Source: Promethearchaeota archaeon
Lineage (GTDB): Archaea > Asgardarchaeota > Lokiarchaeia > Sigyniarchaeales > SOKP01
Length of the DNA stretch: 45,426 bases
Direction: 5' to 3'
Assembly (NCBI GenBank): GCA_019058015.1
Contig: JAHLWH010000232.1
Location: forward strand, 1-45,426
How positions within the stretch are numbered: the first letter of the stretch is position 1; every line of letters begins with the position of its first letter. The translations under genes were made by a program, and so were the position numbers. Shown here piece by piece: positions 1-45,426 of this stretch. The notes beneath the pieces are model-generated. The model saw only the letters and a list, made by a program, of their open reading frames with translations, searched no databases and was not told the DNA's origin.

Positions 1-66
1 AAAGAAGCGGTTGAATTTATGAATAAAGCTAATAAATCATTATTAGAAGCATTTAAAATGGTATAA
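1..66 (+). CDS. 3' end of an unidentified CDS running in from the left edge (KEAVEFMNKANKSLLEAFKMV*)
   Basis: Frame 1 is open from base 1 to TAA at 64-66, followed by AT-rich intergenic DNA; too short to identify. Confidence 0.5.
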   Translation, partial: KEAVEFMNKANKSLLEAFKMV

Positions 67-199
67 TATTGTAAAAATATTTAGCATTAATGTCTATAAT
101 ATAAATGGTTTAAGATTCTTTAAGATAGAGATAAAATATTTATTAAGATTAAACAATTTATAATAATAGCATTGGAATAGGAAAATATTAAAAAAAAGT

Positions 200-297
200 G
201 CCTCAGTTGCTTAGCCTGGTAGAGCGTTGCCTTGGTATCAAATCCGTAGGTTTAAACAGAAAGGCAAAGGTCGCGGGTCCGACTCCCGCCTGAGGCT
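200..297 (+). tRNA. tRNA-Thr(GGT) with a 24-nt canonical 37/38 intron (238-261)
   Basis: Acceptor stem GCCTCAG/CTGAGGC; D arm GCTT..GAGC; anticodon stem TTGCC/GGCAA with GGT at 234-236; T stem GCGGG/CCCGC; discriminator T; no encoded CCA. Confidence 0.92.
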
Positions 298-312
298 CAA
301 TATTCGAAGGAA

Positions 313-450
313 GTCGGTGTGGCTAAGCTTGGTTAGTAAAGCGCTAAAAAGCGTTAGCGCCAACAAGCGCCAGACTCATAATCTCTTATAAAGAATTGGG
401 TCAGAAAATAAGACATCTGGAGATCGCGGGCTCGAATCCCGCCACCGACA
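313..450 (+). tRNA. tRNA-Met(CAT), probably elongator, with two introns: D-loop (~335-365) and canonical 37/38 (381-414)
   Basis: Acceptor stem GTCGGTG/CACCGAC plus A73; anticodon stem CCAGA/TCTGG with CAT at 377-379; T stem GCGGG/CCCGC. The D-arm insert contains the hairpin GCGCTAA/TTAGCGC and a TTGG/CCAA bulge-helix-bulge-like helix. G1-C72 argues against initiator; Ile2 is not excluded. Confidence 0.85.
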
Positions 451-451
451 C

Positions 452-458
452 TTTTTTT
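452..458 (+). terminator. oligo-T archaeal-type terminator after the tRNA pair
   Basis: T7 run immediately 3' of tRNA-Met. Confidence 0.5.
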
Positions 459-519
459 ATAATATTCTACATATCCTCAAACATTAACTTTTAATAATCT
501 GTAATCAATATTTTTTGAT

Positions 520-2082
520 ATGGATAATCTAAATAAAATCTCCTTTTTGGATTCTATTTCCAGTTCCCAAATGGCTTCAGAGGATAATAATTCTGAATGG
601 TTGGGTATTCCCAAGAATTTATTAATGGAATGTGCAGGTTATTCATTCACTCAAAAGATTATTGAACATTATAATTTGAAGCCATATCAACGAGTTGTTA
701 TATTTTCTGGTCTTGGTAATAATGGTGGTGATAGTTTTGTTATTGCCCGTCATTTATCGAGTATGAAAATTTATATCGATTTAATTTTAGTGGGATTACC
801 TGAGAAAATAAGAACAGAGGAATCGCGATTAAATTGGAATATTATTCAAAATTTAAGTTTAGCTATTCAAATTAGAATTATAAAAGATTCTTCTGAATTT
901 AAAAAGCTTCAAGTAGAATTAAAAAAAATTAAAATTGACTTAATAATTGATGGACTGCTAGGAACTGGCATTAAAGGAAAGATACGAGAACCAATATCTT
1001 CTGCTATTGATCTAATTAATGATTTTCAATCTCAAGGGAAAAATATAGCCTCTATTGACGTTCCCTCTGGAATGAATCCAGATACTGGAAATATTTTAGA
1101 TAAAGCGGGTAAAGCTGATTTTGTTGTGACCTTCCATAAATTAAAAAAAGGGCTGAATGAAAACACAGAATATATAAAAAAAGTTGAAGTAAGTCCAATT
1201 GGAATACCGCTTGAGGCAAATCTTTTCGTTGGTAAGGGCGACTTGATACCAACAGTTAAAATTCACCCCGAATCTTCGCATAAAGGTGAAAACGGAAAAG
1301 TATTAGTAATTGGAGGGAGTAAAGAATATTCTGGGGCACCCGCATTAGCATCTTTAGCAGCAATTAAAATGGGAGTTGATTTAGTAAGAACTTTTGTACC
1401 AAGTTCAATTTCTGAAATTGTAAAAAAATATTCCCCTAATTTGATCGTAAATTACGGGACTGGAGATTATATTTCTATTGAACATTTATCTTCTCTAAAA
1501 GAATTGATTGAATGGGCTGATGTAATTTTATTAGGACCAGGAATGGGAATTAATGATATTACTCAAGAAGCGGTTTTAAAAATATTAACATTTTTAGCCG
1601 ATATAAATAAATCTTGTGTTATTGATGCAGATGCATTAAAATTAATTAAAAATAACCTTGAATTAATACAACGTTCTAATATAGTATTAACACCGCATGA
1701 AGGAGAATTAAAAATAATGACTGGAATATCTCTACCACCTATGAAAAATCTTATTGAAAGGTTAGAGAGTGTTTTAAGAATTGCGGAAAGATATAAAGCG
1801 ACATTTTTAGTTAAAGGGAAGTTTGATTTTATATCTAACGGTATTGATAGAAAAATCAATCGAACAGGATGCTCCCAAATGACTGTAGGTGGAACGGGTG
1901 ATGTCCTTGCAGGGATATGTGCCGCATTCTTGTCTATGGAAAATAAAGCTTTCGAATCAGCATGTTCAGCAGCTTTTATAAATGGTTTATCTGGTGAATT
2001 ATGTTTAGAGGAAATTGGTAATTATTTCAATTCCCTCAATTTGATAAATAAAATTCCACTAACTTTAAAAAAAATATTATAA
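520..2082 (+). CDS. nnr: bifunctional NAD(P)H-hydrate repair enzyme (YjeF-N epimerase + ADP-dependent dehydratase)
   Basis: LMECAG, GNNGGD, DGLLGTG and DVPSG epimerase motifs; HKGENGKVLVIGGS, GAPALA, LTPHEGE and GGTGDVLAG dehydratase motifs. Confidence 0.95.
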   Translation: MDNLNKISFLDSISSSQMASEDNNSEWLGIPKNLLMECAGYSFTQKIIEHYNLKPYQRVVIFSGLGNNGGDSFVIARHLSSMKIYIDLILVGLPEKIRTEESRLNWNIIQNLSLAIQIRIIKDSSEFKKLQVELKKIKIDLIIDGLLGTGIKGKIREPISSAIDLINDFQSQGKNIASIDVPSGMNPDTGNILDKAGKADFVVTFHKLKKGLNENTEYIKKVEVSPIGIPLEANLFVGKGDLIPTVKIHPESSHKGENGKVLVIGGSKEYSGAPALASLAAIKMGVDLVRTFVPSSISEIVKKYSPNLIVNYGTGDYISIEHLSSLKELIEWADVILLGPGMGINDITQEAVLKILTFLADINKSCVIDADALKLIKNNLELIQRSNIVLTPHEGELKIMTGISLPPMKNLIERLESVLRIAERYKATFLVKGKFDFISNGIDRKINRTGCSQMTVGGTGDVLAGICAAFLSMENKAFESACSAAFINGLSGELCLEEIGNYFNSLNLINKIPLTLKKIL

Positions 2083-2201
2083 AATTCATTAAATCTCCAA
2101 TCTTTTTGGTACATAAAATTTTATATATTTCTAAATTATTATAATAAATAGTAAAGAATAAAAAAATAATCATTATAAGAATAGCAAGGAATAGGGTTAA
2201 A

Positions 2202-3023
2202 ATGGTTCAAGTCTTCAAAATTTTAGATACTGGGGAAACTCAAGAAATAAAAGATACTGGGATGCCAATTAAAGATATCCTAGACATTTCTGAAGTATAT
2301 ATTATAATCAGCGAACATCGCGATAAAACAATTTGGTTATGGAAAGGTGCAAAATCATCGGTTAGAAGAAAATTTATAGGAGCCCAGAAGTCGCAGGATA
2401 TTCGAGGGCAGGTCGGAATGCAATATTCAGTGTTTCCTGTAGACCAAGGCGAGGAAAAACCAGATTTTATAAAAGCTATTGGCGGCAATCCTAGTGAAGG
2501 ATTTGCGAGAGAAATTAAAGATGATAGTGATGGAATAGAGACTCATCCATTAAGGCAAAAACAAATTTTTGAACCACCAAGAGCAGCGGAAGGGATGAAA
2601 ATAGGACTATCACCTCAGGCTCAAGCTGGAATAGGCCCTTTATATACTGGAGAGGAATCAATGTCTAAATATTTAACACCGACTACTGTTGATTTTAAAT
2701 CGGTGATGCAAAAATTAGAAGAAATTGCTACTCCGGAAGGTTTCGAAAGAGAAATGATAATTATTGGCTCTCAAACCTTTGCAGTTATCGAAAAAGTTCA
2801 AACATTTTTGGGTAAAAAACAGGTCGAGAAAGTTATTGAGCGTATTAGTTCAATCCCTGAAGGTGTTTTTTTCGCTGAAGGTTATACGCCTCGGATTTTA
2901 TCAGAAAATGGAAAAGTATTGGCCATAGAATTTTTAAAAAAATCAAATAGTAATGAAAGTAGTAGTCCTAATAAAAAGAATATCTTGAAAAATCAAATAA
3001 AACAACAATTAGGTTCATCTTAA
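2202..3023 (+). CDS. single gelsolin/villin-domain protein with an additional C-terminal domain (Asgard 1DGelX-like)
   Basis: Gelsolin-repeat pattern LDISEVYII..IWLWKGAKSSVRRKFIGA..DQGEEKPDF in the N-terminal ~95 aa, then a linker and a second domain. Confidence 0.75.
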   Translation: MVQVFKILDTGETQEIKDTGMPIKDILDISEVYIIISEHRDKTIWLWKGAKSSVRRKFIGAQKSQDIRGQVGMQYSVFPVDQGEEKPDFIKAIGGNPSEGFAREIKDDSDGIETHPLRQKQIFEPPRAAEGMKIGLSPQAQAGIGPLYTGEESMSKYLTPTTVDFKSVMQKLEEIATPEGFEREMIIIGSQTFAVIEKVQTFLGKKQVEKVIERISSIPEGVFFAEGYTPRILSENGKVLAIEFLKKSNSNESSSPNKKNILKNQIKQQLGSS

Positions 3024-3119
3024 TAACAAGAATTAAAATAAAAGATATTTACAAAAAAATATTGAATCATTTTAATTATATTTCATAAAATTTATTAAAT
3101 TTCAAAATAAAATCTAATA

Positions 3120-3512
3120 ATGAGCGATTTAACACCACAAGAAGCTCAGAATTTATCCGAGTTCTTAGGAAATATCACTGAACATACTGATTTGGAAGCA
3201 TTGGCGTTAGTTACACGAGAAGGTTTAAGACTTGCTTTTTCTTGCGTTCCAGGCTATAATATCAATCCGGATTTATTTTCCTCAATGAGTGCTGTGGTTA
3301 TGAAAAGCGGTGAAGATGCTATTCAATCACTTGAATATAATGATCTTCTTGAAGTAATTCTTCGAGGCGATAATGCCTTCATAATTTTAAGCAACGCTGG
3401 ACGATTCTTCCTAATGGGTGCATCTCGAGAAATAAAAGATTTGGGAAAAATTGTCTCTGTTTTTAGATATTATGCTAAAGAAATCTCTAAAAGGTATCCA
3501 AAATTATCTTAA
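3120..3512 (+). CDS. Roadblock/LC7 (MglB-like) domain protein
   Basis: 130 aa; ALALVTREGLRLA, FSSMSAVVMKSGE and LLEVILRGDNAFIIL match the Roadblock pattern. Confidence 0.85.
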   Translation: MSDLTPQEAQNLSEFLGNITEHTDLEALALVTREGLRLAFSCVPGYNINPDLFSSMSAVVMKSGEDAIQSLEYNDLLEVILRGDNAFIILSNAGRFFLMGASREIKDLGKIVSVFRYYAKEISKRYPKLS

Positions 3513-3767
3513 AATTACCTAATTCTTTAATTATTTAAGGAAAATAATGTAATTTTGCGTTAAGCAGATTTATTTAATTTTATTACTTTTTTTAAAATAC
3601 ACAAGACATATATTTTAAAATTTTATTAATAATGAGTAGAAGTCCGTTTAAAATTTTTTAATGATTAAAAATAAATTATAAATAATAATTCTAACATTTT
3701 ATACTAATGAATATTTATTATGTTCTCAAAGGAATAAAATAATGAGTAATATTATAAAGGGTTAATC

Positions 3768-5933
3768 ATGTCTAAAGAACCATTAATGTTATTTGTTGAG
3801 GTTTTTGATTCAGATTCTGGAAAAGTAATAATTTCTAATGAGAATCTTGAAAAATTAAGTGTTAAGAATGGAGATATTGTTGAAGTTATAGATACGGATA
3901 CAAATAAAACTATATCAGCATTTATTGAGGGCTCTACAGAGGTTCTTGAATTTGCTGGTAAATTCTCTAAATTGATATGTGATAAATTGGGTTTTAAAGG
4001 AGTAGAATTAGGTATTCAAGTAAAATCTGATATTACCACATCTCTTGAGCTCACTCCATCTGGAAAAATTCCAGTTCAAGAAGCTCCACATGCTGAAATA
4101 AAACCCCCAAAAATTGAATTCGATATTGAACAGCAGCAAATAACAAAACCTCAAACACCCACTTATGCACCTCCAAAGCCACAAGCACCAACTCCTAGAA
4201 TTACTCCCCCACCTTCCCCACCTGGATTAACTCCAACCCCTCCACCGCCTTCACATCCATCACCAACCTATGCACCTCCAAAGCCGCAAATGCCAACACC
4301 TGGATTAACGCCCACACCACAACCACCTCAACTAGATCAATCAGGAATCCAACCAAGTGGATTACCCGAAACTGAAGTAACTCCCATGTACCCTAATCAA
4401 ATTGATGTATATACTCTGCAGACTCAAAAAAGTGGAATAATTTTAACACCAAAAATAATCGATGGTATGGAAGGAAGGATTCAACTAAGTGAAAATAATC
4501 TTAGAAAACTAGGATTAGGTGTAGGAATGTTAATTGCATGGGAAGATCCTTTAACACGATCTATAAGTTCAGCAAGAATTTCTATGGGTCTTAATGTTCC
4601 AGAAAATCAAATCATAATGGATCAAAATACAAAAGAAGATAGTAATATCCTCTCTGATCAAGTTGTAGTGTATTCTACTGAACCACCCATTCAGAAAATG
4701 GAGCAAATTTCCCTAGAAGTTAATTCAAAACCTGAACTTAATGGATTTTGTCAAGTCAGCCCTAGGATAATGCATTCACTATCTATGCAACCTGGTGTTA
4801 TCATTGCTTTTGAAGACGAATTAACTGGTGCTATTGGAGCCGCAAAAGTTCAAATTGATGAAAGAATGCCTTCCAATCAAATTATTATTGATAGTGAGAT
4901 ATTAGAAGCATCCGGAATCGGTAGTTATGAAGTTATTGTAAGGAAAAACCCAAGGCAAATTATAAATCTACAATCAATAAATTTAGGTATAAGCCCAATT
5001 AAAGGAGAAAATATGTGGGAACTTGTAAGTACAATACGTCAAAACGTTGAAGCTTTAAAAAATTGGCTTATGAATTATATAATATTTAAAGGAATTAAAT
5101 TACGATGGAATACAGCTAATATTGCATGTTCTGTAATTGATTGTATACCTGATTTAACGGGAGATATTTTTGCACAAATAACTCCAAATACTACACTAAG
5201 CTTGAGTCCAACGGGACTTATTCCGTTTAATGCTATATTAATTATTGACATTAGTAGAAGTATGATGGCGCGTGATGTGGAAATTAGAAATATTGCTCCT
5301 GCAATCGAAGGAATTAAGGCAGCTATGTATTCCCCCGAAATTCAAGAATTTCTGAAGAAATTTAAGGAAGGGATTTCAGTTCCACGTCGAATAGCAGCCG
5401 CTTTTGCAGCAGTTCTATTCTTAAGTGAGAAAGTTGGAAGAGGATTTGGAGAAAAAGTGAGTGTTATACGTTTTGCAGATGAATCTCAGGTATTACCCTT
5501 CCAAGGAGGGTTATATATGGACTCTGCCAGCGGAGAAAAGGGAATTCTTGAAGATTGCGCTCGAATGATTGTTGATAGAATTGGGAATGCTTATGGTCAA
5601 GCAACAAATATGGGTGCCGCTATGCTTGCAGGAAGGGAAGTTCTATATACTTTTGAACAAATAAATCCTGATCAGCCAACAATGATTGTACTTTTAACTG
5701 ATGGTGTCCCTACCGATGTAGATAATTTTCTTGAATCTATTAAACAATTCAGTGAAAATCCAAACGTTGTAATATATATCGTAGGATTGGGTAATCCTGA
5801 TGATAAACTAATGAATAGAGCTGCATCATTATGCGGCGGGGAGTATTTTAAACCGAATGATGCCGGAGAATTATTAATCTGGTACTCAAAAAGGGCAAGA
5901 GATCTAACGGTAAAACTTAAAGCTCACAAATAG
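3768..5933 (+). CDS. multidomain protein: repeated Cdc48/VAT-N-like double-psi barrels, Pro-rich linker and C-terminal VWA domain
   Basis: VWA MIDAS motif DISRS...QATN...LTDG; repeated barrel-like motifs (ISNENLEKLSVKNGDIV, LSENNLRKLGLGVGM, VSPRIMHSLSMQPGVI); CDC48_2-like segment (CSVIDCIP..QITPNTTL); no Walker motifs seen. Confidence 0.7.
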   Translation: MSKEPLMLFVEVFDSDSGKVIISNENLEKLSVKNGDIVEVIDTDTNKTISAFIEGSTEVLEFAGKFSKLICDKLGFKGVELGIQVKSDITTSLELTPSGKIPVQEAPHAEIKPPKIEFDIEQQQITKPQTPTYAPPKPQAPTPRITPPPSPPGLTPTPPPPSHPSPTYAPPKPQMPTPGLTPTPQPPQLDQSGIQPSGLPETEVTPMYPNQIDVYTLQTQKSGIILTPKIIDGMEGRIQLSENNLRKLGLGVGMLIAWEDPLTRSISSARISMGLNVPENQIIMDQNTKEDSNILSDQVVVYSTEPPIQKMEQISLEVNSKPELNGFCQVSPRIMHSLSMQPGVIIAFEDELTGAIGAAKVQIDERMPSNQIIIDSEILEASGIGSYEVIVRKNPRQIINLQSINLGISPIKGENMWELVSTIRQNVEALKNWLMNYIIFKGIKLRWNTANIACSVIDCIPDLTGDIFAQITPNTTLSLSPTGLIPFNAILIIDISRSMMARDVEIRNIAPAIEGIKAAMYSPEIQEFLKKFKEGISVPRRIAAAFAAVLFLSEKVGRGFGEKVSVIRFADESQVLPFQGGLYMDSASGEKGILEDCARMIVDRIGNAYGQATNMGAAMLAGREVLYTFEQINPDQPTMIVLLTDGVPTDVDNFLESIKQFSENPNVVIYIVGLGNPDDKLMNRAASLCGGEYFKPNDAGELLIWYSKRARDLTVKLKAHK
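4155..4325 (+). repeat. coding repeats in the Pro-rich linker (TYAPPKPQxPTP x2; PGLTPTP x2)
   Basis: tatgcacctccaaagcc at 4164-4180 and 4269-4285; cctggattaac at 4221-4231 and 4299-4309. Confidence 0.8.
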
Positions 5934-6101
5934 TAGATATAAATGAAATAACCATAATTAAGAAAATTTTAATTTTTTTCATTAATTCTTATGATTTTAC
6001 TTAAGTAATGGCATTCTTCTACTCTACTTATATTTAAAAAGGATCTATTAAGAATTTCGATAGATATATTTTAATATTTAAATGAAAATTTCCTAAAATT
6101 T

Positions 6102-7649
6102 TTAGACTTTTACTTTTCCTGCTTGTTCAATTACTTTGGTTGGTGATTGTTGAATCATTAAATCTTCATACATATTGTTTTCTTTTAATTGAAGGCTAAT
6201 TATATCTTCAGTAACTCCCATAGTACGAAGCATTTGGTAACCATTTCTTATTACTGCTTTAATGAATCGTGGGATTTGTGGAAGCATCCAATTGAATTTG
6301 GAAAAGGGATTACAATAACGTTTTGCTATCATTTTGAGCCAATCTCTGCCCATATAATAATCAGCATAAGCTTCTGCCACTAACCCATACATCTCGTGAT
6401 TGCTTAATTGTTCTGTTCTCATCATAGAATGGAAAAGATCATAGTACTTATAGTTATTAGTTGTAATCATATTTTTACTCTTCATCTCGTCGTAAAAGGG
6501 AGTGCCAGGAAAGGCGGTAATTGGTGTAAATTGTACAAAAGTCAAATTAAGCGATTTTGTGAATGAAATATTTTGACGGACCATTTTTTTGGTTTCACCT
6601 GGATAACCAATTATAACGCCTCCAAAAATAGAAATGCCATGATCTTGCAGCATTTTAACAACTTTTATTATCTTAACAGGTGTAGTATTTATTTTACCCA
6701 TAGCATCAAGGCTTTGTTGATGAACAGATTCAATGCCAAGAAATACTTGTCTCATACCTGCCTTTTGCATAAGATCAACTAACCATGGATTTCGGTAAAG
6801 TGTATCGACTCTTGATTGGCAGCTAAAATAAAAATTATTTGGAAGCCCCGTCTGGATAATAGTATCCAAAATTTTTTTGGTACGTTTAGCTTTAATAGTA
6901 AAATTATCTTCACAGAAAAAAATAAAATTATGACCCAAATTCACATCATAAATTTCTTGCATGATTCTTTTTAGGCTTTTAGTTCGATACGAGATATGGT
7001 GGATGGGATCTTTCCACATTTTAATGATACAACAAAATTTACACGAGTGGGGGCATCCTCTTGATGTTTCAAGTTGAGCCACTCTTGTACCTAAATAAAT
7101 ATACTTTTTCCATTTTAATAAATCTCTTCTGGGCATAGGAAAATTATCTAAGTTCGTTTCTAATCTGCGATCCTTATTATGAATAACTTTCCCATTATTA
7201 TTTTTATAGGAAACACCATCTATTTCTTTTAATGCTACGTGATTTGGGTTTCCATCAATATAATCAATTATTTCTTTAAAAGTATGCTCACCTTCACCCC
7301 GAATTGCATAGTCAACGGATTGATGTTTAGCTACATAATCCGGATCGAGTGTTGGATGATATCCGCCAATAATTGTTGAACAACCCTGTTCTTTGGCCAT
7401 TTGTGCAACCTCAAACGCGTGATCTATTTGGGGTGTCATACTTGTAATCGCAACAACATCATGACGGTTTAATTCACGCCGAAACCTTTTTTCTTTAAAT
7501 TTATCAATTTTGAAATCAAATAATTTTGCGTCATGTTCAGGTACCATAGCAGCGATTGAAATAAGACTCAGTGGGGCCCCTTTAATAATCGCATCAAGCC
7601 CAGACTCAAGTCGAGCTGGATTAACATATAAGATTTTCATACTACTCAA
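6102..7649 (-). CDS. cobalamin-binding radical SAM protein
   Basis: N-terminal B12-binding region (PLSLISIAA, IIGGYHPT, GEGE); TSRGCPHSCKFC CxxxCxxC motif; GIES; PGTP. Confidence 0.92.
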   Translation of the reverse strand: MSSMKILYVNPARLESGLDAIIKGAPLSLISIAAMVPEHDAKLFDFKIDKFKEKRFRRELNRHDVVAITSMTPQIDHAFEVAQMAKEQGCSTIIGGYHPTLDPDYVAKHQSVDYAIRGEGEHTFKEIIDYIDGNPNHVALKEIDGVSYKNNNGKVIHNKDRRLETNLDNFPMPRRDLLKWKKYIYLGTRVAQLETSRGCPHSCKFCCIIKMWKDPIHHISYRTKSLKRIMQEIYDVNLGHNFIFFCEDNFTIKAKRTKKILDTIIQTGLPNNFYFSCQSRVDTLYRNPWLVDLMQKAGMRQVFLGIESVHQQSLDAMGKINTTPVKIIKVVKMLQDHGISIFGGVIIGYPGETKKMVRQNISFTKSLNLTFVQFTPITAFPGTPFYDEMKSKNMITTNNYKYYDLFHSMMRTEQLSNHEMYGLVAEAYADYYMGRDWLKMIAKRYCNPFSKFNWMLPQIPRFIKAVIRNGYQMLRTMGVTEDIISLQLKENNMYEDLMIQQSPTKVIEQAGKVKV

Positions 7650-7797
7650 AATATTATTTATTTGTTAAATCTACATAAAAATCAATTTACTTAGAACATA
7701 TTAGTTAAAAAAAGTATTTAAACTTGTCTGTTCTACATACCTATAGAAATAAAAATTAGAAAAAAAGGAAAAGAAAAGGTTTGTAAAGTTCTATTCT

Positions 7798-8976
7798 CTA
7801 AATTTCAACGTCATACTCTAATTGGTCGATAATTTCTATTAGATCTAAGATTTCAAACCCCATGTTAAATATTTCATTTGCATCACTTAAATTTGTTCTA
7901 CAAAATGGACATGTTGAAGATACAATTGATGCCCCAGTTTCTTTTGCTTCTTCTAATCTTTCCTGTGATATTTCAACAGACCAATCTGGGTATCCAATTT
8001 TAACACCTCCTCCAGCACCACAACACCATGCGTGATTCCGATTTCGCCTCATTTCTACAAAATTAATTCCAGGAATCTGTTTATATACATCTCTTGGGAT
8101 TTCATATATGCCAGAATGTCTGCCTAAATGACATGGATCGTGATAGGTCACAGTTTTATTGTAGTTTGATTTGAATTTTAATTTTCCTTTATCTAATAAT
8201 TCCTTAAGCAGTTCAGCAGTATGATATAGTTCAAAATCATAATTAACACCAAATTTTTCAAAATCATTCTTTAATGTTCGATAACACCCAGCACAGGAAG
8301 TAATTACCCTGAATGCACCCGCTTCTTTTATCTTTTCTATATTATAATTCATAAATTCTTTTGAAATCGAAATTTGACCCGTTCTTATCATGGGAGATGT
8401 ACAACAATGTTCATCGATTAGTGTAAAATCAATATTTGCCCTTTTGAGAAAGTTTAATGTTGCATCTCTTAAGGATTGTTGGCGATAATTTGAAGTGCAT
8501 CCAATATAATATACCCATTCTGCTTTATCGGGTAAATCATATTTTTTCTTTAGCTCTTCATTATCAGAATTTGGTTCATCATAAGGATTAAATTTTTTAA
8601 TAGCTCGCTCAATTAGTTTTTCTTGGTTTTGGGCTGGACCGATATGTTTAACTGCTAACTCTCTCAAGGCTTCTATCATATTAACAATATAATCTGCATG
8701 TGGTGCTTGACATGCATCCATGCAAGCTCCACAAGTAGGGCATGCAAAAATGGCATCCTTTAAATCATCGCTCCATTCTAAATCTCCATTTAATACTCCA
8801 CGTATAGTTCTTATCTTTCCAGATGCCCAAAACGATTCAAACAGGAATTTTTCACCAGAAGGACATGATGGTTCAAAAGTCTTATATCCATACTTACAAG
8901 TGCTACACTTGATACATCTTTCAAAAGCCATCTCTAAATATTCTTTTCCCATTAAACTATTATCTATTTCCACCAT
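7798..8976 (-). CDS. Fe-S oxidoreductase, HdrD/GlcF-like (ferredoxin-type clusters + two CCG domains)
   Basis: CIKCSTC..CP; CPTCGACMDAC; YYIGC; HCC; TSCAGCY; YHDPCHLGR; WCCGAGGG; STCPFC. Confidence 0.92.
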   Translation of the reverse strand: MVEIDNSLMGKEYLEMAFERCIKCSTCKYGYKTFEPSCPSGEKFLFESFWASGKIRTIRGVLNGDLEWSDDLKDAIFACPTCGACMDACQAPHADYIVNMIEALRELAVKHIGPAQNQEKLIERAIKKFNPYDEPNSDNEELKKKYDLPDKAEWVYYIGCTSNYRQQSLRDATLNFLKRANIDFTLIDEHCCTSPMIRTGQISISKEFMNYNIEKIKEAGAFRVITSCAGCYRTLKNDFEKFGVNYDFELYHTAELLKELLDKGKLKFKSNYNKTVTYHDPCHLGRHSGIYEIPRDVYKQIPGINFVEMRRNRNHAWCCGAGGGVKIGYPDWSVEISQERLEEAKETGASIVSSTCPFCRTNLSDANEIFNMGFEILDLIEIIDQLEYDVEI

Positions 8977-10452
8977 TTATGTATTCCACCTTCCAGGATT
9001 AAGAATTGCATTGGGGTCCATCATTTTTTTTACCTTCTCAAACAATTTTAGCCATCCAGGATTAATTTTTTTACGCATCTTTTCCGTCATCCAGGCAGGC
9101 GTTTTATAAGGGATACAACCCAATTCTAAACAAGTATCAATGATTTCTTCTAATAACTTATGAATTCTTTCCTCATCTTTAAATTTATCAAAGCGTATTA
9201 TTGGTCTAAATATGCAATAATGTGAATATTTCATACTTTTCATGTAAAGGTACAATGGAACATTATATTTTTTAAAAAGTTTATCTACTTTTTGTGATAA
9301 TTCTTCTATTTTATGAGAGGGAGCATAACTACCAAACCATGTTAAACCAGAATATTCAAATAAAGATAAAACCATTGATGGTAAATCAACTAAACTACGA
9401 AGTCTTAAGTTAAATAATTTTACAAATTCATCAAAATCTATTGAATATATTCTAATACCCTGTTGTTTAATTTTCTCAATTATGTTTAAATATATCTCCT
9501 TTTTTGCTTTATATTGATTCTCTGTATGAGCTGTTATTGTGGAAATCGACATCATTCTTGGCTCGCCCGGAAATGTTTTAGGTTCCGGAATTCCACAGCA
9601 CATTTTGACTATTTCAATGCTTCCAAGGGCAATATCATCAATAACCTCCGTCCTTCCAATTTCTCTACAAATTTCTCCTACATCCTTTAAGTTAAAAATT
9701 ATTAATGCTTCAAATTTTCGAATTGGTTTCTTTGGCCATAACTGAACTGCACATTTTGTTATTAATCCGGTCATCCCTTGCCAATTAACAAATAATCCCA
9801 TTAAATCGGGCATTGGATAACGACTCCACCAACTATCAGGGTCAGCTTCTTCCTTCCCATAAAAACATGAACCTATCCTTGCGATATCTCCATCAACTGT
9901 AATAACTTCTAAACCGTTAATAGAATCCCCCATTGATCCAATTTTACATGACATATTATTCATTCCGCTTAACATAGCATTTCCTACTACACCTGCATAG
10001 GGGGGTGCAAATGGATAATTATATCTAAGGTGGGGGAAGTTTTCATCTAAATGCTTTTTTAATTGTCCAAATGTCACTCCAGGTTCTAGTAAAGCATACA
10101 TCATATTTTCATTTATATGTAAAATTTTATTCATTTTTTTACCGAAATCTACGATAATTCCTCCCCGTTCCGGTATTGTGAGGCCTCCAACATTATTTCC
10201 AGAGATATAGGGAACGATAGGGATTACATTTTGATTACAATATTTAACTAATTCTACTAATTGTTCTTTATTTTCTGGGATTACAACAAAATCCGGCATA
10301 TTTGGAGCGCATTCGGTCATATCATAAGAATAAGGATATAAATCAACACTTTTACTTGATACATTCTCCTTTCCAAAAATTTCAACTAATTTTTGATAAA
10401 CTTCTTCTTTATTGACTTTTTCAAAAATATTTGTTTCTTTAGTGATTGTCAT
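8977..10452 (-). CDS. FAD-binding oxidoreductase, VAO/PCMH (GlcD/alkyl-DHAP-synthase-like) family
   Basis: PDFVVIP, GGIIVDF, EPGVTFGQL, QGMTGLITK and C-terminal DPNAILNPG; abuts the Fe-S partner gene. Confidence 0.9.
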   Translation of the reverse strand: MTITKETNIFEKVNKEEVYQKLVEIFGKENVSSKSVDLYPYSYDMTECAPNMPDFVVIPENKEQLVELVKYCNQNVIPIVPYISGNNVGGLTIPERGGIIVDFGKKMNKILHINENMMYALLEPGVTFGQLKKHLDENFPHLRYNYPFAPPYAGVVGNAMLSGMNNMSCKIGSMGDSINGLEVITVDGDIARIGSCFYGKEEADPDSWWSRYPMPDLMGLFVNWQGMTGLITKCAVQLWPKKPIRKFEALIIFNLKDVGEICREIGRTEVIDDIALGSIEIVKMCCGIPEPKTFPGEPRMMSISTITAHTENQYKAKKEIYLNIIEKIKQQGIRIYSIDFDEFVKLFNLRLRSLVDLPSMVLSLFEYSGLTWFGSYAPSHKIEELSQKVDKLFKKYNVPLYLYMKSMKYSHYCIFRPIIRFDKFKDEERIHKLLEEIIDTCLELGCIPYKTPAWMTEKMRKKINPGWLKLFEKVKKMMDPNAILNPGRWNT

Positions 10453-10464
10453 AAATTTTACCTC

Positions 10465-10887
10465 TTACCTGGTTTTCTTATTCAATTCAAAATAATTGGT
10501 ATTAGGTTCCGCTGCGACCATTTGCATAGAAACCATAAAAATATTGTAAAATTTAACCAAATTTGTACTATCGTTTCCTAATCCTTCCATCTCCATTAAA
10601 CCATTTTCCATACCAAAAATTGGATTTTCCCTACCGTAAGCGAAATCCAACATTGTTTGCAAGTTAAGCTTTACTTTCATATCAGCCTTATCGGATTTTC
10701 CCATCTCGAACTTTATCTCATTACCCTCAAAAATAACAGTTAATGGATAAAATGGTTCTATATGAATAACAACTTTCTTATTCCAGTTAGAGACAAGTTT
10801 AATGAATTCTTCTTCATTTTTTCTATAATTAAAAATGTTATACAAGGATATCGAAATTAAATCCTCGGGTTTTTGTATTGAAATCAT
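10465..10887 (-). CDS. SCP2 sterol/lipid-carrier-like protein
   Basis: 140 aa; GKSDKADMKVKL..LDFAYGRENPIFGMENGLMEMEG resembles the SCP2 C-terminal signature. Confidence 0.65.
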   Translation of the reverse strand: MISIQKPEDLISISLYNIFNYRKNEEEFIKLVSNWNKKVVIHIEPFYPLTVIFEGNEIKFEMGKSDKADMKVKLNLQTMLDFAYGRENPIFGMENGLMEMEGLGNDSTNLVKFYNIFMVSMQMVAAEPNTNYFELNKKTR

Positions 10888-10998
10888 CTTTTAATCACTT
10901 TAATTTTAGTAAACATTATTTATGTTATTATTTGATATTAGCTATAATTAATTTATATTTTTATAAAGTATTCAGAAAGTGATATAAAAATAGAACAT

Positions 10999-11751
10999 TT
11001 GCAAGATCTAAGGAAAATAATTGAAGCTTTTGTGAATAATAATGAAAATTTTAAAATTTATGATGCTCCCCAAAATCTATTAGAATATTTGATAAGTGTG
11101 GGATTAGGTGTTAAACTGGACTCATTTAAAGAAATTATTTTGGAAGAGGAAACTCAGATTGAATTGGGTGGTATTAAAAACTATTCAACTTCCGTAATTT
11201 ATCCAATATCAGATAAAAACTGTATTCATGACGGTAATATTATTTTAATTGGCCCTGAGATACAGGAGATTCAAGAAAACAATATAGATTTTGGTCAAAT
11301 TATAATTATTGCAGGAGAAAATATATCAGAATCTCACTACACTGACTTCCAGAGATTGCAGTTTATTTCTGATAGTATTGAGGGGTTCATGATTCGCTCA
11401 ATTCCTCGAAGATTTTGGTGTAGAATAAGTAAAGATGCAATTAAGAAAGGTTTTTCATTTAATTTATTGGGAAATTCAATTATATATCTATTCAAAAAAC
11501 AATTTCCGGAGTTAATAGAAGCTGTAGAAATAATTTTTATAAGCGCTAATGAGCAAAATATCAAAAAATTTCAAGAAGTTATTTCAAAAATTAGAGAAAT
11601 ATATAAAAGAAATTGGGCTAAAAAAATTGAAGAATGGAAAGAACGTGTAGATTGTAATTATGATTGGATCTGTGATGTGTGTCCTTATAACGAAACATGT
11701 TATAATATTTCAGATATATATGTGCTAAGAAAAAATATTGAATTCGACTAA
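10999..11751 (+). CDS. truncated acetyl-CoA synthase beta subunit (CdhC/AcsB)-like protein with a C-terminal Cys4 motif
   Basis: IELGG, DGNIILIGPEI and IEGFMIRSIPRRFWCRISKDAIKKGFSFNLLG resemble CdhC N-terminal/middle region; only 250 aa; ends CNYDWICDVCPYNETC; TTG start. Confidence 0.7.
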   Translation: MQDLRKIIEAFVNNNENFKIYDAPQNLLEYLISVGLGVKLDSFKEIILEEETQIELGGIKNYSTSVIYPISDKNCIHDGNIILIGPEIQEIQENNIDFGQIIIIAGENISESHYTDFQRLQFISDSIEGFMIRSIPRRFWCRISKDAIKKGFSFNLLGNSIIYLFKKQFPELIEAVEIIFISANEQNIKKFQEVISKIREIYKRNWAKKIEEWKERVDCNYDWICDVCPYNETCYNISDIYVLRKNIEFD

Positions 11752-11765
11752 TTAAAAAAATTATT

Positions 11766-12548
11766 ATGAGCCAAAAAAAGCCTTATATTATAGCAGTTAT
11801 AGGAAAGGGTGGTTCAGGAAAATCAGTATTTTGCGCCATCTCAATAATGATAATTGCTAATATGAAAAGATTTAAATTATTTGCGGTTGATGCAGACCCA
11901 ACTCATTCTCATTTATCTGATCTTCTTGATGTGAAAATTGATAAAAGTTTAGAAGCAATCAGGAAGGAAATTATTAAAACTGCAGCACAAGGAAGGGAAT
12001 CTGGAAAAATAAAATTGGCAGAAGACATAGATTATTTAGTTTATAATGCAATCGTTGAAAATAAAGATTTCTCCTTATTAGCTGTAGGACTTCCCGAAGG
12101 TCCTGGATGTTTTTGTCCAGCAAATAGTTTACTGAAAAAAGTAATATCTTCAATATCTTTGGATTTTGATATAGTTCTAATTGATTGTGAAGCCGGTTTG
12201 GAGCAAATAAGTAGAGAAGTAATCAGCAATGTAGATACAATAATCATAATATCAGACATTTCAGTTAGGAGTATAGAAACAGCTAAAACCCTACTTCAAA
12301 ACTCTAAAAAATTTACAAAATATAAACATATCGGTATTGTCGTTAATAGAGTTCGAGGAGATATATCTTATCTAAGAAAAAAAATTAATGATATGAATAT
12401 ACCAATTTTTGGAGAAATCCCTGAAGATGATAATGTTATAAAATTAGATATTGAAGGTAAATCAATGAGAAATTTATCCTTTGATACATCAATATATAAA
12501 AGTATTGAAAAAATTATACAGAAAGTTTTAGATTTCATGTATCATTAA
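11766..12548 (+). CDS. cooC: CooC/AcsF-type nickel-insertion ATPase
   Basis: GKGGSGKS deviant Walker A; VDADP; EGPGCFCPAN Ni-binding CxC; IDCEAGLEQISR. Confidence 0.88.
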   Translation: MSQKKPYIIAVIGKGGSGKSVFCAISIMIIANMKRFKLFAVDADPTHSHLSDLLDVKIDKSLEAIRKEIIKTAAQGRESGKIKLAEDIDYLVYNAIVENKDFSLLAVGLPEGPGCFCPANSLLKKVISSISLDFDIVLIDCEAGLEQISREVISNVDTIIIISDISVRSIETAKTLLQNSKKFTKYKHIGIVVNRVRGDISYLRKKINDMNIPIFGEIPEDDNVIKLDIEGKSMRNLSFDTSIYKSIEKIIQKVLDFMYH

Positions 12549-12591
12549 AAGATTTAAAGATATAATTAAAAAAAAAATTATAAGATATATT

Positions 12592-13992
12592 TTAAACACT
12601 TACATGTTTTTCTAATTTTTCTTTATGTAATTTATCAGATTCCAATTTTATCTGCTCATATTTTTCCTTAGTAATTGGAAATCGACTCATTGATACGATT
12701 CCAATGCATAAGGCAATCGCAGGGAATATAAACATCAAACTTCGAAGTCCAAATTCAACAATGTTTAAGTCCACATCCTCAGTAAAAACTTTCCAACCAA
12801 CACTAGTAAAAACTATACTAATTGTAAGAAATATTAAAATTGTTGATAATTTTGTTATCAAGGCATTTATTCCGTAATAACCCCCTTCTCGTCTTATTCC
12901 CGTAGTTAATTCATCCTCATCAATGACCGTAGCTAAAACGAGATCTACATATAATAAATCTCCTGCAAGACCTATTCCAACAATAAAAAACGCTATAAAG
13001 GCAGTAATAACATCAGAAATGAACATGAATGGAAGAAGTGTGATAATAAACGTAGCCATTGACATCATTAGACCTTTTTTTACTCCAACCTTAACAACTA
13101 CCCAACGCCAAAAAAATATAAATATCGCTGCAGAAATAAATGTTACTCCCAATAAAAGACCTAATATTGTTGAATTTGTTTCCTTCAATACAAATTCACC
13201 GTAGAGTGGAACAATGGTAGGAAGCATTCCTATAACATACCAATGTCCAAGATTTGCAATAATAAAAGTTCTAAATCCTTTGTTCTTTATTGAAACTTTT
13301 AAAGATTTCAATAATGAGGGAGCTGTTTTATAATCCTCAGAAAATTCAGCTCTTTCCCGTATACCAAATTTTATTAAGAAAATTGCGCCTATTGCTATGC
13401 AAATGCACATAAATATCCCTGCATAACTGTATTCGGTCAAATAAACAGGATTTGCTAATTCAGGAATGAAAAATGTTGGCATTATAAAAGCAAATATTAG
13501 ACCAATAACCGTAAAAATCTGCTTAATAGTATTAGCTTTTGCTCTATCACTTAATTTTAAGAACATCTCAGGAAATAAAGATGCATAGTTTAAATCAAAC
13601 ATCGTATAGAAGAATTCCCATATGATTATTATAACTAAAAAATATGTGAATTTTGTAATATCAGTTGTAAGAACCGGAGTCCACAATAAAATCATTATTA
13701 GACATAACGGGATAATGGCAGCAATAATATACGGTTTTCTTCTACCCCATTTTGTTCTCGTGCGATCAGATAATGCACCCAATAGAGGATCATTAAATGC
13801 ATTCCAAACAGACCAAATAATAAAACCAACCGTAATATAAATTACATCTAATCCAACTACAGCATAGTAAAATGTAAAAATTAAGAAGGTAAACATTTGG
13901 GAGGCAATTGTATCCGAGAATTGACCTACTCCATAGGCTGCTGCATTTCTTATCGAAAATTGTTCTTCAATCTTTCTACTTTCTTTACTCAT
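12592..13992 (-). CDS. MFS transporter, glycoside-pentoside-hexuronide (MelB-like) family
   Basis: WNAFNDPLLGALSDRTRTKWGRRKPY; DEDELTTGIRREGGYYG; about 12 hydrophobic segments. Confidence 0.92.
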   Translation of the reverse strand: MSKESRKIEEQFSIRNAAAYGVGQFSDTIASQMFTFLIFTFYYAVVGLDVIYITVGFIIWSVWNAFNDPLLGALSDRTRTKWGRRKPYIIAAIIPLCLIMILLWTPVLTTDITKFTYFLVIIIIWEFFYTMFDLNYASLFPEMFLKLSDRAKANTIKQIFTVIGLIFAFIMPTFFIPELANPVYLTEYSYAGIFMCICIAIGAIFLIKFGIRERAEFSEDYKTAPSLLKSLKVSIKNKGFRTFIIANLGHWYVIGMLPTIVPLYGEFVLKETNSTILGLLLGVTFISAAIFIFFWRWVVVKVGVKKGLMMSMATFIITLLPFMFISDVITAFIAFFIVGIGLAGDLLYVDLVLATVIDEDELTTGIRREGGYYGINALITKLSTILIFLTISIVFTSVGWKVFTEDVDLNIVEFGLRSLMFIFPAIALCIGIVSMSRFPITKEKYEQIKLESDKLHKEKLEKHVSV

Positions 13993-14137
13993 TTTTATTC
14001 ATTTATTTTAGATTTGAATTTAATTTATTGAATAAATTTTCATCAACAAATTATAAAATGTTTTAGTTTGGGAAATTTAATTTACAGTTAAATAGTTCTT
14101 CTAAATATTTAAAAGTATCAGCAAACCGTTCAATTCT

Positions 14138-15121
14138 TCATTTTTTTAATGTGGTAATTGGGCGGCTTTGTAATATGTATATTTTATCATTTTCTATTGC
14201 CCATTCAATATCTTGAGGTAAATTGAATGCATTTTCAATTTTTAATCCTAAATTATGAAGTTGGCGAAGTTGTTTTTCGTTTATAGAGCAGACTGTCCTG
14301 GATTTGGAGTCTGTTTCTATCAAAATGGTATATGATCCTTTAGGATTTTTAATCGACTTTTTCTCTTTTTTACCGATAATCCTCTTTATAATTTCGAATT
14401 GATTTTTTTTAATTATAATAGTATCTGGGATTATTAAATCATCCGCAATAGTATTACCAAGCCCCCATGTGGAATTTATCAACATTTGGTTCGAATCATT
14501 ATTTATTACATTAGATGTAAAAAAAACTCCTGATATTTGTGAATTAACCATTTGTTGAACAATAACAGCCATATAAATATCAGACAATGAAATATTTAAT
14601 CCTTTTTTCCACATTTGAAGGAAGTAAAGCATTGATCGAGGTGAAAATAATGATAACCAGCAATTTTTTAAAGATGCTATAATATCATGAATATTAATGT
14701 TACATAAATAGGTATCAGCTTGTCCAGCAAAGGAGAATTTTTTGGAATCTTCGATTGTTGCTGAAGATCTAACTGCGAAAGAAATTTTACTCCCAATTTT
14801 TTTTTTAATTTTATCAAATGCTACTCTGATTTCATCGATTATTATTTTAGGAATTTTTGATTTCAGTATTAAATCTCTGATTTTTATTGAGTCTTGTAGA
14901 ATTTCTTTTAAATGAAAACGTTTTGATAATAATTTCATCAATTTATCGCTGTATTCAGATTCTTCAAGGAATTTTCTATAAGATTTTGTATTGATAATGA
15001 ATCCGGGAGGGACTATTACTCCTATTTCGATTAATTTGATTAAATTGGATCCTTTACCTCCCAATAAATCAGTATTAGGTGTTACTTCTGAAAAAAATAC
15101 AACGTATTCCGAAAGTTTCAT
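14138..15121 (-). CDS. stand-alone PEP synthase/PPDK N-terminal ATP-grasp (nucleotide-binding) domain
   Basis: GGKGSNL, VPPGF, AVRSSATIED, SFAGQ, MAVIVQQMV, WGLG, PQDIEWA, ILQSRPITT, then stop; no His or pyruvate domain. Confidence 0.92.
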   Translation of the reverse strand: MKLSEYVVFFSEVTPNTDLLGGKGSNLIKLIEIGVIVPPGFIINTKSYRKFLEESEYSDKLMKLLSKRFHLKEILQDSIKIRDLILKSKIPKIIIDEIRVAFDKIKKKIGSKISFAVRSSATIEDSKKFSFAGQADTYLCNINIHDIIASLKNCWLSLFSPRSMLYFLQMWKKGLNISLSDIYMAVIVQQMVNSQISGVFFTSNVINNDSNQMLINSTWGLGNTIADDLIIPDTIIIKKNQFEIIKRIIGKKEKKSIKNPKGSYTILIETDSKSRTVCSINEKQLRQLHNLGLKIENAFNLPQDIEWAIENDKIYILQSRPITTLKK

Positions 15122-15388
15122 AGATATTCTTTGAAATTGTAATTAATAAAATATATTTAATTAAATATTAAAAATTTTTATCATTTTAAAATAACTCCTT
15201 TATTATTTTTATTTAATTTAATAAAAATAGCAAATACTACTTTCCTAATTTGTTAATTTTTTAATTTTTAAGATATCATAAAGCATATTTTTATTTGAAT
15301 CTTTTAAAAAATAAAGTTTTATTAAAGATTAAGAAAAATAATAAAATAATATTCATTCAAAATAATATTTTCAATATAGTTGATTTAG

Positions 15389-15745
15389 ATGAAAAAAATT
15401 GGGGAGGGATTATCTTGTTCATCCAATTCAGAAGTTACAGGAGAATTGGTGTATATTCAATCCGTTCAGGACGTTATAAATTTATTTGATGATGCCAATG
15501 GGAAAATATGCATAGTTGAGGATTCTGGTACTACTACTCTTGGTCCAATTTTATCAGAATTAGCCGGTGTATTGTGTCCAATAGGTTCTGTAGGCTCACA
15601 TCTTGCAATAGTTTCAAGAGAATTCGAAATACCTTGCATAATGAGTGTAGAATTTTTATTAGAAGATTTATCATCACTGAATAGAAAAAAGGGAAAAATT
15701 ATTACAGAAAGTGAAGCTAAGGGAATTATCTATTTACTTGAGTGA
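15389..15745 (+). CDS. stand-alone PEP-utilizing enzyme mobile (phosphohistidine swivel) domain, copy 1
   Basis: GVLCPIGSVGSHLAIVSREFEIPCIM matches the G..SH.AI..RE.GIP phospho-His signature. Confidence 0.88.
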   Translation: MKKIGEGLSCSSNSEVTGELVYIQSVQDVINLFDDANGKICIVEDSGTTTLGPILSELAGVLCPIGSVGSHLAIVSREFEIPCIMSVEFLLEDLSSLNRKKGKIITESEAKGIIYLLE

Positions 15746-15835
15746 TTTTTAATTTAAATCTAAAAATATTATTTTTAGAAAATGAGTTAATGTAGTTAAG
15801 ATCAAAAAATAAGAAGATTATAATGAGTGATTTAT

Positions 15836-17200
15836 ATGTTAGGTGATATTAGCGATGATGAAGCCAATGAACTAATCGCATTGTTTTCTAATAGTGTTAT
15901 AGAAAATTTTCTTAATCGAGGGATGGTAGAAAGTAAAGTATTTCCTGTAACGCATTACATTCACGTCGCCTGTTATATTTTATATGATCAATCTTATCAA
16001 TATAATATTTTAAAAAAAGTTGCAAGTAAGATATCTCCAGAGGACATCGCCAGAAGATCTAAATCCTTAGGCTCACGATTAAACCAGTTGTCTTTTTATT
16101 CTATATGCATGTTGTATTTACACGGTCGGGCTCAAGTTATTCATGATAATCTCACTAAAAAAAAGGTTGGCGAAACTAATATCGTTGTTGCGCCTGAAAC
16201 GAAGAAAAAAGAAACAAAATTCATTCTTGACTTTTGGAAAAGATTGAGTCCCAATTATCTCAATGATGGGCAGCTAACGGTGAAAAATAAAAAAATTAGA
16301 TGCCTTTCCGATGATTATATTAAAAAATTAAAAGATGATATGATCCCTATCAATAATAAAGAGATAACTAAGCGATTAAAACAAACAATCGCCCATTTGA
16401 CCATCTATAGTTTCCTTTCTCAAGCCGAGTGCCGATTGAGCATTTCTGAACAGGGACCATATTATTTTGAAGGCAACACTGAACCTTTAATATTCAAGGA
16501 ATTCCTGGATCTGCCTACTGGTGATGAAATATTTGGAATAGATATGTCTGGAAATATGCCATATAAAATCACCAAGATCGCACCAATTCCAAATGTAATA
16601 TTTGGAATGACGCTGAAAGATATGAAAAAAATCGAATTTAACGATTGGAGCACATTATTTGCCGATCCAGCTGAGTTTTCTTCAAACATAACATCAATAG
16701 GGATTTGGACAAGAGAATTAATGCATGAAAAAGATCTTAGGTATCCTGAAAATTTAGGTGATTTAAAACCCCTATCGCTTGATATCTTAGAGGAACTGTC
16801 TGAATTTGCAAAAAATGCCACGAAGGAATTATATATTGACATATCGAAATGGAGTTTTACTAAAAAATTGCTCTTCGGTACAAACCTTTATGCTAATTTA
16901 GTATCGGCTTTATGTACCCGTTATGCAGGATTAGAAGATGATTTTAACTGGACTTGGGCTTTTGATATTGCCGCAAATAAACCACTTAAGACTGACTCAA
17001 TAGATGAAAAAAGAATAAAGTTTTACATTGAAAAATTAGGCAAAAAAATAAAGACCAACCTAGATGAAAAAGAAGTAAAGAAATTGCATATTACAGCTTT
17101 AGAAAAATACCAAGGTGTACATCCTTTCCTTACACGAATATTTAGGCGTAGAAAACTCCAACAAATAGACCCGTTATATTATTATTTACAAGATGAATAG
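15836..17200 (+). CDS. uncharacterised ~454-aa protein, copy 1 (candidate substrate-binding subunit of the split dikinase)
   Basis: Long ORF; start moved from GTG 15827 to ATG 15836 to match paralog MLGDIS; no family recognised; function inferred from context only. Confidence 0.8.
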   Translation: MLGDISDDEANELIALFSNSVIENFLNRGMVESKVFPVTHYIHVACYILYDQSYQYNILKKVASKISPEDIARRSKSLGSRLNQLSFYSICMLYLHGRAQVIHDNLTKKKVGETNIVVAPETKKKETKFILDFWKRLSPNYLNDGQLTVKNKKIRCLSDDYIKKLKDDMIPINNKEITKRLKQTIAHLTIYSFLSQAECRLSISEQGPYYFEGNTEPLIFKEFLDLPTGDEIFGIDMSGNMPYKITKIAPIPNVIFGMTLKDMKKIEFNDWSTLFADPAEFSSNITSIGIWTRELMHEKDLRYPENLGDLKPLSLDILEELSEFAKNATKELYIDISKWSFTKKLLFGTNLYANLVSALCTRYAGLEDDFNWTWAFDIAANKPLKTDSIDEKRIKFYIEKLGKKIKTNLDEKEVKKLHITALEKYQGVHPFLTRIFRRRKLQQIDPLYYYLQDE

Positions 17201-17288
17201 TCAATTGTAGATTTAATAAAAAAAGTAAAATATATTCATAAAATAATAAATTGATATTACTTTTAAATAATATTTTTAGTTGATTTAA

Positions 17289-17645
17289 ATGAAAAAAATT
17301 GAGGAAGGCGCTTCTTGTTCGTCCAATTCAGAAGTTTTAGGAGAATTTGTGTATATCCAATCCGTTGAAGACGTAATAAATTTATTTGATGATGCTAACG
17401 GGAAAATATGTATCGTAGATGATTCGGGTACTAATACTCTTGGTCCAATTTTATCAGATTTAGCAGGAGTATTGTGTCCACTCGGTTCTGCGGGCTCACA
17501 TCTAGCTATAGTTTCAAGAGAATTCGAAATACCTTGTATAATGAGTGTAAACTTTTTAATAGACGATTTGTCATCACTAAATAAGAAAAAGGGAAAAAAA
17601 GTTACGGAAAGTGAAGCCAAGGGTATTATTTATTTACTTGAGTAA
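17289..17645 (+). CDS. stand-alone PEP-utilizing enzyme mobile (phosphohistidine swivel) domain, copy 2
   Basis: GSAGSHLAIVSREFEIPC; close paralog of 15389-15745. Confidence 0.88.
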   Translation: MKKIEEGASCSSNSEVLGEFVYIQSVEDVINLFDDANGKICIVDDSGTNTLGPILSDLAGVLCPLGSAGSHLAIVSREFEIPCIMSVNFLIDDLSSLNKKKGKKVTESEAKGIIYLLE

Positions 17646-17695
17646 TTAACAAAATTATTTTCAATTTAAATCTAAAATTATAAGGAGTTGTTTAT

Positions 17696-19063
17696 ATGCT
17701 AGGTGATATTAGCGACGAAGAAGCAAATGAACTAATCGCGTTGATTTCTAAGAGCGTTGTAGAAAATATTCTAAAGCGAGGAATGGTTGAAAGTAAAATA
17801 TTTTCAGTATCGCATTACCTTGCCGTTGCTTGTTATGTTTTATACGATCAATCTTATCAATATAATATCTTAAAAGAAGTTGCAAGTAAGATATCGCCTG
17901 AGGACATCGCCAGAAGATCGAAATCCTTAGGTCCAGGATTAAACCAATTGGCTTTTTATTCTACATGTATGTTGTATTTGCATGGTCGAGCTCAAGTTAT
18001 TCATGATAACCTCAGTAAAAAAAAAGCTGGCGAAACTAATATCGTTGTTGAGCCCGAAACGAAGAAAAAAGAAACAAAATTCATTCTTGACTTTTGGAAA
18101 AGATTGAGTCCCAATTATCTCAATGATGAGACATATATATTGAAAAATAAAAAAATTACGTGCCTTTCCGACGATTATATTGAAAAATTAAAAGATAATA
18201 TGATCCCTATAAATAATAATAAAGAGATAACCAAGCGTTTAAAGCAAACCATCGCCCATTTAACCATCTATAGTTTCCTTTCCCGAGCCGAGTGTAGAAT
18301 GAGCATATCTGAGCATGGACCATATTATTTTGAAGACAACACTGAACCTTTAATATTCAAAGAATTCCTAGAACTACATACTGGGGATGTAATGTTTGAA
18401 ATAGATATGACTGGAAATATGCCATATAAAATCACCAAGATTGCGCCGTTTTCAAATGTGATATTTGGAATGACGCTGAAAGATATGAACAAAATCGAGT
18501 TTAATGATTGGAGCACTTTATTTGCCGATCCAACCGATTTTTCTTCAAACATAACATCAATAGGGATTTGGACAAGAGAATTATCGCACCCAAAAGATCT
18601 TAGATATCCTGATAATATAGGTAAATTAAAACCCCTCTCGCTTAATATCTTAGAGGAACTGTCGAAATTTGCAAAAAGTGCCACGAAAGAATTATATATT
18701 GATATATCGAAATGGAACTTTACTAAAAAATTGCTTTTTGGGAGTCACGTTTATGTTAATAGCCTCTTAAGTGTGTGTGCCCAATACGCAGGTATAGAAG
18801 ATAACTTTAACTGGACTTGGCCTTTTGACTATGCCTCGGGTAAACCACTTAAAACTGACTTAATAGACAAAGAAAAAATAAAGTTCTATATTGATAAATT
18901 AGGGAAAAAAATAAAGACTAGCCAAGATGAAAAAGAAGCAGAAAAATTGCAAATTACAGCTTTAGAAAAATACGAAGGAGTACATCCATTTATGACGCGA
19001 ATCTTTAGGAGTAGAAGAGCCCAAAAATTAGACCCATTTTATTATAAATTACAAGATGAATAG
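17696..19063 (+). CDS. uncharacterised 455-aa protein, copy 2
   Basis: Close paralog of 15836-17200; AAGGAG upstream of ATG. Confidence 0.85.
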   Translation: MLGDISDEEANELIALISKSVVENILKRGMVESKIFSVSHYLAVACYVLYDQSYQYNILKEVASKISPEDIARRSKSLGPGLNQLAFYSTCMLYLHGRAQVIHDNLSKKKAGETNIVVEPETKKKETKFILDFWKRLSPNYLNDETYILKNKKITCLSDDYIEKLKDNMIPINNNKEITKRLKQTIAHLTIYSFLSRAECRMSISEHGPYYFEDNTEPLIFKEFLELHTGDVMFEIDMTGNMPYKITKIAPFSNVIFGMTLKDMNKIEFNDWSTLFADPTDFSSNITSIGIWTRELSHPKDLRYPDNIGKLKPLSLNILEELSKFAKSATKELYIDISKWNFTKKLLFGSHVYVNSLLSVCAQYAGIEDNFNWTWPFDYASGKPLKTDLIDKEKIKFYIDKLGKKIKTSQDEKEAEKLQITALEKYEGVHPFMTRIFRSRRAQKLDPFYYKLQDE

Positions 19064-19126
19064 TCAATTGTAGATTTAATAATAATAAAAAGTAAAATAA
19101 AATAGTTCAAACTTCGGTTCTTAGTG

Positions 19127-20113
19127 TTAATCCCGCGTTGTGGATAAATACTCCGAAATACCATCACCTTCTTTACCATCACAAGTGAATACCGCTACTT
19201 GCTCGTAAATTTCAGTTAATCCTTTCTCGGATGGAAGAGGTAAATATTGCGAAAATATTGTTTTTGATTCTATGGTTCTTTTCTTTCCATTTTCATCCGT
19301 TAAGATAAATGTTGATGAAACAGGTGTTTTTTCGTTTTCTTTCGTTTTTGTGGTCACTTCTATGTTTTCTATTCTAATATTATCAGCGCCTTTAGAATAA
19401 ATTATTCCATCTTGTTTTACTTCACCAAGGGCTTCAGCTTTATAAAAATTAATTGTCTCATCTTCAAACTGGGCAGAAACCCAATTCCATGCATCAATTC
19501 CAGCCCAATCCCTAATACCCCAGCTGTGATCACGATGACCGAAACCCTTAATGTTTCTTGTTTCAGTTATCTCCCCATTTTTCTTCAGATCCAAAGTACC
19601 TGTAGCTATCATAGGTTGCTCATAATGCATCTGAGCAAATACTTGATCTGTCTTAATTTGATCCTTCTTAAGAAAAGCTAAGGGATCTTCACCCTCAGCT
19701 GAATTAAATATTGGAAACCTTCCCTCAAAGTTAATATTTAAATTAACTCTACTATTTTTGAATTTAATTCTCCATTGTTTCATTGGTTTGATGCAATAAT
19801 ACTTAATTTTCGCATCGAATTCCCAATTATCAGGCATTTTTTCAAGGGGAATTTCCTTAAAATAAGTTTTCGTCTTACCATCAATTACTAATAATAATAA
19901 GATCAGAGATTTCTTTTTACCCATTTCGAACGCTAGTCTAGTAATAAAAAAAACCTTATTTGGGCGATCAATAAAATTAAAGTACCAACTCTCGTTATGG
20001 AATGGAGGGAATTTTCCCCAATCATGCATATATTCATCCTTTTCGGATATATCAAAACCTTTATTAATTTGTTTCTTGAGTTTTTTCTCTTTTGTCATAA
20101 TATTTCCATTCAA
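19127..20113 (-). CDS. CrtC/tocopherol-cyclase-like (AttH-like beta-barrel) protein
   Basis: NESWYFNF, HYEQ and GHRDHSWGIRDW motifs; true start may be ATG at 20098 (MTKEKK). Confidence 0.6.
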   Translation of the reverse strand: MNGNIMTKEKKLKKQINKGFDISEKDEYMHDWGKFPPFHNESWYFNFIDRPNKVFFITRLAFEMGKKKSLILLLLVIDGKTKTYFKEIPLEKMPDNWEFDAKIKYYCIKPMKQWRIKFKNSRVNLNINFEGRFPIFNSAEGEDPLAFLKKDQIKTDQVFAQMHYEQPMIATGTLDLKKNGEITETRNIKGFGHRDHSWGIRDWAGIDAWNWVSAQFEDETINFYKAEALGEVKQDGIIYSKGADNIRIENIEVTTKTKENEKTPVSSTFILTDENGKKRTIESKTIFSQYLPLPSEKGLTEIYEQVAVFTCDGKEGDGISEYLSTTRD

Positions 20114-20336
20114 AAATTTTCTCCTAATAAAAATTAAATATATATATTTAAAATTATTTAAAAATCTTCATTTATCAATCAAAATAAAATGTAATTCTAA
20201 AAGCAACAGCAATTTTGGACTCAAATCTCAAGAAAAAACTAATATTAATCAATATTTTTTCGATGAGAAATATTATAAGAAACTTTTTCATTTACCATTA
20301 TATGATTCTTTAAAGAATGGCTTGATGTTCAATATT

Positions 20337-21623
20337 CTATAATAAAGTATTGGCAAACATCTTAATCTTATTTTTAATCATTTTTATAGATGTCATTCTC
20401 TGATCCCCAACATCAAGTTCTATAATAAGCATCGGGATTCCAACTTCATCTTTTAAGGCTTCTCTTAAAATTTGTGGAACCGAACCAAACTGCTTACAAC
20501 CTATATGAGAAGTATAAATAAAACAATCTGCACTAAAATCTTTTGCAAATTTTACACAATCATCGATAAAAGGATCAAAAAATTGAGTTGATTGTTTCAT
20601 CATTGGAAAATCCATTGTTCTTTTTGCCATTCCCTTAAATAGCGTATCTAAGCCTGATTTAGTATTTATCGGTTCCGTTAAATTATAATTAAAGATATCA
20701 AATAGAATTGACATACCAATTTCTCTCTCTAACCATTCACATATAGCAAAATCAAAAAAGATTAGCATGTAAGGCCAAATGCTTCTTATTTTTTCTTCTC
20801 CACCTGAATGTTCCCCGCGCTTATATCTTTTTTTTATGATTTCCAACATCTCAGTGTAAAAGGCAATATTTTCAGGTTTTCCAGCCATAAGAATGGTTGC
20901 TCCAGCAGAAAATGCATTAAAGAGGTTTTCTACGGGGCAGGGAATTGCTTTTTTTAATTCGAATATTTCCAATTGAATTTTTTGAACCTGATTTTCTATT
21001 TCTATATTTTTTTTCATTCTATTAAAATCAGGTTCCTGGTCAATAACCTTTCCTAATTCATATAATGTAAGTTTAAGTTGCTTACCATAATATTCATAAC
21101 TTTTTTCTTCGTGAAGAAAAGGGATATCAGAAAGAATTAATGGGATATTTTTATACTTAAAAAATGGGTAAGAAGCAACAGAATTATCGCATGGGCCTGT
21201 TGGACAAATAATAGCGTCAAATTTAAATAAATCATCTAGTGTCATAGCCATTACTCCTTTTTGACTACTACATGTATGATATGGATGTCCCCAATTGTTA
21301 ATTATATCATAATATTTTTCAGCACCTTCAGGTAAAAGTGCTGCAAGAAGATATGAAACTGCTTCTATACAAACAGGTACACAATCAAAGCAATAAAGAT
21401 ATTCCGATGGAAAAGCAAAATTATATCCAACTATTGGTAATCCTTCTCTAGCCTTTTCAATAGCTTCTGATAATACAGATTCAAAACATTTTGTACCTAT
21501 TTTAATTGAGGGTATTTCTTGTTCTGGTAATATTCTCTCAGTTAATTCACATGTAGTTGCAATAGTTTCTAATAACATTTTATAAGGGATTACTCGATCT
21601 TCCATTTTAGTCCTATCAATCAT
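20337..21623 (-). CDS. 2-hydroxyacyl-CoA dehydratase family subunit (HgdA/B, benzoyl-CoA reductase-like)
   Basis: Three conserved Cys motifs HTCSSQK, PCDN and HIGCKQ; C-terminal GIPMLIIELDVGDQR..KIKMF. Confidence 0.85.
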   Translation of the reverse strand: MIDRTKMEDRVIPYKMLLETIATTCELTERILPEQEIPSIKIGTKCFESVLSEAIEKAREGLPIVGYNFAFPSEYLYCFDCVPVCIEAVSYLLAALLPEGAEKYYDIINNWGHPYHTCSSQKGVMAMTLDDLFKFDAIICPTGPCDNSVASYPFFKYKNIPLILSDIPFLHEEKSYEYYGKQLKLTLYELGKVIDQEPDFNRMKKNIEIENQVQKIQLEIFELKKAIPCPVENLFNAFSAGATILMAGKPENIAFYTEMLEIIKKRYKRGEHSGGEEKIRSIWPYMLIFFDFAICEWLEREIGMSILFDIFNYNLTEPINTKSGLDTLFKGMAKRTMDFPMMKQSTQFFDPFIDDCVKFAKDFSADCFIYTSHIGCKQFGSVPQILREALKDEVGIPMLIIELDVGDQRMTSIKMIKNKIKMFANTLL

Positions 21624-21637
21624 TTCTTTAACCTCTT

Positions 21638-22900
21638 TTATAATAATGTGTTTGTAAACATTCTAATCTTATCCTTCACAGTTTTAATAGAGGCAAAGCG
21701 CTTGTCACCTACATCTATATCTATAATTAATAGAGGGATACCTAATTCATCTCTTAAGGCTTCCCTAGGAAGTTGAGGAATAGACCCGAACTGCTTACAA
21801 CCTATGTGAGAAGTAAATATTCCGCAATCAGCTTTAAATTCTTTTGTAATATTTATAAATTCTGGAATGAAATCATCATAAAAATCAATAGATTGCTTAA
21901 TCATTGGAAAATTCATTGATTTTCGTGCCATATCATTAAACATTTTATCTTCCGAACTTGTATCTACAGGGTCATATAAATTGTAAGAAAAAATATCTAA
22001 TAAAACTGACATCTTAATTTCTCTATCCAACCATTCACATAAAGCTAAATCAAAGAATATGGTCATATAAGGCCAGATTGAACGAATCTGTTCTTCTATA
22101 GGACTTTCTTTTTTTTTATATCTTTTTTTTGCTAGAGCTAGCATATTTTCATAAAAATCTAATTTCTCTGGACGTCCTGCCATAAATACTGCAGCAGCAG
22201 CAGACATTGGGTTTATCATGCTCTCAAGTGGACAAGGAGTAGCTTTTTTTAATTCAAATAATTCAAATTCTAGTTTTAATGATTGATTTTCAATTTCTAA
22301 AGATTTCTTTATTTTATCGAAGTCTGGTTCTTGACCAATTATTTTGCCAATTTCACTTAATCCTATTTTGATTTGCTCAGCATAAAATTCATAACTTTTC
22401 TCTTCACGGATAAAGGGCATGTCTGTGATAACCAAAGGAATATCTTTATATTTAAAGAAAGGGTATGAAGCATATGTATTATCGCAGGGAGCAGTTGGAG
22501 TGGTTATTACATCAAATTTAAATAAATCATCCAATACCATGCCCATTACTCCCTTCTGGGAAGAGCATGTATGATAGGGGTGTCCCCAGTGAGTAATTAA
22601 GTCATAATATTTTTCTGAACCGTTAGGAAGTAATGCCGCCAATAAATATGATGTTCCTTCAATACAAATAGGAACACAGTCAAAACAATGTAAAAATTCT
22701 GCTGGACATGCAAAATGATAACCGATTATTGGCAATCCTTCTTCTGCTTTTTGAATATAGTCAATTAAACATTTTTCTAAATTTTTTAATCCCATTTTTA
22801 AAACTTGCATTTCATGTTCTGGAACAATTCTCCATACCAACTCATAGGAATTTGAAACAACTTCTAACAACATTTTATAAGGGATAATTTTTTCTTTCAT
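21638..22900 (-). CDS. 2-hydroxyacyl-CoA dehydratase family subunit, tandem paralog
   Basis: Same Cys motifs; co-linear with 20337-21623. Confidence 0.85.
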   Translation of the reverse strand: MKEKIIPYKMLLEVVSNSYELVWRIVPEHEMQVLKMGLKNLEKCLIDYIQKAEEGLPIIGYHFACPAEFLHCFDCVPICIEGTSYLLAALLPNGSEKYYDLITHWGHPYHTCSSQKGVMGMVLDDLFKFDVITTPTAPCDNTYASYPFFKYKDIPLVITDMPFIREEKSYEFYAEQIKIGLSEIGKIIGQEPDFDKIKKSLEIENQSLKLEFELFELKKATPCPLESMINPMSAAAAVFMAGRPEKLDFYENMLALAKKRYKKKESPIEEQIRSIWPYMTIFFDLALCEWLDREIKMSVLLDIFSYNLYDPVDTSSEDKMFNDMARKSMNFPMIKQSIDFYDDFIPEFINITKEFKADCGIFTSHIGCKQFGSIPQLPREALRDELGIPLLIIDIDVGDKRFASIKTVKDKIRMFTNTLL

Positions 22901-22928
22901 ATTTTATATCCTAATTTTATTTTTCCTA

Positions 22929-22953
22929 TTATTTTATCATTTCCAAGAATGCT
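22929..22953. repeat. 25-bp direct repeat, left copy; equals the 3' end (AFLEMIK*) of the gene ending at 42754
   Basis: ttattttatcatttccaagaatgct vs ttattttatcatttccaagaaagct at 42754-42778 (24/25 identical). Confidence 0.85.
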
Positions 22954-22959
22954 GAATTT

Positions 22960-23075
22960 CAAATAATCCGAGATGATGGTTTAATGGGATTATTTTAATC
23001 ACACCTATTTATGTATATCAAAAAATTTGCCACTCATACGTTATCAAACGGTGCCGGTGCCATTGTAATAAGTTA
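22960..23075 (-). pseudogene. possible degraded fragment of another dehydratase paralog
   Basis: Reverse strand reads LITMAPAPFDNV*..IPL/IISD, compared with VITTPTAPCDNT..IPLILSD in the neighbours; weak similarity. Confidence 0.3.
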
Positions 23076-23185
23076 ATTACAAATTTTAACATTTTTAATA
23101 TTTTTTAGGAGAATATTTTTTCTTATTCGGACCTAATTTTTCTCTCAATCGAATCTATTTTTTCATAACTCTGTTTTTAAAAAGA

Positions 23186-25561
23186 TTATCCCATTTTTGC
23201 TTCAACAATATGTTTTTTGCCGTCTTTAAAGACTGGAACGAGATTACTTTCTGGTATTATTTTATCTACTCTTATCTCTTTTATTCCTTTGGACACATGA
23301 TTTGGATTTTGAACCTGTATATCATAAACTGCATTCCTAAAGTGTCGAGTAAATCTGAATTTATCCCATTTTTTTGGAATACATGGGTCAACTATTAAAC
23401 CATGAAAATCTGGTCGTATTCCAAGAATCCATTCTGTTGCAACTTTCATTGACCATGATGCTGTTCCGGTAAGCCATGAGTTTTTCGCAGCTCCAAATTT
23501 TGGATGATCATCCCCTGTTATCATTTGAGAATAGATATAGGGTTCAGTTTGATGTATTTCTGCAATTTTATTTTTATTAGTTGGAGCAATTTTCTTATAG
23601 TATTCGTAGGCAATATCTCCTCGTCCTAGAATGCATTCAGCCATTTCCGCCCAAGGATTAGTGTGGCAAAAAATAGAAGCGTTTTCTTTAAGACCAGGGG
23701 GAAAAGTACTTATTCCTTTTAATTCTGGATAGAATCGTGTATATGGAGGGTGGAATAATTTAATACCATATTTAGTAATGAGATATTTCCTAATAGAATT
23801 CATACACTGAAGTCCTCTATCTACTGGAGCAACTTTACTATAAACAGCCCAAGACTGCGTGTTTAGGAAAATTTTCCCTTCGTTATTTTTTTCACTTCCT
23901 ATAATTTCTCCATTATCAGTAAAAGCACGAATATACCATTGACCATCCCATGCGTGTTTGTTAATATGTTCATTTATTCTCTTAGCTAAATTAGTATAAT
24001 TAGTAGCATCTTTGTTATGATTATACTCCTTCGCAAGTTCTTCTAAGTCTAAAAGTGCTTTGTGGAATTGCATAGCAACCCAAACACTTTCACCACTCTT
24101 ATTTGGACCATGTAGTTGAAGAGAATCATTCCAATCGGCAGTACCTATGAGAGGGAATCCATGTGGTCCCATGTGATTGTTTGTAAATTCTATCGCTCTC
24201 TTAAGATGATCATATAAAGGCGCCTTAGAGCCTTCAACGAACTCTACTTCTTCTCTTAAAATTGACATATCTCCAGTTTCTTTTATATAATTGCTAACAG
24301 CTATTATAAGCCATAGATGATCATCACTAAAGAATTTCATAAGAGGATTAACGTAGTCAGGATAATTTCCTTCACCAGATAGAGGGAAATATACATGGTA
24401 TACTTTCCCATTTTCAAACTGATTCTTAGTAAGATCTAATAACCTTTGACGAACCATCTTTGGAAGTGCATGACAAATTGCGAGAGTATCTTGGCTACTA
24501 TCACGAAATCCTATCCCTCTACCTATACCTGTTTCATAAAATGAAGCATATCGAGCCCAATCAAAGGTTGTTTTACACTGATATGGATTCCAAATGTTTA
24601 TAATGGAATTAAAGTCTTCATCAGGTGTTTCTACAATAATTTTTTCGAGATAGCTTTTCCATGCCTCTTTTAGTTTTAAAAGTTCAATTTCAATATTGCT
24701 ATTATTCTTGTATTTATGAATTATTGGTTTTACCTCAGATTTTTTTTTAACAATGCCTAATATGAATAAAATATTCTCAGTTCCATTAGGATTTAATATT
24801 AAAGTATTACAAGTAGCAGCAATTGGATTTCCACCTAATGCTTGAGAATTTCTGCACTTTCCATTTTCAACACTCAATGGATTTGCCTCGGAATGATATT
24901 GACCAATAAAAGATTCTCGATCGCAATCATGACTTGTTACATTACCATTCGATGAAAAAAATGCAATACCTAAAGATGAATCGAAAAGATGATAAATTAT
25001 CATATTTTCTTCTTTATCGTATTTTGCAACTGCAACATTTTGAATATATTGGAGATCTCTTTGATCTCCTACTGCGTTCCATAGACAAAATTCAGCATAG
25101 GAAAAAATATTCAATTCTTTTTCTTCCGAGGAATTATTTTCTAGAGTTAATGACCAAACCTCTAAATTATCTTCTAACGGTACAAAATAGAGAATTTCAG
25201 CATGAATATCTTGATAAGAAGAGCTTATTTTAGTATAACCTAATCCATGTCGACATTCATAATTATCAAGTTTCTTCATTACAGGTTGCCATGTGGGAGA
25301 CCAATATTCTGAAGTCTGATTGTCTCTAATATAAATATACCTTCCTGGTCTATCTATGGGTAGATTATTGTATCTATATCGAAGTATTCTTTGGTCTCGT
25401 GGATCTATGTAAAAACTATATCCTCCTCCAGTATTAGAGACCATAGCACAATATTTACTATTATTCAAGTAATTAATCCAAGGCGTAGGTGTATCTGGTC
25501 TTATAATTACATATTCTTTACTTTCTGCAGAAAAATATCCGAATTTTATATCTTTCACCAA
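23186..25561 (-). CDS. GH94 glycoside phosphorylase (chitobiose/cellobiose phosphorylase family)
   Basis: PDTPTPWINYL, RYRYNNLP, GIGRGIGFRDSSQD, catalytic DWND, PPGLKENASIFCH, NSWLTGTASW; short loop after DWND unlike CBP; TTG start. Confidence 0.93.
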   Translation of the reverse strand: MVKDIKFGYFSAESKEYVIIRPDTPTPWINYLNNSKYCAMVSNTGGGYSFYIDPRDQRILRYRYNNLPIDRPGRYIYIRDNQTSEYWSPTWQPVMKKLDNYECRHGLGYTKISSSYQDIHAEILYFVPLEDNLEVWSLTLENNSSEEKELNIFSYAEFCLWNAVGDQRDLQYIQNVAVAKYDKEENMIIYHLFDSSLGIAFFSSNGNVTSHDCDRESFIGQYHSEANPLSVENGKCRNSQALGGNPIAATCNTLILNPNGTENILFILGIVKKKSEVKPIIHKYKNNSNIEIELLKLKEAWKSYLEKIIVETPDEDFNSIINIWNPYQCKTTFDWARYASFYETGIGRGIGFRDSSQDTLAICHALPKMVRQRLLDLTKNQFENGKVYHVYFPLSGEGNYPDYVNPLMKFFSDDHLWLIIAVSNYIKETGDMSILREEVEFVEGSKAPLYDHLKRAIEFTNNHMGPHGFPLIGTADWNDSLQLHGPNKSGESVWVAMQFHKALLDLEELAKEYNHNKDATNYTNLAKRINEHINKHAWDGQWYIRAFTDNGEIIGSEKNNEGKIFLNTQSWAVYSKVAPVDRGLQCMNSIRKYLITKYGIKLFHPPYTRFYPELKGISTFPPGLKENASIFCHTNPWAEMAECILGRGDIAYEYYKKIAPTNKNKIAEIHQTEPYIYSQMITGDDHPKFGAAKNSWLTGTASWSMKVATEWILGIRPDFHGLIVDPCIPKKWDKFRFTRHFRNAVYDIQVQNPNHVSKGIKEIRVDKIIPESNLVPVFKDGKKHIVEAKMG

Positions 25562-25652
25562 CTTATGTATATATTTAATATTAAAATATATAGAATATAT
25601 TAAATAAATGATTTCAGTAGATTTTAAATTACGAGAGAAAAAAAAAATTAAT

Positions 25653-25743
25653 TTAACTTAATTCCCACCGTCGATAAAGACTTGGTACACTTTCCAGTAA
25701 ATTTTTAGTGTATGGATGAGTTGGATGGAGGAAAACATCTTTC
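25653..25743 (-). pseudogene. 3'-end remnant of an ABC ATPase paralog (KDVFLHPTHPYTKNLLESVPSLYRRWELS*)
   Basis: Near-identical to the 3' end of 30362-31171 (KDVFLNPTNPYTKNLLASVPSLYRQWDLS*); shared gtcgataaagacttggtacact. Confidence 0.9.
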
Positions 25744-25808
25744 TTTAATTGCATTCAATTTCGCAAGTATATAATCTTTTTAACCATTAAAAGCTATCAT
25801 AATTACTT

Positions 25809-27098
25809 ATGTCTTCAAGTTATCTATTAGAAATAATTCGAAAAAAAACAATTCATTTGAAGATATTTACTTTTTTTAATTATTTTATTTCAGTTTTTTA
25901 TATGGTCTTCATTTTGATTTGGCTTAATCAAAACAATGTTAGTATCGCTGAAATATTTGGTTATAATTTAGCAATTATTATTATTATCGCAATTTTTTCT
26001 AATATTTTTTCCCATATCTCAGATAAAATGAATAATCGACTAATTTTTATTCAAATTAGTAATTTCACATACCCAATCGGAGTACTTTTCATTGCTTTTA
26101 AAGTTAATTTTATAACAATTATGATCTTTGCGTTCTTAACTAATTCGTTAAGTCGGGAGACATTTATTACTGCCTTAATATATGAGGTGATTGAAAAACG
26201 AGAAATTCTCACAAAAGTTGAAACTACTAATTTTGAAAAGAAAAAAGCAAAAGAATATGCTAAAACCCGAATAATGGGATCCCTTGGATGGGCTGCTGGA
26301 GCTCCGATCGCAGGATATCTAATAGAATTGTATGGATTTCCATTTGTGTTTTTATTATGCGCATTAGGGTATATAATTCTAGCATCTTATTTTTATATTT
26401 TAACTAAGGATTTTAAACAAATATTAAATATAGAAAGAAAAGAAACAAATAGCAATATTAAATCTCTTGCTGCTAATAATAAAATTTTGTATAGAAAATA
26501 TGAATTCCTCGGTTTATTGATTATTGCGGGTATTTTTGAAATTGGATTAGTATTAGCAGTTAACATTAAAACAATATACGCAACAGAACTCGGAGGAAGT
26601 TTAGTTTTTGTAGGACTACTCGCATGTTTATGGGCTAGTTTTGAAGTACCATTATTTTTTCTTTCGAGTAAAATTACTGAAAAATATAACTATATATATC
26701 CATTGATGCTAGGCGTGATTTTCATTCTTATAAAAAACCTTTTTTACATCTATATAATAACTCCCGATAATATTTTCTTATTCTTACTGTTAGAAATCTT
26801 TAATCAGTTTGGAATAATGTGGCCTGCTTTAACATATGCGATAAATCAGATTTTTGCAAAACAAAAAAAGGCACTTGGCACAAGTATGTATATTTCCATT
26901 GTAGTTTCAGCTGGATTTGTTGGAAATTTACTAGGTATGGTTCTTGCAAATTTATACAATATTGGAGGGTCCTACAAGGATTATCAAATATTATTTATAT
27001 TTAGTATGATTTTTACAGTAATCTCATTAATTTGCTATATAATTTTAATAATTGTACGCAGAAATTATAATAAAATTAAGAAAATACTTCCTCCTTAA
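25809..27098 (+). CDS. MFS transporter (oligosaccharide/LacY-like MFS_1-like)
   Basis: About 12 hydrophobic segments; ISDKMNNR, YAKTRIMGSLGWA and SFEVPLFF motifs. Confidence 0.8.
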   Translation: MSSSYLLEIIRKKTIHLKIFTFFNYFISVFYMVFILIWLNQNNVSIAEIFGYNLAIIIIIAIFSNIFSHISDKMNNRLIFIQISNFTYPIGVLFIAFKVNFITIMIFAFLTNSLSRETFITALIYEVIEKREILTKVETTNFEKKKAKEYAKTRIMGSLGWAAGAPIAGYLIELYGFPFVFLLCALGYIILASYFYILTKDFKQILNIERKETNSNIKSLAANNKILYRKYEFLGLLIIAGIFEIGLVLAVNIKTIYATELGGSLVFVGLLACLWASFEVPLFFLSSKITEKYNYIYPLMLGVIFILIKNLFYIYIITPDNIFLFLLLEIFNQFGIMWPALTYAINQIFAKQKKALGTSMYISIVVSAGFVGNLLGMVLANLYNIGGSYKDYQILFIFSMIFTVISLICYIILIIVRRNYNKIKKILPP

Positions 27099-27254
27099 GG
27101 AGAGAATAACTCACTTTTATCGGTGGGCATAATATATTATAGATAAAAATGAGAAATTAAGGTTATAATTTTTGTTTTTATTAAAAATAATTATCTTGAT
27201 AATGTATCAGTATGATGCCCCAATTCTAGATTTATAATTTTTAGGATACAATAA

Positions 27255-27680
27255 TTATCCCATTAACACTTCAATATCATGTTTTTTGCCATCTTTAAAT
27301 ACTGGTAAGAGATTATTTTCTTGTTTTATATTATCTACTTTAACTTCTTTTATTCTTTTAGATAGATGTTCTGGATTTTGAACTTGAATATCATAAATTG
27401 CATTCCTGAAGTATCGAATGGCTCTGAATTTATCCCATTTTTTTGGAATACATGGGTCTATCTTTAAACCATGAAAATCTGATCGTATTCCAAGAATCCA
27501 ATCTGTCGCAGCTTTCATTGTCCATGATGCTGTTCCTGTAAGCCATGAATTTTTCGCAGCTCCGAATTTTGGATGATCCTTACCTGTAATCATTTGAGAA
27601 TAGATGTAGGGTTCAGTTTGATCTATTTCTGCAATTTTATTTTTACTAGTTGGTGCAATTTTTGTGAAATATTCAAATGC
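27255..27680 (-). pseudogene. C-terminal remnant (~141 codons) of a GH94 phosphorylase paralog
   Basis: AFEYFTKIAPTSKNKIAEIDQTEPYIYSQMITGKDHPKFGAAKNSWLTG..MG* closely matches the C-terminus of 23186-25561; homology extends upstream of the called ATG and stops abruptly at ~27680; lacks the catalytic DWND. Confidence 0.9.
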
Positions 27681-27808
27681 TTTAAAAACAAATGAAGTGA
27701 GTAATTAAAAAAAAATTTTTAAAACAAAATAAACTTTGAGGAATAGAAGAAAATATCTTTGAAGGAATTAGCAATATTTTTCCATAAAAAAAAAGAGAAT
27801 ATTAAGTC

Positions 27809-30346
27809 ATGAACATCAAGTTATCATTAGATAAAGAATGGCAAATGCAGTCTTCTGAAAAGGTGTCCAAACATGGTGAAACGATTTCAACAATTGATTT
27901 CGACCCAGAAGATTGGTATAAAGTTGAAATTCCGACAACTATAATAAACGGTCTTCTGCAGAATAAAAAAATCGAGGACCCTTATTATGGACTTAATCTT
28001 AAATCATTAGCGGGATACAAAAAAGAAGTAACAACTCAAAACTTCGAAAGTCATTATAAACCAGATGATAGTCCTTATAGAAGCTCTTGGTGGTTCAGGA
28101 AAGAATTCAAATTAGATAATTCCTTTGATAGTAATAAGCAATTTTGGTTGTTTTTCGAGGGTATAAATTATTCTGCAAATATTTGGCTAAATGGACACCG
28201 GATTTCGGGTACTGATTATGTTATTGGATCATATAGACAATTTGATTTTAATATAACTCATTTAACAAAGCAAGAATCAATAAATGTACTTGCTTTAGAA
28301 ATTTTTTCACCAAATCCAGACGATCTAAACATAAGTTTCGTTGACTGGTGTCCTCTCCCACCTGATGACGATATGGGTATTTGGCAACCTGTGACTCTTT
28401 ATTCTACTGGCCCTGTTGCTATAAAAAATCCTTTTGTGAGGAACAAACTAAACATTGAAACATTAACCGAAGCAGAATTAATAATAAGCGCAGAATTACA
28501 GAATAATCAAAAAGAAGAAATTAAAGCAACCTTACAAGGAAAAGTAGAAGAAATTAATTTTAGTAAAGAAATTATTTTGGATCCAAATGAAAAGAAAATA
28601 GTTGAGTTTCCTTATATAAGAATAAATAACCCTCGTGTATGGTGGCCATATCAGTTAGGTTTACCTGAGTTGTATAAGCTGAATCTTCAAGTTAAAGTTA
28701 AAGATGAGGTTTCTGATTCTGCTGAAATCACATTTGGAATAAGAGACATAAAATCTACTATAAATGATCACGGATCACGTGTATTTACTATAAATGGTCA
28801 TGATATTCTTATATATGGTGCTGCTTGGACTCCAGATATGATGTTACGTCAATCTAAAGAACAAGATGCAATTGATATTGCGTTTGTTAAAAATCTCAAT
28901 TTGAACACTGTTAGATTTGAGGGCAAACTCGCAACAGATCATTTCTGGAATTTATGCGATAAAGAAGGAATTCTTATTCTAGCAGGTTGGTGTTGTTGTT
29001 CATTTTGGGAGAAATGGAAGTATTGGAAAAAAGGTGATATTAGAATTGCAGAAGAATCATTACGGTCTCAGATTCTTAGATTACGAAATCATCCGAGTTT
29101 TATTGCGTGGCTTTATGGAAGTGATTTTCCACCGCCAGGATCAGTTGAGAGAGTTTATCTCAAGGTGTTAAAAGAAACATACAATGGTCTTCCTGCAATA
29201 TCAAATGCGTCTAGTCGTCCTTCTGATTTAATGGGTGAAACTGGAGTAAAAATGACTGGTCCTTATACATATGTTCCCCCAATCTATTGGTACTCACAAG
29301 AAAGAGCAGGTGCCGCTAGCGGCTTCAATACAGAAACGGGACCCGATGTATGTATCCCCCCTTTTGAGAGTTTACAACTGATGTTACCTGAAGGTCATAG
29401 GCATGTTGGAAGCGATGTTTGGAATTATCATACAGGGCTCGGTGATTTTAACAATACGAAAATAATTGAAGAAGCAATCGAAAAACGATATGGTAAAACA
29501 AAGGATTTAGAAGATTTTGCAAATACAGCTCAAGTATTGGCTTATGAATGTTGGAGGGCAATGTACGAAGCTCATACAAGAAATTTTCCTAAAGCGACTG
29601 GAGTTATTGGCTGGATGCTGTGCAGTGCTTGGCCAAGCCTTATTTGGCAATTGTACGATTATTATCTTAATCCTAATGGGGCATTCTTTGGGACTAAGAA
29701 GGCATGTGAGCCACTTCATATCCAATACTCCTACGATGACGCCTCGGTAATTATAATCAATAAGACTCTTCAGAAAAAGCAGAATCTTACTGCTACTATT
29801 AAGGTTCTCAATATGGATCTTGAGGAAAAATACCTTCATTCAATAACAAATATATTGATTGATAGATACTCTAAAAAGGAACTTTTAACAATCCCAAAAA
29901 TCAATGGCCTCTCTAAAGTGTATTTTTTAATTCTTACTCTTGAAGAGGAATCAACTATTATTAGTCGGAACTTTTACTGGCTTTCATTAAAAAATGATAT
30001 TTTCAAAAAAAAGGATGAATGGTTTTACACACCATTAAAAGAACATGCAGATATGAGTGCTTTACGACATCTTACAAAAGCCGAAATAAAAAAATCTTTT
30101 AACATAAATGAAAATGAGGATCAATATGAGATCTCTATAGACCTTGAAAATACTTCTAATACGATTGCTTTCTTTCTTAGAATTTTCCTAATCGGTGAAA
30201 AAACTGAAAAAATTATTACTCCTGTGTATTTAAATGATAATTACATAAGTCTTTTACCATCAGAAAGAAGGAAAATTACTGGTTATATTCCTAAGAAAAG
30301 TGTAACTGAAAATTTGATCATTAAAGTTAAAGGTTGGAATTGTTAA
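27809..30346 (+). CDS. GH2 exo-beta-D-glucosaminidase (CsxA-like)
   Basis: FEGINYSANIWLNG, GWCCCSFWE, RLRNHPS, YGSD, GVKMTGPYTYVPPIYWY and FNTETG fit the CsxA subfamily; no signal peptide seen. Confidence 0.8.
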   Translation: MNIKLSLDKEWQMQSSEKVSKHGETISTIDFDPEDWYKVEIPTTIINGLLQNKKIEDPYYGLNLKSLAGYKKEVTTQNFESHYKPDDSPYRSSWWFRKEFKLDNSFDSNKQFWLFFEGINYSANIWLNGHRISGTDYVIGSYRQFDFNITHLTKQESINVLALEIFSPNPDDLNISFVDWCPLPPDDDMGIWQPVTLYSTGPVAIKNPFVRNKLNIETLTEAELIISAELQNNQKEEIKATLQGKVEEINFSKEIILDPNEKKIVEFPYIRINNPRVWWPYQLGLPELYKLNLQVKVKDEVSDSAEITFGIRDIKSTINDHGSRVFTINGHDILIYGAAWTPDMMLRQSKEQDAIDIAFVKNLNLNTVRFEGKLATDHFWNLCDKEGILILAGWCCCSFWEKWKYWKKGDIRIAEESLRSQILRLRNHPSFIAWLYGSDFPPPGSVERVYLKVLKETYNGLPAISNASSRPSDLMGETGVKMTGPYTYVPPIYWYSQERAGAASGFNTETGPDVCIPPFESLQLMLPEGHRHVGSDVWNYHTGLGDFNNTKIIEEAIEKRYGKTKDLEDFANTAQVLAYECWRAMYEAHTRNFPKATGVIGWMLCSAWPSLIWQLYDYYLNPNGAFFGTKKACEPLHIQYSYDDASVIIINKTLQKKQNLTATIKVLNMDLEEKYLHSITNILIDRYSKKELLTIPKINGLSKVYFLILTLEEESTIISRNFYWLSLKNDIFKKKDEWFYTPLKEHADMSALRHLTKAEIKKSFNINENEDQYEISIDLENTSNTIAFFLRIFLIGEKTEKIITPVYLNDNYISLLPSERRKITGYIPKKSVTENLIIKVKGWNC

Positions 30347-30361
30347 AGTTAGATTATTATA

Positions 30362-31171
30362 TTAACTAAGATCCCACTGTCGATAAAGACTTGGTACACT
30401 AGCTAATAAATTCTTGGTGTATGGATTGGTAGGATTAAGGAAAACATCTTTCGTTGGACCTTTCTCAACTACAAGCCCTTTTTGCATAACTAATACTCGA
30501 TCAGAGATGTATTGAGCTTGTCCTATATCATGGGTAATAAAAATCACTGATAATCCTTCTTTTTTTCTTATCATTTCAAGGAGATTCAAAATACTTGCAC
30601 GTGAGGAGGCATCAATCATACTCGTTGGTTCATCGGCAATCAATAAATTAGGTTTGATAAGTAAAATCCTTGCCAGGAGAAAACGTTGTAACTGTCCTCC
30701 ACTGATTTGATATGGATATCGACCTAAAACTTCTTTTGCATTGATTCCTATTTCTTTAAATACGTTCTCAATAAGATTCTTTTTATCACTCTTGGAAATC
30801 TTACCGTAACGGAAATCAATTGCTTGATTTAAAACGCGATCAACTTTATAAAAATAATTGAAGGAGCTATATGGATCCTGAAAGATAATCTGGACAAGTT
30901 TATAATAATCTTGTAATCTAATTGTATTAATATCTTTACCATTAAAATATATAAGACCGCTAGTTGGCTGAATTAATCGTAAAATCATATTCGCTACCGT
31001 TGTTTTACCACTACCACTCTCCCCCACCAAAGACAAAATCTCTCCTTTATTTATTTTGAAAGATATATCTTTCGCACCAACTACTTTAGTTGGCCTTATT
31101 AATCCTGAAGTATATATCTTGGTTAGTTTATCAACTTCTAAAAGTTCTTTATTTTCTATCATAAATAACAC
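30362..31171 (-). CDS. Opp/Dpp-family ABC transporter ATP-binding subunit (OppF-like)
   Basis: GESGSGKT, FQDPYSS, ISGGQLQR, ADEPTSMIDAS, FITHD; start may be ATG at 31162. Confidence 0.93.
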   Translation of the reverse strand: MLFMIENKELLEVDKLTKIYTSGLIRPTKVVGAKDISFKINKGEILSLVGESGSGKTTVANMILRLIQPTSGLIYFNGKDINTIRLQDYYKLVQIIFQDPYSSFNYFYKVDRVLNQAIDFRYGKISKSDKKNLIENVFKEIGINAKEVLGRYPYQISGGQLQRFLLARILLIKPNLLIADEPTSMIDASSRASILNLLEMIRKKEGLSVIFITHDIGQAQYISDRVLVMQKGLVVEKGPTKDVFLNPTNPYTKNLLASVPSLYRQWDLS

Positions 31172-32185
31172 CTATTTATAAAGCCAGCACCTAACTGGAT
31201 GTTCTTTATTTATTGGTTCAAAAAATGGAGGATGTTCGGTCTTGCAGATGGGCATACATTCTGGGCAACGTGGGTGAAATCGACAACCAGATGGAGGGAA
31301 CCTCAGATCAGGAGGTTGTCCCGGGATACTCCCCAAATCACTTTCTGGGGAACCATCAGGGTTGAATGATACAATAGAAGAAATTAATCCTTTGGTATAG
31401 GGGTGAAGAGGTGAGTTAATAATATCTTCCATGGTACCATCTTCCGCAATCCTTCCTGCATACATGATAATACACCTATCGCATATTTGGCGAAGAGTAG
31501 GGATATCATGGGAAATGAATATAATTGTTCCGATTATCCCCACGTTTTTTAAATTTAAAAGCATTTTTATAAGAAGTTTTTGAGTGGTAACATCTAAAGC
31601 ACTCGTTGGTTCATCGACTATTAGGAGATTTGGATTCCATAAGGTAGATATCGCTATAATTGTCCGTTGTTTCATTCCTCCACTGAGTTCATGTGGATAA
31701 CGCTCAAGAACTGTTTTATCCAGTCCTAGGGTTTCAAAATGGTTAATTACAAATTTGAGAACCTTTGTCTTATCGGGTTTTACACCAGTACGTTCTGTCA
31801 TCACATCTAATATGAAATTTTTTATCTTTTTAACCGGATTCAACGAGTTCATTGATGCTTGTGGTACATATGCTAGAATTTTGCAGCAAACATCTTTCCT
31901 TAAAGTCTCTTCGTCTATTTCACATATATTACTATCTTCGATCATAATTGTTCCTCCTTCGTAATGTAACACGGGTACATAGGTGCCTGAAATGAGCTCC
32001 GCTAACGTAGTTTTACCACAACCCGATTCTCCAGAAATACCAACTATTTCTCCCCTATTGATCTTAAATGAGACTCCATCAACAGCAAAAACGACACCAA
32101 AAGTACCTTTGTAGTATCCCTTAAGATCATCAATTGCGAGTACAACATTTGACGTTTGTGATGGACTTTTTTTAAGGTTCTTCAT
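31172..32185 (-). CDS. Opp/Dpp-family ABC transporter ATP-binding subunit (OppD-like, C-terminal Cys motif)
   Basis: GESGCGKT, YPHELSGGMKQR, DEPTSALD, HPYT, GCRFHPRCPECMPIC. Confidence 0.95.
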   Translation of the reverse strand: MKNLKKSPSQTSNVVLAIDDLKGYYKGTFGVVFAVDGVSFKINRGEIVGISGESGCGKTTLAELISGTYVPVLHYEGGTIMIEDSNICEIDEETLRKDVCCKILAYVPQASMNSLNPVKKIKNFILDVMTERTGVKPDKTKVLKFVINHFETLGLDKTVLERYPHELSGGMKQRTIIAISTLWNPNLLIVDEPTSALDVTTQKLLIKMLLNLKNVGIIGTIIFISHDIPTLRQICDRCIIMYAGRIAEDGTMEDIINSPLHPYTKGLISSIVSFNPDGSPESDLGSIPGQPPDLRFPPSGCRFHPRCPECMPICKTEHPPFFEPINKEHPVRCWLYK

Positions 32186-32234
32186 ATCATATATTTACCT
32201 TTTTATAAGTTTGTCAAAGATATAAATCAAAAGA

Positions 32235-33128
32235 TTACTTTTTACGCAATCTTGGATTGAAGAGTTCAACCATACTAGAGTGCATTGAATAGAATAAAAT
32301 GATGAACATAGACAATACAATACCTGGAGGTGCCCAGAGGTGTATGTATCCATTTATCACATGGGAATCCTGAACACTATCATACAACATCTTCCCTAGA
32401 GTGATATCAGTGGTTTGCCCTAGACCTATCAGTGAAATACCTGCCTCAAGCCCAATCCCGATGCTCATCATGATGGCAAACACCAACATAATATAAGAAA
32501 TCATGTTGGGTAAGACTTCCAAAATTGCGATCTTTATACCGCTTACACCAGTGATTTTCGAGACATTAACAAAGGCTCGCTCTTTTAAGCTAAGGACTTG
32601 AGCCCTGATGCTTCGCGCGGCCCAAGGCCAGCTGAAAAGGACTATAAATATCGCTACGACAAACATCGAACGTTGCTGCACCATACTCGCCAATAGTATA
32701 AGAAAGGGGATTTGGGGGAACACCAGAAAGATATTAGTAATTAATCCGAATGCTTCATCGAGGATTCCACCTTTAAAGGTGCCAACTGCGCCTATTAATG
32801 TCGCGATTAATGTACAAAAGATGGCAACAAAAAAGCCCAGAACAAACGAGTTTCTTGCACCATGCATAAGGACCACCAAATTGTCACGACCCTTTTGATC
32901 TGTTCCAAGTGGAAATCTAAGAGATGGTTCCCCATAAATACGGGGGAGTAATTTTAATTCACCACCTAGCAGTCTCTCTTCTAAATAGATTTTATCTGGA
33001 TCAGGATAGATCACTGCAGCAATAAAAATTATCATCAGTAAAGATATAAATAAACCAATTGAGATCACTTCTCGGGAATGGAATTTAATTAATCCCTGAA
33101 ATCGATTAAATAATTTTTTTACATTCAT
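32235..33128 (-). CDS. Opp/Dpp-family ABC permease (OppC-like)
   Basis: FPLGTDQKGRD, WPWAARSIRAQVLSLKERAFV, FNPRLR. Confidence 0.93.
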   Translation of the reverse strand: MNVKKLFNRFQGLIKFHSREVISIGLFISLLMIIFIAAVIYPDPDKIYLEERLLGGELKLLPRIYGEPSLRFPLGTDQKGRDNLVVLMHGARNSFVLGFFVAIFCTLIATLIGAVGTFKGGILDEAFGLITNIFLVFPQIPFLILLASMVQQRSMFVVAIFIVLFSWPWAARSIRAQVLSLKERAFVNVSKITGVSGIKIAILEVLPNMISYIMLVFAIMMSIGIGLEAGISLIGLGQTTDITLGKMLYDSVQDSHVINGYIHLWAPPGIVLSMFIILFYSMHSSMVELFNPRLRKK

Positions 33129-33130
33129 CT

Positions 33131-34195
33131 TTAGACCTCATGACCAGTTCTTATTCGGGGATCTATAAAGCCATAGGTAATATCGATCAAAAAATTCCCG
33201 AATACTACTATTATGATGGTGATAATAAAGGTCCCGATAATTAAGGGGTAATCTCGACCGGTAGCAGCATAAAAGAAAATATCCCCTAGTCCGGGCCATA
33301 AAAAAACATATTCAATGATCATAGTAGCACCGATCAAAGCATTAAAACGCAAATTCAAGCCAGTCAATTGGGGTAAAATAGCGTTGCGTTGTGCATATTG
33401 GCGTCTTTTGTTCTTACTGAAACCTAATTTTTTGGAGTACCACATATAATCTTGATCTAATTCATGAATAGTCATAGAGCGCATTCCAGTTGCCCAACCC
33501 CCAGCATCCGTCAAGAGTAAGGTGAGAAAGGGGAGAATATAATGGCTAACCAATCTAATTAACGTTGCAGGGTCGAACGAAGGAGCTGGTGGATAAGTAT
33601 AAGAAACTAGTCCAAGTTGATGGACAAAAATTTCCATGATTATTAAAGCCAACCAATAAAAGGGAGCTGCCATCAGAAAAATAAACAAATAATAGACAAG
33701 GGTATTCTTTTTACTTTTATGAAATCCAAGACGCCCTCCGACAAGATTGCCGAAAAAGAACGAAATTAACAGAGCGGGGATCACCAAAACCATTGTATAC
33801 GGAATGAACGGAATTACATAATCTCTTACACGCATAGGGTAATGGGAGTAAGTTGGACCAAAATCTAAACGAAGAAAATTAATCCAAAAATTTATATATT
33901 GTTCTAAGGGTGGTAAATCAAGCCCTAAATAGGAGCGAAGATCCTCTACTTTTCTTAGAAATGCAGCACGTTGAGCTTCAGTTAGACCAGGTGGTTCTAT
34001 AAACAATTGTCTCAGGGGGTCTCCAGGAATAAGTCGTGGAATAAGGTAAGCAAAAGAAACAGCAACGAAAAAGACAACAAAATAGAATACACCTTTTTTT
34101 AGGACGAATTTAAGATATGCATTGCTGGTGATTTTTCGAATCACTTTAATAATAGTGTTTTCTTCTTCAGGTTTTTCTTTAATCTCTACTAACAC
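33131..34195 (-). CDS. Opp/Dpp-family ABC permease (OppB-like)
   Basis: PRLIPGDP, GWATGMRS, RNAILPQ, EYVFLWPGLG, DYPLI, IDPRIR. Confidence 0.93.
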   Translation of the reverse strand: MLVEIKEKPEEENTIIKVIRKITSNAYLKFVLKKGVFYFVVFFVAVSFAYLIPRLIPGDPLRQLFIEPPGLTEAQRAAFLRKVEDLRSYLGLDLPPLEQYINFWINFLRLDFGPTYSHYPMRVRDYVIPFIPYTMVLVIPALLISFFFGNLVGGRLGFHKSKKNTLVYYLFIFLMAAPFYWLALIIMEIFVHQLGLVSYTYPPAPSFDPATLIRLVSHYILPFLTLLLTDAGGWATGMRSMTIHELDQDYMWYSKKLGFSKNKRRQYAQRNAILPQLTGLNLRFNALIGATMIIEYVFLWPGLGDIFFYAATGRDYPLIIGTFIITIIIVVFGNFLIDITYGFIDPRIRTGHEV

Positions 34196-34454
34196 TTCGG
34201 GTTCTATACTTATTGTTTTAATTTATTCTATATGTTTTATTCTATACGTTTTATAAATATTGATTAATCTATATTTAATCTTTTTTAATTATTAAAATAT
34301 CAGAATTTTTATTGTATTTTGAATAAGTTATTTTCGATAAAAAATTTTAATAAAACATTAAAAAGTTAATTAAAAATAACCCAATAAAATATATTGCTAT
34401 TAAATTTAAAAAAAAAAAAAATTATTTTTTGGAAATATATTATATATTAGTTTC

Positions 34455-36413
34455 TCAGTTTTTCTCGCGTTTTTTCAACCTTCTTCCTGTTACCAAGACT
34501 ACAATTATAACGCCTATAATCGAAGAAAAGATTAATCCATTCCACGGAATAATTGGTGTTTCTGGTTCTCCTGCAGGATACAGATTAAGTAATAGTCTTA
34601 CCTTTACTGCGGCTTCATTCATTATATAGGTTGTGCAAATTTGGTTATAGGCATTCTCTTCGCTAAGCCAGCCTTCCCAGTATTCCGTACTATAGGCATA
34701 CCAGATGCCATTAACATGTGTCGGGATTTGGGGTATTTCTGTTGCATATAAATATTGCATCCTTGAAGCTGCTGCTTTCTGCTCTGCTGAACCAGGTTTT
34801 TGAGTTTCATAATCTTCGTATAGAGAGTTGAACTCCGGATTATACCAATTACAAACGTTGCTGTACCAGAAATGTGTACCTCTCCTGGTACTAAAGACAC
34901 GTAATGGTATATCTTTGATGGGTGCTCCGCAACAATCCATAGCCAGTTCGTAATCATTTATTTCAAGGGTGCCCAACGTAAATTCAGGCCAGAAATTAAT
35001 CTCTTTCTTTGTACAAGTGATGTTGATAGCAGTGAAGTACGTACACCACTGTTCTGTCGCTTTTATAACATCTGTCCAACCAATTGGGACAACGATCTCC
35101 CAGCCACCGAGCTTAATATTCATACCATCGTGAATAAGATCGTCATCTGCGGCTCCTGGCATACCTTGATATTCCACAGGAATATCATTGGTCCACCATT
35201 CACCATTAGCGTCTTGATAACAATAATCATCTAGGATATCAACAGCCTTCGAGACATTATAATCAATGCCGTATGTTTCCTGAATTGTTGCATTATATAC
35301 AGTTAAATGAGTTGCACTCCTATCATCAATGAGACCTTGTCGAGCCCTAGCCCAATAGCCACAGGCAGCAACGTAAGCTATGGTATCATAATCTAAAGTG
35401 TATGCCAAGGCTTTACGGAGCCATACTTCATTTAATGGATATATCAAATGGTTGAAAGCGATATCAATTGTTCCACTAAGACTTGCGAAGTAAGGCGCTT
35501 TCTTGCCAAACCAAGTACCAATGTTTGGGTTTTCACCTATTGCTATCCAGATTTGATTATAGAAACCAGCATATAGATCAGTTTCACCCGTTAAAAAGGA
35601 GGTGTCTTGGGCAACATTACTTGGGAATTGTCTTAAACCAATATATCTAACTTTAGGTATGCCACCTGTATCAGGAAGGTCTGTGTGTATTTTACCCTTA
35701 CCCCACCAATCATCTCTTAGTACATAGAGTTCTTCATCGAAGGTTGCAGAACGTGAGTGGGGCACATAAGGACCTGAACTGACTTTCCAACTTGCGTTGA
35801 AAGTTGTATTAAACCAATCGTTCAAGAATAATTTTTCTAAATCGTCATTTGGTGCATTAACTTCTACAACAATGTGTTTCCAGACGTGTTCAGGTACAAT
35901 GAATACATCAGTTATCAGCCATAGTTCAACAACAGCACTAAATGGATAGTCACTATCTAGTGTAATTTTGACCTGAGTAGCAGATACTTTTTCAACTTTA
36001 GTTATCCGTTCCTGCATATCAGCTGAGAATTTTAATTGTTTAGAGGCTAACTGATAGCTGAAAACAACATCATCGGCGTCTATAGTTTCACCATCACTCC
36101 ATTTTGCATCAGATCTAAGGTTAATAGTAACCGAAAGCCCATTAGCAGCCCATGTGTAATCAGTTCCGAGAACGGGTATTAGCTCATCGGCCAAGTAATT
36201 CATACCAAATAGGGTCTCATACATGAAAGTTATACCATATGCGGCGGAAGTAGTATATGGATTAAAATCTATTGCTTCAGTTTGATACCCTAGACCCCAT
36301 ACAGTATTTGACCTCGTCGGATCTTGAGCAACAACTGTTTTTACTGAACTTGTCATTATTACAGCAAAAGGCAAAAGCATTATTATTAAAAATAAACTTC
36401 TCCTATTTTTCAT
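34455..36413 (-). CDS. family-5 ABC solute-binding protein, probably oligosaccharide-binding, with N-terminal signal peptide and C-terminal membrane anchor
   Basis: MKNRR + hydrophobic signal; YETLF, KWSDGETIDADDVVFS, IVPEHVW, SGPY, GWTD; C-terminal transmembrane segment + basic tail; glycoside-enzyme neighbours. Confidence 0.9.
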   Translation of the reverse strand: MKNRRSLFLIIMLLPFAVIMTSSVKTVVAQDPTRSNTVWGLGYQTEAIDFNPYTTSAAYGITFMYETLFGMNYLADELIPVLGTDYTWAANGLSVTINLRSDAKWSDGETIDADDVVFSYQLASKQLKFSADMQERITKVEKVSATQVKITLDSDYPFSAVVELWLITDVFIVPEHVWKHIVVEVNAPNDDLEKLFLNDWFNTTFNASWKVSSGPYVPHSRSATFDEELYVLRDDWWGKGKIHTDLPDTGGIPKVRYIGLRQFPSNVAQDTSFLTGETDLYAGFYNQIWIAIGENPNIGTWFGKKAPYFASLSGTIDIAFNHLIYPLNEVWLRKALAYTLDYDTIAYVAACGYWARARQGLIDDRSATHLTVYNATIQETYGIDYNVSKAVDILDDYCYQDANGEWWTNDIPVEYQGMPGAADDDLIHDGMNIKLGGWEIVVPIGWTDVIKATEQWCTYFTAINITCTKKEINFWPEFTLGTLEINDYELAMDCCGAPIKDIPLRVFSTRRGTHFWYSNVCNWYNPEFNSLYEDYETQKPGSAEQKAAASRMQYLYATEIPQIPTHVNGIWYAYSTEYWEGWLSEENAYNQICTTYIMNEAAVKVRLLLNLYPAGEPETPIIPWNGLIFSSIIGVIIVVLVTGRRLKKREKN

Positions 36414-36681
36414 TTATTTTCTACTCTTTTGTTTTATTATTTATTTTTTATTTTTTTATTTTTTTTGACAAATTTTAATAAGTACATTTATTGTTTTTTT
36501 ATATAAATATTTCTATAATTCTTCAAATCATTGTTCAAAAAATTAAAAATAATTTTTAATTTTTTAAATAGTTTTTAAATGGTTATTATATAAAGATTTT
36601 AGAGAGAAAATAAATTTAAATTTTTGAATAAATAAAGATCTTATAGGGAGAGAGAAATTAAAAAAATAAAGAGAATTAGAT

Positions 36682-37736
36682 TTGGTACTCGAATTCGAAG
36701 TTAATGAATATCTTACACTTAAATTAGAAGAAGATAAAACCGTTATTTATGTAAACGGAGAACGATTTCAACAATGTAAAATCTTAATTTTAGATATTCC
36801 AATTGAAGAAATAACTTCTTTTAAAAGAATTAGTTCAATAGATGAAGCTGTTGAGAGAATAAATCGTTCATTAGAATATAAGAAAATTAATCGTAAAGAT
36901 ATACCTCCCGAAATTGTATTTTGGGGACATTGTAGTAATTTACAAGTGTGGGCGGAGCATCGTTATGACACACGATTAATACCTAGCAGTTTAGCATTTC
37001 CTTTATTGAAAAAATTAACAGATTTTGGAGATCCTATCGCAACACGAGTTTTTAAAAAAGAAATTGAGAAACGTCTTGAAAGTGGTTTCTCGAATGTTGT
37101 TAATTATTTAATTAAAGAAAAATATGTTGATTATTTAGATCGAGAGGAAATCTTAAATGTTGAGAGTTTGAAAAAGGTAAATATCACCTTGATTCTAATT
37201 TTCATTAACATTTTCATTTACATTTTTTTAAATTTATCTTTACCTAAGGATTATATTTATTTTTTTCTAATTAATCAAAATATTATTGATAAACTTGAAA
37301 TTTGGAGAGTCTTTACCTCAATGTTTATTCATGCAAACCTTATGCACTTATTCATAAATATGATATTTTTAATGTTATTTGGGGCAATAATAGAGACAAA
37401 AAAAAAACTTCTAAATATAAATATTTATTTATATATTTTCTCTCAGGATTAATTGGTAACTTATCTTTTTTAACCTTATTGCCAGCAAATGTATTTGGTA
37501 CAGGATCTTCTGGTTCAATATTTGGTCTATTTGGGGCTTCTATTATTTTAGTAATATCAAAGAAACGATACTCCTCACTTTTTCTACTTTCACTCTTACT
37601 TTTTACATCTTTATATCTATCTTTAGCTCCTACCATTGTTTTTTGGCCTCATCTATTTGGATTATTTGGAGGATTTCTTTGTGGTTATTTATTCTTTATT
37701 TACAAAAATAACAATTTGTTATATCTTTCGGGATAA
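36682..37736 (+). pseudogene. frameshifted fusion of a Lokiarchaeia-type N-terminal domain and a rhomboid intramembrane protease (break at A10 run 37398-37407)
   Basis: ORF 36682-37452 carries FWGHCSNLQVW..DTRL..LAFPLLKKL and the rhomboid WR..MFIH..HLFINM; the -1 frame continues YFLSGLIGN, GSSG (Ser) and WPHLFG (His); may be an intact gene with a sequencing error or slippage. Confidence 0.75.
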
Positions 37737-37936
37737 TTATTACTTTTTCTATTTCATTGATATTTCTTATATTAAGATAATAAGCATTTTTAAACAAGAA
37801 AAAAAATTAAAAAATAAATAAAATCATTAAACTATATTTCCAGATTATTCCTTTTACCCAATTAAATCAACAAAATTACTTGCAAAGTCGCCAGATTCAT
37901 CGATTTTTCAAACTTGTTTTAAAATTTTTATCATTG

Positions 37937-38932
37937 TTATTCATCTATTACTGAATTTTCTTTTATATAATAAATCAATTCATCAACCTGTGTAAAGGCA
38001 ATGGCAGTATATGTATCAGCAGCTCCGTAATAAATAGTTATTCTTCCAGTATCAGCATCATATAATGCCCCACATGGAAAAACCACATTTGGTACAAAAC
38101 CGACTGTTTCATATTCTAATTCAGGTGTTAATAAATAATCACCTGTTCTATATAAGACTTTATCAGGCTGGTTTATATCCAGTAATGCCGTACCCATGCT
38201 ATATACAAATCCATTGCAAGTACAGATCACTCCATGATAAAAAAGCAACCAGCCTTCGGTTGTTTCAATTGGAATAGGACCAGCACCAATTTTAGTACTC
38301 TGCCACCATCCAATATCTCCTTTACCCATAACATGCCTATGTCTTCCCCAGTATTGCATATCGGGACTTTCACTTAAAAAGATATCGCCAAAAGGTGTAT
38401 GCCCAATATCACTGGGGCGATTCAACATTATGTAATTACCGTTTATTTTTCTGGGGAATAAAACACCATTCCTGTTAAAAGGTAAAAAGGCATTTTCTAA
38501 CCTGATAAATGATTTAAAATCTTTCGTCATTCCAACACCAATTGTTGGTCCATAAAATTCAGTGCACCAGGTAACATAGTAAGTATTTTCAATTTTAACA
38601 ATTCGTGGATCATATGCATAACCAGGGGGTACTGGATTTCCATTTTTATCTATCCAGTTAATTTTATCAGTATCTATCTGCCAATTTATTCCATCTTTAC
38701 TTCTGCCTGCGTGTAAATAAGGTCTACCATTTCTATGGTCAGCTCTGAAAATACCGATAAATTCTCCATTATGTGGTATAACTGCGCTGTTAAATATGCG
38801 TGCAACACCGGGAATTGGATTCCAATTGATGATTGGGTTTTTACTATATCTCCATACAATATTTGAAGAGTCACTGGGCCTTTTTTCCCAGGGTATATTC
38901 GGCAATGAATTTCCTATTATTGTTTTATTCAA
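37937..38932 (-). CDS. GH130 beta-1,4-mannoside phosphorylase (mannosyl-GlcNAc/mannooligosaccharide type)
   Basis: LPNIPWE, WRYSKNPII, IFNSAV, YAYDPR, PFNRNGVLFPRKI, RPSDIGHTPFGDIF, VPNVVFP, YYGAADT; TTG start. Confidence 0.92.
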   Translation of the reverse strand: MNKTIIGNSLPNIPWEKRPSDSSNIVWRYSKNPIINWNPIPGVARIFNSAVIPHNGEFIGIFRADHRNGRPYLHAGRSKDGINWQIDTDKINWIDKNGNPVPPGYAYDPRIVKIENTYYVTWCTEFYGPTIGVGMTKDFKSFIRLENAFLPFNRNGVLFPRKINGNYIMLNRPSDIGHTPFGDIFLSESPDMQYWGRHRHVMGKGDIGWWQSTKIGAGPIPIETTEGWLLFYHGVICTCNGFVYSMGTALLDINQPDKVLYRTGDYLLTPELEYETVGFVPNVVFPCGALYDADTGRITIYYGAADTYTAIAFTQVDELIYYIKENSVIDE

Positions 38933-38957
38933 TTTTATATTTCCTCCTTTAAAAAAA

Positions 38958-39143
38958 CTAATCCTTTATTGTTCCATTTATAATACCTGAAAATATAAAT
39001 TTTTGTATAAAAAGAGAAATTATTATTACTGGTATTAGAAGTGTAATTATAGCTACTGTCATAATATTCCATTGAGAAGCTTGATCGTTAGAAAAATTCA
39101 AGAAAGTTGTTAAAATACCAGTATTTATTAATTCCCCAGTCAT
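38958..39143 (-). pseudogene. C-terminal remnant of a carbohydrate (CUT1, MalG-like) ABC permease
   Basis: WNIMTVAIITLLIPVIIISLFIQKFIFSGIINGTIKD matches the typical MalG-type C-terminus; only 61 aa. Confidence 0.7.
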
Positions 39144-39496
39144 TTTACCCGTTTTATGAAGGTAATGTAATTAGAAAAATTAAAAAAAAATATCCAGTAA
39201 AAAAAAAGAAATCTTTTGTTATATATTCTTTATTTATTTTAACTGAGATTATAAATACTATTACATAGAAGCAATTATAATATTATAAATGGCAATTTTT
39301 ATGGATTATTTCGATTTTTTATTGTCATTCATCTATTTTCCATGGTTGAATCTTTTAATATAACAATTACAAATGAATCTTTAATTTTTTTAATTTCATG
39401 AACGTAAAAAACCTTAAAAATATATAGAAAGATTTATTTATAATTTGGGAAGCAAAATATAGCTTTCAGGAGTAAGAATAATATTTGTGATAAAAA

Positions 39497-41941
39497 ATGC
39501 GATTTGGATACTTTGATGATGAACAAAAGGAGTATGCTATTACTCAACCTGATACTCCACTTCCATGGATTAATTATCTGGGGTGTGAGGCATATTTTGG
39601 TATCATCTCCAACACTGCTGGCGGATATTCATTTTATAAGGATGCGAGTTTGCGACGTATAACCCGATACCGTTATAACAACGTGCCTATTGATTTTGGT
39701 GGGCGTTATATCTACCTACGAGACAATGATAAAGAAGAATTTTGGTCTCCAACTTGGCAACCTACTCGCCATGAATTAGAGCAATATATTTGTCGACATG
39801 GACTAGGTTACACCGTCATTAGTTCTATTTATAAGAATATTGAGGCAAAAATCCGTTATTTCGTTCCTTTGGGGGATAATCTAGAAATTTGGCAATTTAC
39901 ACTGAAAAATCATCGCGAGAACATAGTTAATCTATCAATTTTCTCCTGCGTCGAATTTTGCTTTTGGAATGCCCTAGATGACGCCACAAATTTTCAACGT
40001 AATTTTAACATTGGTGAGATAGAGATTGAAGAAGGTGTAATATATCACAAAACCGAATATCGTGAAAGACGAAATCATTTTGCTTATTTTGCTTGTTCAG
40101 AACCGCTTGAGGGTTTCGATACGCAGCGTAATACTTTTTTAGGTGCGTATAGAAGTTGGGAAAACCCAATTGCAGTTGAAAAAGGTAAATCATTTAATTC
40201 TATAGCCCATGGTTGGGCACTAATTGGATCTCACCATTGTAAATTTGCCCTTAAACCAAATGAAACAAAGCAAATTATTTTTGTTCTTGGGTACCATGAA
40301 AATCCAACTGATCAAAAATTCGATCCACCAGAATCCCAAAGACTTAATAAAAAAACGGTTAAAAAGATAATCGCTAAATATTTAGATATTACAAATGTTA
40401 ATAAAGCTATTGAAGTTTTAAATGTTTATTGGGGTAATTTACTAGGTAAATTACAGGTATCTACTCCTGATATTCACACTAACAGGATGGTGAATGTTTG
40501 GAATCCTTATCAATGTATGATTACATTTAATTTATCAAGATCTGCTTCATTTTTTGAATCTGGAATTGGTCGAGGTATAGGATTTCGTGATTCTAATCAA
40601 GATTTGCTTGGTTTTGTACATATGGTTCCCAATCGGGCTCGGGAGCGTATTTTAGATCTAGCATCCACACAACTTAAAACTGGGGGTGCATATCATCAAT
40701 ACCAACCAATTACCAAACGTGGTAACGATGATATTGGAAGCAATTTTAATGACGATCCACTCTGGTTGATATTAAGCGTTGCTGCATATCTGAAAGAAAC
40801 GGGTGATTGGAATATCCTTGATGAATTAGTACCCTATGAGAATCAGCTTGGAACCGAACAATCGCTTTTAAAACATTTAGAGCAAAGTCTAAAATATACA
40901 CAAGAGCGGTTAGGGCCACATGGATTACCACTAATTGGTCGTGCAGATTGGAATGATTGCTTGAACCTAAACTGCTTTTCCGAAGAGCCTGAAGAGTCTT
41001 TCCAAACAACTACAAATAAGGATGGTAAAGTAGCGGAATCTATTTTCATTGCGGCTTTTTTTATATTAGCAGCAAAAGAATTTGCTGAGATTCTTCGACA
41101 GCGCGGTTTAGAGAATAAGGCGAGACAATATCTTAAATGGGCTGATGAGATGGATTCAACTATATGCAAATATGGTTGGGATGGGGAGTGGTTCCTCCGT
41201 GCTTACGATGATTTAGGACATAAGGTTGGTTCTCACGAGTGTAAAGAGGGGAAAATTTTTATTGAGCCGCAAGGTTTTTGTATCCTTGCTGGAGTCGGTT
41301 TGAAAGAAGGTTTGGCAGACAAAGCATTAGAATCTGTAAAAAAACATTTAGCTACTCCACATGGTATCATGTTACTTAGGCCACCTTATTCACAATATTA
41401 CTTGCATTTGGGTGAAATCTCATCTTATCCTCCAGGTTATAAGGAAAATGCGAGCATCTTTTGCCATACCACTCCTTGGATAATAATAGCTGAAACATTA
41501 CTTGGTCATGGTGATCAAGCATATGATTACTATATACGTATAAATCCTTCAGCACGAGAACATATTAGCGAAGTTCATCGCTGTGAACCATATGTTTACG
41601 CTCAAATGATTGCTGGAAAAGATGCCCCAACATATGGAGAAGCTAAAAACTCTTGGTTAACAGGTACAGCAGCTTGGAATTTAATAGCGATAACAAATTG
41701 GATTCTTGGCATACGTCCAACTTACAAAGGATTATACATTTCACCAGTCATTCCTAAAAATTGGCCTGGATTTAAAGCAACTCGTATTTTTCGTGGTGTA
41801 AAGTATCATATTTCTGTAAAAAGGATTGGTACTGGGAATATATCCACATTATTCGTCAATGACAAACCAATAGAAGGAAATATCGTTCCTTTACCACGAT
41901 CAGGGGTGAAAGAAATATTTGTTAGGGTAAAAATTACATAA
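39497..41941 (+). CDS. cbp: GH94 cellobiose phosphorylase
   Basis: ADWNDCLNLNCFSEEPEESFQTT is the CBP-type long loop; SYPPGYKENA; EAKNSWLTGTAAW. Confidence 0.88.
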   Translation: MRFGYFDDEQKEYAITQPDTPLPWINYLGCEAYFGIISNTAGGYSFYKDASLRRITRYRYNNVPIDFGGRYIYLRDNDKEEFWSPTWQPTRHELEQYICRHGLGYTVISSIYKNIEAKIRYFVPLGDNLEIWQFTLKNHRENIVNLSIFSCVEFCFWNALDDATNFQRNFNIGEIEIEEGVIYHKTEYRERRNHFAYFACSEPLEGFDTQRNTFLGAYRSWENPIAVEKGKSFNSIAHGWALIGSHHCKFALKPNETKQIIFVLGYHENPTDQKFDPPESQRLNKKTVKKIIAKYLDITNVNKAIEVLNVYWGNLLGKLQVSTPDIHTNRMVNVWNPYQCMITFNLSRSASFFESGIGRGIGFRDSNQDLLGFVHMVPNRARERILDLASTQLKTGGAYHQYQPITKRGNDDIGSNFNDDPLWLILSVAAYLKETGDWNILDELVPYENQLGTEQSLLKHLEQSLKYTQERLGPHGLPLIGRADWNDCLNLNCFSEEPEESFQTTTNKDGKVAESIFIAAFFILAAKEFAEILRQRGLENKARQYLKWADEMDSTICKYGWDGEWFLRAYDDLGHKVGSHECKEGKIFIEPQGFCILAGVGLKEGLADKALESVKKHLATPHGIMLLRPPYSQYYLHLGEISSYPPGYKENASIFCHTTPWIIIAETLLGHGDQAYDYYIRINPSAREHISEVHRCEPYVYAQMIAGKDAPTYGEAKNSWLTGTAAWNLIAITNWILGIRPTYKGLYISPVIPKNWPGFKATRIFRGVKYHISVKRIGTGNISTLFVNDKPIEGNIVPLPRSGVKEIFVRVKIT

Positions 41942-42256
41942 ATAAATGAAATCAGAATAGAGAGTTTTTTAAATCTTAATTAGAATGAATCTTTCCAAAA
42001 CTTTGGCTCTTACTTTTATTAAAAATTAAATTATACAAAAGACCATTACCTTTAATAGTGATGAAATGGGTTAAATTATATATAAATTCTCATTAAGATT
42101 TAATTATATTAAGATTAGTTATAAATTAATTCTCTTTTAAGTAAAATACAATATTCAGAAAAAAATAATAAATAATTTCAACTTTGAAACGAGTTAAATT
42201 TAGAGATGATTATATCTTTTTTATCTATGGAGAGAAAGATAGATTTCTTAAGTAGA

Positions 42257-42580
42257 TTAATCTATTTCCAATTTCCTCATTTTACCTACTCCTAATTTCG
42301 GATTTATCTCTTCAAGTTCTTGAATTAATTGTTCTACTTTATCATCTGAAAGAGCTCCTGAGAAAAGCCATAAGTTCTCGAATGTTCCAATGAATAGACC
42401 TTTTCTTTTTATTGGTTTTCCGCCTGATCCAACGGGATTTATTTCCAAGAACAGACTTGCTGGTCGGGTTTTGGTCTTAGGTACTTTTACAACATGTACC
42501 CCTCGAACCGGTGTTTCCATCTTCTCCCAATCTTCAGCATTTTCCAAATGATTTTTTAATTGTGCTTCAATATTTGACAT
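42257..42580 (-). CDS. small hypothetical protein (107 aa)
   Basis: Isolated ORF with ATG start and plausible composition (LEINPV..PIKRKGLFI); function unknown. Confidence 0.75.
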   Translation of the reverse strand: MSNIEAQLKNHLENAEDWEKMETPVRGVHVVKVPKTKTRPASLFLEINPVGSGGKPIKRKGLFIGTFENLWLFSGALSDDKVEQLIQELEEINPKLGVGKMRKLEID

Positions 42581-42753
42581 TTTTTTGCTAACTTTTTTCT
42601 ATTCCAATTTAATTTTTTTCTATATAAATTTTTATTTTAACAATAATAAAATTATTTTAATTCTATTTCTTTTTTAATTATTCAAGAAATTGATTACGAG
42701 GCTATATTAGATTATTTCATGTTCTGGTATCTCAATTCCTTCTTTTTCTTTTG

Positions 42754-42778
42754 TTATTTTATCATTTCCAAGAAAGCT
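42754..42778. repeat. 25-bp direct repeat, right copy (intact 3' end of the dehydratase gene)
   Basis: Matches 22929-22953 at 24/25 positions. Confidence 0.85.
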
Positions 42779-43902
42779 TCAATTCGAGTCTGCAATCGTG
42801 TTGTATCGGCTTGAACATATTCCCTATCAATATTCAATACTGGAATCTCTAATTCTTTTAGTTCATGCTCGAACAACATATTGTCACATCCATGAAGATC
42901 ACAATTATTTATTCTTTGGAGTATGACACCATCAATTTTTGCTGTTTTAATCTCATCCTTTAAAAATTTTAATCTTCGCTCATGATCATCCATCATGCGT
43001 GGACAGGAGATTCGTTGATACACACGTTTTGAAATTTGTTCTAAGGGATTACCTCCAATTTGTACATCATCTAAAAAATTGCGGGTTCCAAAACACAAAA
43101 AATCTGACACAATTAACGCTCCAGAATTCTCAATCAAATTAACAAACTTTAAATCATCTATAATGCTTCCAACTAACAGAATTCTTTTTCGGAGATCTTT
43201 TATCCCTTCACTTTCTTTTAATTTATAATTAATTCGATGTAATTCTTGATTAGTAATATCTTTAGGAACAGAACTATTTGCAACTGAAATCTGTAATGCT
43301 TCAGCACCAGAAAGTTTTGGGTTTTCTAAAATTCGCAGTCTATGAATCTCTCTTAATAGTCTACGATTTTCATTATGAACCTTAATTGAATTTTCAAGGC
43401 TATTATCAGTTATATCAATATTATAAGCTGTTTCTAATTCTTCCTTTAATTCTACAATTTCTTGCCAATACCAATTAAATCCTTCTTCTGATATAATATG
43501 GGGTACAGAAAAGTAAAATCTCGGAACTTTCTTTTTAAAGCCCTCTCGATTAAAAACTTTCATATTAAAAATTTCAAACATCCTGCGACTATGATCACAG
43601 CTGTTACATATAAGGTATCCATCAAGAAAATCAAAGCCACCTCGTAACGCTAAATCGAGTGATGCTCTTACAAAACTACAAGTAAATCTCACCATCAATA
43701 TATCTCCAAGTTCAGTTTTTTCATGTCCAGTCGCTCTTATTCTAAAAGGCAATAAATTAGCTGCATACAGTAATTCTTCAGGGATGTAAGTACAATAATA
43801 ACCAATAACTCTTTTTCTACTTGCTTGCCATTCTTTAATGTATTCATTATTAATCGAATTAGAAATATTCAGAAAGGGGTCATTTTGTAAACTCATCTTC
43901 AT
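42754..43902 (-). CDS. 2-hydroxyacyl-CoA dehydratase family subunit (beta/FldC/BcrC-like)
   Basis: IGYYCTYIPEEL, TCSFVR, NSCDHSRR, CFGTR, CPRM, CDLHG, LQTRIEAFLEMI. Confidence 0.92.
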   Translation of the reverse strand: MKMSLQNDPFLNISNSINNEYIKEWQASRKRVIGYYCTYIPEELLYAANLLPFRIRATGHEKTELGDILMVRFTCSFVRASLDLALRGGFDFLDGYLICNSCDHSRRMFEIFNMKVFNREGFKKKVPRFYFSVPHIISEEGFNWYWQEIVELKEELETAYNIDITDNSLENSIKVHNENRRLLREIHRLRILENPKLSGAEALQISVANSSVPKDITNQELHRINYKLKESEGIKDLRKRILLVGSIIDDLKFVNLIENSGALIVSDFLCFGTRNFLDDVQIGGNPLEQISKRVYQRISCPRMMDDHERRLKFLKDEIKTAKIDGVILQRINNCDLHGCDNMLFEHELKELEIPVLNIDREYVQADTTRLQTRIEAFLEMIK

Positions 43903-44387
43903 TCACCTTTATCCTTGATTTTATACATTTCATGCTTACCAATTGCAATGCATCTTAATAGTTTTATAGTGGCTCCTAAAGAACCACTCATTTTAATTTT
44001 TCCGGTAATGATATACTTAAGAAAAAATCTTAATATTCCAAAAATATTATTTTTTGTTCGCACTATAGCACTTACTACACGAACTACTTCATCTCTTTTT
44101 ACATTTAAAGTCACGCACGAAATGGGGTTTATAGATCTCCCCATTCGCGGTTCAAAATTATCTTTATTTTTTACAAGTACAAAAGTTAGATAACCATTTA
44201 AGGAGGGAAAATAAAATTCAATTTCTTGTCCCTCTCTTTTACCAATTTTCTTAAAAGGTTCATTGAATCCATATATTTCAATTAAAAGTTTAGCTAACCT
44301 TGCAATATTGAGTAATTTAGTTTCATTTATTAAGTATTGGGCTTTTTTTTCCCGGCTTAAAGGTTGGGAATCATTTTTTTCAATCAT
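43899..44387 (-). CDS. hypothetical protein, possibly SCP2-like; overlaps the downstream dehydratase start by 4 bp
   Basis: IITGKIKMSGSLGATIKL resembles the SCP2 C-terminal G.lk..G motif; ATGA overlap. Confidence 0.55.
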   Translation of the reverse strand: MIEKNDSQPLSREKKAQYLINETKLLNIARLAKLLIEIYGFNEPFKKIGKREGQEIEFYFPSLNGYLTFVLVKNKDNFEPRMGRSINPISCVTLNVKRDEVVRVVSAIVRTKNNIFGILRFFLKYIITGKIKMSGSLGATIKLLRCIAIGKHEMYKIKDKGE

Positions 44388-44660
44388 TTAATCAGCACGA
44401 TATAGGTTTAATAATATCTTTATAAATTTGGTTTGTGATCATTTATTTTAATTTGTTCTTTTTTTATAAAAAATTAATTAATGAAGTAAAGTGTTTTTGA
44501 TTTTAATTAATTTTTACAATTCAATAATCAATTTTAAAAAAGAATGGAAAAAATTTTTAAAATATTGTCACTTATTTATCAGAAAAGGTTGTATTATTTC
44601 GTGAGTAAAGTTAAAAAAGTAAGAAATAAAAAGAGTAACGAGTAAGGAGTAAAGATAATA

Positions 44661-45074
44661 ATGATAAAACAAATTTCTATATTTTTACCAAACCACCCTG
44701 GTGTTTTAGTGGATTTAACAAAATTATTAACGGATCATTCTATTAATTTGAGAGCTCTTACGATCTCAGAGACTACGGATTACGGTATTTTAAAGATAAT
44801 AGTAGACAAAACAAGTGAATGTATTCAGATTTTGGAAAGAGAAAGTTATTTAACAGCAGTGACAGAAGTTATTGCAATAGAGATCCCAGATAAACCAGGT
44901 TCTTTACATGAAGTCATAAAATTATTAGGAGAAAATGAGATAAATATCGATTATTTATATTCTACAATTGTTAAAAATGGTGCAATTATAATTCTTAGAG
45001 TTTCTGATAATAAAAAAGTAATTGAGTTATTAAAGAGTAAAAATATTAGAGTACTCGATAAAACCGATTTTTGA
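44661..45074 (+). CDS. tandem ACT-domain protein
   Basis: KQISIFLPNHPGVL..INLRALTISETTDYGIL..IPDKPGSL..INIDYLYS; AAGGAG upstream. Confidence 0.92.
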   Translation: MIKQISIFLPNHPGVLVDLTKLLTDHSINLRALTISETTDYGILKIIVDKTSECIQILERESYLTAVTEVIAIEIPDKPGSLHEVIKLLGENEINIDYLYSTIVKNGAIIILRVSDNKKVIELLKSKNIRVLDKTDF

Positions 45075-45079
45075 ATATT

Positions 45080-45424
45080 TTAGTTTAAAACAACATTATT
45101 TCCTTTCTTTTTAAGATAACCTAAATAACATGCATTATTAAAGAACTGATAAAAATTCTTTCCAGTAATTTCTTCATTCTCTGCGTATTTATTAAATTCA
45201 TCAAATTTAATTATTCCTTTTTCGTCACCGTAAGTTTTAACAATATTAATTAGAGTTTTCACGTTTTTATTAACATATTTCTTTTTTTCTTTTACCTTCT
45301 TTTTATGTAGTCGAGATTTTATTTTTTCGATATCGATCGTTAATTGTTCTATGGATTTTTGATAAATATCTGAATACAATGTTACTCCAAGTTCTCTAAA
45401 CTTATTTGAATCGACGGAATTTGC
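45080..45424 (-). CDS. hypothetical protein, partial (frame stays open to the right edge); C-terminus possibly winged-helix-like
   Basis: No stop upstream of the called TTG at 45379 (ANSVDSNKFRELGVTLYSDIY...). Confidence 0.6.
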   Translation of the reverse strand, partial: ANSVDSNKFRELGVTLYSDIYQKSIEQLTIDIEKIKSRLHKKKVKEKKKYVNKNVKTLINIVKTYGDEKGIIKFDEFNKYAENEEITGKNFYQFFNNACYLGYLKKKGNNVVLN

Positions 45425-45426
45425 TA

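Follow-up and report, generated by a model that had tools for sequence, protein, structure and literature searches.

In PPDK, PEPS, RPH and EI, swivel domains serve as intramolecular or intersubunit carriers that convey phosphoryl groups to small-molecule sites. In the literature searched, dikinases that employ a swivel histidine appear in fused and two-piece forms only. The two-piece form is exemplified by HpeHI from Rhodococcus, CreHI from Corynebacterium and PpsAB from Thauera, which the excerpted text of PMC12167813 describes as two-component dikinases made up of transiently interacting polypeptides: a stand-alone ATP-grasp protein of about 330–390 aa is paired with a polypeptide that bears the phospho-His swivel C-terminally on an RPH-like substrate domain. 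A second line of work concerns dehydration at the expense of ATP. In Sterolibacterium denitrificans a tertiary alcohol is dehydrated by a kinase and a lyase (PMC8449060 and PMC11061730, in excerpt), and the excerpt of PMC8449060 places ATP-dependent dehydration so far in anaerobic steroid side-chain degradation and in NAD(P)HX repair.

The locus described here lies in a window of 45,426 nucleotides, which is the whole stretch of DNA analysed, from a member of the Promethearchaeota. It shares features with both groups of systems. The segment 14138–20113 is read as a dissociated dikinase that would phosphorylate an alcohol and be coupled to phosphate elimination, that is, as an ATP-driven dehydration system, a reading whose chances are judged to be even.

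Gene content of the window

The free ATP-grasp gene, the two swivel genes and the two genes for proteins of about 455 aa, here called X1 and X2, are present as the first-pass annotation had listed them (ORF list and Pfam; Table 1), and all open reading frames of the set are intact. The X1 frame is also open from a GTG at 15827 (15827–17200, 457 aa); alignment with 23 homologs designates the ATG at 15836, giving 455 aa, as the most likely start. The set is more than a collection of chance frames: a word-indexed search retrieves 173 homologs of X at E ≤ 1e-3, HMMER gives 94 representatives, and the set recurs in 27 of the 121 genomes sampled from the phylum.

Table 1. Positions of the genes discussed, in window coordinates
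Feature	Position	Strand	Basis or remark
GlcD-like FAD-linked oxidase	8977–10452	-	Pfam and NCBIfam; recurrent neighbour, membership uncertain
SCP2 protein	10465–10887	-	Pfam and NCBIfam; recurrent neighbour, membership uncertain
Free ATP-grasp (PPDK_N) subunit, 327 aa	14138–15121	-	ORF list; Pfam PF01326; divergent from swivel and X genes
Free phospho-His swivel protein 1, 118 aa (His71)	15389–15745	+	Pfam PF00391, E 2.3e-09
X1, 455 aa, without family assignment	15836–17200	+	ORF list and homolog alignment
Free phospho-His swivel protein 2, 118 aa (His71)	17289–17645	+	Pfam PF00391, E 8.8e-09
X2, 455 aa, without family assignment; predicted swivel docking partner	17696–19063	+	
DUF7065+DUF7064 (Rv3169-family) protein, 328 aa	19127–20113	-	Pfam; convergent with X2
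Two HGD-D (2-hydroxyacyl-CoA dehydratase D-component-like) genes	20337–22900	-	Pfam PF06050, 5.9e-45 and 1.1e-43; membership uncertain

The ATP-grasp protein ends in LQSRPITTLKK, in agreement with the LQSRPITT terminus noted earlier, and matches PF01326 (PPDK_N) at E 2e-83 over profile positions 2–313 of 328. Its best sequence matches in the PDB are PEP synthase 8a8e (5.5e-61) and rifampin phosphotransferase 5hv1/5fbs (~1e-49). It also matches 9goj, a stand-alone chain of 387 aa (2.9e-46) that is mentioned once in the excerpted text of the HpeHI paper (PMC12167813). It is the sole free PPDK_N of its genome. The two swivel proteins, 86% identical to each other, both contain GSHLAIVSRE, and the SH-AI-RE phospho-His motif reported for them is intact. 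The full motif around His71 is invariant in 9/9 and 14/14 aligned swivels (two alignments), and alignments A3 and A4, which include a canonical fused dikinase swivel, show no variation at S70-H71 or S76-R77-E78. By domain and by histidine motif, the ATP-grasp and swivel proteins are assigned from their sequences to the dikinase superfamily of PEPS/PPDK/RPH type.

These two domain families are shared with PEP synthase and PPDK, whose swivel carries the same conserved histidine, and with enzymes of the rifampin phosphotransferase, PigC and PRK06241 type. The latter are single polypeptides, whereas the window genes are separate, and have a central domain with no detectable relationship to X. As for the PEP synthase/PPDK group, the PEP/pyruvate TIM barrel (PF02896, PEP-utilizers_C) is absent from the window, as had been observed at the outset, and within the genome matches contigs C184 and C21 only; full-length enzymes are located elsewhere, the genome carrying three intact full-length dikinases outside the window. 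It also encodes a fused protein of the rifampin phosphotransferase, PigC and PRK06241 type, 910 aa long, that matches NF004878 at 8e-139. The earlier proposal that one ATP module charges two His carriers describes an arrangement confined to the window genome: only one swivel is encoded by G045, a genome of the same genus, and by most relatives. The two swivel–X cassettes, in which X1 and X2 are 81% identical, are a lineage-specific duplication, possibly with two specificities.

Several flanking genes recur in relatives. Relatives of the GlcD-like oxidase and SCP2 genes are found near X and DUF7064 in L002 and L009, and near the swivel, ATP-grasp and DUF7064 genes in L033; L021 has an FAD oxidase near module genes. 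L002, L003, L009, L016 and L033 carry HGD-D relatives beside the module. Genes for SCP2, membrane proteins and B12-radical-SAM proteins are among the neighbours of the module.

The DUF7064/7065 protein as partner of X

The gene convergent with X2 had been labelled CrtC-like and treated as mere context. The label received no direct support, 1 of 20 family members matching Lipocalin_9, at E 0.091, and far from being mere context, a member of this family accompanies nearly every X gene. The window protein matches DUF7064 at 3.9e-15 and DUF7065 at 1.9e-06 in Pfam. A profile of 20 family members (A5) matches PDB chain 9fzn_A at E 2.9e-09 and 9g4c_A at 4.7e-08, the activity of 9fzn, 25-phosphosteroid lyase, being that given by the PDB title; a single sequence by itself gave no better than E 0.45. 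Profile positions 29–202 align to chain residues 21–182 and share a G-x-RD-x-SWG-x-R motif. The match is strong over the N-terminal half only, the C-terminal stretch contributing 2.0 bits. On this profile evidence the DUF7064/7065 protein is a homolog of 25-phosphosteroid lyase, and lyase activity is predicted for it here. No functional literature on the DUF7064/7065 (Rv3169) family was found in the literature search.

The association with X is close. All phyletic counts refer to the 121 sampled genomes and were obtained by script: X is found in 29 genomes, with 44 X genes in all, and DUF7064 is present in 28 of the 29. A DUF7064 gene lies on the same contig within 7 kb of 43 of the 44 X genes, and within 300 nt of 36, which makes it the most constant partner of X. 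It adjoins X in 18 of 24 public MAG loci and a homolog occurs in 5 of the 7 bacterial loci with at least 1200 nt downstream of X (confirmed by Pfam in L044, L048 and L059). In view of the lyase homology and this constancy, the predicted chemistry is no longer plain phosphorylation or ligation but phosphorylation followed by elimination.

The logic proposed here, phosphorylating and then eliminating, is that of 25-hydroxysteroid kinase and 25-phosphosteroid lyase, to which the window system is tied by the lyase homology. The Sterolibacterium kinase, according to the excerpted reports, is an APH-type phosphotransferase that makes ADP, whereas the phosphorylating machinery predicted here is a dikinase-type ATP-grasp/swivel/X set, and no APH-like protein is among the 14 window proteins scanned with Pfam. 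Organism, substrate and gene linkage differ too, the excerpt of the 2021 paper giving no lyase candidate near the kinase gene.

A plain three-component dikinase with a stable phosphorylated product, comparable to phenylphosphate or rifampin phosphate, is the strongest competitor of the elimination reading, and an unlikely one. The DUF7064 protein would then not eliminate this phosphate but act elsewhere in the pathway, for instance in hydration, in binding or as a phosphatase-like enzyme. The known relatives PpsAB, CreHI, HpeHI and RPH yield stable phosphoesters (PMC12167813, in excerpt), the lyase homology is firm for half of the protein, and in the window the DUF7064 gene is convergent with X2 and not co-transcribed with it. 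Against this stand the linkage counts above; the gene is moreover often co-directional and overlapping with X, and the sole solved DUF7064 relative bears a phosphate-lyase name. A DUF7064 paralog also follows a fused ATP-grasp/central/swivel dikinase of ~900–938 aa in 8 of 8 other genomes fetched, the two genes being direct neighbours in seven and ~1 kb apart in L079.

Linkage of the swivel to X

The expectation that homologs of X co-occur with swivel and ATP-grasp genes is borne out by the survey. Free-type swivels were found in 27 genomes, all of which possess X, and in none of the 92 genomes that lack it; each of the 28 free swivels has an X gene no more than 7 kb away, and for 21 of them the distance is within 300 nt. 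Distant loci from Helarchaeota and Promethearchaeota (L032, L034 and L035) show the same four-gene set. The connection extends to bacteria: of the metagenome loci in which 450 nt or more precede X, all 26 have a swivel ORF that ends where X begins. The two genes overlap, and in two proteins they are fused, with the swivel N-terminal (P0177 of Gordonia otitidis, 575 aa, and P0186, 516 aa). A swivel is absent from the contig of 10 of the 44 X genes, including the third X gene of the window genome, which forms a pair with DUF7064 on contig C173.

The free ATP-grasp gene has a less uniform distribution. It is owned by 22 of the 29 genomes that bear X, and for 21 of the 23 free ATP-grasp genes sampled a free swivel is no more than 300 nt away. 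None was found in the six genomes of family f19, among them the closed genome G043, where PPDK_N occurs only inside a full-length dikinase frame, or within the flanks of the bacterial loci. The swivel–X–DUF7064 trio can therefore exist without a dedicated ATP-grasp protein. This raises the prospect that the trio is the core, with X binding the donor, or a housekeeping dikinase charging the swivel in trans, and the free ATP-grasp protein a later, lineage-specific addition; according to the excerpt of PMC12167813, HpeH alone moves phosphate between phosphorylated and unphosphorylated substrates. Such a core is regarded as somewhat less probable than the plain dikinase: the linkage counts just given speak against it, the only free PPDK_N of the window genome sits at this locus, and X contains no recognisable donor-binding motif.

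Protein X and the proposed mechanism

X1 and X2 receive no family from Pfam or NCBIfam, in line with the first-pass annotation, and X2 has no sequence match in the PDB. The predicted model of X2 (pTM 0.80) matches no solved fold, the best hits of Foldseek and VIA-align searches being at E 0.58 (Foldseek) and Z 4.5; with the central domain alone the best Foldseek E was 0.28. RPH was among the matches neither of the whole model nor of the central domain. A recognisable catalytic or donor-binding motif was not found in X. Across the X superfamily, from Bacteria to Archaea at about 20% identity, R98, R201 and Y210 are invariant. When profiles of X were compared by hhalign with the central domains of nine dikinases of RPH architecture, the probabilities were 0.5% and 0.4%, as opposed to 83.6% for a swivel control, a missing match that leaves room for a very distant relationship. 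The suspected likeness to the substrate domains of RPH, PigC and phenylphosphate synthase was detected by neither sequence nor structure. With HpeHI, CreHI and PpsAB the window system has in common a stand-alone ATP-grasp and a phospho-His swivel on separate polypeptides, whereas here the swivel is a free protein encoded upstream of an X without detectable RPH-type likeness, and a lyase homolog is the constant partner.

Of the three-protein complex suggested for modelling, the X2–swivel 2 pair docks in prediction, with a score of 0.72 against 0.01 for the best of three controls; the mark used is one that 116 of 157 solved complexes attained, as did 2 of 215 mismatched pairs, counts that hold only roughly because user-made alignments were employed. 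Across runs at least 86% of contacts agree, partner pLDDT is at least 76, and 109–114 contacts are formed. The predicted interface comprises residues 65–71, which include His71, and 77–80 of the swivel, and residues 27–36, 183–201 (with R201) and 327–338 of X, so that in the docked pair His71 is predicted to be set against conserved X residues. The invariant R98 and Y210 fall outside the confidently predicted interface.

The size of this interface and the lack of a known catalytic fold would suit an X that is a protein target or regulator instead of an enzyme subunit, swivel docking then being a phosphorelay or a switch over the DUF7064 enzyme or redox enzymes encoded nearby. This is improbable: swivels are known as phosphoryl carriers to small-molecule sites, the invariant Arg/Arg/Tyr set is active-site-like in its conservation, and constant pairing with an enzyme homolog suits a metabolic pathway. 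That the genes are functionless, decayed fragments of a once fused dikinase, as the match of the pieces to domains fused elsewhere might suggest, is a negligible prospect already contradicted by the conservation data, given intact frames, retention of the split form in 27 genomes, drawn from several families, with the His motifs intact, an X without detectable relationship to the fused enzymes' central domain, and three full-length dikinases in the same genome.

The conservation of ATP-grasp, swivel and X as a unit, with X partnering the swivel, makes a fully dissociated dikinase a reasonable reading. The idea, already put forward in the first-pass annotation with X as the substrate module, gains from the conserved unit, adjacency, bacterial fusion and complex prediction, and loses from the missing RPH-type likeness and the absence of the ATP-grasp protein in family f19 and the bacterial loci. 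In the dissociated dikinase coupled to elimination, the ATP-grasp protein would charge the swivel by pyrophosphorylating or phosphorylating its His71, a step modelled on PpsAB, HpeHI and RPH. The charged swivel would then dock on X, as predicted, with its His loop towards the segment of R28 and the conserved R201; X, holding the acceptor, would catalyse passage of the phosphoryl group to a hydroxyl. Elimination of the phosphate by the DUF7064 protein would finally yield a double bond, the net outcome being an ATP-driven dehydration. This outcome would parallel the action of 25-hydroxysteroid kinase and 25-phosphosteroid lyase on a tertiary isoprenoid alcohol. For the substrate, which the first-pass annotation had suggested might be lipid-like or aromatic, the guess is an alcohol of hydrophobic or isoprenoid kind, prompted by the lyase relatives and by the SCP2, membrane-protein and B12-radical-SAM neighbours.

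More broadly, and more tentatively than the reading of the locus itself, the genes may represent an undescribed class of ATP-driven dehydratase that consists of a free phospho-His carrier, an acceptor subunit of new fold and an enzyme resembling 25-phosphosteroid lyase, acts on an unreactive alcohol, probably a tertiary or isoprenoid one, occurs in Asgard archaea and diverse bacteria, and runs parallel to a fused dikinase-plus-lyase version. A free swivel serving as phosphate shuttle for a subunit whose fold is unrecognisable would, if true, extend the modular logic of dikinases, and it would give a function to the X family, which Pfam and NCBIfam leave unannotated. Lyase coupling, if true, would provide the DUF7064/7065 (Rv3169) family with a role and make ATP-dependent dehydration a broader way to remove poor leaving groups without oxygen. 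For Asgard archaea, the substrate could, as a guess, bear on lipid or isoprenoid metabolism.

Gene content and genomic setting

The window (G+C ∼30%) harbours a set of putative phosphotransfer proteins encoded by separate genes; its relatives come from Asgard archaeal MAGs that carry the label Promethearchaeota, Lokiarchaeota or Helarchaeota. Open reading frames, Pfam and NCBIfam bear out the inventory of the first-pass annotation: a free ATP-grasp protein, two swivels (free phospho-histidine carriers) with an intact His motif, and two proteins, X1 and X2, that match no family in either database. The motif, G-S-H-L-A-I-V-S-R-E with the phospho-accepting His71, is invariant in 9/9 and 14/14 aligned swivels, a canonical fused dikinase included. 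A flanking gene previously labelled 'CrtC-like' is the fourth member of the set: the label has no direct Pfam support, and the gene proves to combine DUF7065 and DUF7064 and to be a lyase homologue.

The window was also said to lack a pyruvate-binding TIM barrel, and this is correct: in this genome (3.84 Mb, 94% complete) the PEP/pyruvate barrel maps to other contigs only. Three full-length dikinases (912, 917 and 975 aa) are encoded outside the window, which contains the sole free ATP-grasp protein and the sole free swivels of the genome. Having two cassettes is peculiar to this genome: another of the same genus has one swivel and one X gene, and in several relatives a single swivel goes with two X genes. 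A scan for promoters and terminators returned 33 sites against 36.2 expected, using a sigma-70 model while the organism is archaeal.

Genes for sugar use are scattered among those of the module; the pair of CdhC-like and P-loop ATPase genes is also kept beside it in L002, a related locus. No activator ATPase for the dehydratase-type genes was detected among the 14 window proteins scanned. The presence of the NAD(P)HX enzyme is probably coincidental.

Coordinates of the module, its neighbours in the window and related loci (L, fetched locus; G, genome, G000 being that of the window; C, contig)
Feature	Location	Strand	Assignment or remark
Free ATP-grasp, 327 aa	14138-15121	minus	Pfam PPDK_N, E 2e-83
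Swivel 1, 118 aa	15389-15745	plus, divergent from ATP-grasp	Pfam PEP-utilizers, 2.3e-09
X1, ~455 aa	15827/15836-17200	plus	ORF; no Pfam or NCBIfam match
Swivel 2, 118 aa	17289-17645	plus	Pfam PEP-utilizers, 8.8e-09
X2, ~455 aa	17696-19063	plus	ORF; no Pfam or NCBIfam match
DUF7065 + DUF7064	19127-20113	minus, convergent with X2	Rv3169 family (Pfam, NCBIfam)
NAD(P)HX epimerase/dehydratase	520-2082	plus	Bifunctional
B12-binding radical-SAM enzyme	6102-7649	minus	BchE/HpnJ-like; upstream of GlcD-like FAD oxidase
Fe-S protein	7798-8976	minus	HdrB/GlcF/TfrB-like; directly upstream of GlcD-like FAD oxidase
CdhC-like protein (250 aa), then P-loop ATPase	10999-12548	plus	Partial CdhC (acetyl-CoA synthase beta) profile match; CbiA/MinD/NifH-like
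Sugar-use genes	12592-13992, 23186-25561, 27809-30346	minus, minus, plus	GPH-family MFS_2 transporter, GH94 cellobiose-phosphorylase-like enzyme, beta-galactosidase-like protein
Two tandem HGD-D-type genes	20337-22900	minus	2-hydroxyacyl-CoA dehydratase D-component; weak double-cubane-cluster reductase matches
Third X paralogue, 389 aa	L025 (G000:C173) 8608-10700	minus	Short type; DUF7064 gene directly downstream
X - DUF7064 - 208-aa hydrophobic ORF - swivel - X	L077 (G043:C1:3136000-3155999) 8654-13478 and 13576-18707		Cluster of family f19, with its flanking radical-SAM genes
His_Phos_1 gene	L078 (G103:C43) 4090-4644	minus	Histidine-phosphatase superfamily; directly downstream of DUF7065 gene in four-gene module
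Fused dikinase, 910 aa	L076:393-3143	minus	Window's genome; NF004878 at 8e-139; contig end
Divergent DUF7064 paralogue	L087:1380-2354	minus	Window's genome; contig end
Fused RPH-architecture dikinase + DUF7064 paralogue (321-342 aa)	L079-L086		Eight other genomes of the phylum

Partnership of X with the swivel

The distribution of the genes was surveyed in a sample of 121 genomes of the phylum. X is present in 29 of these, and the free-type swivel in 27, all of them X-bearing, as against 0 of the remaining 92. Every one of the 28 swivels has an X gene within 7 kb, 21 of them within 300 nt. The free ATP-grasp gene occurs in 23 genomes, with a swivel within 300 nt in 21/23 cases. DUF7064 is found in 32 genomes, including 28 of the 29 with X, and 43 of the 44 X genes have it at most 7 kb away on their own contig (at most 300 nt for 36).

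The association extends to bacteria. Among metagenome loci related to P0186, a distant X relative, a swivel ORF ends at the start of X in 26/26 of those with enough upstream sequence, and usually overlaps X in another frame. Two distant relatives are true fusions with the swivel N-terminal and the X domain C-terminal: P0177 of Gordonia otitidis, annotated as 'PEP-utilizing enzyme', and P0186 itself. X is thus the partner of the swivel.

A controlled complex prediction agrees. For X2 and swivel 2 the score was 0.72, and the highest of three controls was 0.01. Of 157 solved complexes 116 reach the pass mark, as do 2 of 215 mismatched pairs, figures that apply only roughly because the alignments were the analysis's own. 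The runs share at least 86% of contacts and the partner pLDDT is at least 76. The predicted interface comprises residues 65-71, His71 among them, and 77-80 of the swivel, and residues 27-36, 183-201 (including the invariant R201) and 327-338 of X. As X is without a solved relative, it seems unlikely that this result is owed to a memorised structure.

The X family by sequence and structure

A word-indexed search yielded 173 homologues of X, 250-797 aa in length. The 120 listed span 254-455 aa, none carries a Pfam annotation, and the few with names are Asgard. Fused forms of 798-2275 aa were sought in the same search and none was found. Exhaustive HMMER searching added distant relatives of ∼370-400 aa at 20-30% identity, together with a few longer ones. 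Over 47 members of the superfamily only R98, R201 and Y210 are invariant, with R28, G97, G208, P209, P279 and G349 nearly so. Long extra regions matching neither Pfam nor NCBIfam occur in P0168 and P0169 (726-728 aa; Burkholderia ambifaria and a metagenome) and in P0142, P0146 and P0147 (523-554 aa), all distant members. Apparent X-DUF7064 fusions in genomes G103 and G042 were discarded: the X genes there lie in open frames of 692 aa that arise from read-through of a stop codon.

Comparison of X with PDB sequences, as a single sequence and as two profiles, gave nothing meaningful, the best E values of 0.12 and 0.27 falling on unrelated proteins; an ESM Atlas feature search peaked at 0.77, under any useful level. 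The AlphaFold model of whole X2 (pTM 0.80, mean pLDDT 77.4) was graded usable; it is helical in its N-terminal part and alpha/beta in its centre, and the tail beyond residue 403 is disordered; the central domain (residues 145-370) folded separately reached pTM 0.86. Against 48,161 chains in VIA-align neither model attained Z ≥5: the best was 4.5 both for whole X2 (72 residues, rmsd 4.6) and for the central domain (78 residues, rmsd 4.9). The lowest E that Foldseek reached against the PDB was 0.58 (TM 0.10) for whole X2 and 0.28 for the central domain. Weak Foldseek rows repeatedly show Bet v 1, LFS and Aster-like helix-grip proteins (E 0.65-4.7, TM ≤0.25), a possible likeness of the model that is a lead only, not a finding.

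The first-pass annotation had proposed comparing the ∼455-aa protein with known substrate domains, and no link emerged. Rifampin phosphotransferase (RPH) is absent from all VIA-align and Foldseek lists for both models; hhalign of X against the RPH-type dikinase of its own genome matched only the swivel; and, compared by profile, X matched the central domains from nine RPH-architecture dikinases at a probability of ≤0.5%, against 83.6% for the swivel control.

The lyase-like partner and a proposed dehydration

No gene accompanies X more constantly than DUF7064, which adjoins it in 18/24 public loci. In bacteria a DUF7064/7065 homologue is present in 5/7 loci having at least 1200 nt downstream: it directly follows swivel-X in L044 and L048, while in L059 the distance downstream is 1.3 kb. 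Taken alone, the DUF7064 protein of the window matches PDB chain 9fzn_A at E 0.45 only; a profile of 20 family members drawn from the loci analysed matches it at 2.9e-09 and 9g4c_A at 4.7e-08, in an alignment with 9fzn_A that includes G-x-RD-x-SWG-x-R, the most conserved motif of the family. According to its PDB title, 9fzn is a '25-phosphosteroid lyase'. In published work a tertiary 25-hydroxysteroid is dehydrated at the expense of ATP, first by a kinase and then by a phosphate-eliminating lyase, at that time unidentified (PMC8449060, PMC11061730). The idea that this kinase is itself a dikinase was dropped, as it is of the APH type.

From domain content, conserved association, fusions and homologies we infer an ATP-driven dehydration of an alcohol. 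The scheme is modelled on PpsAB, HpeHI and RPH (PMC12167813): on the free swivel, His71 would be charged by the free ATP-grasp protein. The swivel would, as predicted, dock on X, which would hold the acceptor and hand the phosphate to a hydroxyl group; the DUF7064 protein would then eliminate the phosphate. Weak hints suggest a hydrophobic or isoprenoid alcohol as substrate: the steroid side-chain relative of the lyase, the SCP2 neighbour and GlcD-like FAD oxidase recurring near the module (L002, L009, L033), VTT/DedA membrane proteins at bacterial loci, a membrane-like ORF and three B12-radical-SAM genes at the cluster of the archaeal family f19, and one B12-radical-SAM gene in the window.

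Counting against this proposal, R98 and Y210 of X lie outside the confidently predicted interface, and the lyase homology is strong only over the N-terminal half. Furthermore, the six X-bearing f19 genomes, one of them closed, display X-DUF7064-swivel-X without a free ATP-grasp gene, PPDK_N being confined to full-length dikinase frames. The 208-aa ORF of the f19 cluster was considered as a cryptic ATP-grasp and rejected (BLASTP E 13 or worse, no family match, hydrophobic); the radical-SAM genes flanking the cluster in L077 are of the B12-binding type and lie on the opposite strand. No ATP-grasp was found in the flanks of the bacterial loci, and the swivel is absent from the contig for 10/44 X genes, among them the third X paralogue of the window's genome, which has neither swivel nor ATP-grasp over the 20 kb fetched.

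The closest described systems are two-component small-molecule dikinases. The set in the window differs in its free swivel and opposite order, in an acceptor subunit that cannot be related detectably to the RPH-type domain, and in its constant lyase-like partner. Literature searches returned no account of a dikinase in three components, of a swivel protein that stands alone, or of a function for DUF7064/7065.

A second architecture exists in the phylum. In 8/8 other genomes fetched, a more divergent DUF7064 paralogue comes after a fused dikinase of ∼900-938 aa, which comprises an ATP-grasp, a central domain and a C-terminal swivel; the two genes are directly adjacent in 7/8 and ∼1 kb apart in L079. 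Both have counterparts in the window's genome, each at the end of a contig. Lyase-like proteins therefore accompany dikinases in two architectures, and in the split one X takes the place of the central domain of the fused enzyme.
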